Source: a virus. From it: 33,247 nt of DNA. Below are positions 1 to 33,247 of the stretch, piece by piece. The position numbers were made by a program, and so were the translations under genes. The stretch lies in the IMG/VR virus record IMGVR_UViG_3300009782_000011; one strand, written 5' to 3'. Positions within the stretch are counted from its first letter, which is position 1, and every line of letters begins with the position of its first letter. Below the pieces are notes generated by a model that saw nothing but the letters and a program-made list of their open reading frames with translations, made no database searches and was not told where the DNA came from.

Positions 1-123
1 TATCTAAACAATCGAATGTTCTTTTGATGACCGAAAGCCCCGTCAACTCTGACACTCTTTTCATCTCCCCAATAATGAGCCAACACGAAATCATAAGCAA
101 TCCCCTCCTCTAACATTCTCAAA
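1..123. repeat. Terminal overlap copy 1, identical to 33125..33247 (circular closure of the contig)
   Basis: Direct reading: bases 1-123 match 33125-33247 base for base. The repeat lies inside a coding sequence, so it behaves as an assembly/circularisation overlap rather than a physical genome end. Confidence 0.95.
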
Positions 124-1208
124 ATCCCTCCCCTTGTTAACTCCTCATCAAAGAACTCATCAGCGTCAATCGGTATAATCCCGAAAGGATTTTTGCTTAT
201 CGCATAACTGATTGCTCTTTCTCTCAACAGATTTTCAGCTTTTCCAAATAGCTTGAACTTATGCTCGTAGATCGTGATTGGTAAATATTTTTTTAATCTC
301 TCTAATTCCTCGATTGTTTCTTTGTTCGAGTTATCACAAACAACAACCATTTCATCAATCAAATCTCTTTTAAATAAATCTAAAATAACCCTCGACATAT
401 AGCGACCATTCTCATTGCCGACAATCATCGAGCCAATTATTCTCCTGTGGTCATTCCACTTCTTTTCATAATAGTTTTTGCCATTATAAAAGTTGGCCCT
501 CCAAAATTCCGATTGGTCATTTATACTCTTGCCCCCCCTATGTTCTGCGACTGCCTCTGATATAGCAATTTTGTAACCTCTCTTTTTAATATTTATGCAC
601 ATATCATTGTCCTCCCACATAAAGAAATAGCCCTCATCAAATCCTCCAATCATCTCAAATAATTCCCTCCTAATGCACATAATCGAGCCGTTTATTCCAA
701 AAGATACTTCGCTTTGTTTTGTTCCTACCATTCCGACCTCTTTGTCTTTAAAAGGCTCAATCAATTCCTTAAAAAATCCTTTTTCAATTTTAACATCATC
801 ATTTAAAAACAAAACAAACTCCCCGAGATTTTTATTGATACCTGCCCCCTCATTACAAGAACGAGCAAATCCTCCGACTTGCTCGCTGAAAGTTCTGACC
901 ATAATGTTCAAACTGATTTCTCCCCTCTTTTCGCAATCCCTTAATACTTTTATGCTTTTGACATTCTTTTCATCTTTTGTTGGTATAACAACATCAACAA
1001 AACCCTCTTTGTATTTTTTATCTAAAATGTTTCTGCCTTTCAACTCATCTTTCTCGACATTATCGTCAAAGACTTCCTCCAATATCTCTGTCTTTTCAAC
1101 AATGCCCTCCTCTTTTAGTTTTTCATATAACTCGCTGTCGATTGCCCTCACATCTCCCGGGACATAAGTTTCAAGGCCCTTTAAATATTTAACCAAAATC
1201 TTGGCCAT
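1..1208 (-). CDS. Two-domain family-2 glycosyltransferase, N-terminal part. The gene continues in frame at 33124..32854 once the circle is closed (492 aa total).
   Basis: Absent from the ORF track because it runs off the window edge. Manual translation from the ATG at 1208: MAKILVKYLKGLETYVPGDV... GT2 motifs: VDVVIPTKDE, FLNDDV (DxD), GGFDEGYFFMWEDND. Second GT2-like domain: MIVGNENGRYM, VVVCDNS, IPIDADEF. 1208+271 nt = 1479 nt = 493 codons, in frame with ORF 32854..33246. Confidence 0.85.
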   Translation of the reverse strand, partial: MAKILVKYLKGLETYVPGDVRAIDSELYEKLKEEGIVEKTEILEEVFDDNVEKDELKGRNILDKKYKEGFVDVVIPTKDEKNVKSIKVLRDCEKRGEISLNIMVRTFSEQVGGFARSCNEGAGINKNLGEFVLFLNDDVKIEKGFFKELIEPFKDKEVGMVGTKQSEVSFGINGSIMCIRRELFEMIGGFDEGYFFMWEDNDMCINIKKRGYKIAISEAVAEHRGGKSINDQSEFWRANFYNGKNYYEKKWNDHRRIIGSMIVGNENGRYMSRVILDLFKRDLIDEMVVVCDNSNKETIEELERLKKYLPITIYEHKFKLFGKAENLLRERAISYAISKNPFGIIPIDADEFFDEELTRGGILRMLEEGIAYDFVLAHYWGDEKSVRVDGAFGHQKNIRLFR

Positions 1209-1212
1209 ATTT

Positions 1213-1386
1213 TTATTTTTTAAAATATTCTGCAACTCCTAACTTCACAAACTTGTCTGCCTGTCTTTCATCAAAACCGGCAATCTCTCCCTTGATGTAA
1301 GGAGTAAAGCACTTTATAAATTGAACGAGGACAAAATCTTTTTTCTCCTCTTTCTTTGCAACTTCTTTGACAATTTTTTTCGCCAT
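1213..1386 (-). CDS. Small 57-aa protein downstream of the major capsid gene (MAKKIVKEVAKKEEKKDFVLVQFIKCFTPYIKGEIAGFDERQADKFVKLGVAEYFKK)
   Basis: Manual translation; below the track length cut-off. AAAATT-ATG start context like other genes. Fills the gap between the MCP and GT genes. Confidence 0.6.
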   Translation of the reverse strand: MAKKIVKEVAKKEEKKDFVLVQFIKCFTPYIKGEIAGFDERQADKFVKLGVAEYFKK

Positions 1387-1422
1387 AATTTTGAGCTTAA
1401 TTTTAAGTTAATTAGTCCACGA

Positions 1423-1446
1423 GGCCCACCTCCGAGGAGATGAGCC
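1423..1446 (-). other. GC-rich RNA hairpin 7 nt after the capsid gene stop (10-bp stem, CUCG loop). It pairs fully only in the minus-strand transcript.
   Basis: Minus strand: GGCUCAUCUC-CUCG-GAGGUGGGCC, with two G.U pairs that become A.C mismatches on the other strand. No U-tract follows. Confidence 0.6.
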
Positions 1447-1452
1447 TTAGCA

Positions 1453-2493
1453 CTATTTAACACCAGTCATTTTTTTACACGCGGCCGGTAGAGTGTAAAC
1501 TCCGTCAACGGCTTGTGCAACTACTAATTCAATTTGTAATTTGCTCAATACCTTGTCGGTGTCAACAAACATATTTTCTCCGTCCTTAATCCAGTAATAC
1601 CACATATCGCCGAAATAAATTTCAGTTGTGTCAGCACCACTTCCTAAATTTTCAGGAATGTCAGCACTTTCGACAACTGGGCGTCCGAAAACTTTTTGAT
1701 CGCGAAGGTCAAAAATTGGCACACCATTTTTGTCAACGATTGTTCTCAATGCTTTCATACCCTTTGCAGAAGTAATGAAAACTGCACCGTCCCTATATTG
1801 TTCCGGCAATAAGTAAAATAAATTTACTATATCATCGTAAGTTAGAGCTGTGCTTGCTTGTGGGATTGAACTGATTGAGGCTAATCTCAAACCAGTTGGC
1901 TTGCTATTTCCGTCACCTGCAACGAAAGCTGTTTCCTCTGTATCTCTCAATTTTCTTGCACATAATTCACCGATAAAGTTAACGATGTTATAGGCAGATG
2001 TATTGATTAACTTGCGAGGAATTAAAACTCTTGCAGCTAAATAATAATCGACTAAATCTTTCTTGCCGATTGTTGGGTTGCTTTCTGTGATAAGGTCATT
2101 CTCCCCTACCCAATAAGCAGTCACACCAGTCCCCTCAGTTGGTAACTGGAAATTTCCACTCATTGAGAAAACGAAAGCTAGTTTTCTAATTTTTGCAATC
2201 TTGTCTTTTGCTGTCAAGATAAAACTGGCCAATTCTGTTGGCACGGTATAACCGAAAGATGAGGAAGTTGAGTCAACTGCTTTTCTTTCAAGGTTGCCTG
2301 TGCATAAGTCCTTGATAAATTGAGCAGATTTTTCAACATCATCGTCCTTTGAGTCATCTTTTGCCTCGTCTTTTAAACCGGCTTTAACTTCTGACAAGAT
2401 TTCGGACTTCAAAGCAGGTATGGCCTCTTTAACAGAGTCAGCCATAATCCCCTTTAATTCGTCCATTGTAATCTCTTTTATTTCTGGGTTCAT
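1453..2493 (-). CDS. Major capsid protein, HK97 fold
   Basis: 346 aa, directly after the prohead protease. Typical HK97-family stretches: GYTVPTELASFI, LAFVFSMSGNFQLPTEGTGVTAYWVGEN, TEETAFVAGDGNSKPTGL. Confidence 0.88.
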   Translation of the reverse strand: MNPEIKEITMDELKGIMADSVKEAIPALKSEILSEVKAGLKDEAKDDSKDDDVEKSAQFIKDLCTGNLERKAVDSTSSSFGYTVPTELASFILTAKDKIAKIRKLAFVFSMSGNFQLPTEGTGVTAYWVGENDLITESNPTIGKKDLVDYYLAARVLIPRKLINTSAYNIVNFIGELCARKLRDTEETAFVAGDGNSKPTGLRLASISSIPQASTALTYDDIVNLFYLLPEQYRDGAVFITSAKGMKALRTIVDKNGVPIFDLRDQKVFGRPVVESADIPENLGSGADTTEIYFGDMWYYWIKDGENMFVDTDKVLSKLQIELVVAQAVDGVYTLPAACKKMTGVK

Positions 2494-2503
2494 AAATTTA
2501 AAG

Positions 2504-3349
2504 TTATTTTATAATTTTTAAAATGTATTGCATTGCTTTTAAATTTTGCTTTGCTACTTGCCTAATGCGAAGCGTTTTTTGGGTTGCTTTGCCCACTTCA
2601 ACATTATTCTCGACCTTTTTTAGAGCCTTTTGCTCTGTTAAATATTTTTTATATTTATAACTAATTAAACCTGCGACAACTTTCTTTTCTCCTCCCTCTC
2701 TGAAATGCAGGGTGATTTTTCCTTTTTCCGTTTTGATGAAATCAATTTTGATTTCTTTTTCCTCATCGCATTTTTCATCGCTTTCTTTTTCTCCCTCTAC
2801 TTGATCGTTGTTCTCCGGCACTTCATTCTCACAATCATCGCATTTTTTTTCTGACTTAACGCTAATCACTTCTGTGTCGGGGTTAGCACCTGCAAGAACG
2901 GGTGACCATTCGTAGAGTTTTGCCTTTTTAATCACTCGAACTCCGTCCTCTCTCCATTCGTCATCTAATACACGAAAGCCAATTGAGAATTCTGTAATCA
3001 CGCCCTCTTTTAAAAGTTTGTAAGCCTCCTCTGCTCTCTGAACTCCCTCAATAAATTTTCCTTTTATGTAAAGACCTTTGTCGTCCTCCCTTGCCTCTAA
3101 TGTCTTTGCAATCGGCTCGTCCCAATTATGCGACCAAACACCGACAGGAAGTTTCTTTGCAAGGCTTTCTGCAAAAGCACCTTTAACAATGACATCTCCA
3201 ACTAAATCAACATTGTCAAAGATTGACACATAAGCCTCAACAACTCCTTTTTCTCCGTCTGCTTTACTTTCTACTATCTTAAAGCTGACAGGCACATTCA
3301 ATCGAATGTTCATTTTTGCCTCTTGTTTTTTTTCCATATTATTCAACAT
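2504..3349 (-). CDS. Prohead (HK97-type S78) protease with an acidic/coiled C-terminal extension, possibly a scaffold. The start may be an internal Met (3337 or 3313).
   Basis: EAYVSIFDNVDLVGDVIVKGAFAESL...WSHNWDEPIAK...EFSIGF pattern. Lies between the portal and MCP genes. Confidence 0.8.
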   Translation of the reverse strand: MLNNMEKKQEAKMNIRLNVPVSFKIVESKADGEKGVVEAYVSIFDNVDLVGDVIVKGAFAESLAKKLPVGVWSHNWDEPIAKTLEAREDDKGLYIKGKFIEGVQRAEEAYKLLKEGVITEFSIGFRVLDDEWREDGVRVIKKAKLYEWSPVLAGANPDTEVISVKSEKKCDDCENEVPENNDQVEGEKESDEKCDEEKEIKIDFIKTEKGKITLHFREGGEKKVVAGLISYKYKKYLTEQKALKKVENNVEVGKATQKTLRIRQVAKQNLKAMQYILKIIK

Positions 3350-3374
3350 AGTTTTAAAATTTATTTATATTTTA

Positions 3375-3403
3375 ATTTTAGCACATTTTTGAAAATATGC
3401 CAA
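3375..3403 (-). promoter_or_regulatory. Candidate sigma70-type promoter upstream of the protease gene: TTGGCA-17-TAAAAT with TGn
   Basis: Minus strand: TTGGCA TATTTTCAAAAATGTGC TAAAAT. It overlaps the last codons of the portal gene. Confidence 0.4.
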
Positions 3404-3408
3404 ATTTT

Positions 3409-5481
3409 TTATCTCTTAAATATTGGCGTAAAGTCGCATTTACAATTTGGGTGGACTGGTATCTCTCCTTTGATTGAGTCAACATTCCAAGCGTCCTGTG
3501 CTAATTGTTCACAAACCTCACAAGAGCCGGGTGCTAAAAGCCACTTAACCTCACTAAACCCATAATAGTCATAAGTTTGTCTGTGGGCCTCTGTGACGCC
3601 TCTCGCTGTTTCTGTTCGAGCAATCATTTCTGCTCTACTCTTTGTTGCGAAGTCAAAGACATTTTCAACTCTGCTTGTTAGGTCTTTTATTCCCTCGCCT
3701 TGTTCAATTCCCTCTCTCAATGTTTTGTCAAAGGCCTCGATTGTGGTGTCTGTGATTTCTTGTGCGACTTGCTTTCCAACATCATCAAGCCACTCTCTTA
3801 AAAAATCAAGATCGCTGATAATTGGTTGGTCAACTAACTCACTCGCCTGTTTAACCCCGACCATTAAAGTTTCATACATCAAAGGGCTAATCAACTCGAA
3901 TGTTGCTGACACTTCTCCGGCAACATCAATTCCGATTTCACTTGCTAATCCCTTTTTTGATTTTTCTAACTTATCAACAAATCTTTCTTTTTGATTTTTA
4001 AAAAACTTCTTGAACTCGTCCCTCCAATGATTTTCTAAAACAACCTCCTCTGTCATTCTCTTTTTGTAAAAGGTTTCAATCTGTCCGTCAGTTAGATTTT
4101 TTTTTTGAGCCTCATCGACTAATCGGAAAGACTTGATTGTTCTGTTTTCTAATTTCTTGAAAGCCTTGTCGGTTATTCCCTTGACCATTGCTCTTGTCTT
4201 ATAGTTTCGATTGAGAATTCTTTTTTTGTAATACAATTCTTTTTTCAATGGCAATCTGCTTTCAATTGAGCGACCACTTCCAATTTTTAAAATATTATCT
4301 GCTTTTAATTCTTTACCACTCATCATTGGAATTGTGCTAAAAGGCATATAAATATAATTGCCCCCGTCGATTGCGGGTAATCCCAAACTATCTCTAATCT
4401 CGTTTGTAGTTTTCCACTTATTCCAAGAGGCCTCGTTCTCTCTGATTTCTAACTCCTCATCTGCCCTTGCGATTGGCTCGAAGTCTAACCACAAATCCTC
4501 TCCAAACTTTGGCACTAAAAACTCATTTAATTGTTCAAAGATTTCTTGTGCCATTGGTTCAAGTGTCCATTTAGCAAATTGATATTCTCCGGTCTTTGCA
4601 CTTGCAAGATTAACATCATCGAAAGTCAACAAAGATTTTGGCACTCCGAAAATAGCGGCGATTTCATCTCTGTTAAATCTACGGCCCTCCATAAACTCTA
4701 AATCACGGGGAGGAATTATGTTTGGTTTAAACTTCATACCTCCTTGTAGTATTTGGACCTTGTAAGCATTTTCATAACCACCAAACTTTGCTCTTGTTTT
4801 CTTTTCCAACCTTTTCCTTTCCTTTGAGTTGACTTCCTCCTCTGTTTCTAAAAATCCCCCCGGGACTGCACCATTTTTCAAAAGGTTGTTATTGGTTTGT
4901 ATAATATAGTCATCATTCTCGGCAGTCATTCTAATTGCCTCGATGATACCAATTCCCCTGTCGGGGTCTTTTGGATTATAATTTTTTAAAAAAATAACAT
5001 TCTCCGGAGAGAATTCTTTTTTGTATGTCCCGATTTCATAAACATAGTTTGTTATTTTTCCCTCTTTGTTTTTCTCTGCTCTAAAAAATTCCGGTCTTGC
5101 AAGGTAAATCATTTTTGGATTATTTCCATTGCTATCTCCACCCTCTAAAATCCAAGGGCTTGCACCAAGCAAATCTCTGTAAATAATACTTAATTGCAAG
5201 AAATTAAATTTTGTCATTTCGGGATTGACCTTATACAATAAATCAAGAAGTGGGTGACTTAAAATTTCAGTCACTTTGTCGCCCTTTAATTGATAAAGGT
5301 GAAAGTCAATTCCTGCAATAGCCATTGACCTCTTTGCAACGCAGGCATAAACCCAAGACTTGTAAAAATCTAAGGCGTCCCCCCTCGTTACTACATTCGC
5401 CATAATTCCCGAATTGTAGAAAAAAGACATTGGCACACTTTTTTTCTCACTCCTGTTAAATATTCTATCTAGTAATCCCAT
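3409..5481 (-). CDS. Portal protein fused to a Mu F / SPP1 gp7-like head-morphogenesis domain
   Basis: 690 aa. The N-terminal ~400 aa are portal-like by position after terL. The C-terminus carries the MuF signature AEMIARTETARGVTEAH...VKWLLAPGSCEVCEQLA...IPVHPNCKCDF. Confidence 0.8.
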   Translation of the reverse strand: MGLLDRIFNRSEKKSVPMSFFYNSGIMANVVTRGDALDFYKSWVYACVAKRSMAIAGIDFHLYQLKGDKVTEILSHPLLDLLYKVNPEMTKFNFLQLSIIYRDLLGASPWILEGGDSNGNNPKMIYLARPEFFRAEKNKEGKITNYVYEIGTYKKEFSPENVIFLKNYNPKDPDRGIGIIEAIRMTAENDDYIIQTNNNLLKNGAVPGGFLETEEEVNSKERKRLEKKTRAKFGGYENAYKVQILQGGMKFKPNIIPPRDLEFMEGRRFNRDEIAAIFGVPKSLLTFDDVNLASAKTGEYQFAKWTLEPMAQEIFEQLNEFLVPKFGEDLWLDFEPIARADEELEIRENEASWNKWKTTNEIRDSLGLPAIDGGNYIYMPFSTIPMMSGKELKADNILKIGSGRSIESRLPLKKELYYKKRILNRNYKTRAMVKGITDKAFKKLENRTIKSFRLVDEAQKKNLTDGQIETFYKKRMTEEVVLENHWRDEFKKFFKNQKERFVDKLEKSKKGLASEIGIDVAGEVSATFELISPLMYETLMVGVKQASELVDQPIISDLDFLREWLDDVGKQVAQEITDTTIEAFDKTLREGIEQGEGIKDLTSRVENVFDFATKSRAEMIARTETARGVTEAHRQTYDYYGFSEVKWLLAPGSCEVCEQLAQDAWNVDSIKGEIPVHPNCKCDFTPIFKR

Positions 5482-5510
5482 AAAATTTTAAGTTATGTTT
5501 TTATAATTAA

Positions 5511-5539
5511 ATTATAGCACTTTTTAATAAATCAAGCAA
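5511..5539 (-). promoter_or_regulatory. Candidate promoter upstream of the portal gene: TTGCTT-17-TATAAT with TGn
   Basis: Minus strand: TTGCTT GATTTATTAAAAAGTGC TATAAT, in the 62-nt terL-portal spacer. Confidence 0.45.
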
Positions 5540-5543
5540 TAAA

Positions 5544-6926
5544 CTAATCAAGGCTGATGATGTCCAACTTGACCTTGACCTTAACCTCAAAATACATTCT
5601 CATCATAACCATATCGGAGAAGTCCGGTGATCGTCCGATGTTCTCCTTGATGACATCTTTCCCAACTAAATAAATCCTGCCGTCCTTGTCGACATCTCTC
5701 TGCTTTATTTGGCCCAATTCCTCAATAAAATCGTCTTTGTCTTTACTATCGAGAAAAGCGTTTTCATCAATCCCAATCTCTCCTGCCTCTGCTAACTCTG
5801 CTAATTTAAAATAGCATTGAGTTTTTAGATTTCCATAATTGACATAGTATTCCCCTTTTTTCTGTTTCAATCTTTCGTGCCTACTTAATACTGGCGATGA
5901 GCCATTGACAAACCCAACACAGTCCAAGTTATCAACAACTCCACCACCAACTCCGTCCTCATCTAAAACACAATGCGACCTGCGAATTCCCTCTCTCTGC
6001 AAAACCCTTTCAATAAACCTCGCACTCTCTTTTGTGTCTTTTCTAATATTGTCCGGTATAACAATAACCTTTTTCAATTGTAATCCCTCCCAAACACCAA
6101 GAGGCATTTTGTCCCCACCTTTACGACTAACATCTCCCGAGAGATATTTTGTTTTATGCTTTGTTGTTTTTGTTTTAAATAAATCCTGTATAACATCGAG
6201 GTCAAACAAACAAGAGGGGTCGTCATCATATTCCCAATTGCCAAACAACAACCTCTCTTTTGTGGCCTTGTCTTTGATACCCTCTAATTGTTTGATGTAA
6301 TGCTTTGAGATGAACGGATTATCTTTTGCTAATGCTCTGATGAAAGCCTTTGAACTTTCGAGAGCCTTGTCTTTAAACGGCTTGTAAAAATAAGTGTAGA
6401 CCCAACCCTTTGTCGGATTGCAAGTCCCCAAACATTTTGGAGTTAAATCATACTTGTCCAATTTATATCTAATACGAGAGGTCAAAACTTGCCAACATCG
6501 ATAAGTAATCTGTCCAACCTCATCAACGAAAGCACCGGTCAACTCCAAAGACCCAAGCTCATCGTAATTCGGATCGCTGGGCTGATGAGCCAAGTCTTTC
6601 AACAGGACTTCGCTTTTGTTAAAAAAAACAATAACCCCGTCCTGTGAGTTATATGTAAAATGCACATCTTTTTTTATTCCCCATTTTTTACAGACCTCAA
6701 AAAAAGTTTTCAATGTTGTTTCTTTTAATCTCTTTAATTTCTTTCTGCCAATCAACCACCTTGTTTCCGGGAATGTTGTCGCCATTAAAATAATCCAACC
6801 ACAACCGAGAAAAGATTTTGCCCCACCTGCACCACCTCCAAAAATTATCTCTCTTGTGTTTTTATCAACTAACTTTTTCCAAGCTATCTGTTGCTTTTCT
6901 GTTTGTTTCCATTTAATCTCTCGCAT
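5544..6926 (-). CDS. terL: Terminase large subunit
   Basis: Walker A: FGGGAGGAKS. Walker B-like: LTGAFVDEVG. 460 aa, positioned between terS and the portal gene. Confidence 0.9.
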   Translation of the reverse strand: MREIKWKQTEKQQIAWKKLVDKNTREIIFGGGAGGAKSFLGCGWIILMATTFPETRWLIGRKKLKRLKETTLKTFFEVCKKWGIKKDVHFTYNSQDGVIVFFNKSEVLLKDLAHQPSDPNYDELGSLELTGAFVDEVGQITYRCWQVLTSRIRYKLDKYDLTPKCLGTCNPTKGWVYTYFYKPFKDKALESSKAFIRALAKDNPFISKHYIKQLEGIKDKATKERLLFGNWEYDDDPSCLFDLDVIQDLFKTKTTKHKTKYLSGDVSRKGGDKMPLGVWEGLQLKKVIVIPDNIRKDTKESARFIERVLQREGIRRSHCVLDEDGVGGGVVDNLDCVGFVNGSSPVLSRHERLKQKKGEYYVNYGNLKTQCYFKLAELAEAGEIGIDENAFLDSKDKDDFIEELGQIKQRDVDKDGRIYLVGKDVIKENIGRSPDFSDMVMMRMYFEVKVKVKLDIISLD

Positions 6927-6935
6927 ATTTTAAAT

Positions 6936-7484
6936 TTAATCATTGTCTTTTTCATCTCCGTCTTGATATTTCTCGATTATAAATTTAACAGGCTCTAAGT
7001 CATCGGCCTGCCCTATTCCAACATTCGGTCGGTATTTCTTAACTCTGTGCGACAAGTAAAAACGAATAGAATGCCCGTCATTCTGAATTATCTTTTGTTT
7101 TAGTTTGTCCTCAACGATAACATCAAAACCATTTTGCACCTCCTCAACCTTTTGAGCAAAGTCGCTGTCCTCTTTAAACCATTTGTAAAAAGTGGAGTTA
7201 TCAATCCCAACCTTAGCAATTGCATTAGTGACTATTCCAAAAGTCTTTCCCAATTCTTTCAAAACTCTTTCCTTGTCCCTTTCTATTCTCAAAGCAACCG
7301 ATGAAATATCTCTGCCCCAACTATCAACCTTTATAGGAGTATTGGATTTGTTGGATTTGTTTTTATTTTTTTCTTTCCTTTCCTTTGCTACCTCAACATT
7401 AAACTTTAATTTTTTAGGCTTATTGCTAACCCCCTCAATCTTAAATTTCATCTTTTCTGTTTTAAGTTGTTTTTTTCTTTCCAT
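6936..7484 (-). CDS. terS: Terminase small subunit (HTH). The alternative start at 7451 would remove the overlap with the upstream ORF.
   Basis: Immediately upstream of terL. HTH-like stretch: GIVTNAIAKVGIDNSTFYKWFKEDSDFAQKVEE. Confidence 0.7.
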   Translation of the reverse strand: MERKKQLKTEKMKFKIEGVSNKPKKLKFNVEVAKERKEKNKNKSNKSNTPIKVDSWGRDISSVALRIERDKERVLKELGKTFGIVTNAIAKVGIDNSTFYKWFKEDSDFAQKVEEVQNGFDVIVEDKLKQKIIQNDGHSIRFYLSHRVKKYRPNVGIGQADDLEPVKFIIEKYQDGDEKDND

Positions 7485-7671
7485 ATTTAAAAATGTTAAA
7501 AAATCCTATAAAGAAATTTATGATCGTTGTTATAACCAACGCTTGGAGTAAGCTGATGTCTATTCCTACCCAACCAACAATCATCTTTCCAAAGTATGCC
7601 TCTAACCAATAAAGACAGGCTGTGAAAATTATTGCTGTAATCCAAATTTTTGTTTTATTTACTTTTTGCAT
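7462..7671 (-). CDS. Small membrane protein (2 predicted TM helices)
   Basis: 69 aa with hydrophobic stretches IWITAIIFTACLYWL and LVITTIINFFIGFF. Confidence 0.5.
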   Translation of the reverse strand: MQKVNKTKIWITAIIFTACLYWLEAYFGKMIVGWVGIDISLLQALVITTIINFFIGFFNIFKYGKKKTT

Positions 7672-7675
7672 AGTT

Positions 7676-7912
7676 TTAATATTTAGGTATATATCGATTG
7701 TGCTTTTTTAAAAACTCATCTGCTAACTGGTCGAGGCTTTTCATCTCTTTCGTGGAGTCCATATTTTCCAATATCTGCCTTGCTCTCCTCTCCCGACACA
7801 TAAACCCACACTCATCGCATTTTAGAACTCCTTGCCCCTCATAGCCTCCGGCAGTCCTTAAACGAGAACTGCAAGTCGGACATTTATTTTCTTTTAGATT
7901 TTCCCACTTCAT
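7676..7912 (-). CDS. Zinc-ribbon protein. The start is taken at the internal Met; the ORF extends to 8017.
   Basis: CPTC...CDEC motif. The longer ORF would overlap the AP2-HNH gene by 134 nt. Confidence 0.5.
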   Translation of the reverse strand: MKWENLKENKCPTCSSRLRTAGGYEGQGVLKCDECGFMCRERRARQILENMDSTKEMKSLDQLADEFLKKHNRYIPKY

Positions 7913-8429
7913 TTTGGTATGCGAACTCTCCATATAGTTCTTTTGCTTTTTTATTGTAGAATAATGCTGCCTCTCTTTCTGTTTCAAAACTCTTTCTATA
8001 AGAAACCCTTTTTCCATCTTTATCTCTTTTTGTTATCATTCCTCGCCAAGGCTTTATTTTTGACCCCCTAACAGATAACGAAACCCCCTTATAGATTGAT
8101 GTTTTATTTTCAGCTTTTGTTGATGAATGCCTGAATAAACTATGTGTTGCATAAATTAAATTTATTTTCCTGAAATCAAGCCAGTCTTTATTTAGATGTA
8201 AAATAATTCTATTTATTTTATAAGGTAAAATATTATATTCTAATGCTAAATCAACAGGTTTCCCATTGTCAGTTATTCTCCTAACAACACTAACGATTTC
8301 TTTGCTATACCGATTTTGTATTCCAATTCTCCACTTAAACCGAGAAAGAACAAGATAATCCTCATCATCTACTATCGCAAACTTTCCTTGTGCCAATTTA
8401 ATTTTTTTCATATACCTCTGATTGGACAA
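7884..8429 (-). CDS. HNH homing-type endonuclease with a C-terminal AP2 DNA-binding domain
   Basis: GKFAIVDDEDYLVLSRFKWR N-terminus, LHLNKDWLDFRKINL (HNH-like), YKGVS...KPWRGMI...FETEREAALFYNKKAKELYGEFA (AP2). Confidence 0.75.
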   Translation of the reverse strand: MSNQRYMKKIKLAQGKFAIVDDEDYLVLSRFKWRIGIQNRYSKEIVSVVRRITDNGKPVDLALEYNILPYKINRIILHLNKDWLDFRKINLIYATHSLFRHSSTKAENKTSIYKGVSLSVRGSKIKPWRGMITKRDKDGKRVSYRKSFETEREAALFYNKKAKELYGEFAYQNEVGKSKRK

Positions 8430-9154
8430 TGAACCACCGGATTGATTGAGAGATTTCCTCCCTGAGTTTTTCTCTTAATCTGAACAACAGAGCGACCCCA
8501 TTTCTTTTGAAATAATTTCGCCTGTTCTTCCTCCTTCTTCATTGTGCGATATGATGCACAGCCACCCTTTTTCTTGATGTGGGCTGAAACATAATGATAT
8601 TTATTAAATCTTAAAATCTTTCTAAATTTTCGAAGAACCTGAATTGAATAGTCATAGTCCTCCTTTAACCCCAACCTCTCATCAAATCTCAAATCCTTGT
8701 CTTTGGTAATCCCCATACACGGGCCGAGTATAACCGATGACAAACTAAAAGGGGAGTATTCTCGATAAAACTTTTTGTCGCTTTGTAAATTTACTCCCCA
8801 AAGTTTCGTCCCCATTTCCTCCGACATTCTGAAAGCATTATCAAAAAAGTGGTAGACCTCATTTTCGCTCATTATAAACAATTGCAAATTCTCGTAATAA
8901 CCAAACTGCTTGATGTCGTCATCTAAAAAAACAACATTGTTTTCCTTTGTGTTGTCGAGCATAAAGTTTCTAATCACGGCCATTCCTTTCCCTGCTAAAT
9001 TGTCCGGTATTGCGATGATTTTATTTCTATTATGTTTTTTGTATTCCTCGACCTCAAACTCGTGGCAAAATATAATTCCACGACTAAACAATTTTGCTGT
9101 TTGGCAATCGCTTGCTCTCTTGTAACTTGGTATTGCAATTTGATACATAGCCAT
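8408..9154 (-). CDS. GT-A fold glycosyltransferase-like protein, stand-alone, 248 aa
   Basis: N-terminal IAIPSYKR and VVFLDDDI (DxD), typical of GT-A enzymes. The acceptor is unknown. Confidence 0.6.
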   Translation of the reverse strand: MAMYQIAIPSYKRASDCQTAKLFSRGIIFCHEFEVEEYKKHNRNKIIAIPDNLAGKGMAVIRNFMLDNTKENNVVFLDDDIKQFGYYENLQLFIMSENEVYHFFDNAFRMSEEMGTKLWGVNLQSDKKFYREYSPFSLSSVILGPCMGITKDKDLRFDERLGLKEDYDYSIQVLRKFRKILRFNKYHYVSAHIKKKGGCASYRTMKKEEEQAKLFQKKWGRSVVQIKRKTQGGNLSINPVVHCPIRGI

Positions 9155-9588
9155 TAGCTTAAATTTAAAATGTAAGCGTCAAAATTATTTCTAATTTTAA
9201 CAATCCCCAATGCGACCTCCTCAACAACCGACAATGTCATCAATCCTTTTTCAAAATCAACAATGCTTGCTGATGTTCCAAAGTTTTCAATCTCCATTGC
9301 CTCTGCCTCTGCTTTTTCTCTTTCGATGTCTTTGATTTGATTTTTATATTCCTTGATTGAGGCCTTGCTATCGTCAAACATATCGGGTTGCTTTTCTGCT
9401 TGTAAAATTCTTTGATTGACTTCATCAATCCGACTTGCAAAATGCTCTTGGTCAACCTCAATGCTCGCTGTGTAAATTCTTTTTGCCTCATCGATACCAA
9501 AAACGCTTTTTAGCTTAATGGTCCACTCTGGTCGATTTCCCTCGACCCCAATTGATTTCATTTTGAACTTCATTTGTGTTTTCGCCAT
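9154..9588 (-). CDS. Hypothetical protein (144 aa, coiled-coil centre)
   Basis: ORF with the exact AATTTTAAAATT-ATG start context. Confidence 0.6.
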   Translation of the reverse strand: MAKTQMKFKMKSIGVEGNRPEWTIKLKSVFGIDEAKRIYTASIEVDQEHFASRIDEVNQRILQAEKQPDMFDDSKASIKEYKNQIKDIEREKAEAEAMEIENFGTSASIVDFEKGLMTLSVVEEVALGIVKIRNNFDAYILNLS

Positions 9589-9613
9589 AATTTTAAAATT
9601 AGTTTATAAAAAA

Positions 9614-10210
9614 TTAACCTAATAACTCTAATAATTTTTTGCCATTAACCACCCTGCCAATTCCTTTTCTGCGATAATCCTCTTTGCTATCTTTGGCATT
9701 GACGGCCTTTAAACCGAACTTGTCCTCGATCGTGAGCCAATCGACTGAATTGTCGAATGTAAAAACGATGTAATTATTCTCCTCTAAAATTTCAGTTGTA
9801 AATTCCTCCTCTTGTGCTATCTCCGAATTGTCTGCTATTGCCTTGTTTATTTCTTTGTCTAAAAAACCGACCTGCCTCAAAAGTTCCTTGTCTAAATTTC
9901 CCAATAAGGCAAAATCAAATTCTCCACCATTTTTGTTCAATCTCAAATTAAGCTCTTTCTCTTGCTCGATGTCTAAGTCAACCTCGACACAGGGGACAAC
10001 CTTGTGGCCCAACTCTTTTGCGATTTTAACTTTTTGATGACCACCGACAATCACATTAAATCTTTTCTTGTTTACATTGACAACAATAGGCTGAACGAAG
10101 TCAAATTTTTTCAATGACTTGGTCAACTCCATTTTTTCCTTGTTGCCAATTTTTCTTGGATTATACTCGGAGGGTTTTAGGTCATCGATTTTTTTATTGA
10201 TTATTTTCAT
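9614..10210 (-). CDS. ParB-like nuclease (ParB/Srx fold) domain protein
   Basis: DLKPSEYNPRK...VQPIVVN...VIVGGHQKVKIAKELG. Confidence 0.7.
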   Translation of the reverse strand: MKIINKKIDDLKPSEYNPRKIGNKEKMELTKSLKKFDFVQPIVVNVNKKRFNVIVGGHQKVKIAKELGHKVVPCVEVDLDIEQEKELNLRLNKNGGEFDFALLGNLDKELLRQVGFLDKEINKAIADNSEIAQEEEFTTEILEENNYIVFTFDNSVDWLTIEDKFGLKAVNAKDSKEDYRRKGIGRVVNGKKLLELLG

Positions 10211-10214
10211 AGTA

Positions 10215-10625
10215 TTAGCCTTTAATAATAAAAATGTCTTTTATTTTCTTATTGTTAAATATTTTTGTTTTTATTATTTTATCAACTGCTACTGTCATCT
10301 CATACAATAAAATTTCTGCGTCTTTGCTATAATCAAAGTCAATGCTATTTTTTGGAAATTTCTTTTTGAACTCTCTTTGTATTTTCTTTAAATCTAAAAA
10401 CTTTTGTCCGTCTAACACCCTCAAAAAAGCCCCTTGCTTGACCTGTATTGCGTGGTTGATCGCGACCCTTTCCTTGTCGCCATTTTCTAACTCAATAAGT
10501 GCAGGCAATGCACCTATTAAAAAATATCTAACCTCTTGCTTAATTTCCCCCTTTTTTCTTTTAAACTTTGAGTCGTAATTAAATCTAAAAATTAAATTTC
10601 TTGCGACTATTTCTCTTGTTATCAT
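10215..10625 (-). CDS. Hypothetical protein (136 aa)
   Basis: Long ORF packed tightly in the gene array. No motif recognised. Confidence 0.55.
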   Translation of the reverse strand: MITREIVARNLIFRFNYDSKFKRKKGEIKQEVRYFLIGALPALIELENGDKERVAINHAIQVKQGAFLRVLDGQKFLDLKKIQREFKKKFPKNSIDFDYSKDAEILLYEMTVAVDKIIKTKIFNNKKIKDIFIIKG

Positions 10626-10629
10626 ATTT

Positions 10630-10842
10630 TTATTTTTTAACTTTATATTTTTTGCCGTTTATTTCGATTGTTTCTCCAACCCCATAAAAAGCACCGACCA
10701 ATTTTAAGCCGTTATTATTAAAAATAGCCAAAGCACATAATCTCCAAATAAACGGAGGCAAGAACTTCGGCCTTTCCCTTAAATACAAAACAAAAGTATG
10801 CTTTGTATTTTTTCTTATTTTTTTTGCTATTTTTGTGTTCAT
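10630..10842 (-). CDS. Hypothetical small basic protein (70 aa)
   Basis: ORF in the array; overlaps the upstream gene by 4 nt. Confidence 0.5.
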   Translation of the reverse strand: MNTKIAKKIRKNTKHTFVLYLRERPKFLPPFIWRLCALAIFNNNGLKLVGAFYGVGETIEINGKKYKVKK

Positions 10843-11561
10843 ACTCCAATTGTTAATTTTTTTGATAAATTTGCCCTCATCTCTGCGAGCTTTCTGTCTA
10901 TTCTTTCCTGTTCCTCTCTTGATCGTGGCTTGCTCATTTCTTTCAATTGCTTTTGCACTTCGTCCTCTTGTGCTTTGCTTTCTGAAATTGCCTTTGTCTT
11001 TTCTCTGATTTCTTTATCACTTGGCAACTTCTCCGGCTTTGCCCATTTCTTTCGATTTCTCAACCAAGTAGCCCAACGCTGTTTCATCATAAAGGTTGTT
11101 TGTTTTTGCCAATGCTCTTTTTTTCCTCCCTCATTCTTTGCAGTCCAATAATCAAGAAAAGCCTCTCTCTCCTCTTTTAGCTCGATTGGTAAAACTCCAA
11201 TCTGCTCATCAAACTTTTCAACAAAAGATTTCCCCTTTTTGATTTCCGGTCCTTGTATTTCCTCCCCGACTATTTGTGGGTATAACTTTCTTAAATTTCC
11301 AGTCCTTGCGTCAACAAAACTTTTTAAAAATCCTCTGTCCTCTAATTCCTTAATCAATCGACTGACTTGTGTAATACTAATTTTGTAAAGATTGGCGAAG
11401 TATTGATTGGAGGCCCAACAATACCCCTCAATGTTGCTCAATGCTGTTATTTCAGCAAATAGCAATTTAGCCGTAGAGCCGACCTTTTCATCATATCTCA
11501 CACTTGCCGGCAATACTGCCCAAAAACTTGGCTTTTGATTTTCATTTTTTAAATTCTCCAT
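10839..11561 (-). CDS. HTH replication-organiser/initiator-like protein. The ATG at 11561 is preferred over the GTG at 11576.
   Basis: FWAVLPASVRYDEKVGSTAKLLFAEITALSNIEGYCWASNQYFANLYKISITQVSRLIKELEDRGFL is typical of phage replisome-organiser N-terminal winged HTH domains. Confidence 0.6.
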   Translation of the reverse strand: MENLKNENQKPSFWAVLPASVRYDEKVGSTAKLLFAEITALSNIEGYCWASNQYFANLYKISITQVSRLIKELEDRGFLKSFVDARTGNLRKLYPQIVGEEIQGPEIKKGKSFVEKFDEQIGVLPIELKEEREAFLDYWTAKNEGGKKEHWQKQTTFMMKQRWATWLRNRKKWAKPEKLPSDKEIREKTKAISESKAQEDEVQKQLKEMSKPRSREEQERIDRKLAEMRANLSKKLTIGV

Positions 11562-11567
11562 AATTTT

Positions 11568-11596
11568 ATTATACACTATTTTTTAAACCTTAGCAA
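11568..11596 (-). promoter_or_regulatory. Promoter P3: TTGCTA-17-TATAAT, third copy of the early-promoter family. The -10 ends 6 nt before the ATG at 11561.
   Basis: Minus strand: TTGCTA AGGTTTAAAAAATAGTG TATAAT AAAATT ATG. The spacer is nearly identical to P2. Confidence 0.55.
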
Positions 11597-11981
11597 TAGT
11601 TATTTCAACGCGAGGGTATTCCCTATCAATTCCCCCCGTTTCGTATTGTGTCGATATAATATGATTGTCATCATCGTCTTTTATGCAACCATAATGAACG
11701 AGTGCGTCACAAAAAAACTTTTCCACAACTGACAAGATGTTCGACCGGTCCAATCGACCACCTCTTGCCCTCCACAATACAAATTTTATTTTTATTGGCC
11801 TATCAAATTTTACTCCCGACAATTGCAATTCCATATCATCGCAATATTTTTCTTTTACTTGATTGTTTATCATAAAATGCAAATTGCGATAAACATTGAG
11901 ATTGAGCAAAACTTTTTTGTCTGCCTTTGTTTTTCTTGGCAGTGTAACAGATAACGGACTTGTAAATTTAAACTCGTTCAT
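11583..11981 (-). CDS. rusA: RusA-family Holliday junction resolvase. The start is at the internal Met, because the longer ORF would overlap the tRNA.
   Basis: LNVYRNLHF...DRSNILSVVEKFFCDALVHYGCIKDDDDNHI pattern of RusA endonucleases. Confidence 0.75.
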   Translation of the reverse strand: MNEFKFTSPLSVTLPRKTKADKKVLLNLNVYRNLHFMINNQVKEKYCDDMELQLSGVKFDRPIKIKFVLWRARGGRLDRSNILSVVEKFFCDALVHYGCIKDDDDNHIISTQYETGGIDREYPRVEITIAKV

Positions 11982-11993
11982 AATTTTATTTAG

Positions 11994-12066
11994 CGAGAGG
12001 GGCAAGTTTCGAACTCACTTCTTCGGTTTTGGAGACCAATATTTTAGCCGATTAAACTACCCTCCC
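11994..12066 (-). tRNA. trnW: tRNA-Trp (anticodon CCA), no encoded CCA end
   Basis: Manual fold of the minus strand: GGGAGGG TA GTTT AATCGGCTA AAAT A TTGGT CTCCAAA ACCGA AGAA GTGAG TTCGAAA CTTGC CCCTCTC G. U8, GG in the D-loop, U33, A37, T-loop TTCGAAA and G53-C61 are all present. The discriminator is G73, the bacterial Trp type. Confidence 0.85.
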
Positions 12067-12070
12067 GTTA

Positions 12071-12226
12071 TTATTTTTTAATTTTAATATTTTTGTTTTT
12101 ATTTGCATTACTTAATTTATACAATACTGCATAAACCAAAGCAACCCTGTCATCTCTTTTCCACCGAGAGCCTTTTGGCATTTCACCAACACACCTCTCT
12201 GCTAATTTCATCAGCTCTTTTTTCAT
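12071..12226 (-). CDS. Hypothetical 51-aa protein
   Basis: Manual translation: MKKELMKLAERCVGEMPKGSRWKRDDRVALVYAVLYKL... Fills the gap between the upstream gene and the tRNA. Confidence 0.4.
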   Translation of the reverse strand: MKKELMKLAERCVGEMPKGSRWKRDDRVALVYAVLYKLSNANKNKNIKIKK

Positions 12227-12229
12227 AAA

Positions 12230-12472
12230 CTATTTTTGTATTGGAGGAAAAACACAATTCCGTCCCCAACCAGTATAAATATATCTGCCACCATTTTCCT
12301 CGCACCAAATGCAATCATCTCTAACCACTCCCGCCATATTTGGACATCTCAAATCGTAGTTTTTTTCAATTCCCTCCAAATAAAGCACGACAGCGAAAAC
12401 AGTTCCAACAAAAGCAATGACTAATGAAATTATAATCAAAAAATTAAAAATTTTCTTACTTTCTATTTTCAT
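12230..12472 (-). CDS. Membrane-anchored small Cys-rich protein (80 aa)
   Basis: N-terminal TM FNFLIIISLVIAFVGTVFAVVLYL followed by a Cys-rich domain. Confidence 0.55.
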   Translation of the reverse strand: MKIESKKIFNFLIIISLVIAFVGTVFAVVLYLEGIEKNYDLRCPNMAGVVRDDCIWCEENGGRYIYTGWGRNCVFPPIQK

Positions 12473-12788
12473 ATTTATTTTTTAAAAATTTATAAATTTG
12501 TTGCCAATTTTTCTTTGGCATTCTTTCGCATAAATCCTCAATGTCGGCCCTGATAATTGCTCTGTATTGATTGAACTCTTTATTGAGGCCTTTCCCTCGA
12601 TGATGATATGTGCAAACCGGCACGATCGCCCAAGCCTCATTGATTTGCTTTCCTGCATAAAGCCAAGCGTGTTCCCACTCGACTTTGCCTTGACAATCCC
12701 CTCCCCCGTCTGTTCCCTTGTAAATGCACTTGCACATAAAAGGGTCACGAGCTATCTCGTTCCTTAGTTTTTGTGGTATTGGTCGCAT
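12456..12788 (-). CDS. Zinc/HNH-like nuclease-type protein (NinG/Rap-like?)
   Basis: CKC...C...EWEH...VPVCTYHHRG arrangement resembles HNH/Rap-type structure-specific nucleases. Confidence 0.4.
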   Translation of the reverse strand: MRPIPQKLRNEIARDPFMCKCIYKGTDGGGDCQGKVEWEHAWLYAGKQINEAWAIVPVCTYHHRGKGLNKEFNQYRAIIRADIEDLCERMPKKNWQQIYKFLKNKYENRK

Positions 12789-12795
12789 AATTTTA

Positions 12796-12945
12796 AAAAA
12801 TCAAGATAATCATTCCGGCAATGGCGATGATGAACGAGGCAATAGCAAGGCGATTTCCGTTCTTGCTATTGCAACCCCCAACAAATACCAAACCGGAGAT
12901 AACCATCATTGCAACCGAGATTGTAATGTAGATTGTGGTTTGCAT
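12796..12945 (-). CDS. 49-aa double-TM membrane peptide
   Basis: Manual translation: MQTTIYITISVAMMVISGLVFVGGCNSKNGNRLAIASFIIAIAGMIILIF. Confidence 0.45.
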
Positions 12946-12949
12946 ATTT

Positions 12950-13219
12950 TTAAGCAATATATTCTTTGTAGAATTTATTTGCGATACTTAAACACTTTTG
13001 TAGCCTTTCGTTGTATTGTCCTTTTTTTATTTTTTCAACTCTTTCAACCTTTATCTCTCCCACTGCTATAACTTTGCAATCACTACAAATTGACGAGCCA
13101 ATCTTTTCCTTTTCTAAAAAAATAGTAATGTAATAATCTCCGAAGTAGGCAATAAATAATCCCCCATTGTATTCTTTTATTTCCGTAAAGTCTTTTATTG
13201 TTAACATATTTTTAAACAA
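12950..13219 (-). CDS. Hypothetical protein (89 aa)
   Basis: ORF in the array. Confidence 0.5.
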   Translation of the reverse strand: MFKNMLTIKDFTEIKEYNGGLFIAYFGDYYITIFLEKEKIGSSICSDCKVIAVGEIKVERVEKIKKGQYNERLQKCLSIANKFYKEYIA

Positions 13220-13220
13220 T

Positions 13221-13604
13221 TTATAAGTAGATGTCCTCTGGACTTGGCAACTCGATTTCTAACTTCTCCCGACAAAGTTGCACAATCTTGTCGAGGTAGA
13301 TCGTGAACTCTCCCGAGTCGAGAGCTGTCGTGCTACGAACTAACGGAATTTTTTTCGTGTGGTCAGTCAAAAACATTGCTTTGAATGTCGAGTGTAATTC
13401 CTCCGGCAAAAATCCCGTGTCCTCGCTAATCACTCCGAGCCAAAACCAATAAAGAGAATTTTGGCTCACACTTCGAAAATTCCTTTTTAGCTTAATCTCA
13501 ATCTGAACTTCTTGGCCGTCTTTCAACTGGTCAACATACTCCTTGACCTTGATTGGATTATTATATTGCACTCTGCCTTTGATTTTTTTTCCAAAAAATT
13601 TCAT
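13221..13604 (-). CDS. NinB/Orf-like recombination mediator. The start is at the internal Met, abutting the upstream stop.
   Basis: RSVSQNSLYWFWLGVISEDTGFLPEELHSTFKAMFL...STTALDSGEFTIYL resembles lambda NinB (RSLDQN..LWA.LGD..). Confidence 0.45.
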   Translation of the reverse strand: MKFFGKKIKGRVQYNNPIKVKEYVDQLKDGQEVQIEIKLKRNFRSVSQNSLYWFWLGVISEDTGFLPEELHSTFKAMFLTDHTKKIPLVRSTTALDSGEFTIYLDKIVQLCREKLEIELPSPEDIYL

Positions 13605-13605
13605 A

Positions 13606-14205
13606 TTAGTAGCTGTTAATTGCAATCTCCTCCTCGATGATTTCGCAACCTGCAACCTTTTCTCCATTTAAAAGAGCTTGTTTGATTTTAGCCTCGTCCG
13701 GCACTAAATAAGCCCTCGGGATTTTCTCTTGGTCAACAATGTTCAATCTCTTGACCTTTCTTGTTTTTATTGCCTCGACCTTTTCAGCAACCCTCTCAAC
13801 TGATTTTGCAAGTTTCTCTGTGTTTATTTCAACATCATTCTCGGTTGCCTCCTCGATTTTTTTCAATGCCTCCTCCTCTCTCTTTCTTTGCTCTGCGATT
13901 AGTTTTTGACTATATTTAAGCATTTGGTCCTTAACCCAACCCTCGACTAAATCCAATTTGTCCTCGATTGGTTTAAATAATGCCCGAGTATTTTTCAATG
14001 CCTCATTCAAAGGTTTTGTGATTGCCTCTTTTTTTTCGGTCACTTCTTTTCTAACTCCTTTGACTTTAATCATTATCTCCTTTGCTGTTTCAAAGGTTGG
14101 TTGTGAATTGACAACAATTCTCGAATTGCTTGCCATATCATCAACAATCACTTTCGCCTCATCGATTGCCTCCTGTGTATTTAGTTTTATTATTTCTTGT
14201 GCCAT
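13606..14205 (-). CDS. Coiled-coil phage protein (Gp157/DUF1351-like?)
   Basis: 199 aa, long helical Lys/Glu-rich centre, C-terminal IPRAYLVPDEAKIKQAL motif. Confidence 0.35.
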   Translation of the reverse strand: MAQEIIKLNTQEAIDEAKVIVDDMASNSRIVVNSQPTFETAKEIMIKVKGVRKEVTEKKEAITKPLNEALKNTRALFKPIEDKLDLVEGWVKDQMLKYSQKLIAEQRKREEEALKKIEEATENDVEINTEKLAKSVERVAEKVEAIKTRKVKRLNIVDQEKIPRAYLVPDEAKIKQALLNGEKVAGCEIIEEEIAINSY

Positions 14206-14216
14206 AAAGATTTTTT

Positions 14217-14411
14217 TTAATTATATTTTTGATTAAATTTCTGCTCTGACATTGAAATCAAGACAATGAAGTCAATCAATGACCAGATACCAAATCCCCC
14301 GAGAGTAAAGAGCATTAAAATTCCTGTCCCAGTTTTACCCAAGTAAAATCTATGAACTCCTAACCCTCCGAGAAAAAAACAAAGTAGAACTGCAACGATT
14401 TTGTTTTTCAT
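14217..14411 (-). CDS. TM2 domain membrane protein
   Basis: AVLLCFFLGGLGVHRFYLGKTGTGILMLFTLGGFGIWSLIDFI. Confidence 0.75.
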   Translation of the reverse strand: MKNKIVAVLLCFFLGGLGVHRFYLGKTGTGILMLFTLGGFGIWSLIDFIVLISMSEQKFNQKYN

Positions 14412-14428
14412 TTTTTTATATTTAATTT

Positions 14429-14833
14429 TTAAAAAGGAATGTCCTCAATCCTTATCTCATTAACATCGTCATCAACTTCCGTGCTTTGAGGCTTTGAGTC
14501 CTCCTGCTTATTTCCTCCACCTAAAAACTCGAACTCGTTAACGATGACTTTTGCCATTATTTTTTTAATTCCATTCTTGTCCTCATAATTCTCGTAAGTC
14601 ATTTCTCCAATGATCGCAACCTTTGAGCCTTTTGATAACCACTTTGCAAAGGTTTCTCCGGCCTTTCCCCAAATAACAAGATTGTGAAATGATACCCTCT
14701 CCTGCTTTTGACCACTATCGTCAACCCACCTTTTATTTGTTGCCAAAGGAACGGAGGCGACAAGCTTTCCTGTTTGTGTATTTCTCAACTCGACATCTTT
14801 TGCCAAGTTTCCAATTAAAATGATTTTGTTCAT
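14429..14833 (-). CDS. ssb: Single-stranded DNA-binding protein
   Basis: MNKIILIGNLAKDVELR...FHNLVIWGKAGE OB-fold signature and acidic C-terminal tail ...IEDIPF. Confidence 0.92.
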   Translation of the reverse strand: MNKIILIGNLAKDVELRNTQTGKLVASVPLATNKRWVDDSGQKQERVSFHNLVIWGKAGETFAKWLSKGSKVAIIGEMTYENYEDKNGIKKIMAKVIVNEFEFLGGGNKQEDSKPQSTEVDDDVNEIRIEDIPF

Positions 14834-14842
14834 ATTTTTTGA

Positions 14843-15286
14843 TTAAAATAAATTAGTTTGTGGGGACTTCTCTTTTTGATAGTCCTCCCGTCTTTTATAG
14901 CTAAATTGGTCCACCTCATCGACCGACAAATCGACCGGCTCGGTTTTGTGTGTCCTCCAAGCCTCGTGGTCATAAGGTATAGCAACATTTTTAAAAGTAG
15001 CAACTGGATTTTTGATTGTTGTTTCCCCATAAATAAACATTGTCCCCTTTTCTGTCGGCCCCCAACCCTCTGCTGTTCTGAAAACTAAATCAAAATATTG
15101 TAGCTTTTGAAAATTAGCAAGCTGATTGTAGTTAAGGCTAAGGTCTTTTTGTAGATTGCAGACCTTTCCTGTTTTCTCATAAAAATCAACTAACTGCCTC
15201 AATGCTTTGACGAGTGGCAAGTTTAAATTGTGAGTATATGCTGTGACCACTCCACCACAGCAGTCGCAAGTCTCTCTATAATGCAT
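14843..15286 (-). CDS. Hypothetical Cys-cluster (zinc?) protein, 147 aa
   Basis: N-terminal CDCCGG motif. Lies in the array between the HNH and ssb genes. Confidence 0.5.
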   Translation of the reverse strand: MHYRETCDCCGGVVTAYTHNLNLPLVKALRQLVDFYEKTGKVCNLQKDLSLNYNQLANFQKLQYFDLVFRTAEGWGPTEKGTMFIYGETTIKNPVATFKNVAIPYDHEAWRTHKTEPVDLSVDEVDQFSYKRREDYQKEKSPQTNLF

Positions 15287-15755
15287 ATTGTTTTAAATTT
15301 AATAATCTTTTATCTTTTGTCATATGGCACTTTCTGCAAAGCCACTCAAAGTCATCAACATCTCTTTTATACTCTCCCGAAATGTTTGCGAGGTCAATCG
15401 GTTTCGTATTCTTACAACACTCGCAAAAATCTGTCTTTTTCTTTCTCCTCCTAACCCAATTATGCAGGGCAATAATTCCAACAAAATCTCCTTTCCAGTT
15501 TGGATTTTTATCACCAAACAATCTGCTCGGCCCTTTCTTTTTATATCTCGCCATTTCTCTAAAATTCACAACCTCCCTGTTTTTATTTCTATAACAATTT
15601 TGATATTCTCTTATTTTTTCGGACCTCTCTCTTTGTGATATTAAATGACAATTTTTGCAAGCAGACGAGAGTTTGTCTTTTTTTTGTTTGTCCCTATAAA
15701 AAAGATTGATGTTAAGTTCTTTCTTGCACTTTGAGCAAACCTTGACATATGCCAT
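15276..15755 (-). CDS. HNH homing-type endonuclease with an N-terminal zinc finger
   Basis: CSKCKK...CKNC; ALHNWVRR...CECC...LANISGEY...WLCRKCH. Confidence 0.7.
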   Translation of the reverse strand: MAYVKVCSKCKKELNINLFYRDKQKKDKLSSACKNCHLISQRERSEKIREYQNCYRNKNREVVNFREMARYKKKGPSRLFGDKNPNWKGDFVGIIALHNWVRRRKKKTDFCECCKNTKPIDLANISGEYKRDVDDFEWLCRKCHMTKDKRLLNLKQYAL

Positions 15756-15765
15756 AATTGTAAAA

Positions 15766-16554
15766 TTATTTTATAATTGCCTCTGCCTCTTTTTTTAGCT
15801 GTGCTAAATAAAGACAAGACAGAAAACCTTTTCTAAGTTTTGGGGTTGCCTTAAACTCCTTGCACTCGAAATCTGCTGTGTCTTTTCCAAATCTAACAAT
15901 CCAACAACTATCAAATTTTTTCTTGCTTTCCTCCTCGTGGGCGATAGCATAACCACTCACTTGCAAAAGCATTTCCCAATAAATTCCATTGCCGGTCTTG
16001 AAATCAATCAAACAATATTTCCCGTCAACCTCTGCGATACAATCTAATGTCCCGACAAAATCATTTTTTTTAGAGTAAACAAGCAATTCTGTTTCGATAA
16101 ATTTAACTTTATGCTTATTGACCCATTGCAAAAATGCTAGGTAGCCATTTTCCACTTCTTGAATTTTAGGAATTTTTGGCATTTTTTTTAATTTTCCCAA
16201 GTGGAAATCTATTGTCTTGCTGGCTAAATCGTGAATGATTTTCCCCTTGTCGGCCGAGTCATCTCTTTTCTCCCTCCAAGCATTTTTTGCGAGAGATATG
16301 TCATAGTTTGTGATTTTTTTCCCTTGATTAAATGTCAACAAAATTCTTTTCTCCATTTCTGACACGGCCCAAGGTATAAGAGCCGGTTTGTCTAATATTC
16401 CGGTCGCCTTTGTGACCGATGTTAGCCACTCTTGATTTTCCCTCCTGATGTAAATGTGATTATAGCGTCCGTATTTTTCATAAAAATCAATTGTGACACT
16501 CCCGTCATATTTCTTGTAAACCTTGTCCGGTATTACAATTTTAGTTTTCGCCAT
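15766..16554 (-). CDS. PD-(D/E)XK (RecB/Cas4/YqaJ-like) exonuclease. The ATG at 16554 is preferred.
   Basis: GTLDCIAEVDGKYCLIDFKTG...LQVSGYA (D...D/ExK...Q..Y). Confidence 0.7.
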   Translation of the reverse strand: MAKTKIVIPDKVYKKYDGSVTIDFYEKYGRYNHIYIRRENQEWLTSVTKATGILDKPALIPWAVSEMEKRILLTFNQGKKITNYDISLAKNAWREKRDDSADKGKIIHDLASKTIDFHLGKLKKMPKIPKIQEVENGYLAFLQWVNKHKVKFIETELLVYSKKNDFVGTLDCIAEVDGKYCLIDFKTGNGIYWEMLLQVSGYAIAHEEESKKKFDSCWIVRFGKDTADFECKEFKATPKLRKGFLSCLYLAQLKKEAEAIIK

Positions 16555-16564
16555 ATAAATAAAA

Positions 16565-16699
16565 TTATTTTTTAATCCTCGCCTCAATCTCTCTCAACTC
16601 GGCCTCTAATTTGTAAATCTCTTTTTTCTTTCTTTCGATTTGTGATTTTACTTTTCGAGCCTCGTTCATTAAGATTTGGTCTGCTTTGTTCATCAACAT
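16565..16699 (-). CDS. 44-aa coiled-coil peptide
   Basis: Manual translation: MLMNKADQILMNEARKVKSQIERKKKEIYKLEAELREIEARIKK. Fills the spacer between the annealase and exonuclease genes. Confidence 0.35.
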   Translation of the reverse strand: MLMNKADQILMNEARKVKSQIERKKKEIYKLEAELREIEARIKK

Positions 16700-16701
16700 A
16701 T

Positions 16702-17559
16702 TTATTTTTTATTAAGCATTAAAGGACAATTTAGAAATTGAAAAAGATATTTTTTCGCAACATCTTGTCCGACTTTAAAAGATTTCAAATTATTTCCAGT
16801 ATACTCATTAAACAAATCAATCAAATCTCTCCAATCTGCTTTTGATGTATTTGCGTTTATAGTAACACCGGCCTCTCTCGCAAGTAAAGCGATTAACTTG
16901 CTCAAATAGTCTGCCCCCTCCTCTGATTTTGGCTGTGCTATTTGCTTTGTGACTGGTGCTTGTAAATTTTGAACTCCCCCAACCTTTACAAACTTTTTAA
17001 TCATCTCGATCGCAACCTTTTCCGGTATTAACTTTCTTTTGGCATTTCTCTCGGCCTTGCTGACTGCTTTCTCCAAAGCAAAGGTGTTTTCATAAGAGCC
17101 ATTGCGACCTTTCTTTTTAAAAGGCTCAAACTTTGCACCGATAGCAGTTTCCCCCGAAATCATATTCTCTGCCATTAAAATCACACTCACTCCAAGCTCT
17201 CCATTTTCCTCGACATTTCTCTCAATCTTTATGCTGTCGGGGACAATGCGAATTTTAATGCCCGAGTCTTTTTTTCTTGTTAACTGACGGCTCATTTCAT
17301 TGACACCGGCAACAGTTAACCCCGTGACTTGTTTTCCTTGTTGGTCGAAAGCGTAGACATAATGTTCCATTGCTTTTCCCATTAGTTCTGCCTCGATTTG
17401 CTCATCATCGGCCAACTCTGACGCGATAACGAACTCTTGTGTTGGATTGGTTGGATTATGAACGACAATATCGCCATTAACAACTTTCTCCTCTTTTTGA
17501 ACTTTCTCCTTTTTAACTTTTTTGACTGCTTTTTTCGCAGTGGTCTTTGTTTTCGCCAT
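16702..17559 (-). CDS. Putative single-strand annealing protein (Rad52/Sak-like?)
   Basis: Adjacent to the exonuclease and ssb genes. FALEKAVSKAERNAKRKLIP resembles the Rad52-family helix (A.K.A.TDA.KRA). The N-terminus is Lys-rich. Confidence 0.4.
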   Translation of the reverse strand: MAKTKTTAKKAVKKVKKEKVQKEEKVVNGDIVVHNPTNPTQEFVIASELADDEQIEAELMGKAMEHYVYAFDQQGKQVTGLTVAGVNEMSRQLTRKKDSGIKIRIVPDSIKIERNVEENGELGVSVILMAENMISGETAIGAKFEPFKKKGRNGSYENTFALEKAVSKAERNAKRKLIPEKVAIEMIKKFVKVGGVQNLQAPVTKQIAQPKSEEGADYLSKLIALLAREAGVTINANTSKADWRDLIDLFNEYTGNNLKSFKVGQDVAKKYLFQFLNCPLMLNKK

Positions 17560-17580
17560 AAAATCAAATTTAATTTTAAG

Positions 17581-17808
17581 TTATTTTTTTAGAACTATAT
17601 TTCTGTTCAATCTCTTTCCCTCTTTCTTGATGAGCCGAATTCTCCCCTTTGCCTCCAAGCTATCAAGAAATTTTTGAGAGGCTGTCGGACTGAACTTAAA
17701 TTGATTGGCTATCTCTTGTCTTGTTGGCGAGTAGCCATTGTCAACAATATAGCCCATAATATAAATGTAGATGTCCTCCTCTCTCGATGTTAGTGGTAGT
17801 TTTATCAT
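17581..17808 (-). CDS. LexA N-terminal DNA-binding-domain-only (winged helix) regulator, 75 aa
   Basis: LTSREEDIYIYIMGYIVDNGYSPTRQEIANQFKFSPTASQKFLDSLEAKGRIRL parallels the LexA DBD (LT.RQ..V..FI...GYPPS.REIA...S...V..HL..LE.KG.I). No S24 peptidase domain is present. Confidence 0.65.
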   Translation of the reverse strand: MIKLPLTSREEDIYIYIMGYIVDNGYSPTRQEIANQFKFSPTASQKFLDSLEAKGRIRLIKKEGKRLNRNIVLKK

Positions 17809-17835
17809 ATTTTTTAATTACTTTATTATGTTATT

Positions 17836-17864
17836 ATTATACACCTTTTTTTTAACCTTTGCAA
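17836..17864 (-). promoter_or_regulatory. Promoter P2: TTGCAA-17-TATAAT
   Basis: Minus strand: AAAGAC TTGCAA AGGTTAAAAAAAAGGTG TATAAT. Shares the upstream AAAGAC and most of the spacer with P1. Confidence 0.7.
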
Positions 17865-17990
17865 GTCTTTCTAATCTCGCTAATTCTTTTGAGTTTTTGA
17901 GCATTTTTAAGGCCCAACAATTCCTTTTCAAACAATAATGCAAAACTTTTCCTGCCGGAATTCTCTCAACCTTTAACTTGCAATAGTAAA

Positions 17991-18338
17991 TCATAAATGT
18001 TTTTTAAGATCGTCATCATTTTCAACCTTATTGTAGAAATCCCCAATATGTAAAATCAAATCCGAACTCGACCTCCAATCCGGCAACATCTCCTCAACGA
18101 TATTGTCTAATTGAGAAAGCAATCCGATTGCCTCTTTTAGCAATTCTCTGTCCTCTGCCATTTCAAAATCTCCGTCATACATTTCCATTGTCCCTTTTGC
18201 AATTCTTTTGCTTGCCTCCTCCTTGATTATCAACAAATCCTCCCGACAACGATTTGCAAACTTTCTCAAAAGTTCTGCCTCCCTCATAAGTAATCCATTG
18301 TCTAAATTCTCTAATTGTTTTTTTGTTGTAAATTCCAT
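17991..18338 (-). CDS. Hypothetical early protein (115 aa, helical, acidic)
   Basis: ORF in the array. Confidence 0.55.
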   Translation of the reverse strand: MEFTTKKQLENLDNGLLMREAELLRKFANRCREDLLIIKEEASKRIAKGTMEMYDGDFEMAEDRELLKEAIGLLSQLDNIVEEMLPDWRSSSDLILHIGDFYNKVENDDDLKKHL

Positions 18339-18348
18339 ACTTGTAAAA

Positions 18349-18834
18349 TTATTTAATTTTTAAATTTTGCACACGAGCAATCAATGCACTCTTTTGATTA
18401 AATTCGATGTCCTTGTAATCAACTATCACATCGACAAATCTCCTAATCATAAAGTCTGCCAAAACTTGATTGTCTTTCATTCTGATTTTTTTCTTGCTAT
18501 TTCTTGCTATTTCTTTTTTTTCAATTTTTAATCGATTGTAGTAGTCCGACCTTTGAGCATAATCGAGAAGTAAATCAATGACCTCATTTCTTTTCTCCTC
18601 GTAATCCCCCTCTTGAAATTTAACCTCCCAATCAAAGACTATTGCCCCATATTTTATTGCTTTGCTTTTATTATTAAAAGCTATCGCCCAAAGCCCATTG
18701 TCATCAACCCAATAAAATTGAAATCCTAACTCCTCGAACTTGTCTGCTGTTAATCTGATTAAACTATCAAGCGAGATGTAATCTCCGAAATCGTAATTGT
18801 CAACGATTTCAATCACTCTTTTTTTTGTAATCAT
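18349..18834 (-). CDS. Hypothetical early protein (161 aa)
   Basis: ORF with the exact AATTTTAAAATT-ATG start context. Confidence 0.6.
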   Translation of the reverse strand: MITKKRVIEIVDNYDFGDYISLDSLIRLTADKFEELGFQFYWVDDNGLWAIAFNNKSKAIKYGAIVFDWEVKFQEGDYEEKRNEVIDLLLDYAQRSDYYNRLKIEKKEIARNSKKKIRMKDNQVLADFMIRRFVDVIVDYKDIEFNQKSALIARVQNLKIK

Positions 18835-18845
18835 AATTTTAAAAT

Positions 18846-19082
18846 TTATTTTATAACCATTATTTTTTTATTGTGTAAAAGAATTGTAATCAATCCCCAA
18901 GCAAAACTGGAGAACTCTTTAATCATCTCAATCTTTAACGCCTCACTCGGAAATTGCACATCTCTTTTTTGCACACAAAGAAAAGAGCAGTATTCTATTT
19001 CTTTTTTTAGGCTTTCGTCTAAAACTATTTGCTTGTATATTTCCTCCATTGCCATTTTTCTTTTTTCTTGTTCTTTTGTCAT
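18846..19082 (-). CDS. Hypothetical early protein (78 aa)
   Basis: ORF in the array. Confidence 0.5.
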   Translation of the reverse strand: MTKEQEKRKMAMEEIYKQIVLDESLKKEIEYCSFLCVQKRDVQFPSEALKIEMIKEFSSFAWGLITILLHNKKIMVIK

Positions 19083-19110
19083 AAATTTATTTTTTTATTA
19101 TTTTTAAAAA

Positions 19111-19329
19111 TTATTTTTTTATTAGCCTGCCCCATTTCAACAAATGACTATTTTGGCAACTTCCGGTGTGCATAAACTCCCCGTCAAATCTTGTGTTATA
19201 AAAGACCCTCTGCTTTGTTTCACTTGATTTGCTTGTCGTGTAATAAATCTCCGGCATTACTCCAACGACCTCCCTTGTATTTCCCAAATCATTGTTTTTT
19301 GCGACAATGTCGCCAACTCGATAAAGCAT
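19111..19329 (-). CDS. Hypothetical early protein (72 aa)
   Basis: ORF in the array. Confidence 0.5.
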   Translation of the reverse strand: MLYRVGDIVAKNNDLGNTREVVGVMPEIYYTTSKSSETKQRVFYNTRFDGEFMHTGSCQNSHLLKWGRLIKK

Positions 19330-19333
19330 AAAT

Positions 19334-19885
19334 CTATTTGTTAATTGTAAAACTATCTCCCAAAATTCGAACTGTTAATCTCTGCACTCCGAATTTCAAT
19401 GCTCTTTCCTTTTCCCAAAGGTTCATCGCTATATCGACCCGATTGGAATAGCGAGAGTTCATTCTGTCCTCAACGACACAAGTCATCTCCCAACCATTAT
19501 CAGCAATGATTTGCAACCTTGTCCCGAAGGGCACGAAATTAGCGGCACAAATATTTTCTCCCTTTGCGACTTTCTCACAAAGATTTTTGTTTGAGGCCCC
19601 GACACAAGGGTCGCCCCAGTTTTGATTTTGGTCGCCCAAGTTATAGGCAGTCACTTCTCGAATTGTTTCACTTTCAATCTTGATGACCTCGACCAACTCT
19701 TGCTTTTCAACTCCGACCTTTTGCTCTGATAATTTTTCAATGTCCCCCTTTAACTTTTCGAAGTTAATCAAGATCGTGATTGATACTCCCAAGATTATCA
19801 GCAGAATTGAAATCAGCTGAATTTTGAAAACTCTTTTTTTTGTTTTCCTTTTTTTTGTGTTGTAAAATCTTTTTTGATTTTTCAT
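19334..19885 (-). CDS. Membrane-anchored 3D-domain (MltA/RlpA-like double-psi beta-barrel) putative peptidoglycan lytic protein
   Basis: N-terminal basic stretch plus TM (IQLISILLIILGVSITILINF). C-terminal: VTAYNLGDQNQ...GENICAANFVPFGTRLQI...CVVEDRMNSRYSNRVDIAM. Confidence 0.65.
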   Translation of the reverse strand: MKNQKRFYNTKKRKTKKRVFKIQLISILLIILGVSITILINFEKLKGDIEKLSEQKVGVEKQELVEVIKIESETIREVTAYNLGDQNQNWGDPCVGASNKNLCEKVAKGENICAANFVPFGTRLQIIADNGWEMTCVVEDRMNSRYSNRVDIAMNLWEKERALKFGVQRLTVRILGDSFTINK

Positions 19886-19894
19886 AAAAATATT

Positions 19895-19990
19895 TTAATT
19901 ATTATCATCGTTGTCCTCCTCCTCGATTGGAGGTAAGTCATCGATGTCTTGATGATTAAGTGGTAAATAGGGATTGATGTTCATAAGCAT
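19895..19990 (-). CDS. 31-aa strongly acidic peptide (MLMNINPYLPLNHQDIDDLPPIEEEDNDDNN)
   Basis: Manual translation. The start lies 4 nt after the upstream stop. Confidence 0.3.
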   Translation of the reverse strand: MLMNINPYLPLNHQDIDDLPPIEEEDNDDNN

Positions 19991-19993
19991 TTT

Positions 19994-20221
19994 TTATTTA
20001 ATTTTTAAGTTAATCTCTTTCAAATACTTTTCTTTATTCTCTTTGTATTTTTCAATATCGATTAGCACGAGGCCTTTTTCTGTTACTTCCAAGATTGCCC
20101 CGTCCGACAATATTCTTTCAATTGCTGTGAATGCTAAACTCCGACCAAAGTTTTGCAAACACTTTCTCTCTATTCTTTTTGCCTCTGATGTTAACCAACT
20201 TCTCACAATGTATTTTTTCAT
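19994..20221 (-). CDS. Hypothetical early protein (75 aa)
   Basis: ORF in the array. Confidence 0.5.
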   Translation of the reverse strand: MKKYIVRSWLTSEAKRIERKCLQNFGRSLAFTAIERILSDGAILEVTEKGLVLIDIEKYKENKEKYLKEINLKIK

Positions 20222-20236
20222 ATTTTTGAAATTATC

Positions 20237-20256
20237 GGGGGAGGGTTAACTCCCCC
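20237..20256 (-). other. Perfect GC hairpin (7-bp stem GGGGGAG/CTCCCCC, 6-nt loop) between the first and second early genes
   Basis: Read directly. A GC block in otherwise AT-rich spacer, with no adjacent U-tract on the coding strand. Confidence 0.6.
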
Positions 20257-20266
20257 AGTTTATAAA

Positions 20267-20560
20267 TTATTTTTTAACTGCTACGATGAAATGTCCACAA
20301 GAGTTGCTGACCTCAATTCCTGCGAATTGGTCGTCCTCGTAACCCTCGAAATAATCACGACCACCACCAACCAACCAAATCCCGACAACTCCCAATGTAT
20401 TTTCGCTGAAATCTCTTTTTTGTGTTTTTGTAAATCCTCCGTCTAAATATCTTGTCCCGTCAATTTGTCCGTCAAAGGCTGAAATTCTTTTGATGTAAAT
20501 GTTATCTCTCTCAATCCCCTCTCTAACTAATTTTTTAAATGTTGCTTTTGTAATTTTCAT
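20267..20560 (-). CDS. First early gene, hypothetical (97 aa)
   Basis: First ORF downstream of promoter P1. Confidence 0.6.
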   Translation of the reverse strand: MKITKATFKKLVREGIERDNIYIKRISAFDGQIDGTRYLDGGFTKTQKRDFSENTLGVVGIWLVGGGRDYFEGYEDDQFAGIEVSNSCGHFIVAVKK

Positions 20561-20596
20561 TTTTTTGTTTTTTAATTTTTAAATCTTTATAACTAT

Positions 20597-20625
20597 ATTA
20601 TAAACCTTTTTATAAACTTTCGCAA
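20597..20625 (-). promoter_or_regulatory. Promoter P1 (early): TTGCGA-17-TATAAT
   Basis: Minus strand: AAAGAC TTGCGA AAGTTTATAAAAAGGTT TATAAT, about 35 nt upstream of the ATG at 20560. Confidence 0.7.
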
Positions 20626-20720
20626 GTCTTTAAAACCCAATAAAATCAATCGTTAGCAGGGCTATTTAAAAAATATTAAAAAATAAATAAAAAAAAGAGC
20701 CAGTTTTTCCACAGCCCCTC

Positions 20721-20750
20721 TAAACACAAAAACACCCCCGAGGGAGTGTC
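20721..20750 (-). terminator. Intrinsic terminator closing the late (lysis) transcription unit
   Basis: Minus strand: ACAC(U)CCC-UCG-GGGGUGU followed by UUUUUGUGUUU. Confidence 0.65.
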
Positions 20751-20840
20751 TTTGCTTATGGCGTGGCCGATTATGAAAATCGGGAGGAGTGGCCCTCAAT
20801 CATAATCCACCAATATAATAAAACCCTCTCGGGATTATTA

Positions 20841-21971
20841 CTAATTTTTTTGCTCGAATTCTCCGTCAATCAATTTTTCCCAGTCAATAGAGCCGTCTGT
20901 TTTCTTTGGCACTTCAATTCCGAAATTAAGGCATAAACTTGTTAATGCCTCCGGCGAAATAGCAGGTTGCCAAATACCAACTGCCGGCCCATTCTTGTCT
21001 TTTAAAATTTTAACATTTGTTTTTATTGTAGACATATTGTTCCAATTATTATTTTTATCAATTAAGGTCCAAGGAGTAAAAACTCCAAAGACATCAAAAT
21101 AGTTTTGTTTTAATTTTTGCCAACCATTGACCCCGATATTTCCCCAAGAATTGATTGGCGAAATAAAAGGCTTTTTGTCTTTATCTAGACCACACTTGCC
21201 ACCAAACAAAGCGTGTTTCCATTGAACTTGCTGACCCTCTTTCGGTGGTTGTGGGTATTCAGAAGTCCAAGTCCCATTGTTAACTCCGTCAACTCCGAAA
21301 TAAGTGCCAAACCCAAGTAACATCTCCCAAGCCATTCTGTTCATCAAATCTTGAAATCCTGTTATGGTCCGATACTCTTTTGATTGCAAGGCCTCTCTGA
21401 TCGCTTTGAGTTCTTTTGTTTCAACAGGCTTGACCAAATACTCTGCCTCGCTGTAAGGATTTCTAACTTCCCCGTAGTCCATTTTTATTTTATGATAACA
21501 AGGCACTAATTCCTCCGTGCCGACACCTCTCTCGCAAGACAATTTTAAAGCGTCCCTCAAATAAGCACCTTGACCACTACCGAGCGAAATGTAGGCATAA
21601 ATATCACGAGGCGAGATTTCAATGTATTTTCCGGTTTCAATGAAATTTAAAACCTCTAAATAATAGCCCAATCCTTGACCCGTGCAAGATGATGACTGCC
21701 CTTGATTTTTTATTGGCAGTTTAAAAGGCTCAATTTGCCTCTCCTTGCATTCTTTGACGATTTCTCTATAACGAGCCACCCCCCAAGCATTTCGACCTCC
21801 TACGCCCCAAAATTCCTCCTCTGACGAGCAACTGGCTCGATAGCCGAGCAACAATTCTATGTCAAAGCCCAACTCCCAATCAAAAGGCCCAACACTTGCG
21901 AAAAGTTTGTCCCTCTCATCGATCGTTGGCTTTCCAAGACCTGTCCCAAATTTTTCCTCTGCTAATTGCAT
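20841..21971 (-). CDS. Papain-like (family C1) cysteine peptidase in the endolysin position
   Basis: All four C1 catalytic landmarks are present in order: KNQGQSSSCTGQG (Gln oxyanion + Cys), WKHALFGG (His), INSWGNIGVNGW (Asn-Ser-Trp). It is the last gene of the late operon, preceded by four small membrane proteins. Confidence 0.7.
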   Translation of the reverse strand: MQLAEEKFGTGLGKPTIDERDKLFASVGPFDWELGFDIELLLGYRASCSSEEEFWGVGGRNAWGVARYREIVKECKERQIEPFKLPIKNQGQSSSCTGQGLGYYLEVLNFIETGKYIEISPRDIYAYISLGSGQGAYLRDALKLSCERGVGTEELVPCYHKIKMDYGEVRNPYSEAEYLVKPVETKELKAIREALQSKEYRTITGFQDLMNRMAWEMLLGFGTYFGVDGVNNGTWTSEYPQPPKEGQQVQWKHALFGGKCGLDKDKKPFISPINSWGNIGVNGWQKLKQNYFDVFGVFTPWTLIDKNNNWNNMSTIKTNVKILKDKNGPAVGIWQPAISPEALTSLCLNFGIEVPKKTDGSIDWEKLIDGEFEQKN

Positions 21972-21976
21972 AAGTA

Positions 21977-22174
21977 TTATTTTATTTTTTTAAAATAGTC
22001 AACGATATTTGCACCCCACACTAATCCCGATATAGTGATGAAAACCGTGCAAAGAGTCACATCTGCCCCTTGTCCTCCGATTGCTCTGATGATTGTTGAA
22101 AATACCAACAACAAAGAGGACACAATAGTCACAAACCACTTCATTGCGTGCTTTCCGTTATTAGCCTCCTGCAT
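21977..22174 (-). CDS. Holin-like 2-TM membrane protein (65 aa)
   Basis: WFVTIVSSLLLVFSTIIRAI and LCTVFITISGLVWGANIV. Lies directly upstream of the peptidase gene. Confidence 0.55.
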   Translation of the reverse strand: MQEANNGKHAMKWFVTIVSSLLLVFSTIIRAIGGQGADVTLCTVFITISGLVWGANIVDYFKKIK

Positions 22175-22181
22175 AGCTTTT

Positions 22182-22301
22182 CTAAGTTAAAATATTTATA
22201 ATTTTATCGAGCCACCCATATTTATGTTGGAGAGTTCCCCCGACCATAACTCCTGCAAGGAAAGTGACTATTGATTGAACGATGATTTGTAATACTTCCA
22301 T
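22182..22301 (-). CDS. 39-aa single-TM peptide
   Basis: Manual translation: MEVLQIIVQSIVTFLAGVMVGGTLQHKYGWLDKIINILT. Confidence 0.4.
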   Translation of the reverse strand: MEVLQIIVQSIVTFLAGVMVGGTLQHKYGWLDKIINILT

Positions 22302-22305
22302 ATTT

Positions 22306-22443
22306 TTAAAAATAAAACTCTTTTATTACTTGCACAAATATATAAAGCCAAAATGCACAAAACGAAATCACCGAGATCGCAATAAAAGAAATCAGCAAAC
22401 CAAAAATAACATTTAAGATTTTAGATATTTTAAGTTTAGCCAT
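22306..22443 (-). CDS. 45-aa single-TM peptide (internal Met of the 60-aa ORF)
   Basis: MAKLKISKILNVIFGLLISFIAISVISFCAFWLYIFVQVIKEFYF. Confidence 0.4.
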   Translation of the reverse strand: MAKLKISKILNVIFGLLISFIAISVISFCAFWLYIFVQVIKEFYF

Positions 22444-22622
22444 TTTGTTAAATAATTTAATAATCCAATTGCAGGGACAATCCACCAAAAACTCAAATCC
22501 TGTAAATAGGCAATCAAAACCAAAACCAAACCATTAAGAGATTGCCACAAATAAGTTTCGAATTTCTTTGATGTTATAAATCCCTTTATTACTGACCAAA
22601 TTTGTTCAAAAAATTTTTTCAT
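22413..22622 (-). CDS. Holin-like membrane protein (69 aa)
   Basis: Two hydrophobic helices (LNGLVLVLIAYL, WWIVPAIGLLNYL). First gene after the fibre gene. Confidence 0.5.
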   Translation of the reverse strand: MKKFFEQIWSVIKGFITSKKFETYLWQSLNGLVLVLIAYLQDLSFWWIVPAIGLLNYLTKWLNLKYLKS

Positions 22623-22671
22623 ATGTTTGTATTAAGTTATAATATTAAGTTATATTATTATATTAACATTT

Positions 22672-22717
22672 TTGACAATACCCTCTTGACATTTATGTTA
22701 AGACCCTATTGACATTT
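22672..22717. repeat. Direct repeats carrying three TTGACA hexamers: CCCT(C/A)TTGACATTT at 22681-22694 and 22704-22717, plus TTGACA at 22672-22677
   Basis: Read directly, in the 111-nt spacer between the fibre gene and the lysis cassette. Confidence 0.7.
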
Positions 22718-22733
22718 TTGTATATACCCCCAC

Positions 22734-24023
22734 CTATAACTCTGCCTCGTGCCACAAACTAAGTGTTGCTGTTCCGGTGCTTAAAGTAGATGTTATTTTG
22801 TAATAATAATTTGGCGGGACAATAAATGTGATTGGGTATGTTTGAGTATTATCAGCAGTTGAGTCATTGATTAAATTTCTTGCCCTTAAAATATTTATAT
22901 TTGGCGTGTCAGTTGGGCCAATAAATGCGTCTATTTGTGCATAATGGCTTGCAGTAGTTCCACTATATAAATCAATAACTGCATAAACAATCAAGGCTTT
23001 TTTGCTTGTGTTTTGATATGTTGTCCCGATCGCCCTTGTTTTAAATTCTGCTATTGGAGTTATGTTTCTTATTTCTGCGTTTATTTGATTATCATTTCCA
23101 AGCCTAATCAAATTGTAATCATCTCCCTGACCTGCAACCTCTGTTGCATTAGCACCTAAATCTAAATAAGTCGCGACTGAAATGTCAGTCCCAGAACTTG
23201 GTGCTTGTAATTTTAAAATTGAACTCTTTGCACCCCCGTCACAAAATATTTCAAAATGGTTTGTATTCCACAAAACAATTTCATTTTTTCCGGTTTCAGT
23301 TCTTATCTCTGATTGTATTATTTTTGACAACAAAGCCTCTCCGGCAGGGAAATTTATTTCACACCTCATTGCCCCCCCCGTGCTATAATCTGGCCACAAA
23401 GCGAACTCTCCGGCAATTGGACTTGTGCTATGGAAATAAACATCTAAACCATAATTGTTGCCAGATACAAAATCACAATAAACACCTAAAAAATATCTTT
23501 TATTTGCCTCCAATTCTTGGTTCATAGTAAAAGACACAAGACTCGCAGATGTTGAGAAATTGGCGGTTGGGACTGATACCTGTTTTACTGGATTTGCCCA
23601 ATCAACTGTCGTCCCGGTGACATTATAAATCCCGACAAGAACATTCCCAGTTGGGGAGCCTGTGCTTTTTTTGCAATAAATTCTAACGGTAGACACATAT
23701 GGATTTGTTGTTGGCGTAAAAGATTGACCAAATTTTCGACTGCTGTATGTTCTATTGTCAAAATCAGAACTTGTTTTTTCCAATTTAGACGCAACAAAAC
23801 TTGTCAAATCAACTCCGACATTTCTTTGAACGCCATCTATTGTCGCCTTAAAAGCACCATTGTTTGCACCAGTTCTAAGGGCTGTAAAATTCGCAATAAC
23901 AACACTTGTTCCACCAATCAATTTTGCAGGCGATAACGCAACAACATTGTCGGGGTCTATGCTGTTCACATTTACTGCCGGCAATTTTTCTCCCGGATTA
24001 AATTTGTATTTATCTAGTCCCAT
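22734..24023 (-). CDS. Tail fibre / receptor-binding protein
   Basis: 429 aa, Ser/Thr/Asn/Gly-rich. Last large gene of the tail module. Confidence 0.5.
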   Translation of the reverse strand: MGLDKYKFNPGEKLPAVNVNSIDPDNVVALSPAKLIGGTSVVIANFTALRTGANNGAFKATIDGVQRNVGVDLTSFVASKLEKTSSDFDNRTYSSRKFGQSFTPTTNPYVSTVRIYCKKSTGSPTGNVLVGIYNVTGTTVDWANPVKQVSVPTANFSTSASLVSFTMNQELEANKRYFLGVYCDFVSGNNYGLDVYFHSTSPIAGEFALWPDYSTGGAMRCEINFPAGEALLSKIIQSEIRTETGKNEIVLWNTNHFEIFCDGGAKSSILKLQAPSSGTDISVATYLDLGANATEVAGQGDDYNLIRLGNDNQINAEIRNITPIAEFKTRAIGTTYQNTSKKALIVYAVIDLYSGTTASHYAQIDAFIGPTDTPNINILRARNLINDSTADNTQTYPITFIVPPNYYYKITSTLSTGTATLSLWHEAEL

Positions 24024-24025
24024 AT

Positions 24026-24310
24026 CTATTTTGTTAATTTTTTAGCCTCCTGCACAATTTCGCTTTTAACATCTCGCACATCTTTTGTTTTTTCAACTTT
24101 CTTGCGAGTAAAATTTGCAGGTTTATGTTTATCATCAAATTTTTCGTCAAAATCTCCGAATTTAGCACGGAGAACTTTGTGAAAAAATCCAAGCTCACTC
24201 ACGATTTCAAAGGCGTCAGCCTTTCCCTCAACTTCAACCTCAACAACTAAAACATTGTTTTTCTTTTCCTCTTTGATTTCTTTTTCGGTTGTGTCAATTT
24301 TTTCTTTCAT
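24026..24310 (-). CDS. Hypothetical charged protein (94 aa) in the tail module
   Basis: ORF in the array. Confidence 0.5.
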   Translation of the reverse strand: MKEKIDTTEKEIKEEKKNNVLVVEVEVEGKADAFEIVSELGFFHKVLRAKFGDFDEKFDDKHKPANFTRKKVEKTKDVRDVKSEIVQEAKKLTK

Positions 24311-24342
24311 AACTTTATTTTAGCATAAATTTTAATTTTTGG

Positions 24343-24945
24343 CTATACACTTTGAAAGGTATATTTGCAAGAAATTAACAGAGCTGTGTTCGAGTCTTTA
24401 ACCCAATTAAGCCCAGTTATATGCGACCACAATTCTCCGGTATCAGCACCGGCCTCTCCGTCAATACAATTTCCGAACTCTGTGAAAGTTCCCGACACTT
24501 CTCCCTCTGTAAAGAAAACAGTCAAGATCGCTTTGTTGCTGTCATCAGTAGCAGAGGCAACATCATTTCTGTAAACTTCATTGATTAAGGTTGTGTCACT
24601 TGCAGAGGCACTTCCAACTCCGTCGCCCAATAAAGCCTTGTTAATATGGCACTCAAAACTTGCGTCACCAGTCAATCTTTTTGTAATGGTATTAAATCCG
24701 GCATTGCAAATCACATTTGTTCTCTTGTGAATTTTGGTCAATTTTCCTAAACTATAAGCACCGATAAATCTCTTGTAAAAAAAACTCCTCAACTTTGCAC
24801 TCGGCAATTTATCAATCACATTATATCTCCAAAAATCCAATCTTTTGTTTTTGGCTTTTTGTTTTTCTGTCAAGGTGCGTTGATCGTGAAATTTCGCTGT
24901 GATTTCTCCCAACACCCCGACTTTATTTTTCAAACCTTTTTTCAT
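24343..24945 (-). CDS. Minor tail / baseplate protein
   Basis: By position. ICNAGFNTITKRLTGD...ALLGDGVGSASASDTTLINEVYRN resembles a motif common in phage minor tail/fibre-associated proteins. Confidence 0.4.
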   Translation of the reverse strand: MKKGLKNKVGVLGEITAKFHDQRTLTEKQKAKNKRLDFWRYNVIDKLPSAKLRSFFYKRFIGAYSLGKLTKIHKRTNVICNAGFNTITKRLTGDASFECHINKALLGDGVGSASASDTTLINEVYRNDVASATDDSNKAILTVFFTEGEVSGTFTEFGNCIDGEAGADTGELWSHITGLNWVKDSNTALLISCKYTFQSV

Positions 24946-24961
24946 AAATTTATTTTTAATT

Positions 24962-26461
24962 TTAAGCTAATAATCCCCTGTCGAGCAAAAACTCTCTTTT
25001 TTTGTCATCATTTCCGGTCGGAGTATAAGGACACAAAACGAACTCCAACTCTGACGGGTCAAACGGGTCTTTGGCGATGTCCTCCTCAATCTCAATTGTC
25101 TTGTGGTCATTTCCTATCGCCTCCATTGGCCCAATCTGCTCTGTGACGCCTATTTCTGCACTCTCTTGATAATACTTCTCCAAAACATCGTCCTCGTTAA
25201 AATCAACCCTTTTATTGTCATTGAGCAACTTGTCTTGTAAGAATTGAATAATCCCCATTGTTTTCAATGTGGCCAACTCCACCGACCACTCGCCCTTTGT
25301 CCGAGTAATCATCAACAGAGTCACCCTTTGAATTACAAAAGAGTCGCTAACTAATCCGGTAATATTTATTGTTAATGTTTGGCCACTTTTTAGGCCACTT
25401 GTATAGGTCCGAAATCCACCCTCACGAATTGACCGACCATAAGCCTCCAATTGAGCCTCCCCATACAATTTTGCCTCCTCTGAACTCTTGATTGTTTTAT
25501 CTGTTTTAGCAAACTCAAATCTCCCATAAGTAGAAATGCTTGCCAAATCCTCAACCTGCACAATAATCGGTATAAGTGGGTAGCCCTCAATTTCAATCTC
25601 GTGGGTAGATGTAGGTGCAACATCAAATCGAATGTATTTTTGATTATAATCCCAATAGCAATCAAATCCCGACTGGTCCAAATTTTCAGTCCCAACGGTC
25701 ACGGCGACACTATCAACTCGAACGATTGGTCTGCTTGCGAATTTGTAATCTGTATTGAATGTCTTTTGAATTCCGTCAGCAATATGAGTTTTTGTTCTTG
25801 TGTTTGTTGCAACCTTATCTCCCCCTCTAATTGTCACAGAATTTCGCAATTGGCTCAAATCATTTTCTAATTTTAAACTATCGCCAATTATATCTTTTGA
25901 ATTATCAGAAATCAAAAAGGGTGCAATCTCTGTATTCTTAACAAAAAAGTGAATGTCCTTGTCATAATCAATATACCAATTATAGTTTACTAATCGAGCA
26001 AGTTCTGAAATACATTTTGAGATTGTCATTTTATTAAAAACAATCTTGCTTACTGCTATTGAGCAATCGACATTGTCATAAGTAATCCCCGAAGTGTAAT
26101 TGTCGATAATATACTCAATGACCTCTCCGACAGTTGTGCTTGTAAAACTATCGGTCACCAAAATCCTGTCCAATTCTGATGTGTAGTCTTTACAACCGAC
26201 CTCATAACTAACAACATCTCCCTCGATTGAATTCCCTATTGATAAAATTCTCCCTGCAAATATTTTATCAACTCCGTCAAAAACCTCAATCTCATCATTG
26301 ACATTTGGAGAGTATGTTTGGCCTGTATATTTCTTAACGACAAAAGAGCAAGTGTTAGGTTGCTCGTCAACATTGTCCTCGATTGAAAATGACGGCCAAT
26401 CGATTAAATCTGTTTTGTCTATTGAATTGATGTAAACTTGTAAATCCATACTATAAAGCAT
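24962..26461 (-). CDS. Distal tail / baseplate hub protein
   Basis: 499 aa, immediately downstream of and overlapping the tape-measure gene. Confidence 0.5.
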   Translation of the reverse strand: MLYSMDLQVYINSIDKTDLIDWPSFSIEDNVDEQPNTCSFVVKKYTGQTYSPNVNDEIEVFDGVDKIFAGRILSIGNSIEGDVVSYEVGCKDYTSELDRILVTDSFTSTTVGEVIEYIIDNYTSGITYDNVDCSIAVSKIVFNKMTISKCISELARLVNYNWYIDYDKDIHFFVKNTEIAPFLISDNSKDIIGDSLKLENDLSQLRNSVTIRGGDKVATNTRTKTHIADGIQKTFNTDYKFASRPIVRVDSVAVTVGTENLDQSGFDCYWDYNQKYIRFDVAPTSTHEIEIEGYPLIPIIVQVEDLASISTYGRFEFAKTDKTIKSSEEAKLYGEAQLEAYGRSIREGGFRTYTSGLKSGQTLTINITGLVSDSFVIQRVTLLMITRTKGEWSVELATLKTMGIIQFLQDKLLNDNKRVDFNEDDVLEKYYQESAEIGVTEQIGPMEAIGNDHKTIEIEEDIAKDPFDPSELEFVLCPYTPTGNDDKKREFLLDRGLLA

Positions 26462-28004
26462 TACTCAATTTTAATTTCTTGATAATCATATCGCCAACCT
26501 TTTCTCCTGCTTGTCTATCAAGATATGTCCCGTTTAAATAAATATTAAAAGTGCTACCCATTCCTGTATTTCTGCCCAAAGGCACAACTGCCTCCGGTCC
26601 GGCCTCTCCGATTAAAGCAAGGGTTGGTTGTGTGACAATTCCTCCCTCTGCTAATTTTGGTATTGTATTGATTTTATTTATATTGACCCCCGGGACTAAA
26701 TTTATGCCACCGATGACAAGATCGTTAAACTTTTTAATCAGCCAATTTAATTTATCTATAACCCAATTGACTGCACTTTTAAAAGCATTCTTTATCACTT
26801 CCCCTATACTTTCAAAAACCTTTGTAAAAAATTCCCCGATTTTATTTGCGACATTTCCAAACCAAGCAATCGAGGCAGAAAAGAAATCGAAAACTCTTTG
26901 CCATACCCCCATTATGCTTGTGCCAATCACATTAAAAAAATCAAATATTCTTTGCCACAATCCCACTATAAACTCGCCAACTATGTTAAAAAATTCTAGT
27001 AATCCCTCCCACATCAAACGAATTCCTGCGACTATGCTGTCCCAATTTTGATAAACAACCCAACCGAAAGCAACGAGTGCAACGAGGGCCAACACAACCA
27101 ATCCGATCGGAGATGACAATGCAGTTATAACAACCCCGACCATTTTAACCAACGAAATCATTGTTGTAATAACTTTTAAGATAGGAAATAATACTGCCAT
27201 TAGTCCGAGAACTCCACCTGCTATCAAAACAATATTTTTGACTAACTCTTGATTGTTTCTAACCCATTCTGCGAATGTTTGAACTACTGGCAAAACTGCA
27301 TTGATGACATCTTGCATAATTGGCAAAAACACCTCTCCAATATCAGCAGAAAGGTCTTTGAATTGCTTTGACATTTGTTGCAATCTTTCTGCCGGTGTTA
27401 ACATAACCTCTCCGATGTTTGCCAACTCTGCTGAACCGTCTTGCAAAATTTTGTTCATTATAAATTGAGCGTCCATTGCAACACCCATTGCACTTGCCTC
27501 CTCTGCCCAGCCTTTTGTAATAATACCCAAGTTATCTAAAATAAGAGGCGACCCTCTACCGATACCTGTAACCATATCATTAAAAGCCTGTGTTGTGTCT
27601 AAACCAAGGGCCATTCCCTTGACCCTTGCAATCTCCAACAACTTTGCGATGTCCTCCATACTATCTCCAACACCCAAAGCTGCCGCCTTATTTACGGAGA
27701 GCATTATATCTTTATTTGCGATTGTTCCCTTTGACACTTCGTTCAATTTTTCCAACATCTCATCTCCCGACGCACCGAAGTCTTTTGACAATCTTTCGAA
27801 AGATGTTGCTATGCTTTGAAATTCTGACGCGTCTTGCACCGTCTTTCCAATTCCGGCAGAAAGTGCAGCAAAACCTATCGCACCGACTTGCGATATTCTT
27901 TTAAATTGAGGCTCTAAATTTTTGAGTGTCTTTTCAATTCCCCCGAGAGTCTTTGAGGCCTCATCTTTCGCATTTATTAAAATTGTTAGGTCTTTTACTG
28001 CCAT
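26451..28004 (-). CDS. Tape measure protein
   Basis: 517 aa with a helical N-terminus, a central hydrophobic/TM block and internal repeats (GLWQRIFDFFNVIG / GVWQRVFDFFSASI). Follows the chaperone pair. Confidence 0.85.
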   Translation of the reverse strand: MAVKDLTILINAKDEASKTLGGIEKTLKNLEPQFKRISQVGAIGFAALSAGIGKTVQDASEFQSIATSFERLSKDFGASGDEMLEKLNEVSKGTIANKDIMLSVNKAAALGVGDSMEDIAKLLEIARVKGMALGLDTTQAFNDMVTGIGRGSPLILDNLGIITKGWAEEASAMGVAMDAQFIMNKILQDGSAELANIGEVMLTPAERLQQMSKQFKDLSADIGEVFLPIMQDVINAVLPVVQTFAEWVRNNQELVKNIVLIAGGVLGLMAVLFPILKVITTMISLVKMVGVVITALSSPIGLVVLALVALVAFGWVVYQNWDSIVAGIRLMWEGLLEFFNIVGEFIVGLWQRIFDFFNVIGTSIMGVWQRVFDFFSASIAWFGNVANKIGEFFTKVFESIGEVIKNAFKSAVNWVIDKLNWLIKKFNDLVIGGINLVPGVNINKINTIPKLAEGGIVTQPTLALIGEAGPEAVVPLGRNTGMGSTFNIYLNGTYLDRQAGEKVGDMIIKKLKLSNAL

Positions 28005-28006
28005 AG

Positions 28007-28521
28007 TTATTTTTTCTTGTTAGCCTCTCTTTCGAGTCGGCCCTTAACATTTAAAATTTCTAAATATTGCAAGATTATGTCGATTGGCTGTTCTCTAATT
28101 TCATTGATCGTCCAACCATATCTCTCGCTAAACATTTCCATTATTACAATGTCATCGGGGACTTTTTCCCCTTTCAATTGTTTTCTTAAATCGAAGTCGC
28201 TTGCTCTTTTTTTTTATTCCCAAATATTCCTCCCGATAATTCGTCAACTGCTTTGAAAATTTTATCTCCGTCCTCAACCTCTAAATTGTAGGCCCATTCT
28301 TTTGAGTAGGCGATTTCTTTTCCTTGATTATCAACAATCTTTTCAATTGCGATTTCGAGCAACTTATACTTTGAGTCAAAAGTTATTCCTGTGTCAATTT
28401 CCTTGATACCCATTTCGTTAATCTTGACGCCTTTCGACATCTCTTTGACCAACTCCTCTCTTTGTCCCCAAGTTAGTTTCTCCTTGATATGCACTTCTGC
28501 ATTTGTGATTTGTAGCACCAT
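28007..28521 (-). CDS. Tail assembly chaperone -1 frameshift product (gpGT analogue). The slip is on the A9 run at 28207-28215.
   Basis: 0 frame: GGG AAU AAA AAA AAA GAG ... UAA at 28186. The -1 frame from 28207 stays open for 66 codons (RASDFDLRKQ...ERYGWTINEIREQPIDIILQYLEIL...ANKKK) and stops at 28007, 3 nt before the tape-measure ATG. Confidence 0.65.
28186..28521 (-). CDS. Tail assembly chaperone (gpG analogue)
   Basis: 111 aa, between the tail tube and tape-measure genes. Ends just after an A9 slippery run. Confidence 0.7.
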   Translation of the reverse strand: MVLQITNAEVHIKEKLTWGQREELVKEMSKGVKINEMGIKEIDTGITFDSKYKLLEIAIEKIVDNQGKEIAYSKEWAYNLEVEDGDKIFKAVDELSGGIFGNKKKEQATSI

Positions 28522-28540
28522 AATTTTAAAATTATTTTGT

Positions 28541-28570
28541 AAAAAAGCCCACCCGAATTGAGTGGGCTTA
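28541..28570 (-). terminator. Intrinsic terminator/attenuator after the major tail gene
   Basis: Minus strand: AAGCCCAC-UCAAUUCGG-GUGGGCUU followed by UUUU. Confidence 0.75.
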
Positions 28571-28577
28571 TTTTAAT

Positions 28578-29555
28578 TTAGTAGCTTGCTTGTGTGTTGG
28601 TCAATATCGCCTCAATGCTCTTGCTATCTGTTAGTGAGTAAAATCCTTTAAACGATACAGACAAACTTGCAATGTCATTATTTCCACCCGATACTTTTGC
28701 CTCGCTGAATTTTACTTTTGCAAGGTCAATGACAAGTTTTGGGTGAGAGGTTGTTCCGATTGTGACGGCTGAATTTTCCAACTCAATCCTCATTGATTTG
28801 GCTAATCCCTGTATTGCATAATCTCTTTCGTAAACACTTGAAAAATACAATTCCATTGTTCCCTCGATTGTAAATTGTTTATTTAAGAAATCAGCAGGCC
28901 CGTCAGTTCCCAAAACATCTTTGTCCTCAATATTTTTTGATATTTCTATCTCAAAATTTTTGACATCTAATTTGTTTGCTGAACTAAGCCCTGCAAGAGT
29001 ATCGGCTAATTTAACCGAGATATTTTTTGCCAAGAAATAATTTTCTGCAACATAGCTCGGGGTAGCAGTTCCGGCAACTCCGGCCTTTCCTCTCAATGAG
29101 GCCTCAAAGGTAACATAGTCGTTGACCTCTGCTGATAATTTAAAACTATCAACAACAACATTTGCGAAAGCCTTTTGTTCGATGTCTCCTCTTTTAATTT
29201 CAAGAGTCAATGATTGGTGCAATGCAGATTGTAAAACTGCAAAGGTATGCTCATAAACTCCGGCGTCCCCAGACTTTCCGGCAGAATTTACTTGACCGAA
29301 AGCACCCAGTAAAAAATAACCGATTGACTTGTCAAACACTTCTCCCCCGACATTTCCTGCCGAGAAATTTTTTGCAACGACTTGATCGTCGCTGTCCTCA
29401 ATCACTCCCATTCCTCTCTCTGTTACTACTGGCTCAATCTCGTCATTGTATTCCTCTGTTGTTAACTTTAACCACATTGCAGGAGTGACCTTTGTTCCTC
29501 TTGTGGTTTCTTTTCCGACGCCCACATTAAATCGTCTTTTTAAAATCTCGCTCAT
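28578..29555 (-). CDS. Major tail (tube) protein
   Basis: 325 aa. By position, followed by the terminator and chaperone pair. The N-terminal FNVGVGKETTRGTKVTP pattern is typical of tail tube proteins. Confidence 0.65.
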   Translation of the reverse strand: MSEILKRRFNVGVGKETTRGTKVTPAMWLKLTTEEYNDEIEPVVTERGMGVIEDSDDQVVAKNFSAGNVGGEVFDKSIGYFLLGAFGQVNSAGKSGDAGVYEHTFAVLQSALHQSLTLEIKRGDIEQKAFANVVVDSFKLSAEVNDYVTFEASLRGKAGVAGTATPSYVAENYFLAKNISVKLADTLAGLSSANKLDVKNFEIEISKNIEDKDVLGTDGPADFLNKQFTIEGTMELYFSSVYERDYAIQGLAKSMRIELENSAVTIGTTSHPKLVIDLAKVKFSEAKVSGGNNDIASLSVSFKGFYSLTDSKSIEAILTNTQASY

Positions 29556-29562
29556 ATTTTTT

Positions 29563-29745
29563 TTATTTAATTTTAAAATCTTTTAGTTTTTTATCAGCCT
29601 CCTCTTTCGAGGTTGCTTTTATTGTCACACCATAATCGGGGTAACAATACTCAATCTCCTTTGTTTCAATTATAGCATTTTTTTTATTTTCCGGCAATCT
29701 TTTCTCCGGCCTCAACCCCTTGTCCTCGAATTTTTTAATAGCCAT
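29563..29745 (-). CDS. Hypothetical 60-aa protein
   Basis: ORF in the array. Confidence 0.45.
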   Translation of the reverse strand: MAIKKFEDKGLRPEKRLPENKKNAIIETKEIEYCYPDYGVTIKATSKEEADKKLKDFKIK

Positions 29746-29761
29746 ATTTATAAAGTTAATT

Positions 29762-30175
29762 TTAAGATATTTGTTTTAGCTTTCTGCAATCAATTTGCAG
29801 GTCAACACCTCTCATCAACAACTCTCTGTCCTCCCACATAAAAACAGATGTCAAAGATACATCGTCACAGATACCCCCGAGGGTGTCATCATTCTCGAAA
29901 GCGTCATCAATCAAATCTGCTAAATTTATCAAAAGACTTTCTCCGGCCTCTTGTCCTCTTGCCTCCTCATTTACTTCTTGCAAAATCTTGACCTTGAATT
30001 TATAAGTCTTTTTAATTGTCTTGACGCTATCTTTCTCCCGATCGCAGTCCGACCCAAGTATTACTGCAACGGGGTATTTATCAAATCCTCCTTTGTTGAA
30101 TTTATAAACATTGCCAACCAATCCGGTAATCGAATTGAGCTTGTTATAAATTGCTGTTGTTAGTTGATTTCTCAT
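29762..30175 (-). CDS. Tail completion / terminator protein
   Basis: By position. TTAIYNKLNSITGLVGNVY...YPVAVI N-terminus resembles DUF3168-type proteins. Confidence 0.5.
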   Translation of the reverse strand: MRNQLTTAIYNKLNSITGLVGNVYKFNKGGFDKYPVAVILGSDCDREKDSVKTIKKTYKFKVKILQEVNEEARGQEAGESLLINLADLIDDAFENDDTLGGICDDVSLTSVFMWEDRELLMRGVDLQIDCRKLKQIS

Positions 30176-30642
30176 ATTTTTTGTAAAATATTATTTATTG
30201 TTTTATCTATTATTGAATTTACTTTTGCCTCTGTTTGGTCGACAGTTCTCTGCACAAATGGATTTGGTTTTTGTCCGGCAACTCTTTTGGCAAAAACCAT
30301 TCTCCCGTCTCGACCTCTAAACGCTAACATCTTTGCTTTCTTTGGAGTGATGTAACTTCCTTTTGGTCCAAAAATTCCAGTTCCCTCGTGAACATATAAG
30401 GCATAATTTGCAGACTTTCCCGGACCTATCATCGCCCCAATATTAAACAATTTCATCTCAATACTTCTCCTCAAATTTCCCCCCTTATAACTTCCAATCG
30501 GGGCCTCTTTTTTTTCTGTTTCTAAAATCAACGACGCAACTTCTTTGACCGTGTATTTTAACTCCTCCCCAACGATCGCAGGAAATCTTTTAAATAATCT
30601 CTGCAACTCATCTAAATTGTCGACCTTGATTTCAAAAGCCAT
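30172..30642 (-). CDS. HK97 gp10-like head-tail/tail component
   Basis: FKRFPAIVGEELKYTVKEVASLILETEKKEAP...GNLRRSI pattern and position. Confidence 0.6.
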   Translation of the reverse strand: MAFEIKVDNLDELQRLFKRFPAIVGEELKYTVKEVASLILETEKKEAPIGSYKGGNLRRSIEMKLFNIGAMIGPGKSANYALYVHEGTGIFGPKGSYITPKKAKMLAFRGRDGRMVFAKRVAGQKPNPFVQRTVDQTEAKVNSIIDKTINNILQKI

Positions 30643-30645
30643 ATT

Positions 30646-30945
30646 TTAATTGTTCGGTTTATAAATAAAAGCCTCAATCCTTTCTAATGCTCTCAATTTA
30701 AAAACTCGAATTGTTTTGACAATATAAGTTTCCCCCTCACAAACAATTTTGTCTGCCTCTTTTAAATCCTCATTGACATCACAAACCAACTTGAATTGTT
30801 TTGACGGATCGCCCTCCATTAACATTGTGTCCTCTGCCTTGACTGGCAAAATCATTCCTGTTATTTGTCCATTAAGTTTGTATTGCTCGGTTGTAGAGTA
30901 AATATTTAATCTATAAACCGAGATTGTTTGTTCAAAAAATATCAT
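30646..30945 (-). CDS. Head closure / head-tail adaptor protein
   Basis: 99 aa. Call is by position between the connector and gp10-like genes. Confidence 0.45.
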   Translation of the reverse strand: MIFFEQTISVYRLNIYSTTEQYKLNGQITGMILPVKAEDTMLMEGDPSKQFKLVCDVNEDLKEADKIVCEGETYIVKTIRVFKLRALERIEAFIYKPNN

Positions 30946-31508
30946 ACAGTAAAACTTTTATATTTATTAAGTAGCAATTTTATTTCATCACTCATCGAGC
31001 CTGCGAAATTTACGCTTGCCCCCTCTAAACTCTCCGAACTAAGCCCCTCTGCCTTTCTCTTGTTAAATATGGCACTTGATAACTTCAAACAGGCCAATTT
31101 TAAGTCCTCCGGCATTGTTAGCGAGGTGTAACCTGCCTTGTATGTCACTTTATACCCAAAACCACCCAAATCACTACCTCTGACCGATTTTAAGGCAATT
31201 CTGCCCTCCTCTAAATATGTTTGGTAATTTGCTCTTTCCTCCTCGACCCAAGTAGGCACGCTTTCAGTCCCCGAGTTATAGTAGACTTTTAAATCTGAAA
31301 TGTTAATCCTTGTTTGCAGAAATATGTCATTGTTATTCTCGATCGCCTCATCAGAGCTAAAATATTCTGTCAAACTGGTTTCAATTAAAACATTATTGCA
31401 ATGGCTTTCAATAAACTTTTTAGCCCCTGCAATAACTTGGTCGATAACATTGTCATAATTGTTCAATGTTATTCCTACAAATGTTTTGAACTCATCTTTT
31501 GTAATCAT
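30942..31508 (-). CDS. gp6-like head-tail connector protein
   Basis: N-terminal ITKDEFKTFVGIT...VIDQVIAGAKKFIESHCN is typical of gp6-like connectors, and the position fits. Confidence 0.55.
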   Translation of the reverse strand: MITKDEFKTFVGITLNNYDNVIDQVIAGAKKFIESHCNNVLIETSLTEYFSSDEAIENNNDIFLQTRINISDLKVYYNSGTESVPTWVEEERANYQTYLEEGRIALKSVRGSDLGGFGYKVTYKAGYTSLTMPEDLKLACLKLSSAIFNKRKAEGLSSESLEGASVNFAGSMSDEIKLLLNKYKSFTV

Positions 31509-31538
31509 ATTTTTTAAAATTATTTTTGAATTAGCCCG

Positions 31539-31790
31539 TCAAGGTGGGCAAGTCCTTTGATAATCTTTTAATCTTTTAAATCTCAATAAGAGTTCGATGA
31601 CTTCCTCCAATGACTTGTTGCCAAATACTCTGTGCCAATAGCGATGTCTTTCAATATCCAAGACTGCTATATTCCACTTGTCATCTTTTCCACCTTTGCA
31701 TTTATTTACAAGGTGGTGTCTGTTCATTCCCCTCCTCTTGTCTGCTCGCTTATCGACTTTGCGATTGCGATTTTGTTTTCTGATTTTCAT
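31539..31790 (-). CDS. Small HNH-family nuclease (83 aa)
   Basis: NRHHLVNKCKGG...WNIAVLDIERHRYWHRVFG. The only gene examined with a canonical SD (AAAGGAGG, 5-nt spacer). Confidence 0.6.
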   Translation of the reverse strand: MKIRKQNRNRKVDKRADKRRGMNRHHLVNKCKGGKDDKWNIAVLDIERHRYWHRVFGNKSLEEVIELLLRFKRLKDYQRTCPP

Positions 31791-31805
31791 TTTGACCTCC
31801 TTTTT

Positions 31806-32273
31806 TTATTTGATTGTGATTGTGCTTTTTTCAGTTGTCGAGATCGCCTTTAAATAGCTAAACTCTTTTTTTCTTTCCTCACAATCGACAACCCCTTTCT
31901 GCCTCAACCAATCCTCAAACGAGATGTCTTTGTGAAAAAATGTCAATTTGTAATCATTGTAAATATTCTTGATTATATTTCTATCATCTGCAAACATCAG
32001 ACCATAGCCCTCGATTAAAACCTTTTTGTCCTTTGGTAACATTTTCCTGTAATATTTATCTTTTAATTTTCTAACCAATTCTTGATTTTCTTTTTGCCAA
32101 ACTCTCGGATTTGCGAAGTCTAAAATCTCCAACTCTTTCCCGATTTCAAAATAAACGAAATCTGTGCAAAACTCTCTTTCTATTTCAAATAAATCTTTTA
32201 GCATTCTTGCTGTCGTAGTCTTTCCGGCTGAGGGTATTCCCCCAATCATTATAAGTTGTTTTTGCATTTCCAT
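31806..32273 (-). CDS. P-loop NTPase / small-molecule kinase-like protein (155 aa)
   Basis: Walker A: MIGGIPSAGKTTTA. Walker B-like: VLIEGYG. The substrate is unknown. Confidence 0.55.
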   Translation of the reverse strand: MEMQKQLIMIGGIPSAGKTTTARMLKDLFEIEREFCTDFVYFEIGKELEILDFANPRVWQKENQELVRKLKDKYYRKMLPKDKKVLIEGYGLMFADDRNIIKNIYNDYKLTFFHKDISFEDWLRQKGVVDCEERKKEFSYLKAISTTEKSTITIK

Positions 32274-32866
32274 ATAAATCTTTTTGAGTGGATTGCTTTC
32301 GGGCTTGGACTAACAGACGGCCCACAAAACTCAACACTTTTAAAATACTTATTTAAAAGAGCCTCAACCAATTCTTGCTTTGGGGCAAACTCTGGGTCAC
32401 CATTCTCAACCGGCCCCTCTAAAACAAACATCTCTTTTGAAATATCTGCCATTTTTTTAATAAACTCCTCTTTGTCTATTATATAGTGAAATGTCGCCAA
32501 ACACAAGACAACATCAAATTTCTTTTTCCAAATTTTAGCAAAGTCATTTAATTCCATTCTCACAAAATCTCCTTTTATTCCTTGATCGTGGCAATCCTCT
32601 AAATATCTCCAATTGCTATCAACTCCTGTATAGTCCTTAACTCCTGCCTCGTGGCACTTGATACCAATCCGACCAGAGTTACAACCCAAATCCAAAACGC
32701 TTTTCCCCTTGATGTCTTTTTTAATATCTAGCAATCTCCACTTCTCATCAACGAACTCTTGTTTTTGATAATCGTTATGCTCACAAAATAAACGGCTCAA
32801 ATCCTCATCTGTGAAATTGTATTCTCGGTCCTCAACTTTCAATGTGTAATTTTTTAGCTTTTCCAT
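32249..32866 (-). CDS. Class I SAM-dependent methyltransferase
   Basis: Motif I: VLDLGCNSGRIG. Also DVVLCLATFHYI. No DPPY or PC motifs of DNA methyltransferases were seen. Confidence 0.75.
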   Translation of the reverse strand: MEKLKNYTLKVEDREYNFTDEDLSRLFCEHNDYQKQEFVDEKWRLLDIKKDIKGKSVLDLGCNSGRIGIKCHEAGVKDYTGVDSNWRYLEDCHDQGIKGDFVRMELNDFAKIWKKKFDVVLCLATFHYIIDKEEFIKKMADISKEMFVLEGPVENGDPEFAPKQELVEALLNKYFKSVEFCGPSVSPSPKAIHSKRFIWKCKNNL

Positions 32867-33247
32867 AGTTTTAAAAATTTTAATTTATTAAATTTTATAA
32901 TCTCCCCCTCTTTAATCATTCTATTATAAAGGTCGGGATTTTCTAATAGCATTTTTGGGTCGTGTTCCAATTGTCTTTTCTTTTTATCATCAACATCTTT
33001 CTTTTTAATATAGCCAAAATGTTTCAAAATCAAATCTGTTTCTTTTCTATTTTGGTAGGTATAAATAGGCCCCGAGCCACAATGTAAATTTCTATCAAAG
33101 AATTTTTGACTATACTCCGGACAATATCTAAACAATCGAATGTTCTTTTGATGACCGAAAGCCCCGTCAACTCTGACACTCTTTTCATCTCCCCAATAAT
33201 GAGCCAACACGAAATCATAAGCAATCCCCTCCTCTAACATTCTCAAA
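32854..33247 (-). CDS. C-terminal part of the two-domain glycosyltransferase that starts at 1208. The leading 'M' in the track is an in-frame TTG Leu codon.
   Basis: The translation is continuous with 124..1208 through the terminal overlap: ...DADEFFDEELTRGGILRMLEEGIAYDF... Confidence 0.85.
   Translation of the reverse strand, partial: LRMLEEGIAYDFVLAHYWGDEKSVRVDGAFGHQKNIRLFRYCPEYSQKFFDRNLHCGSGPIYTYQNRKETDLILKHFGYIKKKDVDDKKKRQLEHDPKMLLENPDLYNRMIKEGEIIKFNKLKFLKLWKS
33125..33247. repeat. Terminal overlap copy 2, identical to 1..123
   Basis: Same as copy 1. Confidence 0.95.

Follow-up and report, generated by a model that had tools for sequence, protein, structure and literature searches.

The last late gene of this phage encodes a 376-aa protein that is probably a holin-dependent endolysin, made in the cytoplasm and built around what sequence profiles and a predicted structure indicate to be a xylellain-type C1A (papain-family) catalytic domain. 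This catalytic family would be new to endolysins. The window (the whole stretch of DNA analysed, 33,247 nucleotides) holds the circular, 33.1-kb, siphovirus-like genome of the phage. Among its late genes, those for the tape measure, the tail and a fibre-like protein of 429 aa are followed by four genes for small membrane proteins and then by the peptidase gene.

Genome setting of the peptidase gene

The gene order along the genome places the peptidase gene as the final gene of the late operon on the minus strand. A sequence-only reading of this DNA had described four small ORFs of 69, 45-60, 39 and 65 aa followed by one of 376 aa, and all of these coordinates and lengths agreed with the minus-strand ORF list. 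It had also taken the position for that of an endolysin, which the order of tail genes, small membrane proteins and last late gene confirmed. The features that frame the cassette are as follows.

20841-21971, minus strand: peptidase, 376 aa (stop codon at 20841-20843)
22734..24023, minus strand: fibre-like or receptor-binding-like tail protein, 429 aa, assigned by its place behind the tape-measure and tail genes
20722..20750, minus strand: intrinsic-terminator-like hairpin, ACACTCCC-TCG-GGGGTGT followed by a T-run, from reading and folding the sequence
20597..20625, minus strand: sigma-70-like promoter match, TTGCGA-17-TATAAT, a match to the consensus only (10 of 12 positions)

The 429-aa protein is the last structural gene product ahead of the lysis cassette; it had no family match in Pfam or PHROG, and a similar protein of 427 aa occupies its position in the related phage L011. 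The hairpin marks the end of the late operon; it does not appear in the output of a simple terminator scan. The promoter-like site precedes the gene block that comes after. A scan of ORFs making up most, but not all, of the genome turned up no other lysozyme, amidase or peptidase lysin.

The peptidase as a C1A enzyme

The peptidase carries NQGQSSSCTGQG at residues 89-100, KHALFGG at 252-258 and NSWG at 274-277. The complete C1 landmark set that had been noticed in the sequence is indeed present in the canonical order: Q90 and C96 (Q-x5-C), H253, and N274-S275-W276. The catalytic residues are invariant or nearly so in alignments of 41 and 139 homologues, with Cys96 and His253 invariant in the 41 sequences and Gln90 and Asn274-Ser-Trp conserved to at least 90% in both sets. 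A single-sequence search of the PDB retrieved cathepsin K (E=6.5e-4), with both the Gln/Cys and the His/Asn-Ser-Trp blocks aligned. The family profile matched xylellain in the PDB (3OIS, E=1.8e-16, profile positions 4-256) as well as papain-type enzymes down to E=6e-8. The C1 signature is well above chance level.

The predicted structure gave the same answer. The AlphaFold (AF2) model has a pLDDT of 90.9, and its best Foldseek matches in the PDB were xylellain (E=2e-13, TM-score 0.75 on the target) and procathepsins. There were 280 PDB matches at E≤0.001, and the best 50 of these 280 were all C1 peptidases; target-normalised TM-scores for C1 matches were 0.70-0.75, and the model has the two-lobed papain fold. 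Profile and structure searches, which the sequence-only reading had proposed as a check, thus both led to the C1 fold (xylellain and cathepsins).

The proposed Pfam search gave a divided result. The query itself had no Pfam match at E≤1, to Peptidase_C1 or otherwise, and PHROG and NCBIfam likewise returned nothing useful, but several relatives exceeded the gathering score of Peptidase_C1 (PF00112), namely P0020, P0041, P0092 and P0100. P0041 (30.1 bits) and P0020 (26.6 bits), set against a threshold of 20.7 bits, are 49-58% identical to the query. Across the family, 40 of 139 representatives matched Peptidase_C1 at E≤0.001. Neither CHAP (PF05257) nor NLPC_P60 (PF00877) matched the peptidase at E≤1 in Pfam. 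Taken from profiles and the model, the protein is a genuine xylellain-type C1A papain peptidase and not a CHAP or NlpC/P60 enzyme.

Two substitutions near the active site deserve mention. Ser93 replaces Cys22 of papain and Thr97 replaces its Trp26; since Cys22 forms a disulfide in papain, Ser93 is compatible with folding in the cytoplasm. The peptidase also lacks a signal peptide or hydrophobic segment, with a hydrophilic N-terminus and a maximum 19-residue hydropathy of 0.98.

Domain layout and a possible latent state

We divided the peptidase into four parts.

21849..21971, minus strand: residues 1-41, N-terminal leader bearing the conserved motifs G.G..D..D.RD and PFDW; xylellain has a homologous segment at its own N-terminus
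21726..21848, minus strand: residues 42-82, helical insertion (about 40 aa) that only the 360-380-aa subfamily has
21057..21725, minus strand: residues 83-305, C1A catalytic domain, from profile, model and conservation
20844..21026, minus strand: residues 316-376, compact C-terminal module, modelled as two beta strands, a helix and a short helix

The codons of the putative catalytic residues lie at 21702-21704 (Gln90), 21684-21686 (Cys96) and 21213-21215 (His253), with Asn274-Ser-Trp from 21150. The insertion, modelled as helices (H38-77, pLDDT >90), is missing from relatives of about 320-350 aa in alignment A1. A low-confidence linker in the AF2 model (residues 309-318) joins the C-terminal module, which recurs in 68 of the homologues collected. 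A profile of this module gave only noise against Pfam and the PDB; we regard it as a putative cell-wall-binding or oligomerisation domain.

Conservation in the leader reaches 90% or more at G11, D18, R20, D21, P29 and W32, and the leader motif falls within the profile alignment to 3OIS, which covers 3OIS from its residue 29 onwards. In the xylellain structure described by Leite and colleagues in 2013, the N-terminal region reportedly covers the active site. The phage enzyme might likewise be zymogen-like, with residues 1-41 lying in the active-site cleft and keeping it silent until the leader is released or processed at the wall. This reading refines the endolysin explanation and is no alternative to it. 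It draws on the at least 90% conservation of G.G..D..D.RD, aligned with xylellain residues 29-50, and on the number of columns that Foldseek aligned (319 for procathepsin K and 336 for xylellain, against about 240 for mature enzymes); however, such strong conservation may also mark a plain part of the mature fold, and we hold the zymogen-like reading only tentatively.

Four small membrane proteins precede the peptidase gene

Four small ORFs lie between the fibre-like gene and the peptidase gene.

22413..22622, minus strand: protein A, 69 aa, from ORF and hydropathy
22306..22443, minus strand: protein B, 45 aa if begun at the ATG (22443) or 60 aa with a TTG (22488) as start, from ORF and hydropathy
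22182..22301, minus strand: protein C, 39 aa, TM segment at about residues 4-23 and a conserved amphipathic C-terminal tail, QHKYGWLDKIINILT
21977..22174, minus strand: protein D, 65 aa, TM segments at residues 13-29 and 39-55 and a basic C-terminus

The hydropathy check of topology bore out their description as membrane proteins, with one clear TM segment each in the 69-, 45- and 39-aa proteins and two in the 65-aa protein. The same four-gene set occurs in the same order in the related phages L006, L011, L012 and L015. The first gene of the set belongs to a different sequence family in L011, L012 and L015, and L011 also has an HNH gene inserted. On this evidence, the four small ORFs are genuine genes.

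Protein A has a basic amphipathic N-terminus and a Lys-rich C-terminus; besides the one clear segment, a two-helix hairpin can be made out by eye (about residues 25-40 and 45-58), making it a candidate class-II-type holin or antiholin. Its orthologue in L006 has 70 aa, and it matched nothing above noise in Pfam, PHROG or NCBIfam. In L011, L012, L015, L007 and L008, its position is taken by a different holin-like protein of 64-69 aa with one or two TM segments. Protein B has a basic N-terminus and one hydrophobic stretch of about 30 residues. In a different frame, gene B shares 31 nt with the end of gene A; its counterparts (36-49 aa) sit at the same position and overlap the upstream gene by 14-34 nt in L006, L012 and L015, whereas in L011 the inserted HNH gene occupies this junction. 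The retention of the overlap suggests translational coupling. Orthologues of protein C, all of 39 aa, are conserved in L011, L012 and L015, and L006 has one as an ORF overlooked by the gene caller.

Protein D, whose gene lies directly upstream of the peptidase gene, is the best holin candidate of the four. Orthologues of 62-65 aa are found in L006, L011, L012 and L015, and all of them keep Met-Lys-Trp-Phe-Val around an internal Met11 (AMKWFV, codon 22142-22144). This Met11 may provide a second start and thus a possible dual-start holin/antiholin pair.

The holin-like traits of the four proteins are their size, TM segments, basic termini and position next to the peptidase; none matched a holin family in Pfam, PHROGs or NCBIfam. 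Four membrane peptides had been called more than usual. The number is at the high end but not exceptional, and more distant relatives vary, from sets with one membrane protein flanking the peptidase on either side to sets that pair a two-TM protein with a coiled-coil membrane protein. We considered XhlA as the identity of these coiled-coil proteins; Pfam did not support it, and one of them passes DUF7201. In one relative, a three-TM neighbour of the peptidase showed a weak, below-threshold likeness to Hol118. The small peptides have no conserved lipobox, so we did not call them spanins, and no spanin-like pair was recognised in the sequences of the query phage and its relatives.

Linkage of the peptidase to such genes extends beyond close relatives. 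Genes for small TM proteins adjoin the peptidase gene, or are separated from it by no more than a few short genes, in about 17 of 18 distinct phage contigs, among them high-GC contigs and distantly related ones (27-48% identical). The sole exception is L030, in which the peptidase relative lies beside GroEL/GroES genes with no membrane protein nearby. As a test of positional replacement, we looked for contigs in which a classical lysin follows homologues of the holin-like genes; this returned only contigs already in the peptidase set.

The peptidase family and its fusions

The family comprises at least 379 clusters (50% identity, E≤1e-30). PG_binding_1 is present in 41 of the 139 family representatives, and SH3_3 and PG_binding_3 in one each. 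Wherever domain positions were checked, PG_binding_1 was C-terminal, in place of the C-terminal module of the query, which itself lacks PG_binding_1. Its occurrence in about 30% of representatives supports a wall-directed role and the earlier guess that the C-terminal tail is a wall-binding module, although the tail of the query matches no known domain.

In five relatives, inteins interrupt the gene at catalytic motifs, in some exactly at the catalytic Cys. Inteins typically sit in conserved functional sites of indispensable genes. None of 50,697 GenBank phage records matched in tblastn searches with the query and two distant relatives, and no cultured phage carrying the peptidase gene was found among these records. 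Whether xylellain-type C1A peptidases form a large, hitherto unrecognised class of phage endolysins is, in our judgement, evenly balanced.

Probable host

The host is probably a member of the Bacteroidota. All 13 TerL matches were to phages of Bacteroidota or to faecal phages, a Shine-Dalgarno-like motif precedes only 1 of 43 gene starts, and one relative was binned as Bacteroidia. For these three reasons, a Patescibacteria host, to which a single MAG label had pointed (attached to a homologue of the DPBB protein described below), is less likely. MAG bin labels in this set (Aquaspirillum, Bacteroidia) are attached to whole-phage contigs and prove nothing about the host.

Proposed mechanism and alternative explanations

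The mechanism that we infer takes in lytic activity, the bond cleaved, and the roles of each membrane peptide and of the C-terminal module. Encoded last in the late operon, the peptidase would build up towards the end of infection. At least one of the small membrane proteins encoded upstream, with the 65-aa two-TM protein as prime candidate, would form a membrane lesion through which the peptidase could reach the wall. There it would cut the peptidoglycan stem or cross-link at a peptide or amide bond, using Gln90, Cys96, His253 and Asn274 as its putative catalytic residues, while the 60-aa C-terminal module may keep it on the wall, like PG_binding_1 in relatives. Several observations favour a lysis role: the protein lacks a signal peptide, its gene closes the late operon, small TM-protein genes accompany it in nearly all contigs, PG_binding_1 fusions occur in the family, the ORFs scanned gave no other lysin, Flavobacterium phage 11b has a GH19 endolysin in the corresponding slot, inteins interrupt relatives at catalytic motifs, and Ser93 fits cytoplasmic folding.

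A papain-family enzyme in the endolysin slot had been called unusual, and the literature supports this: our search found no paper describing a C1-family endolysin, and C1 is not mentioned in those surveys of endolysin catalytic domains that were searchable here. To our knowledge, endolysin catalogues list CHAP, NlpC/P60, amidases, M15, M23 and glycosidases, not C1. The characterised C1A enzymes are known as proteases that act on peptide bonds between L-amino acids. Stems of peptidoglycan, by contrast, have D-residues and iso-peptide bonds, so a protein substrate would be equally natural for the fold.

This consideration favours a second explanation, in which the peptidase is an accessory lysis protease acting on an envelope protein (an outer-membrane-to-peptidoglycan tether or a surface-layer protein) and peptidoglycan is cut by another enzyme. 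A candidate for the latter, overlooked in the sequence-only reading, is encoded downstream.

19334..19885, minus strand: membrane-anchored DPBB ("3D"-type) protein, 183 aa, from its model, Foldseek and the names of homologues

This second candidate wall-acting enzyme has a very basic N-terminus, a strong TM segment (residues 22-40), a stalk helix and a double-psi beta-barrel (64-182); Asp85, Asp140, Asp151 and four Cys are invariant in the homologue alignment, and JGI labels its homologues "3D (Asp-Asp-Asp) domain". Its model (pLDDT 89.8) matched PA4485 (E=4.5e-5), kiwellin, expansins, MltA, YuiC and SPI in Foldseek, with E of about 0.02-0.03 for MltA and YuiC. The three invariant Asp residues and the structural likeness to MltA and YuiC speak for the accessory-protease explanation, as does the failure to recognise spanin-like genes although the host is probably diderm. 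So do TM-anchored proteins of L004 and L011-L016 that resemble it in size and are encoded in the corresponding place, 1-4 kb downstream of the peptidase gene. However, the DPBB gene lies beyond the terminator-like hairpin and the promoter-like site and hence outside the late operon, and the protein has no match to Pfam 3D (PF06725) and no PDB sequence-profile match. The anchor has a hydropathy of 2.79, which is strongly hydrophobic, and does not resemble a SAR segment, and the PG_binding_1 fusions in 41 of 139 representatives point to peptidoglycan rather than to a protein target of the peptidase. We consider the accessory-protease explanation unlikely.

Less likely still is a non-lytic role, in which the peptidase would process or destroy host or phage proteins (host takeover, anti-defence or virion maturation) and lie near the membrane peptides incidentally: bacterial xylellain-type C1A enzymes have no established wall function and L030 has its peptidase relative beside GroEL/GroES, but the phage has its own separate head maturation protease (2504-3349), the peptidase gene is the last late gene and not an early one, holin-like genes accompany it in about 17 of 18 contigs, and PG_binding_1 fusions are hard to square with a cytoplasmic protease.

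If xylellain-type C1A peptidases do form such a class of phage endolysins, C1A chemistry extends to the bacterial wall, and lysin engineering gains an enzymatically active domain of a new kind, which a pro-region-like leader may hold inhibited. A papain-family lysin would explain the apparent absence of endolysins in many uncultured phages, here probably of Bacteroidota, and would let annotation pipelines apply a rule to hundreds of "hypothetical proteins". Two biochemical questions follow: what bond in the wall is cut by a C1A enzyme, and does the leader keep the enzyme latent? Should the target be a protein, a protease-based step of envelope disruption would be defined instead.

Comparison with known systems

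Xylellain of Xylella fastidiosa (PDB 3OIS; MEROPS family C1, "short bacterial" type) is the best match of the phage peptidase in both profile and structure. The two share the catalytic Gln, Cys, His and Asn-Ser-Trp, a Thr after the Cys where papain has Trp, and the G.G..D..D.RD leader. Xylellain is encoded on a bacterial chromosome, has no wall-binding module and is not linked to holins, whereas the phage peptidase has an additional 40-aa helical insertion and a 60-aa C-terminal module (PG_binding_1 in relatives) and stands at the end of a lysis cassette.

The baculovirus V-cath acts late in infection and breaks down host barriers. Together with other viral C1A cathepsins, it is another case of a C1A peptidase acquired by a virus, and acquisition of xylellain-type C1A genes by tailed phages has been described as well (PMC10380794). 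The viral cathepsins differ in their origin from eukaryotic cathepsins, in being secreted, disulfide-bearing pro-enzymes, and in their targets, which are host tissue proteins and not the bacterial wall.

CHAP (C51) and NlpC/P60 (C40) endolysins, such as the CHAP of LysK and the N4 domain of D29 LysA, are likewise thiol enzymes of the papain-like superfamily. They cut peptidoglycan peptides for phages, combine catalytic with wall-binding modules and are released by holins (10.1101/2025.01.22.634383; PMC10318531). Their folds are minimal (about 100-140 aa), with Cys-His(-Asn/Glu/His), whereas the phage peptidase has a full two-lobed C1 fold of about 220 aa with an oxyanion Gln and Asn-Ser-Trp. 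D29 LysA N4 and LysBT1, which we considered as precedents for a C1 endolysin, are C40 and amidase enzymes, respectively, and not C1.

By TerL, Flavobacterium phage 11b is one of the two closest cultured phages, and it has a GH19 endolysin in the corresponding slot. Cassettes of the phage 11b type share the order seen here: tail genes, small membrane proteins, a soluble enzyme without a signal peptide, and then early or recombination genes. Where such cassettes have a glycosidase or amidase and one or two small membrane proteins, the present phage has a C1 peptidase and four.

Assignment of the 376-aa protein to the papain family

Searches of Pfam, PHROGs and NCBIfam with the 376-aa protein reported nothing. 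A phmmer search of PDB sequences with the same query identified cathepsin K (E=6.5e-4), aligning KNQGQSSSC with KNQGQCGSC and KHALF...NSWG with NHAVL...NSWG. The database search yielded 103 homologues, nearly all unnamed and metagenomic. Cys96 and His253 were invariant in a 41-sequence alignment, in which Gln90, Asn274, Ser275 and Trp276 were at least 90% conserved; 139 more distant representatives showed the same catalytic-residue conservation. The homologous proteins P0041 (30.1 bits), P0020, P0092 and P0100 passed the gathering score of Pfam Peptidase_C1. When compared with the PDB, the family profile matched the Xylella fastidiosa cysteine protease xylellain (3OIS) over almost its full length, including the N-terminal G.G..D..D.RD motif (E=1.8e-16), followed by chymopapain, cathepsin K and other C1 enzymes. 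An AlphaFold2 model built from the alignment had a mean pLDDT of 90.9, and Foldseek placed it with xylellain (E=2e-13, TM 0.75 on target) and with pro- and mature cathepsins. Taken together, these results indicate that the protein is a genuine papain-family member, almost certainly a C1A peptidase of the "short bacterial" xylellain type, and bear out the papain-type (C1) assignment made in the sequence-only reading.

The peptidase was divided as follows.

Residues 1-41, conserved xylellain-like leader
Residues 42-82, helical insertion confined to the 360-380-aa subfamily
Residues 83-305, catalytic domain
Residues 309-318, low-confidence linker in the model
Residues 316-376, compact C-terminal module

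The C-terminal module was found again in 68 collected homologues and had no match among Pfam or PDB sequences. Ser93 stands where papain and the cathepsins have the disulfide Cys22, and Thr97 replaces Trp26, a substitution shared with xylellain. For a C1 enzyme, these details would fit a cytoplasmic location better than secretion.

Position at the end of the late operon

An identical 123-bp repeat at the two termini (1-123 and 33125-33247) indicates that the window is a complete closed circular or circularly permuted genome with a unique length of 33,124 bp. The minus strand holds every gene.

1453-7484, minus strand, small and large terminase, portal, head protease and major capsid protein (PHROG searches)
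9600-16600, minus strand, recombination and replication genes (ParB-like, replication initiator, RusA, NinB, SSB, exonucleases)
19334-19885, minus strand, 183-aa membrane-anchored DPBB ("3D"-type) protein
20597-20625, minus strand, promoter-like TTGCGA-17-TATAAT match in the spacer downstream of the 376-aa gene
20722-20750, minus strand, terminator-like hairpin and T-run in the same spacer
22734-24023, minus strand, 429-aa fibre-like protein
26451-28004, minus strand, tape measure (PHROG search)
28578-29555, minus strand, minor tail protein (PHROG search)

The late operon is transcribed from the terminase genes through the head genes to the tail genes and onward through 499-aa, 200-aa and 94-aa proteins, the fibre-like protein and the four small ORFs to the 376-aa gene. 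The sole long spacer of the genome lies downstream of the 376-aa gene, and its hairpin with T-run and promoter-like match mark this gene as the final late gene, a position that is the usual site of the siphovirus lysis cassette.

Within the 111-nt spacer preceding the cassette (22623-22733), the coding strand has AAATGTCAA(T/G)AGGGT twice, as direct repeats spaced about 23 nt apart, and a third TGTCAA. Given this orientation, the TTGACA hexamers point in the non-coding direction; the repeats may serve to bind a regulator instead of acting as a promoter.

Four small membrane proteins

An ORF check confirmed the coordinates, lengths and motifs that had been quoted for the cassette, and a hydropathy-based topology check found at least one hydrophobic segment in each of the four small proteins, which had been described as membrane proteins. 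The 69-aa protein had one segment above the threshold, although by eye a basic amphipathic N-terminus precedes two short hydrophobic helices split by QDLS. Hydropathy gave a single long hydrophobic stretch for the 45-aa protein (ATG at 22443), whose ORF shares a 31-nt overlap with the gene upstream, one TM segment for the 39-aa protein and two for the 65-aa protein.

The same four-gene order was present in the related phage contigs L006, L011, L012 and L015, with peptidases 59-86% identical to that of the window; in the last three, a gene from another sequence family takes the first place. Conservation among related phages is strong for the 39-aa and 65-aa proteins, and the 39-aa ORF is present in L006, where the gene caller had overlooked it. 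The four ORFs are real genes. An internal Met in the 65-aa protein (context AMKWFV) is retained in 5/5 phages, so a dual-start holin/antiholin arrangement is possible. In L011, a 144-aa HNH-like gene (4147-4581) interrupts the lysis cassette, separating the first holin-like gene from the small peptides.

Evidence for a lysis role in related phages

The 376-aa protein has no signal peptide and no TM segment, as is also the case for canonical holin-dependent endolysins. We collected about 18 distinct contigs with a family member (the window, L001, L002, L004, L006-L009, L011-L017, L021/22 and L030-L032). L030 was the one exception to a shared pattern in which the peptidase gene has small membrane-protein genes as immediate neighbours or no more than a few short genes away. 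This linkage persisted at only 27-48% peptidase identity and in a high-GC phage. The partner sets varied between contigs: the window type is the four-peptide set; L002, L007, L009 and L032 have a holin-like membrane protein and a tail-anchored coiled-coil protein; and in a further set the peptidase is preceded by a type-II coiled-coil protein and followed by a 3-TM protein, in one case with weak resemblance to the A118 holin. In more distant relatives, coiled-coil/TM-anchor proteins were located just upstream of the peptidase at the following positions.

L002, 5709-5999
L007, 3603-3887
L009, 1510-1743
L031, 3669-4004
L032, 3626-3913

These proteins (77-111 aa; N-terminal coiled coil, C-terminal TM anchor) are similar in architecture to XhlA, but they did not match Pfam XhlA, and one passed Pfam DUF7201. 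The topology is reversed in L008, L016 and L021, where an N-terminal TM segment precedes the coiled coil.

An exhaustive profile search recovered at least 379 clusters at 50% identity (E<=1e-30). Among the 139 representatives scanned, 41 carried PG_binding_1, one SH3_3 and one PG_binding_3, all of which are classical endolysin wall-binding domains. Five relatives outside the window (P0258, P0301, P0361, P0352 and P0250) have the C1 peptidase gene interrupted by inteins that span about 290-375 aa and contain LAGLIDADG and Hint domains. In three of the five, the insertion point directly precedes the catalytic Cys, making it the +1 splice residue; the other two lie right after NSWG and near residue 265, respectively. 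Conserved functional sites in indispensable genes are where inteins tend to be concentrated, which suggests that this gene is indispensable; to our knowledge, they are unusual in lysis-type genes.

A second candidate wall protein

The scanned ORFs, which cover most of the genome apart from connector genes at about 29.8-33.2 kb and the ORF spanning the linearisation point, contained no further lysozyme, amidase or peptidase lysin. The 183-aa protein has a very basic N-terminus, a strong TM segment (residues 22-40) and a double-psi beta-barrel domain in which three Asp and four Cys are invariant. Its homologues carry the JGI label 3D-domain proteins, and it matched neither Pfam 3D nor, by profile, PDB sequences. 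Foldseek matched it to PA4485, kiwellins, expansins, MltA and YuiC, as well as to the Streptomyces papain inhibitor SPI (5ntb). Related phages have a TM-anchored protein of comparable size 1-4 kb downstream of the peptidase. The 183-aa protein could act on the wall as a muralytic enzyme tethered to the membrane; speculatively, it could instead inhibit the C1 peptidase. The muralytic option leaves room for a less likely rival view, with the C1 enzyme as an accessory protease directed at envelope proteins. The 183-aa gene probably lies outside the late cassette, since it is past the terminator-like hairpin and the promoter-like site.

Probable host

A Bacteroidota host is probable: TerL matched solely Bacteroidota phages and unnamed faecal phages, a Shine-Dalgarno-like motif precedes only 1 of 43 gene starts (that at 31790), the 20 nt upstream of gene starts are 88% A/T, the GC content is about 36%, and one close relative was binned in a Bacteroidia MAG. 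If the host is a diderm, its outer membrane would have to be breached as well. The window showed no recognisable lipoprotein/coiled-coil spanin pair; speculatively, one of the small peptides might take this part.

Comparison with known endolysins

We found no description of a C1-family endolysin in the literature searched, and a survey of endolysins in uncultured phages made no mention of one. Two candidate precedents were set aside: D29 LysA N4 belongs to C40, and LysBT1 is an amidase. Xylellain-type C1A peptidases have been acquired by Myoviridae and Siphoviridae, with no function assigned (PMC10380794).

The location at the late-operon end, the linkage to membrane genes and PG_binding_1 in 41/139 relatives support a lysis cassette, as originally proposed, as the best reading. 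With moderate confidence, we regard the 376-aa protein as a holin-dependent, wall-directed endolysin. Flavobacterium phage 11b, one of the phages matched by TerL, has a GH19 endolysin in the corresponding slot, where the tail module ends and ahead of the Erf and SSB genes. The window would carry a standard lysis cassette whose enzyme comes from a catalytic family so far undescribed among endolysins.

Follow-up and report, generated by a model that had tools for sequence, protein, structure and literature searches.

What is a set of glycosyltransferase and modification genes doing among the head genes of a tailed phage? In HK97-like head modules the connector genes normally follow the capsid gene directly. 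On the viral contig IMGVR_UViG_3300009782_000011, analyzed here over its whole length of 33,247 nucleotides (the window), four genes intervene, encoding a 492-aa glycosyltransferase (GT), a methyltransferase (MTase), a P-loop kinase and an HNH-like protein. The initial annotation proposed that this block might be a virion-glycosylation system, with host envelope remodelling or DNA hypermodification as alternatives.

At first inspection, the block seems to be split between the two ends of the sequence. Bases 1-123 are identical to bases 33125-33247, and because of this exact 123-nt duplication, which represents an assembly overlap (33125..33247), the contig is circular, with a length of 33,124 bp. 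Circularity justifies reading the block around the junction, from 1208 to 1 and then from 33124 to 31539, as had been done originally; coordinates 31539-33247 hold only part of it, the remainder lying at 1-1208. All four ORFs are present on the minus strand at the positions first given. The slot is bounded upstream by the HK97-type major capsid gene (346 aa; 1453..2493, minus strand; PF05065 Phage_capsid, E 4.8e-48; phrog_10, E 3.7e-51) and downstream by the gene for a gp6-like head-tail adaptor (188 aa; 30942..31508, minus strand; PF05135, E 4.6e-15; PF24163; phrog_442). The tail-tube gene lies at 29555..28578. From capsid stop to adaptor start there are 3,068 nt, and the four genes take up 2,794 nt (2.8 kb), not the 3.4 kb or so originally estimated.

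The block is co-oriented with the late genes and tightly packed among them. The GT and MTase genes overlap by 13 nt and the MTase and kinase genes by 25 nt, as annotated. No terminator-like site was found in 30500-33247, and the only one in 1-2600 falls within the capsid gene (2242..2228); promoter-like matches in these two intervals show no excess over the shuffled expectation. The overlaps had been taken to suggest a single translationally coupled unit. They are real, but relatives differ in gene content, which rules out one co-inherited unit of four genes. A relative, L082, supports reading the block as an accessory insertion into the head module: in it, the capsid gene, a small ORF and the adaptor gene are consecutive, with no GT. 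Slots between structural genes are a common position for morons, and position alone does not indicate function. Hydropathy analysis detected no transmembrane (TM) segment in the GT, MTase, kinase or HNH-like protein, and the maximum 19-residue hydropathy is ≤1.03 in these proteins and in small57, a head-module protein described below. All four block proteins are soluble. There is no flippase or lipid-carrier enzyme within the block and no nucleotidyltransferase in the window.

The largest gene had to be rebuilt across the circular junction: the junction splits codon 403 after its second base, so that codons 1-402 and these two bases lie in 1..1208, and the third base, codons 404-492 and the stop in 32854..33124, both on the minus strand. 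Its product belongs to the GT2 / GT-A fold glycosyltransferases. The two GT2-type domains reported for it are recovered by PF00535 (E 6e-12; 46.2 bits, cut-off 23.3) and PF13641 (E 4.5e-11; 43.6 bits, cut-off 27). An N-terminal module (aa 1-40, nt 1208-1089) is followed by a linker, by GT-A domain 1 (aa ~66-252, nt ~1013-453) and by GT-A domain 2, which starts at aa ~255 and whose end is encoded in 32854..33124. The AlphaFold2 (AF2) model likewise contains two GT-A domains (pLDDT 89.7, pTM 0.85); confidence is low in the linker, at residues 44-47. In an alignment of 45 GT sequences (A1), from which the motif calls derive, N136 and D138 of domain 1 are invariant and D137 nearly so, E199 and D202 are invariant and D200 nearly so, and D292, D348, D350 and E351 of domain 2 are nearly invariant; NDD136-138, ED-D199-202 and DAD348-350 are conserved across the 45 sequences.

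Foldseek comparison of the model with the PDB returned 156 GT-A matches at E≤1e-3. The best are the two-domain polymerases K4CP and PmHS2; the peptide GTs SunS/ThuS and the protein GTs LH3 and ppGalNAc-T also rank high, and the matches take in the teichoic-acid GTs RmlT and TarS. Domain orientation keeps the TM-scores of the top matches low (0.22-0.34). In BFVD, the neighbors are multi-GT-A proteins from uncultured phages and giant viruses. As a direct sequence query, the whole GT had no match in the PDB. A domain 2 profile found the GT domain of GmaR (22ao) as its best PDB sequence match, at a weak E of 0.007 (domain i-E 0.057); query positions 4-209 align with 10-199 of the 204-residue chain, and the motifs IVxNE, DADE and HYGY are collinear. 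The 492-aa protein has no Pfam match to a TPR domain, and hhalign of domain 2 against the TPR-containing GT of the related locus L007 gave a weak 18% probability.

Homologues of the double GT were seen solely on phage-size contigs, and cellular genomes yielded only 22-28% matches, mostly limited to domain 1; judged by such searches, the protein appears to be phage-specific. Among 50,697 phage records, tblastn matched 10, all below 60% identity and at no more than 24% coverage. The original annotation had named DNA-base GTs and Gtr-type enzymes as matches that would count against a virion role. The protein is neither: it has no TM segment, and the structures nearest to it belong to GT-A polymerases and to GTs that act on proteins/peptides or teichoic acid. 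O-antigen modification of the Gtr type (GtrA/GtrB/GtrC) was rejected as a candidate, the block encoding no membrane-anchored GT2, flippase or integral-membrane transferase.

The next two genes form a pair. The MTase (205 aa; 32249..32866, minus strand) is a class I SAM-dependent enzyme matched by PF13649 (E 5e-10), PF13847 and PF13489. By inspection, its sequence contains no DPPY, NPPY or PCQ, in agreement with the first description. Its profile matched only small-molecule O/N-MTases in the PDB, and the enzymes closest to it in PDB and NCBIfam act on small molecules or tRNA. With motif IV absent and relatives of this kind, the reading as a DNA methyltransferase was rejected. The 155-aa Walker-A protein (31806..32273, minus strand) is also present as described, with generic Pfam matches only. 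Its conserved residues are the Walker A G12-x4-G17K18T19T20, D38, E88-G89 and D97-R98. Direct sequence queries of the PDB gave matches at the Walker-A level only. From its AF2 model (pLDDT 94.8), which Foldseek matches best to shikimate kinase 1u8a and gluconate kinase 1ko1 (TM 0.55-0.61), the kinase is predicted to have a shikimate/gluconate-kinase-like (NMP-kinase) fold. The family is small, with 39 representatives among 1.84 billion proteins, about half of which are kinase-MTase fusions; the MTase homologues P0073-76 are likewise fused to the kinase. Kinase and MTase are therefore a coupled pair, and in nearly all loci this pair adjoins a multidomain GT carrying a domain-1-like GT2. The kinase had been called sugar-activating. 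We reject that role because of the predicted fold, the many relatives in which kinase and MTase are fused, and the lack of a nucleotidyltransferase in the window.

The fourth gene stands apart. It encodes a putative HNH-like small nuclease of 83 aa (31539..31790, minus strand) and has its own strong Shine-Dalgarno sequence, as reported, with AAGGAGG 5 nt before the ATG. Family support comes from PHROGs (phrog_655, E 2e-5; phrog_7370, E 0.004) and from the motif RHH...GG...N...H..WH (R-HH-x13-N-x8-H-x3-H), with no Pfam or NCBIfam match. The gene occupies this position of the capsid-adaptor slot only in the window and in L006; L003 has a homologue at a different site, and other lineages lack it beside the GT/kinase/MTase trio. 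The HNH-like gene is a separate passenger, outside the glycosylation kit.

Between the capsid gene and the GT gene lies small57 (1213..1386, minus strand), which encodes a 57-aa head-module protein with a Lys-rich N-terminal tail and a module of ~35 aa. Most relatives keep it behind the capsid gene, and L082, which has no GT, is one of them. The same module occurs again as the N terminus of the GT: residues 19-53 of small57 align with residues 3-38 of relatives' GTs, with E values down to 3e-6. On this similarity, the N-terminal module of the GT appears to be a paralogue of small57. A 21-sequence profile of small57 and the N-module found nothing below E 0.5 in the PDB, and Pfam, NCBIfam and PHROGs offered no functional match.

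Comparison of ~45 loci separates the fixed from the variable parts of the kit. In the HK97-type clade, every one of the 21 loci that bear a homologue has the double GT behind the capsid gene, L082 being the relative without it. What lies downstream of the GT depends on the relative: nothing, MTase plus kinase, an extra GT2, another MTase, or Ig-like/fibre-like proteins. In L001 and L002, the slot additionally holds a BppU_N Ig-like protein and fibre-like proteins of 592/655 aa. The GT is thus the fixed part in this clade, and MTase and kinase are gained and lost independently. Even near-identical phages differ: L047 has GT, MTase, kinase and GT2, L048 has GT, kinase and GT2, and L051 has GT and GT2, a mixture of presence and absence that fits optional decoration of a glycan.

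The kit is not confined to this clade; the head modules that hold it represent three different capsid families. In L007, a 770-aa GT with GT2 and TPR domains and a kinase-MTase lie between an SU10-type major capsid protein (MCP) gene and the adaptor gene, as a related cassette. In L008, L062 and L071 (PF13252/PF25209 lineage), GT and kinase-MTase lie between portal and scaffold/MCP, and in the SU10-like phages L067 and L068 the kit or its kinase-MTase has this position; L068, a 4.3-kb contig, carries a kinase-MTase fusion between portal and MCP without a GT. Pfam returned no matches for the 171/225/241-aa genes of L007 or the 234-aa gene of L062. Phages that use TGA for Gly (code 25) have the trio immediately upstream of the small terminase (TerS) gene; table-11 ORF calling on two of them, L004 and L005, gave no homologue of any window protein because of this recoding. 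Kit-bearing phages, the TGA=Gly phages among them, span 28-52% GC, so the envelopes of their hosts are probably very different. One related contig, L072, comes from an activated-sludge metagenome, and engineered systems appear to be among the source environments. Occurrence at unrelated, non-structural loci had been put forward as an argument against a virion role. Such positions exist in part, namely the trio upstream of TerS and, in L060, an MTase and kinase that adjoin ParB and Mom ~9 kb away from the GT; they are distant from the capsid gene but still upstream of packaging genes.

The recurrence of the kit in head-gene clusters of several unrelated phages therefore makes it most likely that the kit decorates proteins of the virus particle with modified sugars. 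Our preferred reading, to which we give an even chance, is late-expressed O-glycosylation of virion proteins in the cytoplasm, with phosphate and methyl decoration. The virion-glycosylation proposal is supported in part, by head-module recurrence with three capsid families and by the weak GmaR-likeness of domain 2, while a virion protein as the acceptor is something we infer. Under virion glycosylation, both GT-A domains of the 492-aa enzyme would be active: the GmaR-like domain 2 would place the first sugar on Ser/Thr of an assembling structural protein, after which domain 1 (WbbL/galactosyltransferase-like, "ED-D" type) would add further sugars. The order of these steps and the nature of the sugars are conjectural. 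The N-terminal module of 35-40 aa, as a copy of a small head-module protein, may dock the enzyme on a head component. Kinase and MTase, acting as a pair, would phosphorylate and methylate the glycan, perhaps to give a methyl-phosphate cap like the one made by WbdD, and related phages would obtain different glycans by swapping optional parts, such as an extra GT2 or other MTases, in the slot. The HNH gene would be an unrelated passenger. Alignment revealed no GT-linked insertion or Ser/Thr-rich tail in the capsid protein, the capsids of 13 GT-bearing phages being collinear with that of GT-less L082.

The enzymes could also act on the host surface or outside the producing cell. In host envelope remodelling, one or more soluble GTs, working from the cytoplasmic side on the model of prophage TarP, would add sugars to a polymer of the host cell wall (teichoic acid, capsule or S-layer glycan), and kinase and MTase would decorate that polymer; receptors would be masked, superinfection blocked or progeny kept off debris. 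Among the fold neighbors, RmlT and TarS glycosylate wall teichoic acid and K4CP and PmHS2 are capsule polymerases, capping by a kinase and an MTase occurs in O-antigen synthesis (WbdD, PMC3482155), and the variable gene content recalls serotype-converting loci. We nevertheless consider remodelling unlikely. TM or amphipathic anchors, a flippase and carrier-lipid enzymes are lacking; the larger ORFs yielded neither an integrase nor a lysogeny gene, which makes lysogenic conversion unlikely; the hosts of kit-bearing phages probably have very different envelopes; and the kit lies in head/packaging operons, not near lysis or early genes, with a GT that bears a domain derived from the head module. 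That same domain, which duplicates part of a head-module protein and is attached through a flexible linker, together with the position of the GT gene directly after the capsid gene, is what would be expected if the GT were itself virion-associated or ejected, with the small57-like module targeting it to the capsid and the enzyme acting in the next host or on the particle surface. The N terminus is, however, divergent in code-25 homologues, and the GTs of cluster O mycobacteriophages were not found in virions (PMC4351075), so that we regard a virion-borne enzyme as decidedly improbable.

Nucleic acids are the other conceivable target. The GT might add or extend sugars on modified bases, kinase and MTase modifying them further, so that the packaged genome is shielded from restriction. 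The window does invest in DNA modification, with a TAGT gene (9154..8408; PF20691, E 7.6e-19) beside ParB_N, and Mom takes the place of TAGT in L003 and L060, the MTase and kinase of L060 adjoining ParB and Mom. The trio also abuts terminase genes in code-25 phages, and P-loop kinases act in thymidine hypermodification. Still, it is a different gene of the window that matches TAGT; the double GT matches neither TAGT nor any DNA-GT, and no DNA-base GT is among the 50 PDB fold neighbors listed. Moreover, the MTase is small-molecule-MTase-like and lacks DNA-MTase motifs, the nearest kinase folds are shikimate and gluconate kinases, the double GT co-occurs with TAGT, with Mom or with neither, and single-gene loss in near-identical phages is ill-suited to an obligatory base-modification pathway. 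DNA hypermodification is accordingly quite unlikely in our estimation. We hold it very improbable that kinase and MTase form an RNA end-healing or tRNA-modifying unit (Pnkp/Hen1-like) directed against host anticodon nucleases and linked only incidentally to the GT: no ligase or phosphatase partner accompanies the pair, which adjoins GTs in nearly all loci, and shikimate/gluconate kinases are much closer folds than Pnkp1, at Foldseek rank 43. The weak matches to polynucleotide-kinase and tRNA-MTase PHROGs, and those of the MTase to CmoB, Hen1 (E 0.014-0.034) and MePCE, would suit such a unit, but the MTase matches are generic class I similarities.

Virion glycosylation can be set beside several known systems. 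In cluster O mycobacteriophages, an O-MTase and GTs lie within the head gene cluster and are expressed with the structural genes; in Corndog, gp35-38 are an O-methyltransferase, two GTs and a GlcNAc-transferase (PMC4351075). The window shares with these cassettes, and with those of Che8-type GTs, the placement of GT and SAM MTase genes inside the virion structural operon. There is, however, no meaningful sequence relationship between the enzymes. The tblastn matches of the window GT are to Gordonia phage GTs (23-24% coverage, 27-31% identity), which sit at ~59-60 kb of 67-69-kb genomes, near the right end. The window further differs in that two GT domains are fused into one protein, headed by an N-module that resembles a head protein, in that a P-loop kinase is coupled to the MTase, and in its slot, between capsid and adaptor; kits of its type occur in phages of AT-rich uncultured hosts, TGA=Gly lineages included. 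Among eukaryotic viruses, chlorovirus PBCV-1 A064R and giant-virus GT/MTase proteins build capsid glycans. These too are virus-encoded, soluble, multi-domain GTs combined with a methyltransferase for glycans on capsid proteins, and a BFVD neighbor of the double GT is a Catovirus "glycosyltransferase and methyltransferase domain protein"; they differ in their domain families, in making N-linked glycans and in having no kinase.

For the individual enzymes, the parallels lie elsewhere. In Listeria, GmaR acts in the cytoplasm to O-GlcNAcylate flagellin, a structural protein that assembles itself (PMC9638930). The alignment with domain 2 covers the entire GT domain of GmaR, with three motifs in common at the weak E value given above, whereas the TPR substrate-recognition domain of GmaR is absent from the window protein and has a counterpart in the GT2+TPR protein of L007. 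K4CP chondroitin polymerase (2z86) and PmHS2 (8vh8), the best fold matches (E 1e-12 and 2e-10), resemble the double GT in having two GT-A domains per soluble chain, each with a DxD motif. Identity is 12-13%, TM-scores are 0.26-0.34 and the domain arrangement is different; there is no sign of processive polymerization for the window GT, and the polymerases lack a head-protein-like N-module. The Clostridioides difficile type A flagellin glycan, GlcNAc with a phospho-linked N-methyl-threonine, is made by GT, phospho-transfer and methyltransferase genes (CD0240-CD0244; PMC4441256), the same logic of GT, phosphate and methyl, with phospho/methyl enzymes (CD0241-0244) that are unrelated to those of the window. 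WbdD of Escherichia coli O9a is a bifunctional kinase and methyltransferase that caps polymannose with methyl phosphate (PMC3482155). As in the window kit, a kinase is coupled to a SAM MTase (by fusion in many relatives of the window pair) and associated with glycan-building GTs. The kinase of WbdD is eukaryotic-protein-kinase-like, unlike the 155-aa P-loop protein with its predicted NMP-kinase fold; WbdD is absent from the PDB sequence matches of both MTase and kinase, and the window enzymes have no coiled-coil ruler and are not membrane- or lipid-linked.

Tentatively, these parallels point to a broader possibility: widely scattered, previously unrecognized glycosylation kits in phage head modules, which would place O-glycans on capsid/tail proteins in phages whose hosts are uncultured anaerobes or TGA=Gly candidate-phyla bacteria. 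The GT might be recruited by its head-protein-derived domain, and the glycans might be finished with phosphate/methyl, possibly methyl-phosphate, by a P-loop kinase-MTase pair, which would then resemble WbdD by convergence. The kinase-MTase family is very small, is matched by generic models only and is consistently tied to head genes, which makes it a tractable target for finding new glycan modification chemistry. So far, the only phages shown to glycosylate their virions with enzymes of their own are actinobacteriophages, which infect mycobacteria and related bacteria; there, the glycosylation weakens the neutralizing-antibody response. If our reading is right, the kit would be a compact, soluble and self-contained protein-glycosylation toolkit, a two-site GT with optional kinase/MTase cappers, that would lend itself to testing in E. 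coli and to glyco-engineering. Glycosylation of the particle would then be a recurrent, horizontally exchanged trait in tailed phages of very different hosts, reaching far beyond actinobacteriophages to candidate-phyla bacteria with an altered genetic code, and would bear on phage-host recognition, particle stability and immune recognition.

Every gene in the window lies on the minus strand. In order of transcription the head region encodes the HK97-type major capsid protein (346 aa, 2493..1453; PF05065, E 5e-48), small57 (57 aa, 1386..1213; no family match), the double glycosyltransferase (GT) with its two GT2-type domains (492 aa, 1208..1 plus 33124..32854; GT2 families), a class I SAM methyltransferase (MTase; 205 aa, 32866..32249; PF13649 and relatives), a Walker-A protein, here called the kinase (155 aa, 32273..31806; generic P-loop matches), an HNH-like protein (83 aa, 31790..31539; PHROG matches only) and a gp6-like head-tail adaptor (188 aa, 31508..30942; PF05135/PF24163). 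Comparison of the window ends revealed that bases 1-123 equal 33125-33247, an exact 123-bp terminal duplication. The genome is therefore complete at 33,124 bp, circular, terminally redundant or circularly permuted, and the block wraps around the ends; joining the ends naively would duplicate 41 codons of the GT gene. Together with the ORF and family assignments, this bears out the initial annotation in placing four genes between capsid and connector genes across the ends, and the gene overlaps of 13 nt and 25 nt and the AAGGAGG ahead of the HNH gene were likewise recovered. Its figure of about 3.4 kb for the intervening DNA was wrong: the four genes occupy 2,794 nt, and 3,068 nt separate the capsid stop from the adaptor start. 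No terminator was found inside the block, and promoter-like matches in this region did not rise above shuffled expectation.

The AF2 model of the double GT is confident (pLDDT 89.7, pTM 0.85) and begins with a small beta-beta-alpha-beta module at residues 1-40, from which a linker of low confidence leads to two GT-A domains; in 45 sequences the acidic motifs of both domains are conserved. At the top of the Foldseek matches in the PDB stand the two-domain polymerases K4CP and PmHS2, followed by the peptide S-glycosyltransferases SunS/ThuS, LH3, RmlT, TarS and ppGalNAc-T; in BFVD the neighbors come from uncultured phages and giant viruses and are multi-GT-A proteins. For domain 2, the best PDB sequence match to the profile is the GT domain of GmaR, an alignment that is weak (E 0.007), though collinear across the whole domain (IVxNE, DADE, HYGY). 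GmaR is a cytoplasmic enzyme that adds GlcNAc to flagellin (PMC9638930). Domain 1, which bears the motif FFMWEDND, is a GT2 of the WbbL/Glyco_transf_7C-like kind.

Homology links the stretch 3-38 of the double GT to residues 19-53 of small57, with BLAST E values down to 3e-6 against the GTs of relatives; within L048, a member of the HK97-type clade, the two copies are roughly 60% identical by eye. In the alignment covering both modules (A5), the ~35-aa unit (consensus VKFxKxxTPYVKGDI...YxxLxKxGxV) stands twice in tandem, at window positions 1213-1386 and 1089-1208, one copy free-standing behind a Lys-rich tail as small57 and the other forming the GT N terminus. No relative of the module was found in PDB, Pfam, NCBIfam or functionally annotated PHROGs. 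Because small57 is also present in L082, a phage lacking the GT, small57 is the older gene. The GT copy may serve to dock the enzyme onto a component of the head.

Among 5.8 billion proteins searched, 48 close homologs of the double GT were recovered (43-100% identity), many on contigs of 25-36 kb; 42 span 89% or more of the query, and the others are shorter or truncated. Full-length relatives in 185,579 species genomes are restricted to three small contigs in MAG bins (Bacteroidia, Atribacterota and Falkowbacteria), and the other cellular matches reach only 22-28%, mostly limited to domain 1. The double GT is specific to phages; it is fixed in one clade, though accessory at a deeper level.

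Gene maps were drawn for 27 loci, 21 of which belong to the HK97-type clade and share one order: capsid, usually small57, double GT, a variable set, adaptor. The variable set is empty in L003, L011, L042-46 and L049/50; it holds MTase, kinase and HNH in the window and L006, MTase, kinase and a 205-aa GT2 in L047, kinase and GT2 without MTase in L010 and L048 (confirmed by coordinates), GT2 alone in L051, and a different MTase (165-186 aa) with GT2 in L009, L040 and L041. L082, whose capsid protein is 60% identical, has capsid-small57-adaptor and no GT. Taken together, the shared order and L082 indicate that the GT is an old insertion into the capsid-adaptor slot; the varying sets make MTase and kinase optional add-ons. 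The HNH gene is a separate passenger: only the window and L006 have it in the slot, and L003 has it at another place. In L001 (9481-13129) and L002 (9430-12943), the position of the window's MTase, kinase and HNH genes is filled by an extra GT2, a BppU_N Ig-like protein of 118-125 aa and fiber-like proteins of 592/655 aa, with CarboxypepD_reg/Big_1 in those of one of the two; these may be head fibers or decoration proteins. Several relatives also have the portal as two adjacent ORFs (e.g., 468 + 215-228 aa; L002 3321-5410 and the portal region of L044-L046), whereas the window has a single 690-aa portal/Mu_F fusion; the split could be real, or it could stem from a frameshift or from an error of assembly.

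The kinase model is confident as well (pLDDT 94.8) and is closest to shikimate and gluconate kinases (TM 0.55-0.61). Walker A, D38, E88-G89 and D97-R98 are kept, and D38 probably corresponds to the catalytic or substrate-binding Asp of related kinases. The MTase is a generic class I enzyme nearest to small-molecule O/N-MTases. Searching with it returned four fusion proteins of 334-343 aa, each with the kinase on the N-terminal side of the MTase. A kinase profile searched through 1.84 billion representatives gave no more than 39 proteins with E<=1e-3; roughly half of these are 330-360-aa fusions with Methyltransf_11/25/23. Kinase and MTase thus form a functional pair, one that accompanies multidomain GTs. 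In the SU10-like phage L007 (1454-10900), a ~7.4-kb island, the largest version seen, separates the SU10-type capsid and adaptor genes and encodes a 145-aa protein, GT2+TPR (770 aa), GT2 (221 aa) and GT4-like+GT2 (503 aa) GTs, a kinase-MTase fusion and three ORFs without a family match. L008, L062 and L071 (PF13252/PF25209 capsid) have, from portal to scaffold and capsid, a weakly cytidylyltransferase-like ORF, a 539-553-aa GT and a kinase-MTase, and the short contigs L070, L073 and L074 carry GT plus kinase-MTase. L067 and L068 place a kinase-MTase between SU10 portal and scaffold/capsid; on the 4.3-kb contig of L068 there is no GT. L060 (3783-4879) and L049 (8001-9461) are one contig (IMGVR_UViG_3300025018_000639), on which MTase and kinase lie ~9 kb upstream of the GT, ahead of the genes for ParB, Mom and the large terminase. 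The L060 and L068 layouts imply that the pair is separable from the GT.

In L004, L052-54 and L056, double GT, MTase and kinase (or the fusion) lie immediately upstream of the small terminase gene, at 52%, 32% and 36.5% identity to the window's proteins; no further flanking protein is related to the window's. These phages and L005 (trio at, e.g., L004 10001-12515 and L056 1382-2854) have ~30% GC, read TGA as glycine, encode Cpn60 and give a faint P22-like portal match. The L004 GT gene contains 29 in-frame TGA codons and only five GGN codons, and 19 of its 27 window-aligned TGA codons fall on glycine in the window protein; public gene calls render them as Trp. This points to hosts with genetic code 25 (Gracilibacteria/Absconditabacteria-type).

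Elsewhere in the window, a 248-aa protein (8408-9154, minus strand) matches TAGT, the TET-associated DNA base glycosyltransferase (PF20691, E 7.6e-19). Its gene is upstream of those for the terminase, next to that of a ParB_N protein (9614-10210, minus); no TET/JBP was seen among the window ORFs scanned. The equivalent place in L003 and L060 holds a Mom-family protein (PF25680), and L006 has TAGT plus a Methyltransf_21 protein, so that the site looks like an exchangeable DNA-modification hot spot. The genome's longest non-coding stretch (21972-22733), AT-rich with a local AT-skew reversal, contains three head-to-tail 23-nt repeats (TATTGACATTTTTG..ATACCC; 22661-22729; 74-83% identical), which may be origin iterons or may form a promoter/operator array. 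Among the early/replication genes there is one tRNA-Trp (CCA) gene (11993-12066, minus); it overlaps the mechanically listed ORF 11583..12005 at its start.

The initial annotation proposed a virion-glycosylation system. The observation behind it stands and is more general than could be seen from one genome; the interpretation is supported in part, and we hold glycosylation of virion proteins to be about evenly balanced between right and wrong. Against it, the capsid sequences of phages with and without the GT align collinearly, the resemblance to GmaR is weak, and some kits lie near terminase or ParB/Mom rather than capsid. Moreover, unrelated cargo commonly inserts between structural genes. 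Modification of a host-envelope glycopolymer is unlikely: no TM-like segment was found in any of the four proteins. DNA hypermodification seems quite doubtful; the MTase is devoid of DNA-MTase motifs, and the 50 listed Foldseek PDB matches of the double GT include no DNA-base GT or GtrB. That the GT, with its head-protein-like module, is itself virion-borne or ejected is improbable, and RNA repair is hardly credible, Pnkp1 appearing only at rank 43 among the kinase's structural matches.

The system would be best filed with phage-encoded virion glycosylation, itself already known. Among the closest precedents are flagellin glycosylation in the cytoplasm, one case of which yields the GlcNAc-phospho-N-methyl-threonine glycan of C. 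difficile (PMC4441256), and, for the kinase-MTase pair, capping by methyl-phosphate as performed by WbdD (PMC3482155); membership in these families fails on sequence or fold, and the likeness is one of logic, not descent. What appears to be new is the fused two-site GT with a head-protein-like module, the small P-loop kinase-MTase family tied to head genes, of which we found no description as such in the literature, and the occurrence of the kit in TGA=Gly phages. The kit recurs in head or packaging clusters of three capsid families, its enzymes are soluble, the decorating enzymes are gained and lost in combinations, and the GT joins a GmaR-like domain, which would be the initiating one, to a head-protein-derived module. 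These features fit a modular glycan decoration that would work in the cytoplasm, when and where heads assemble.
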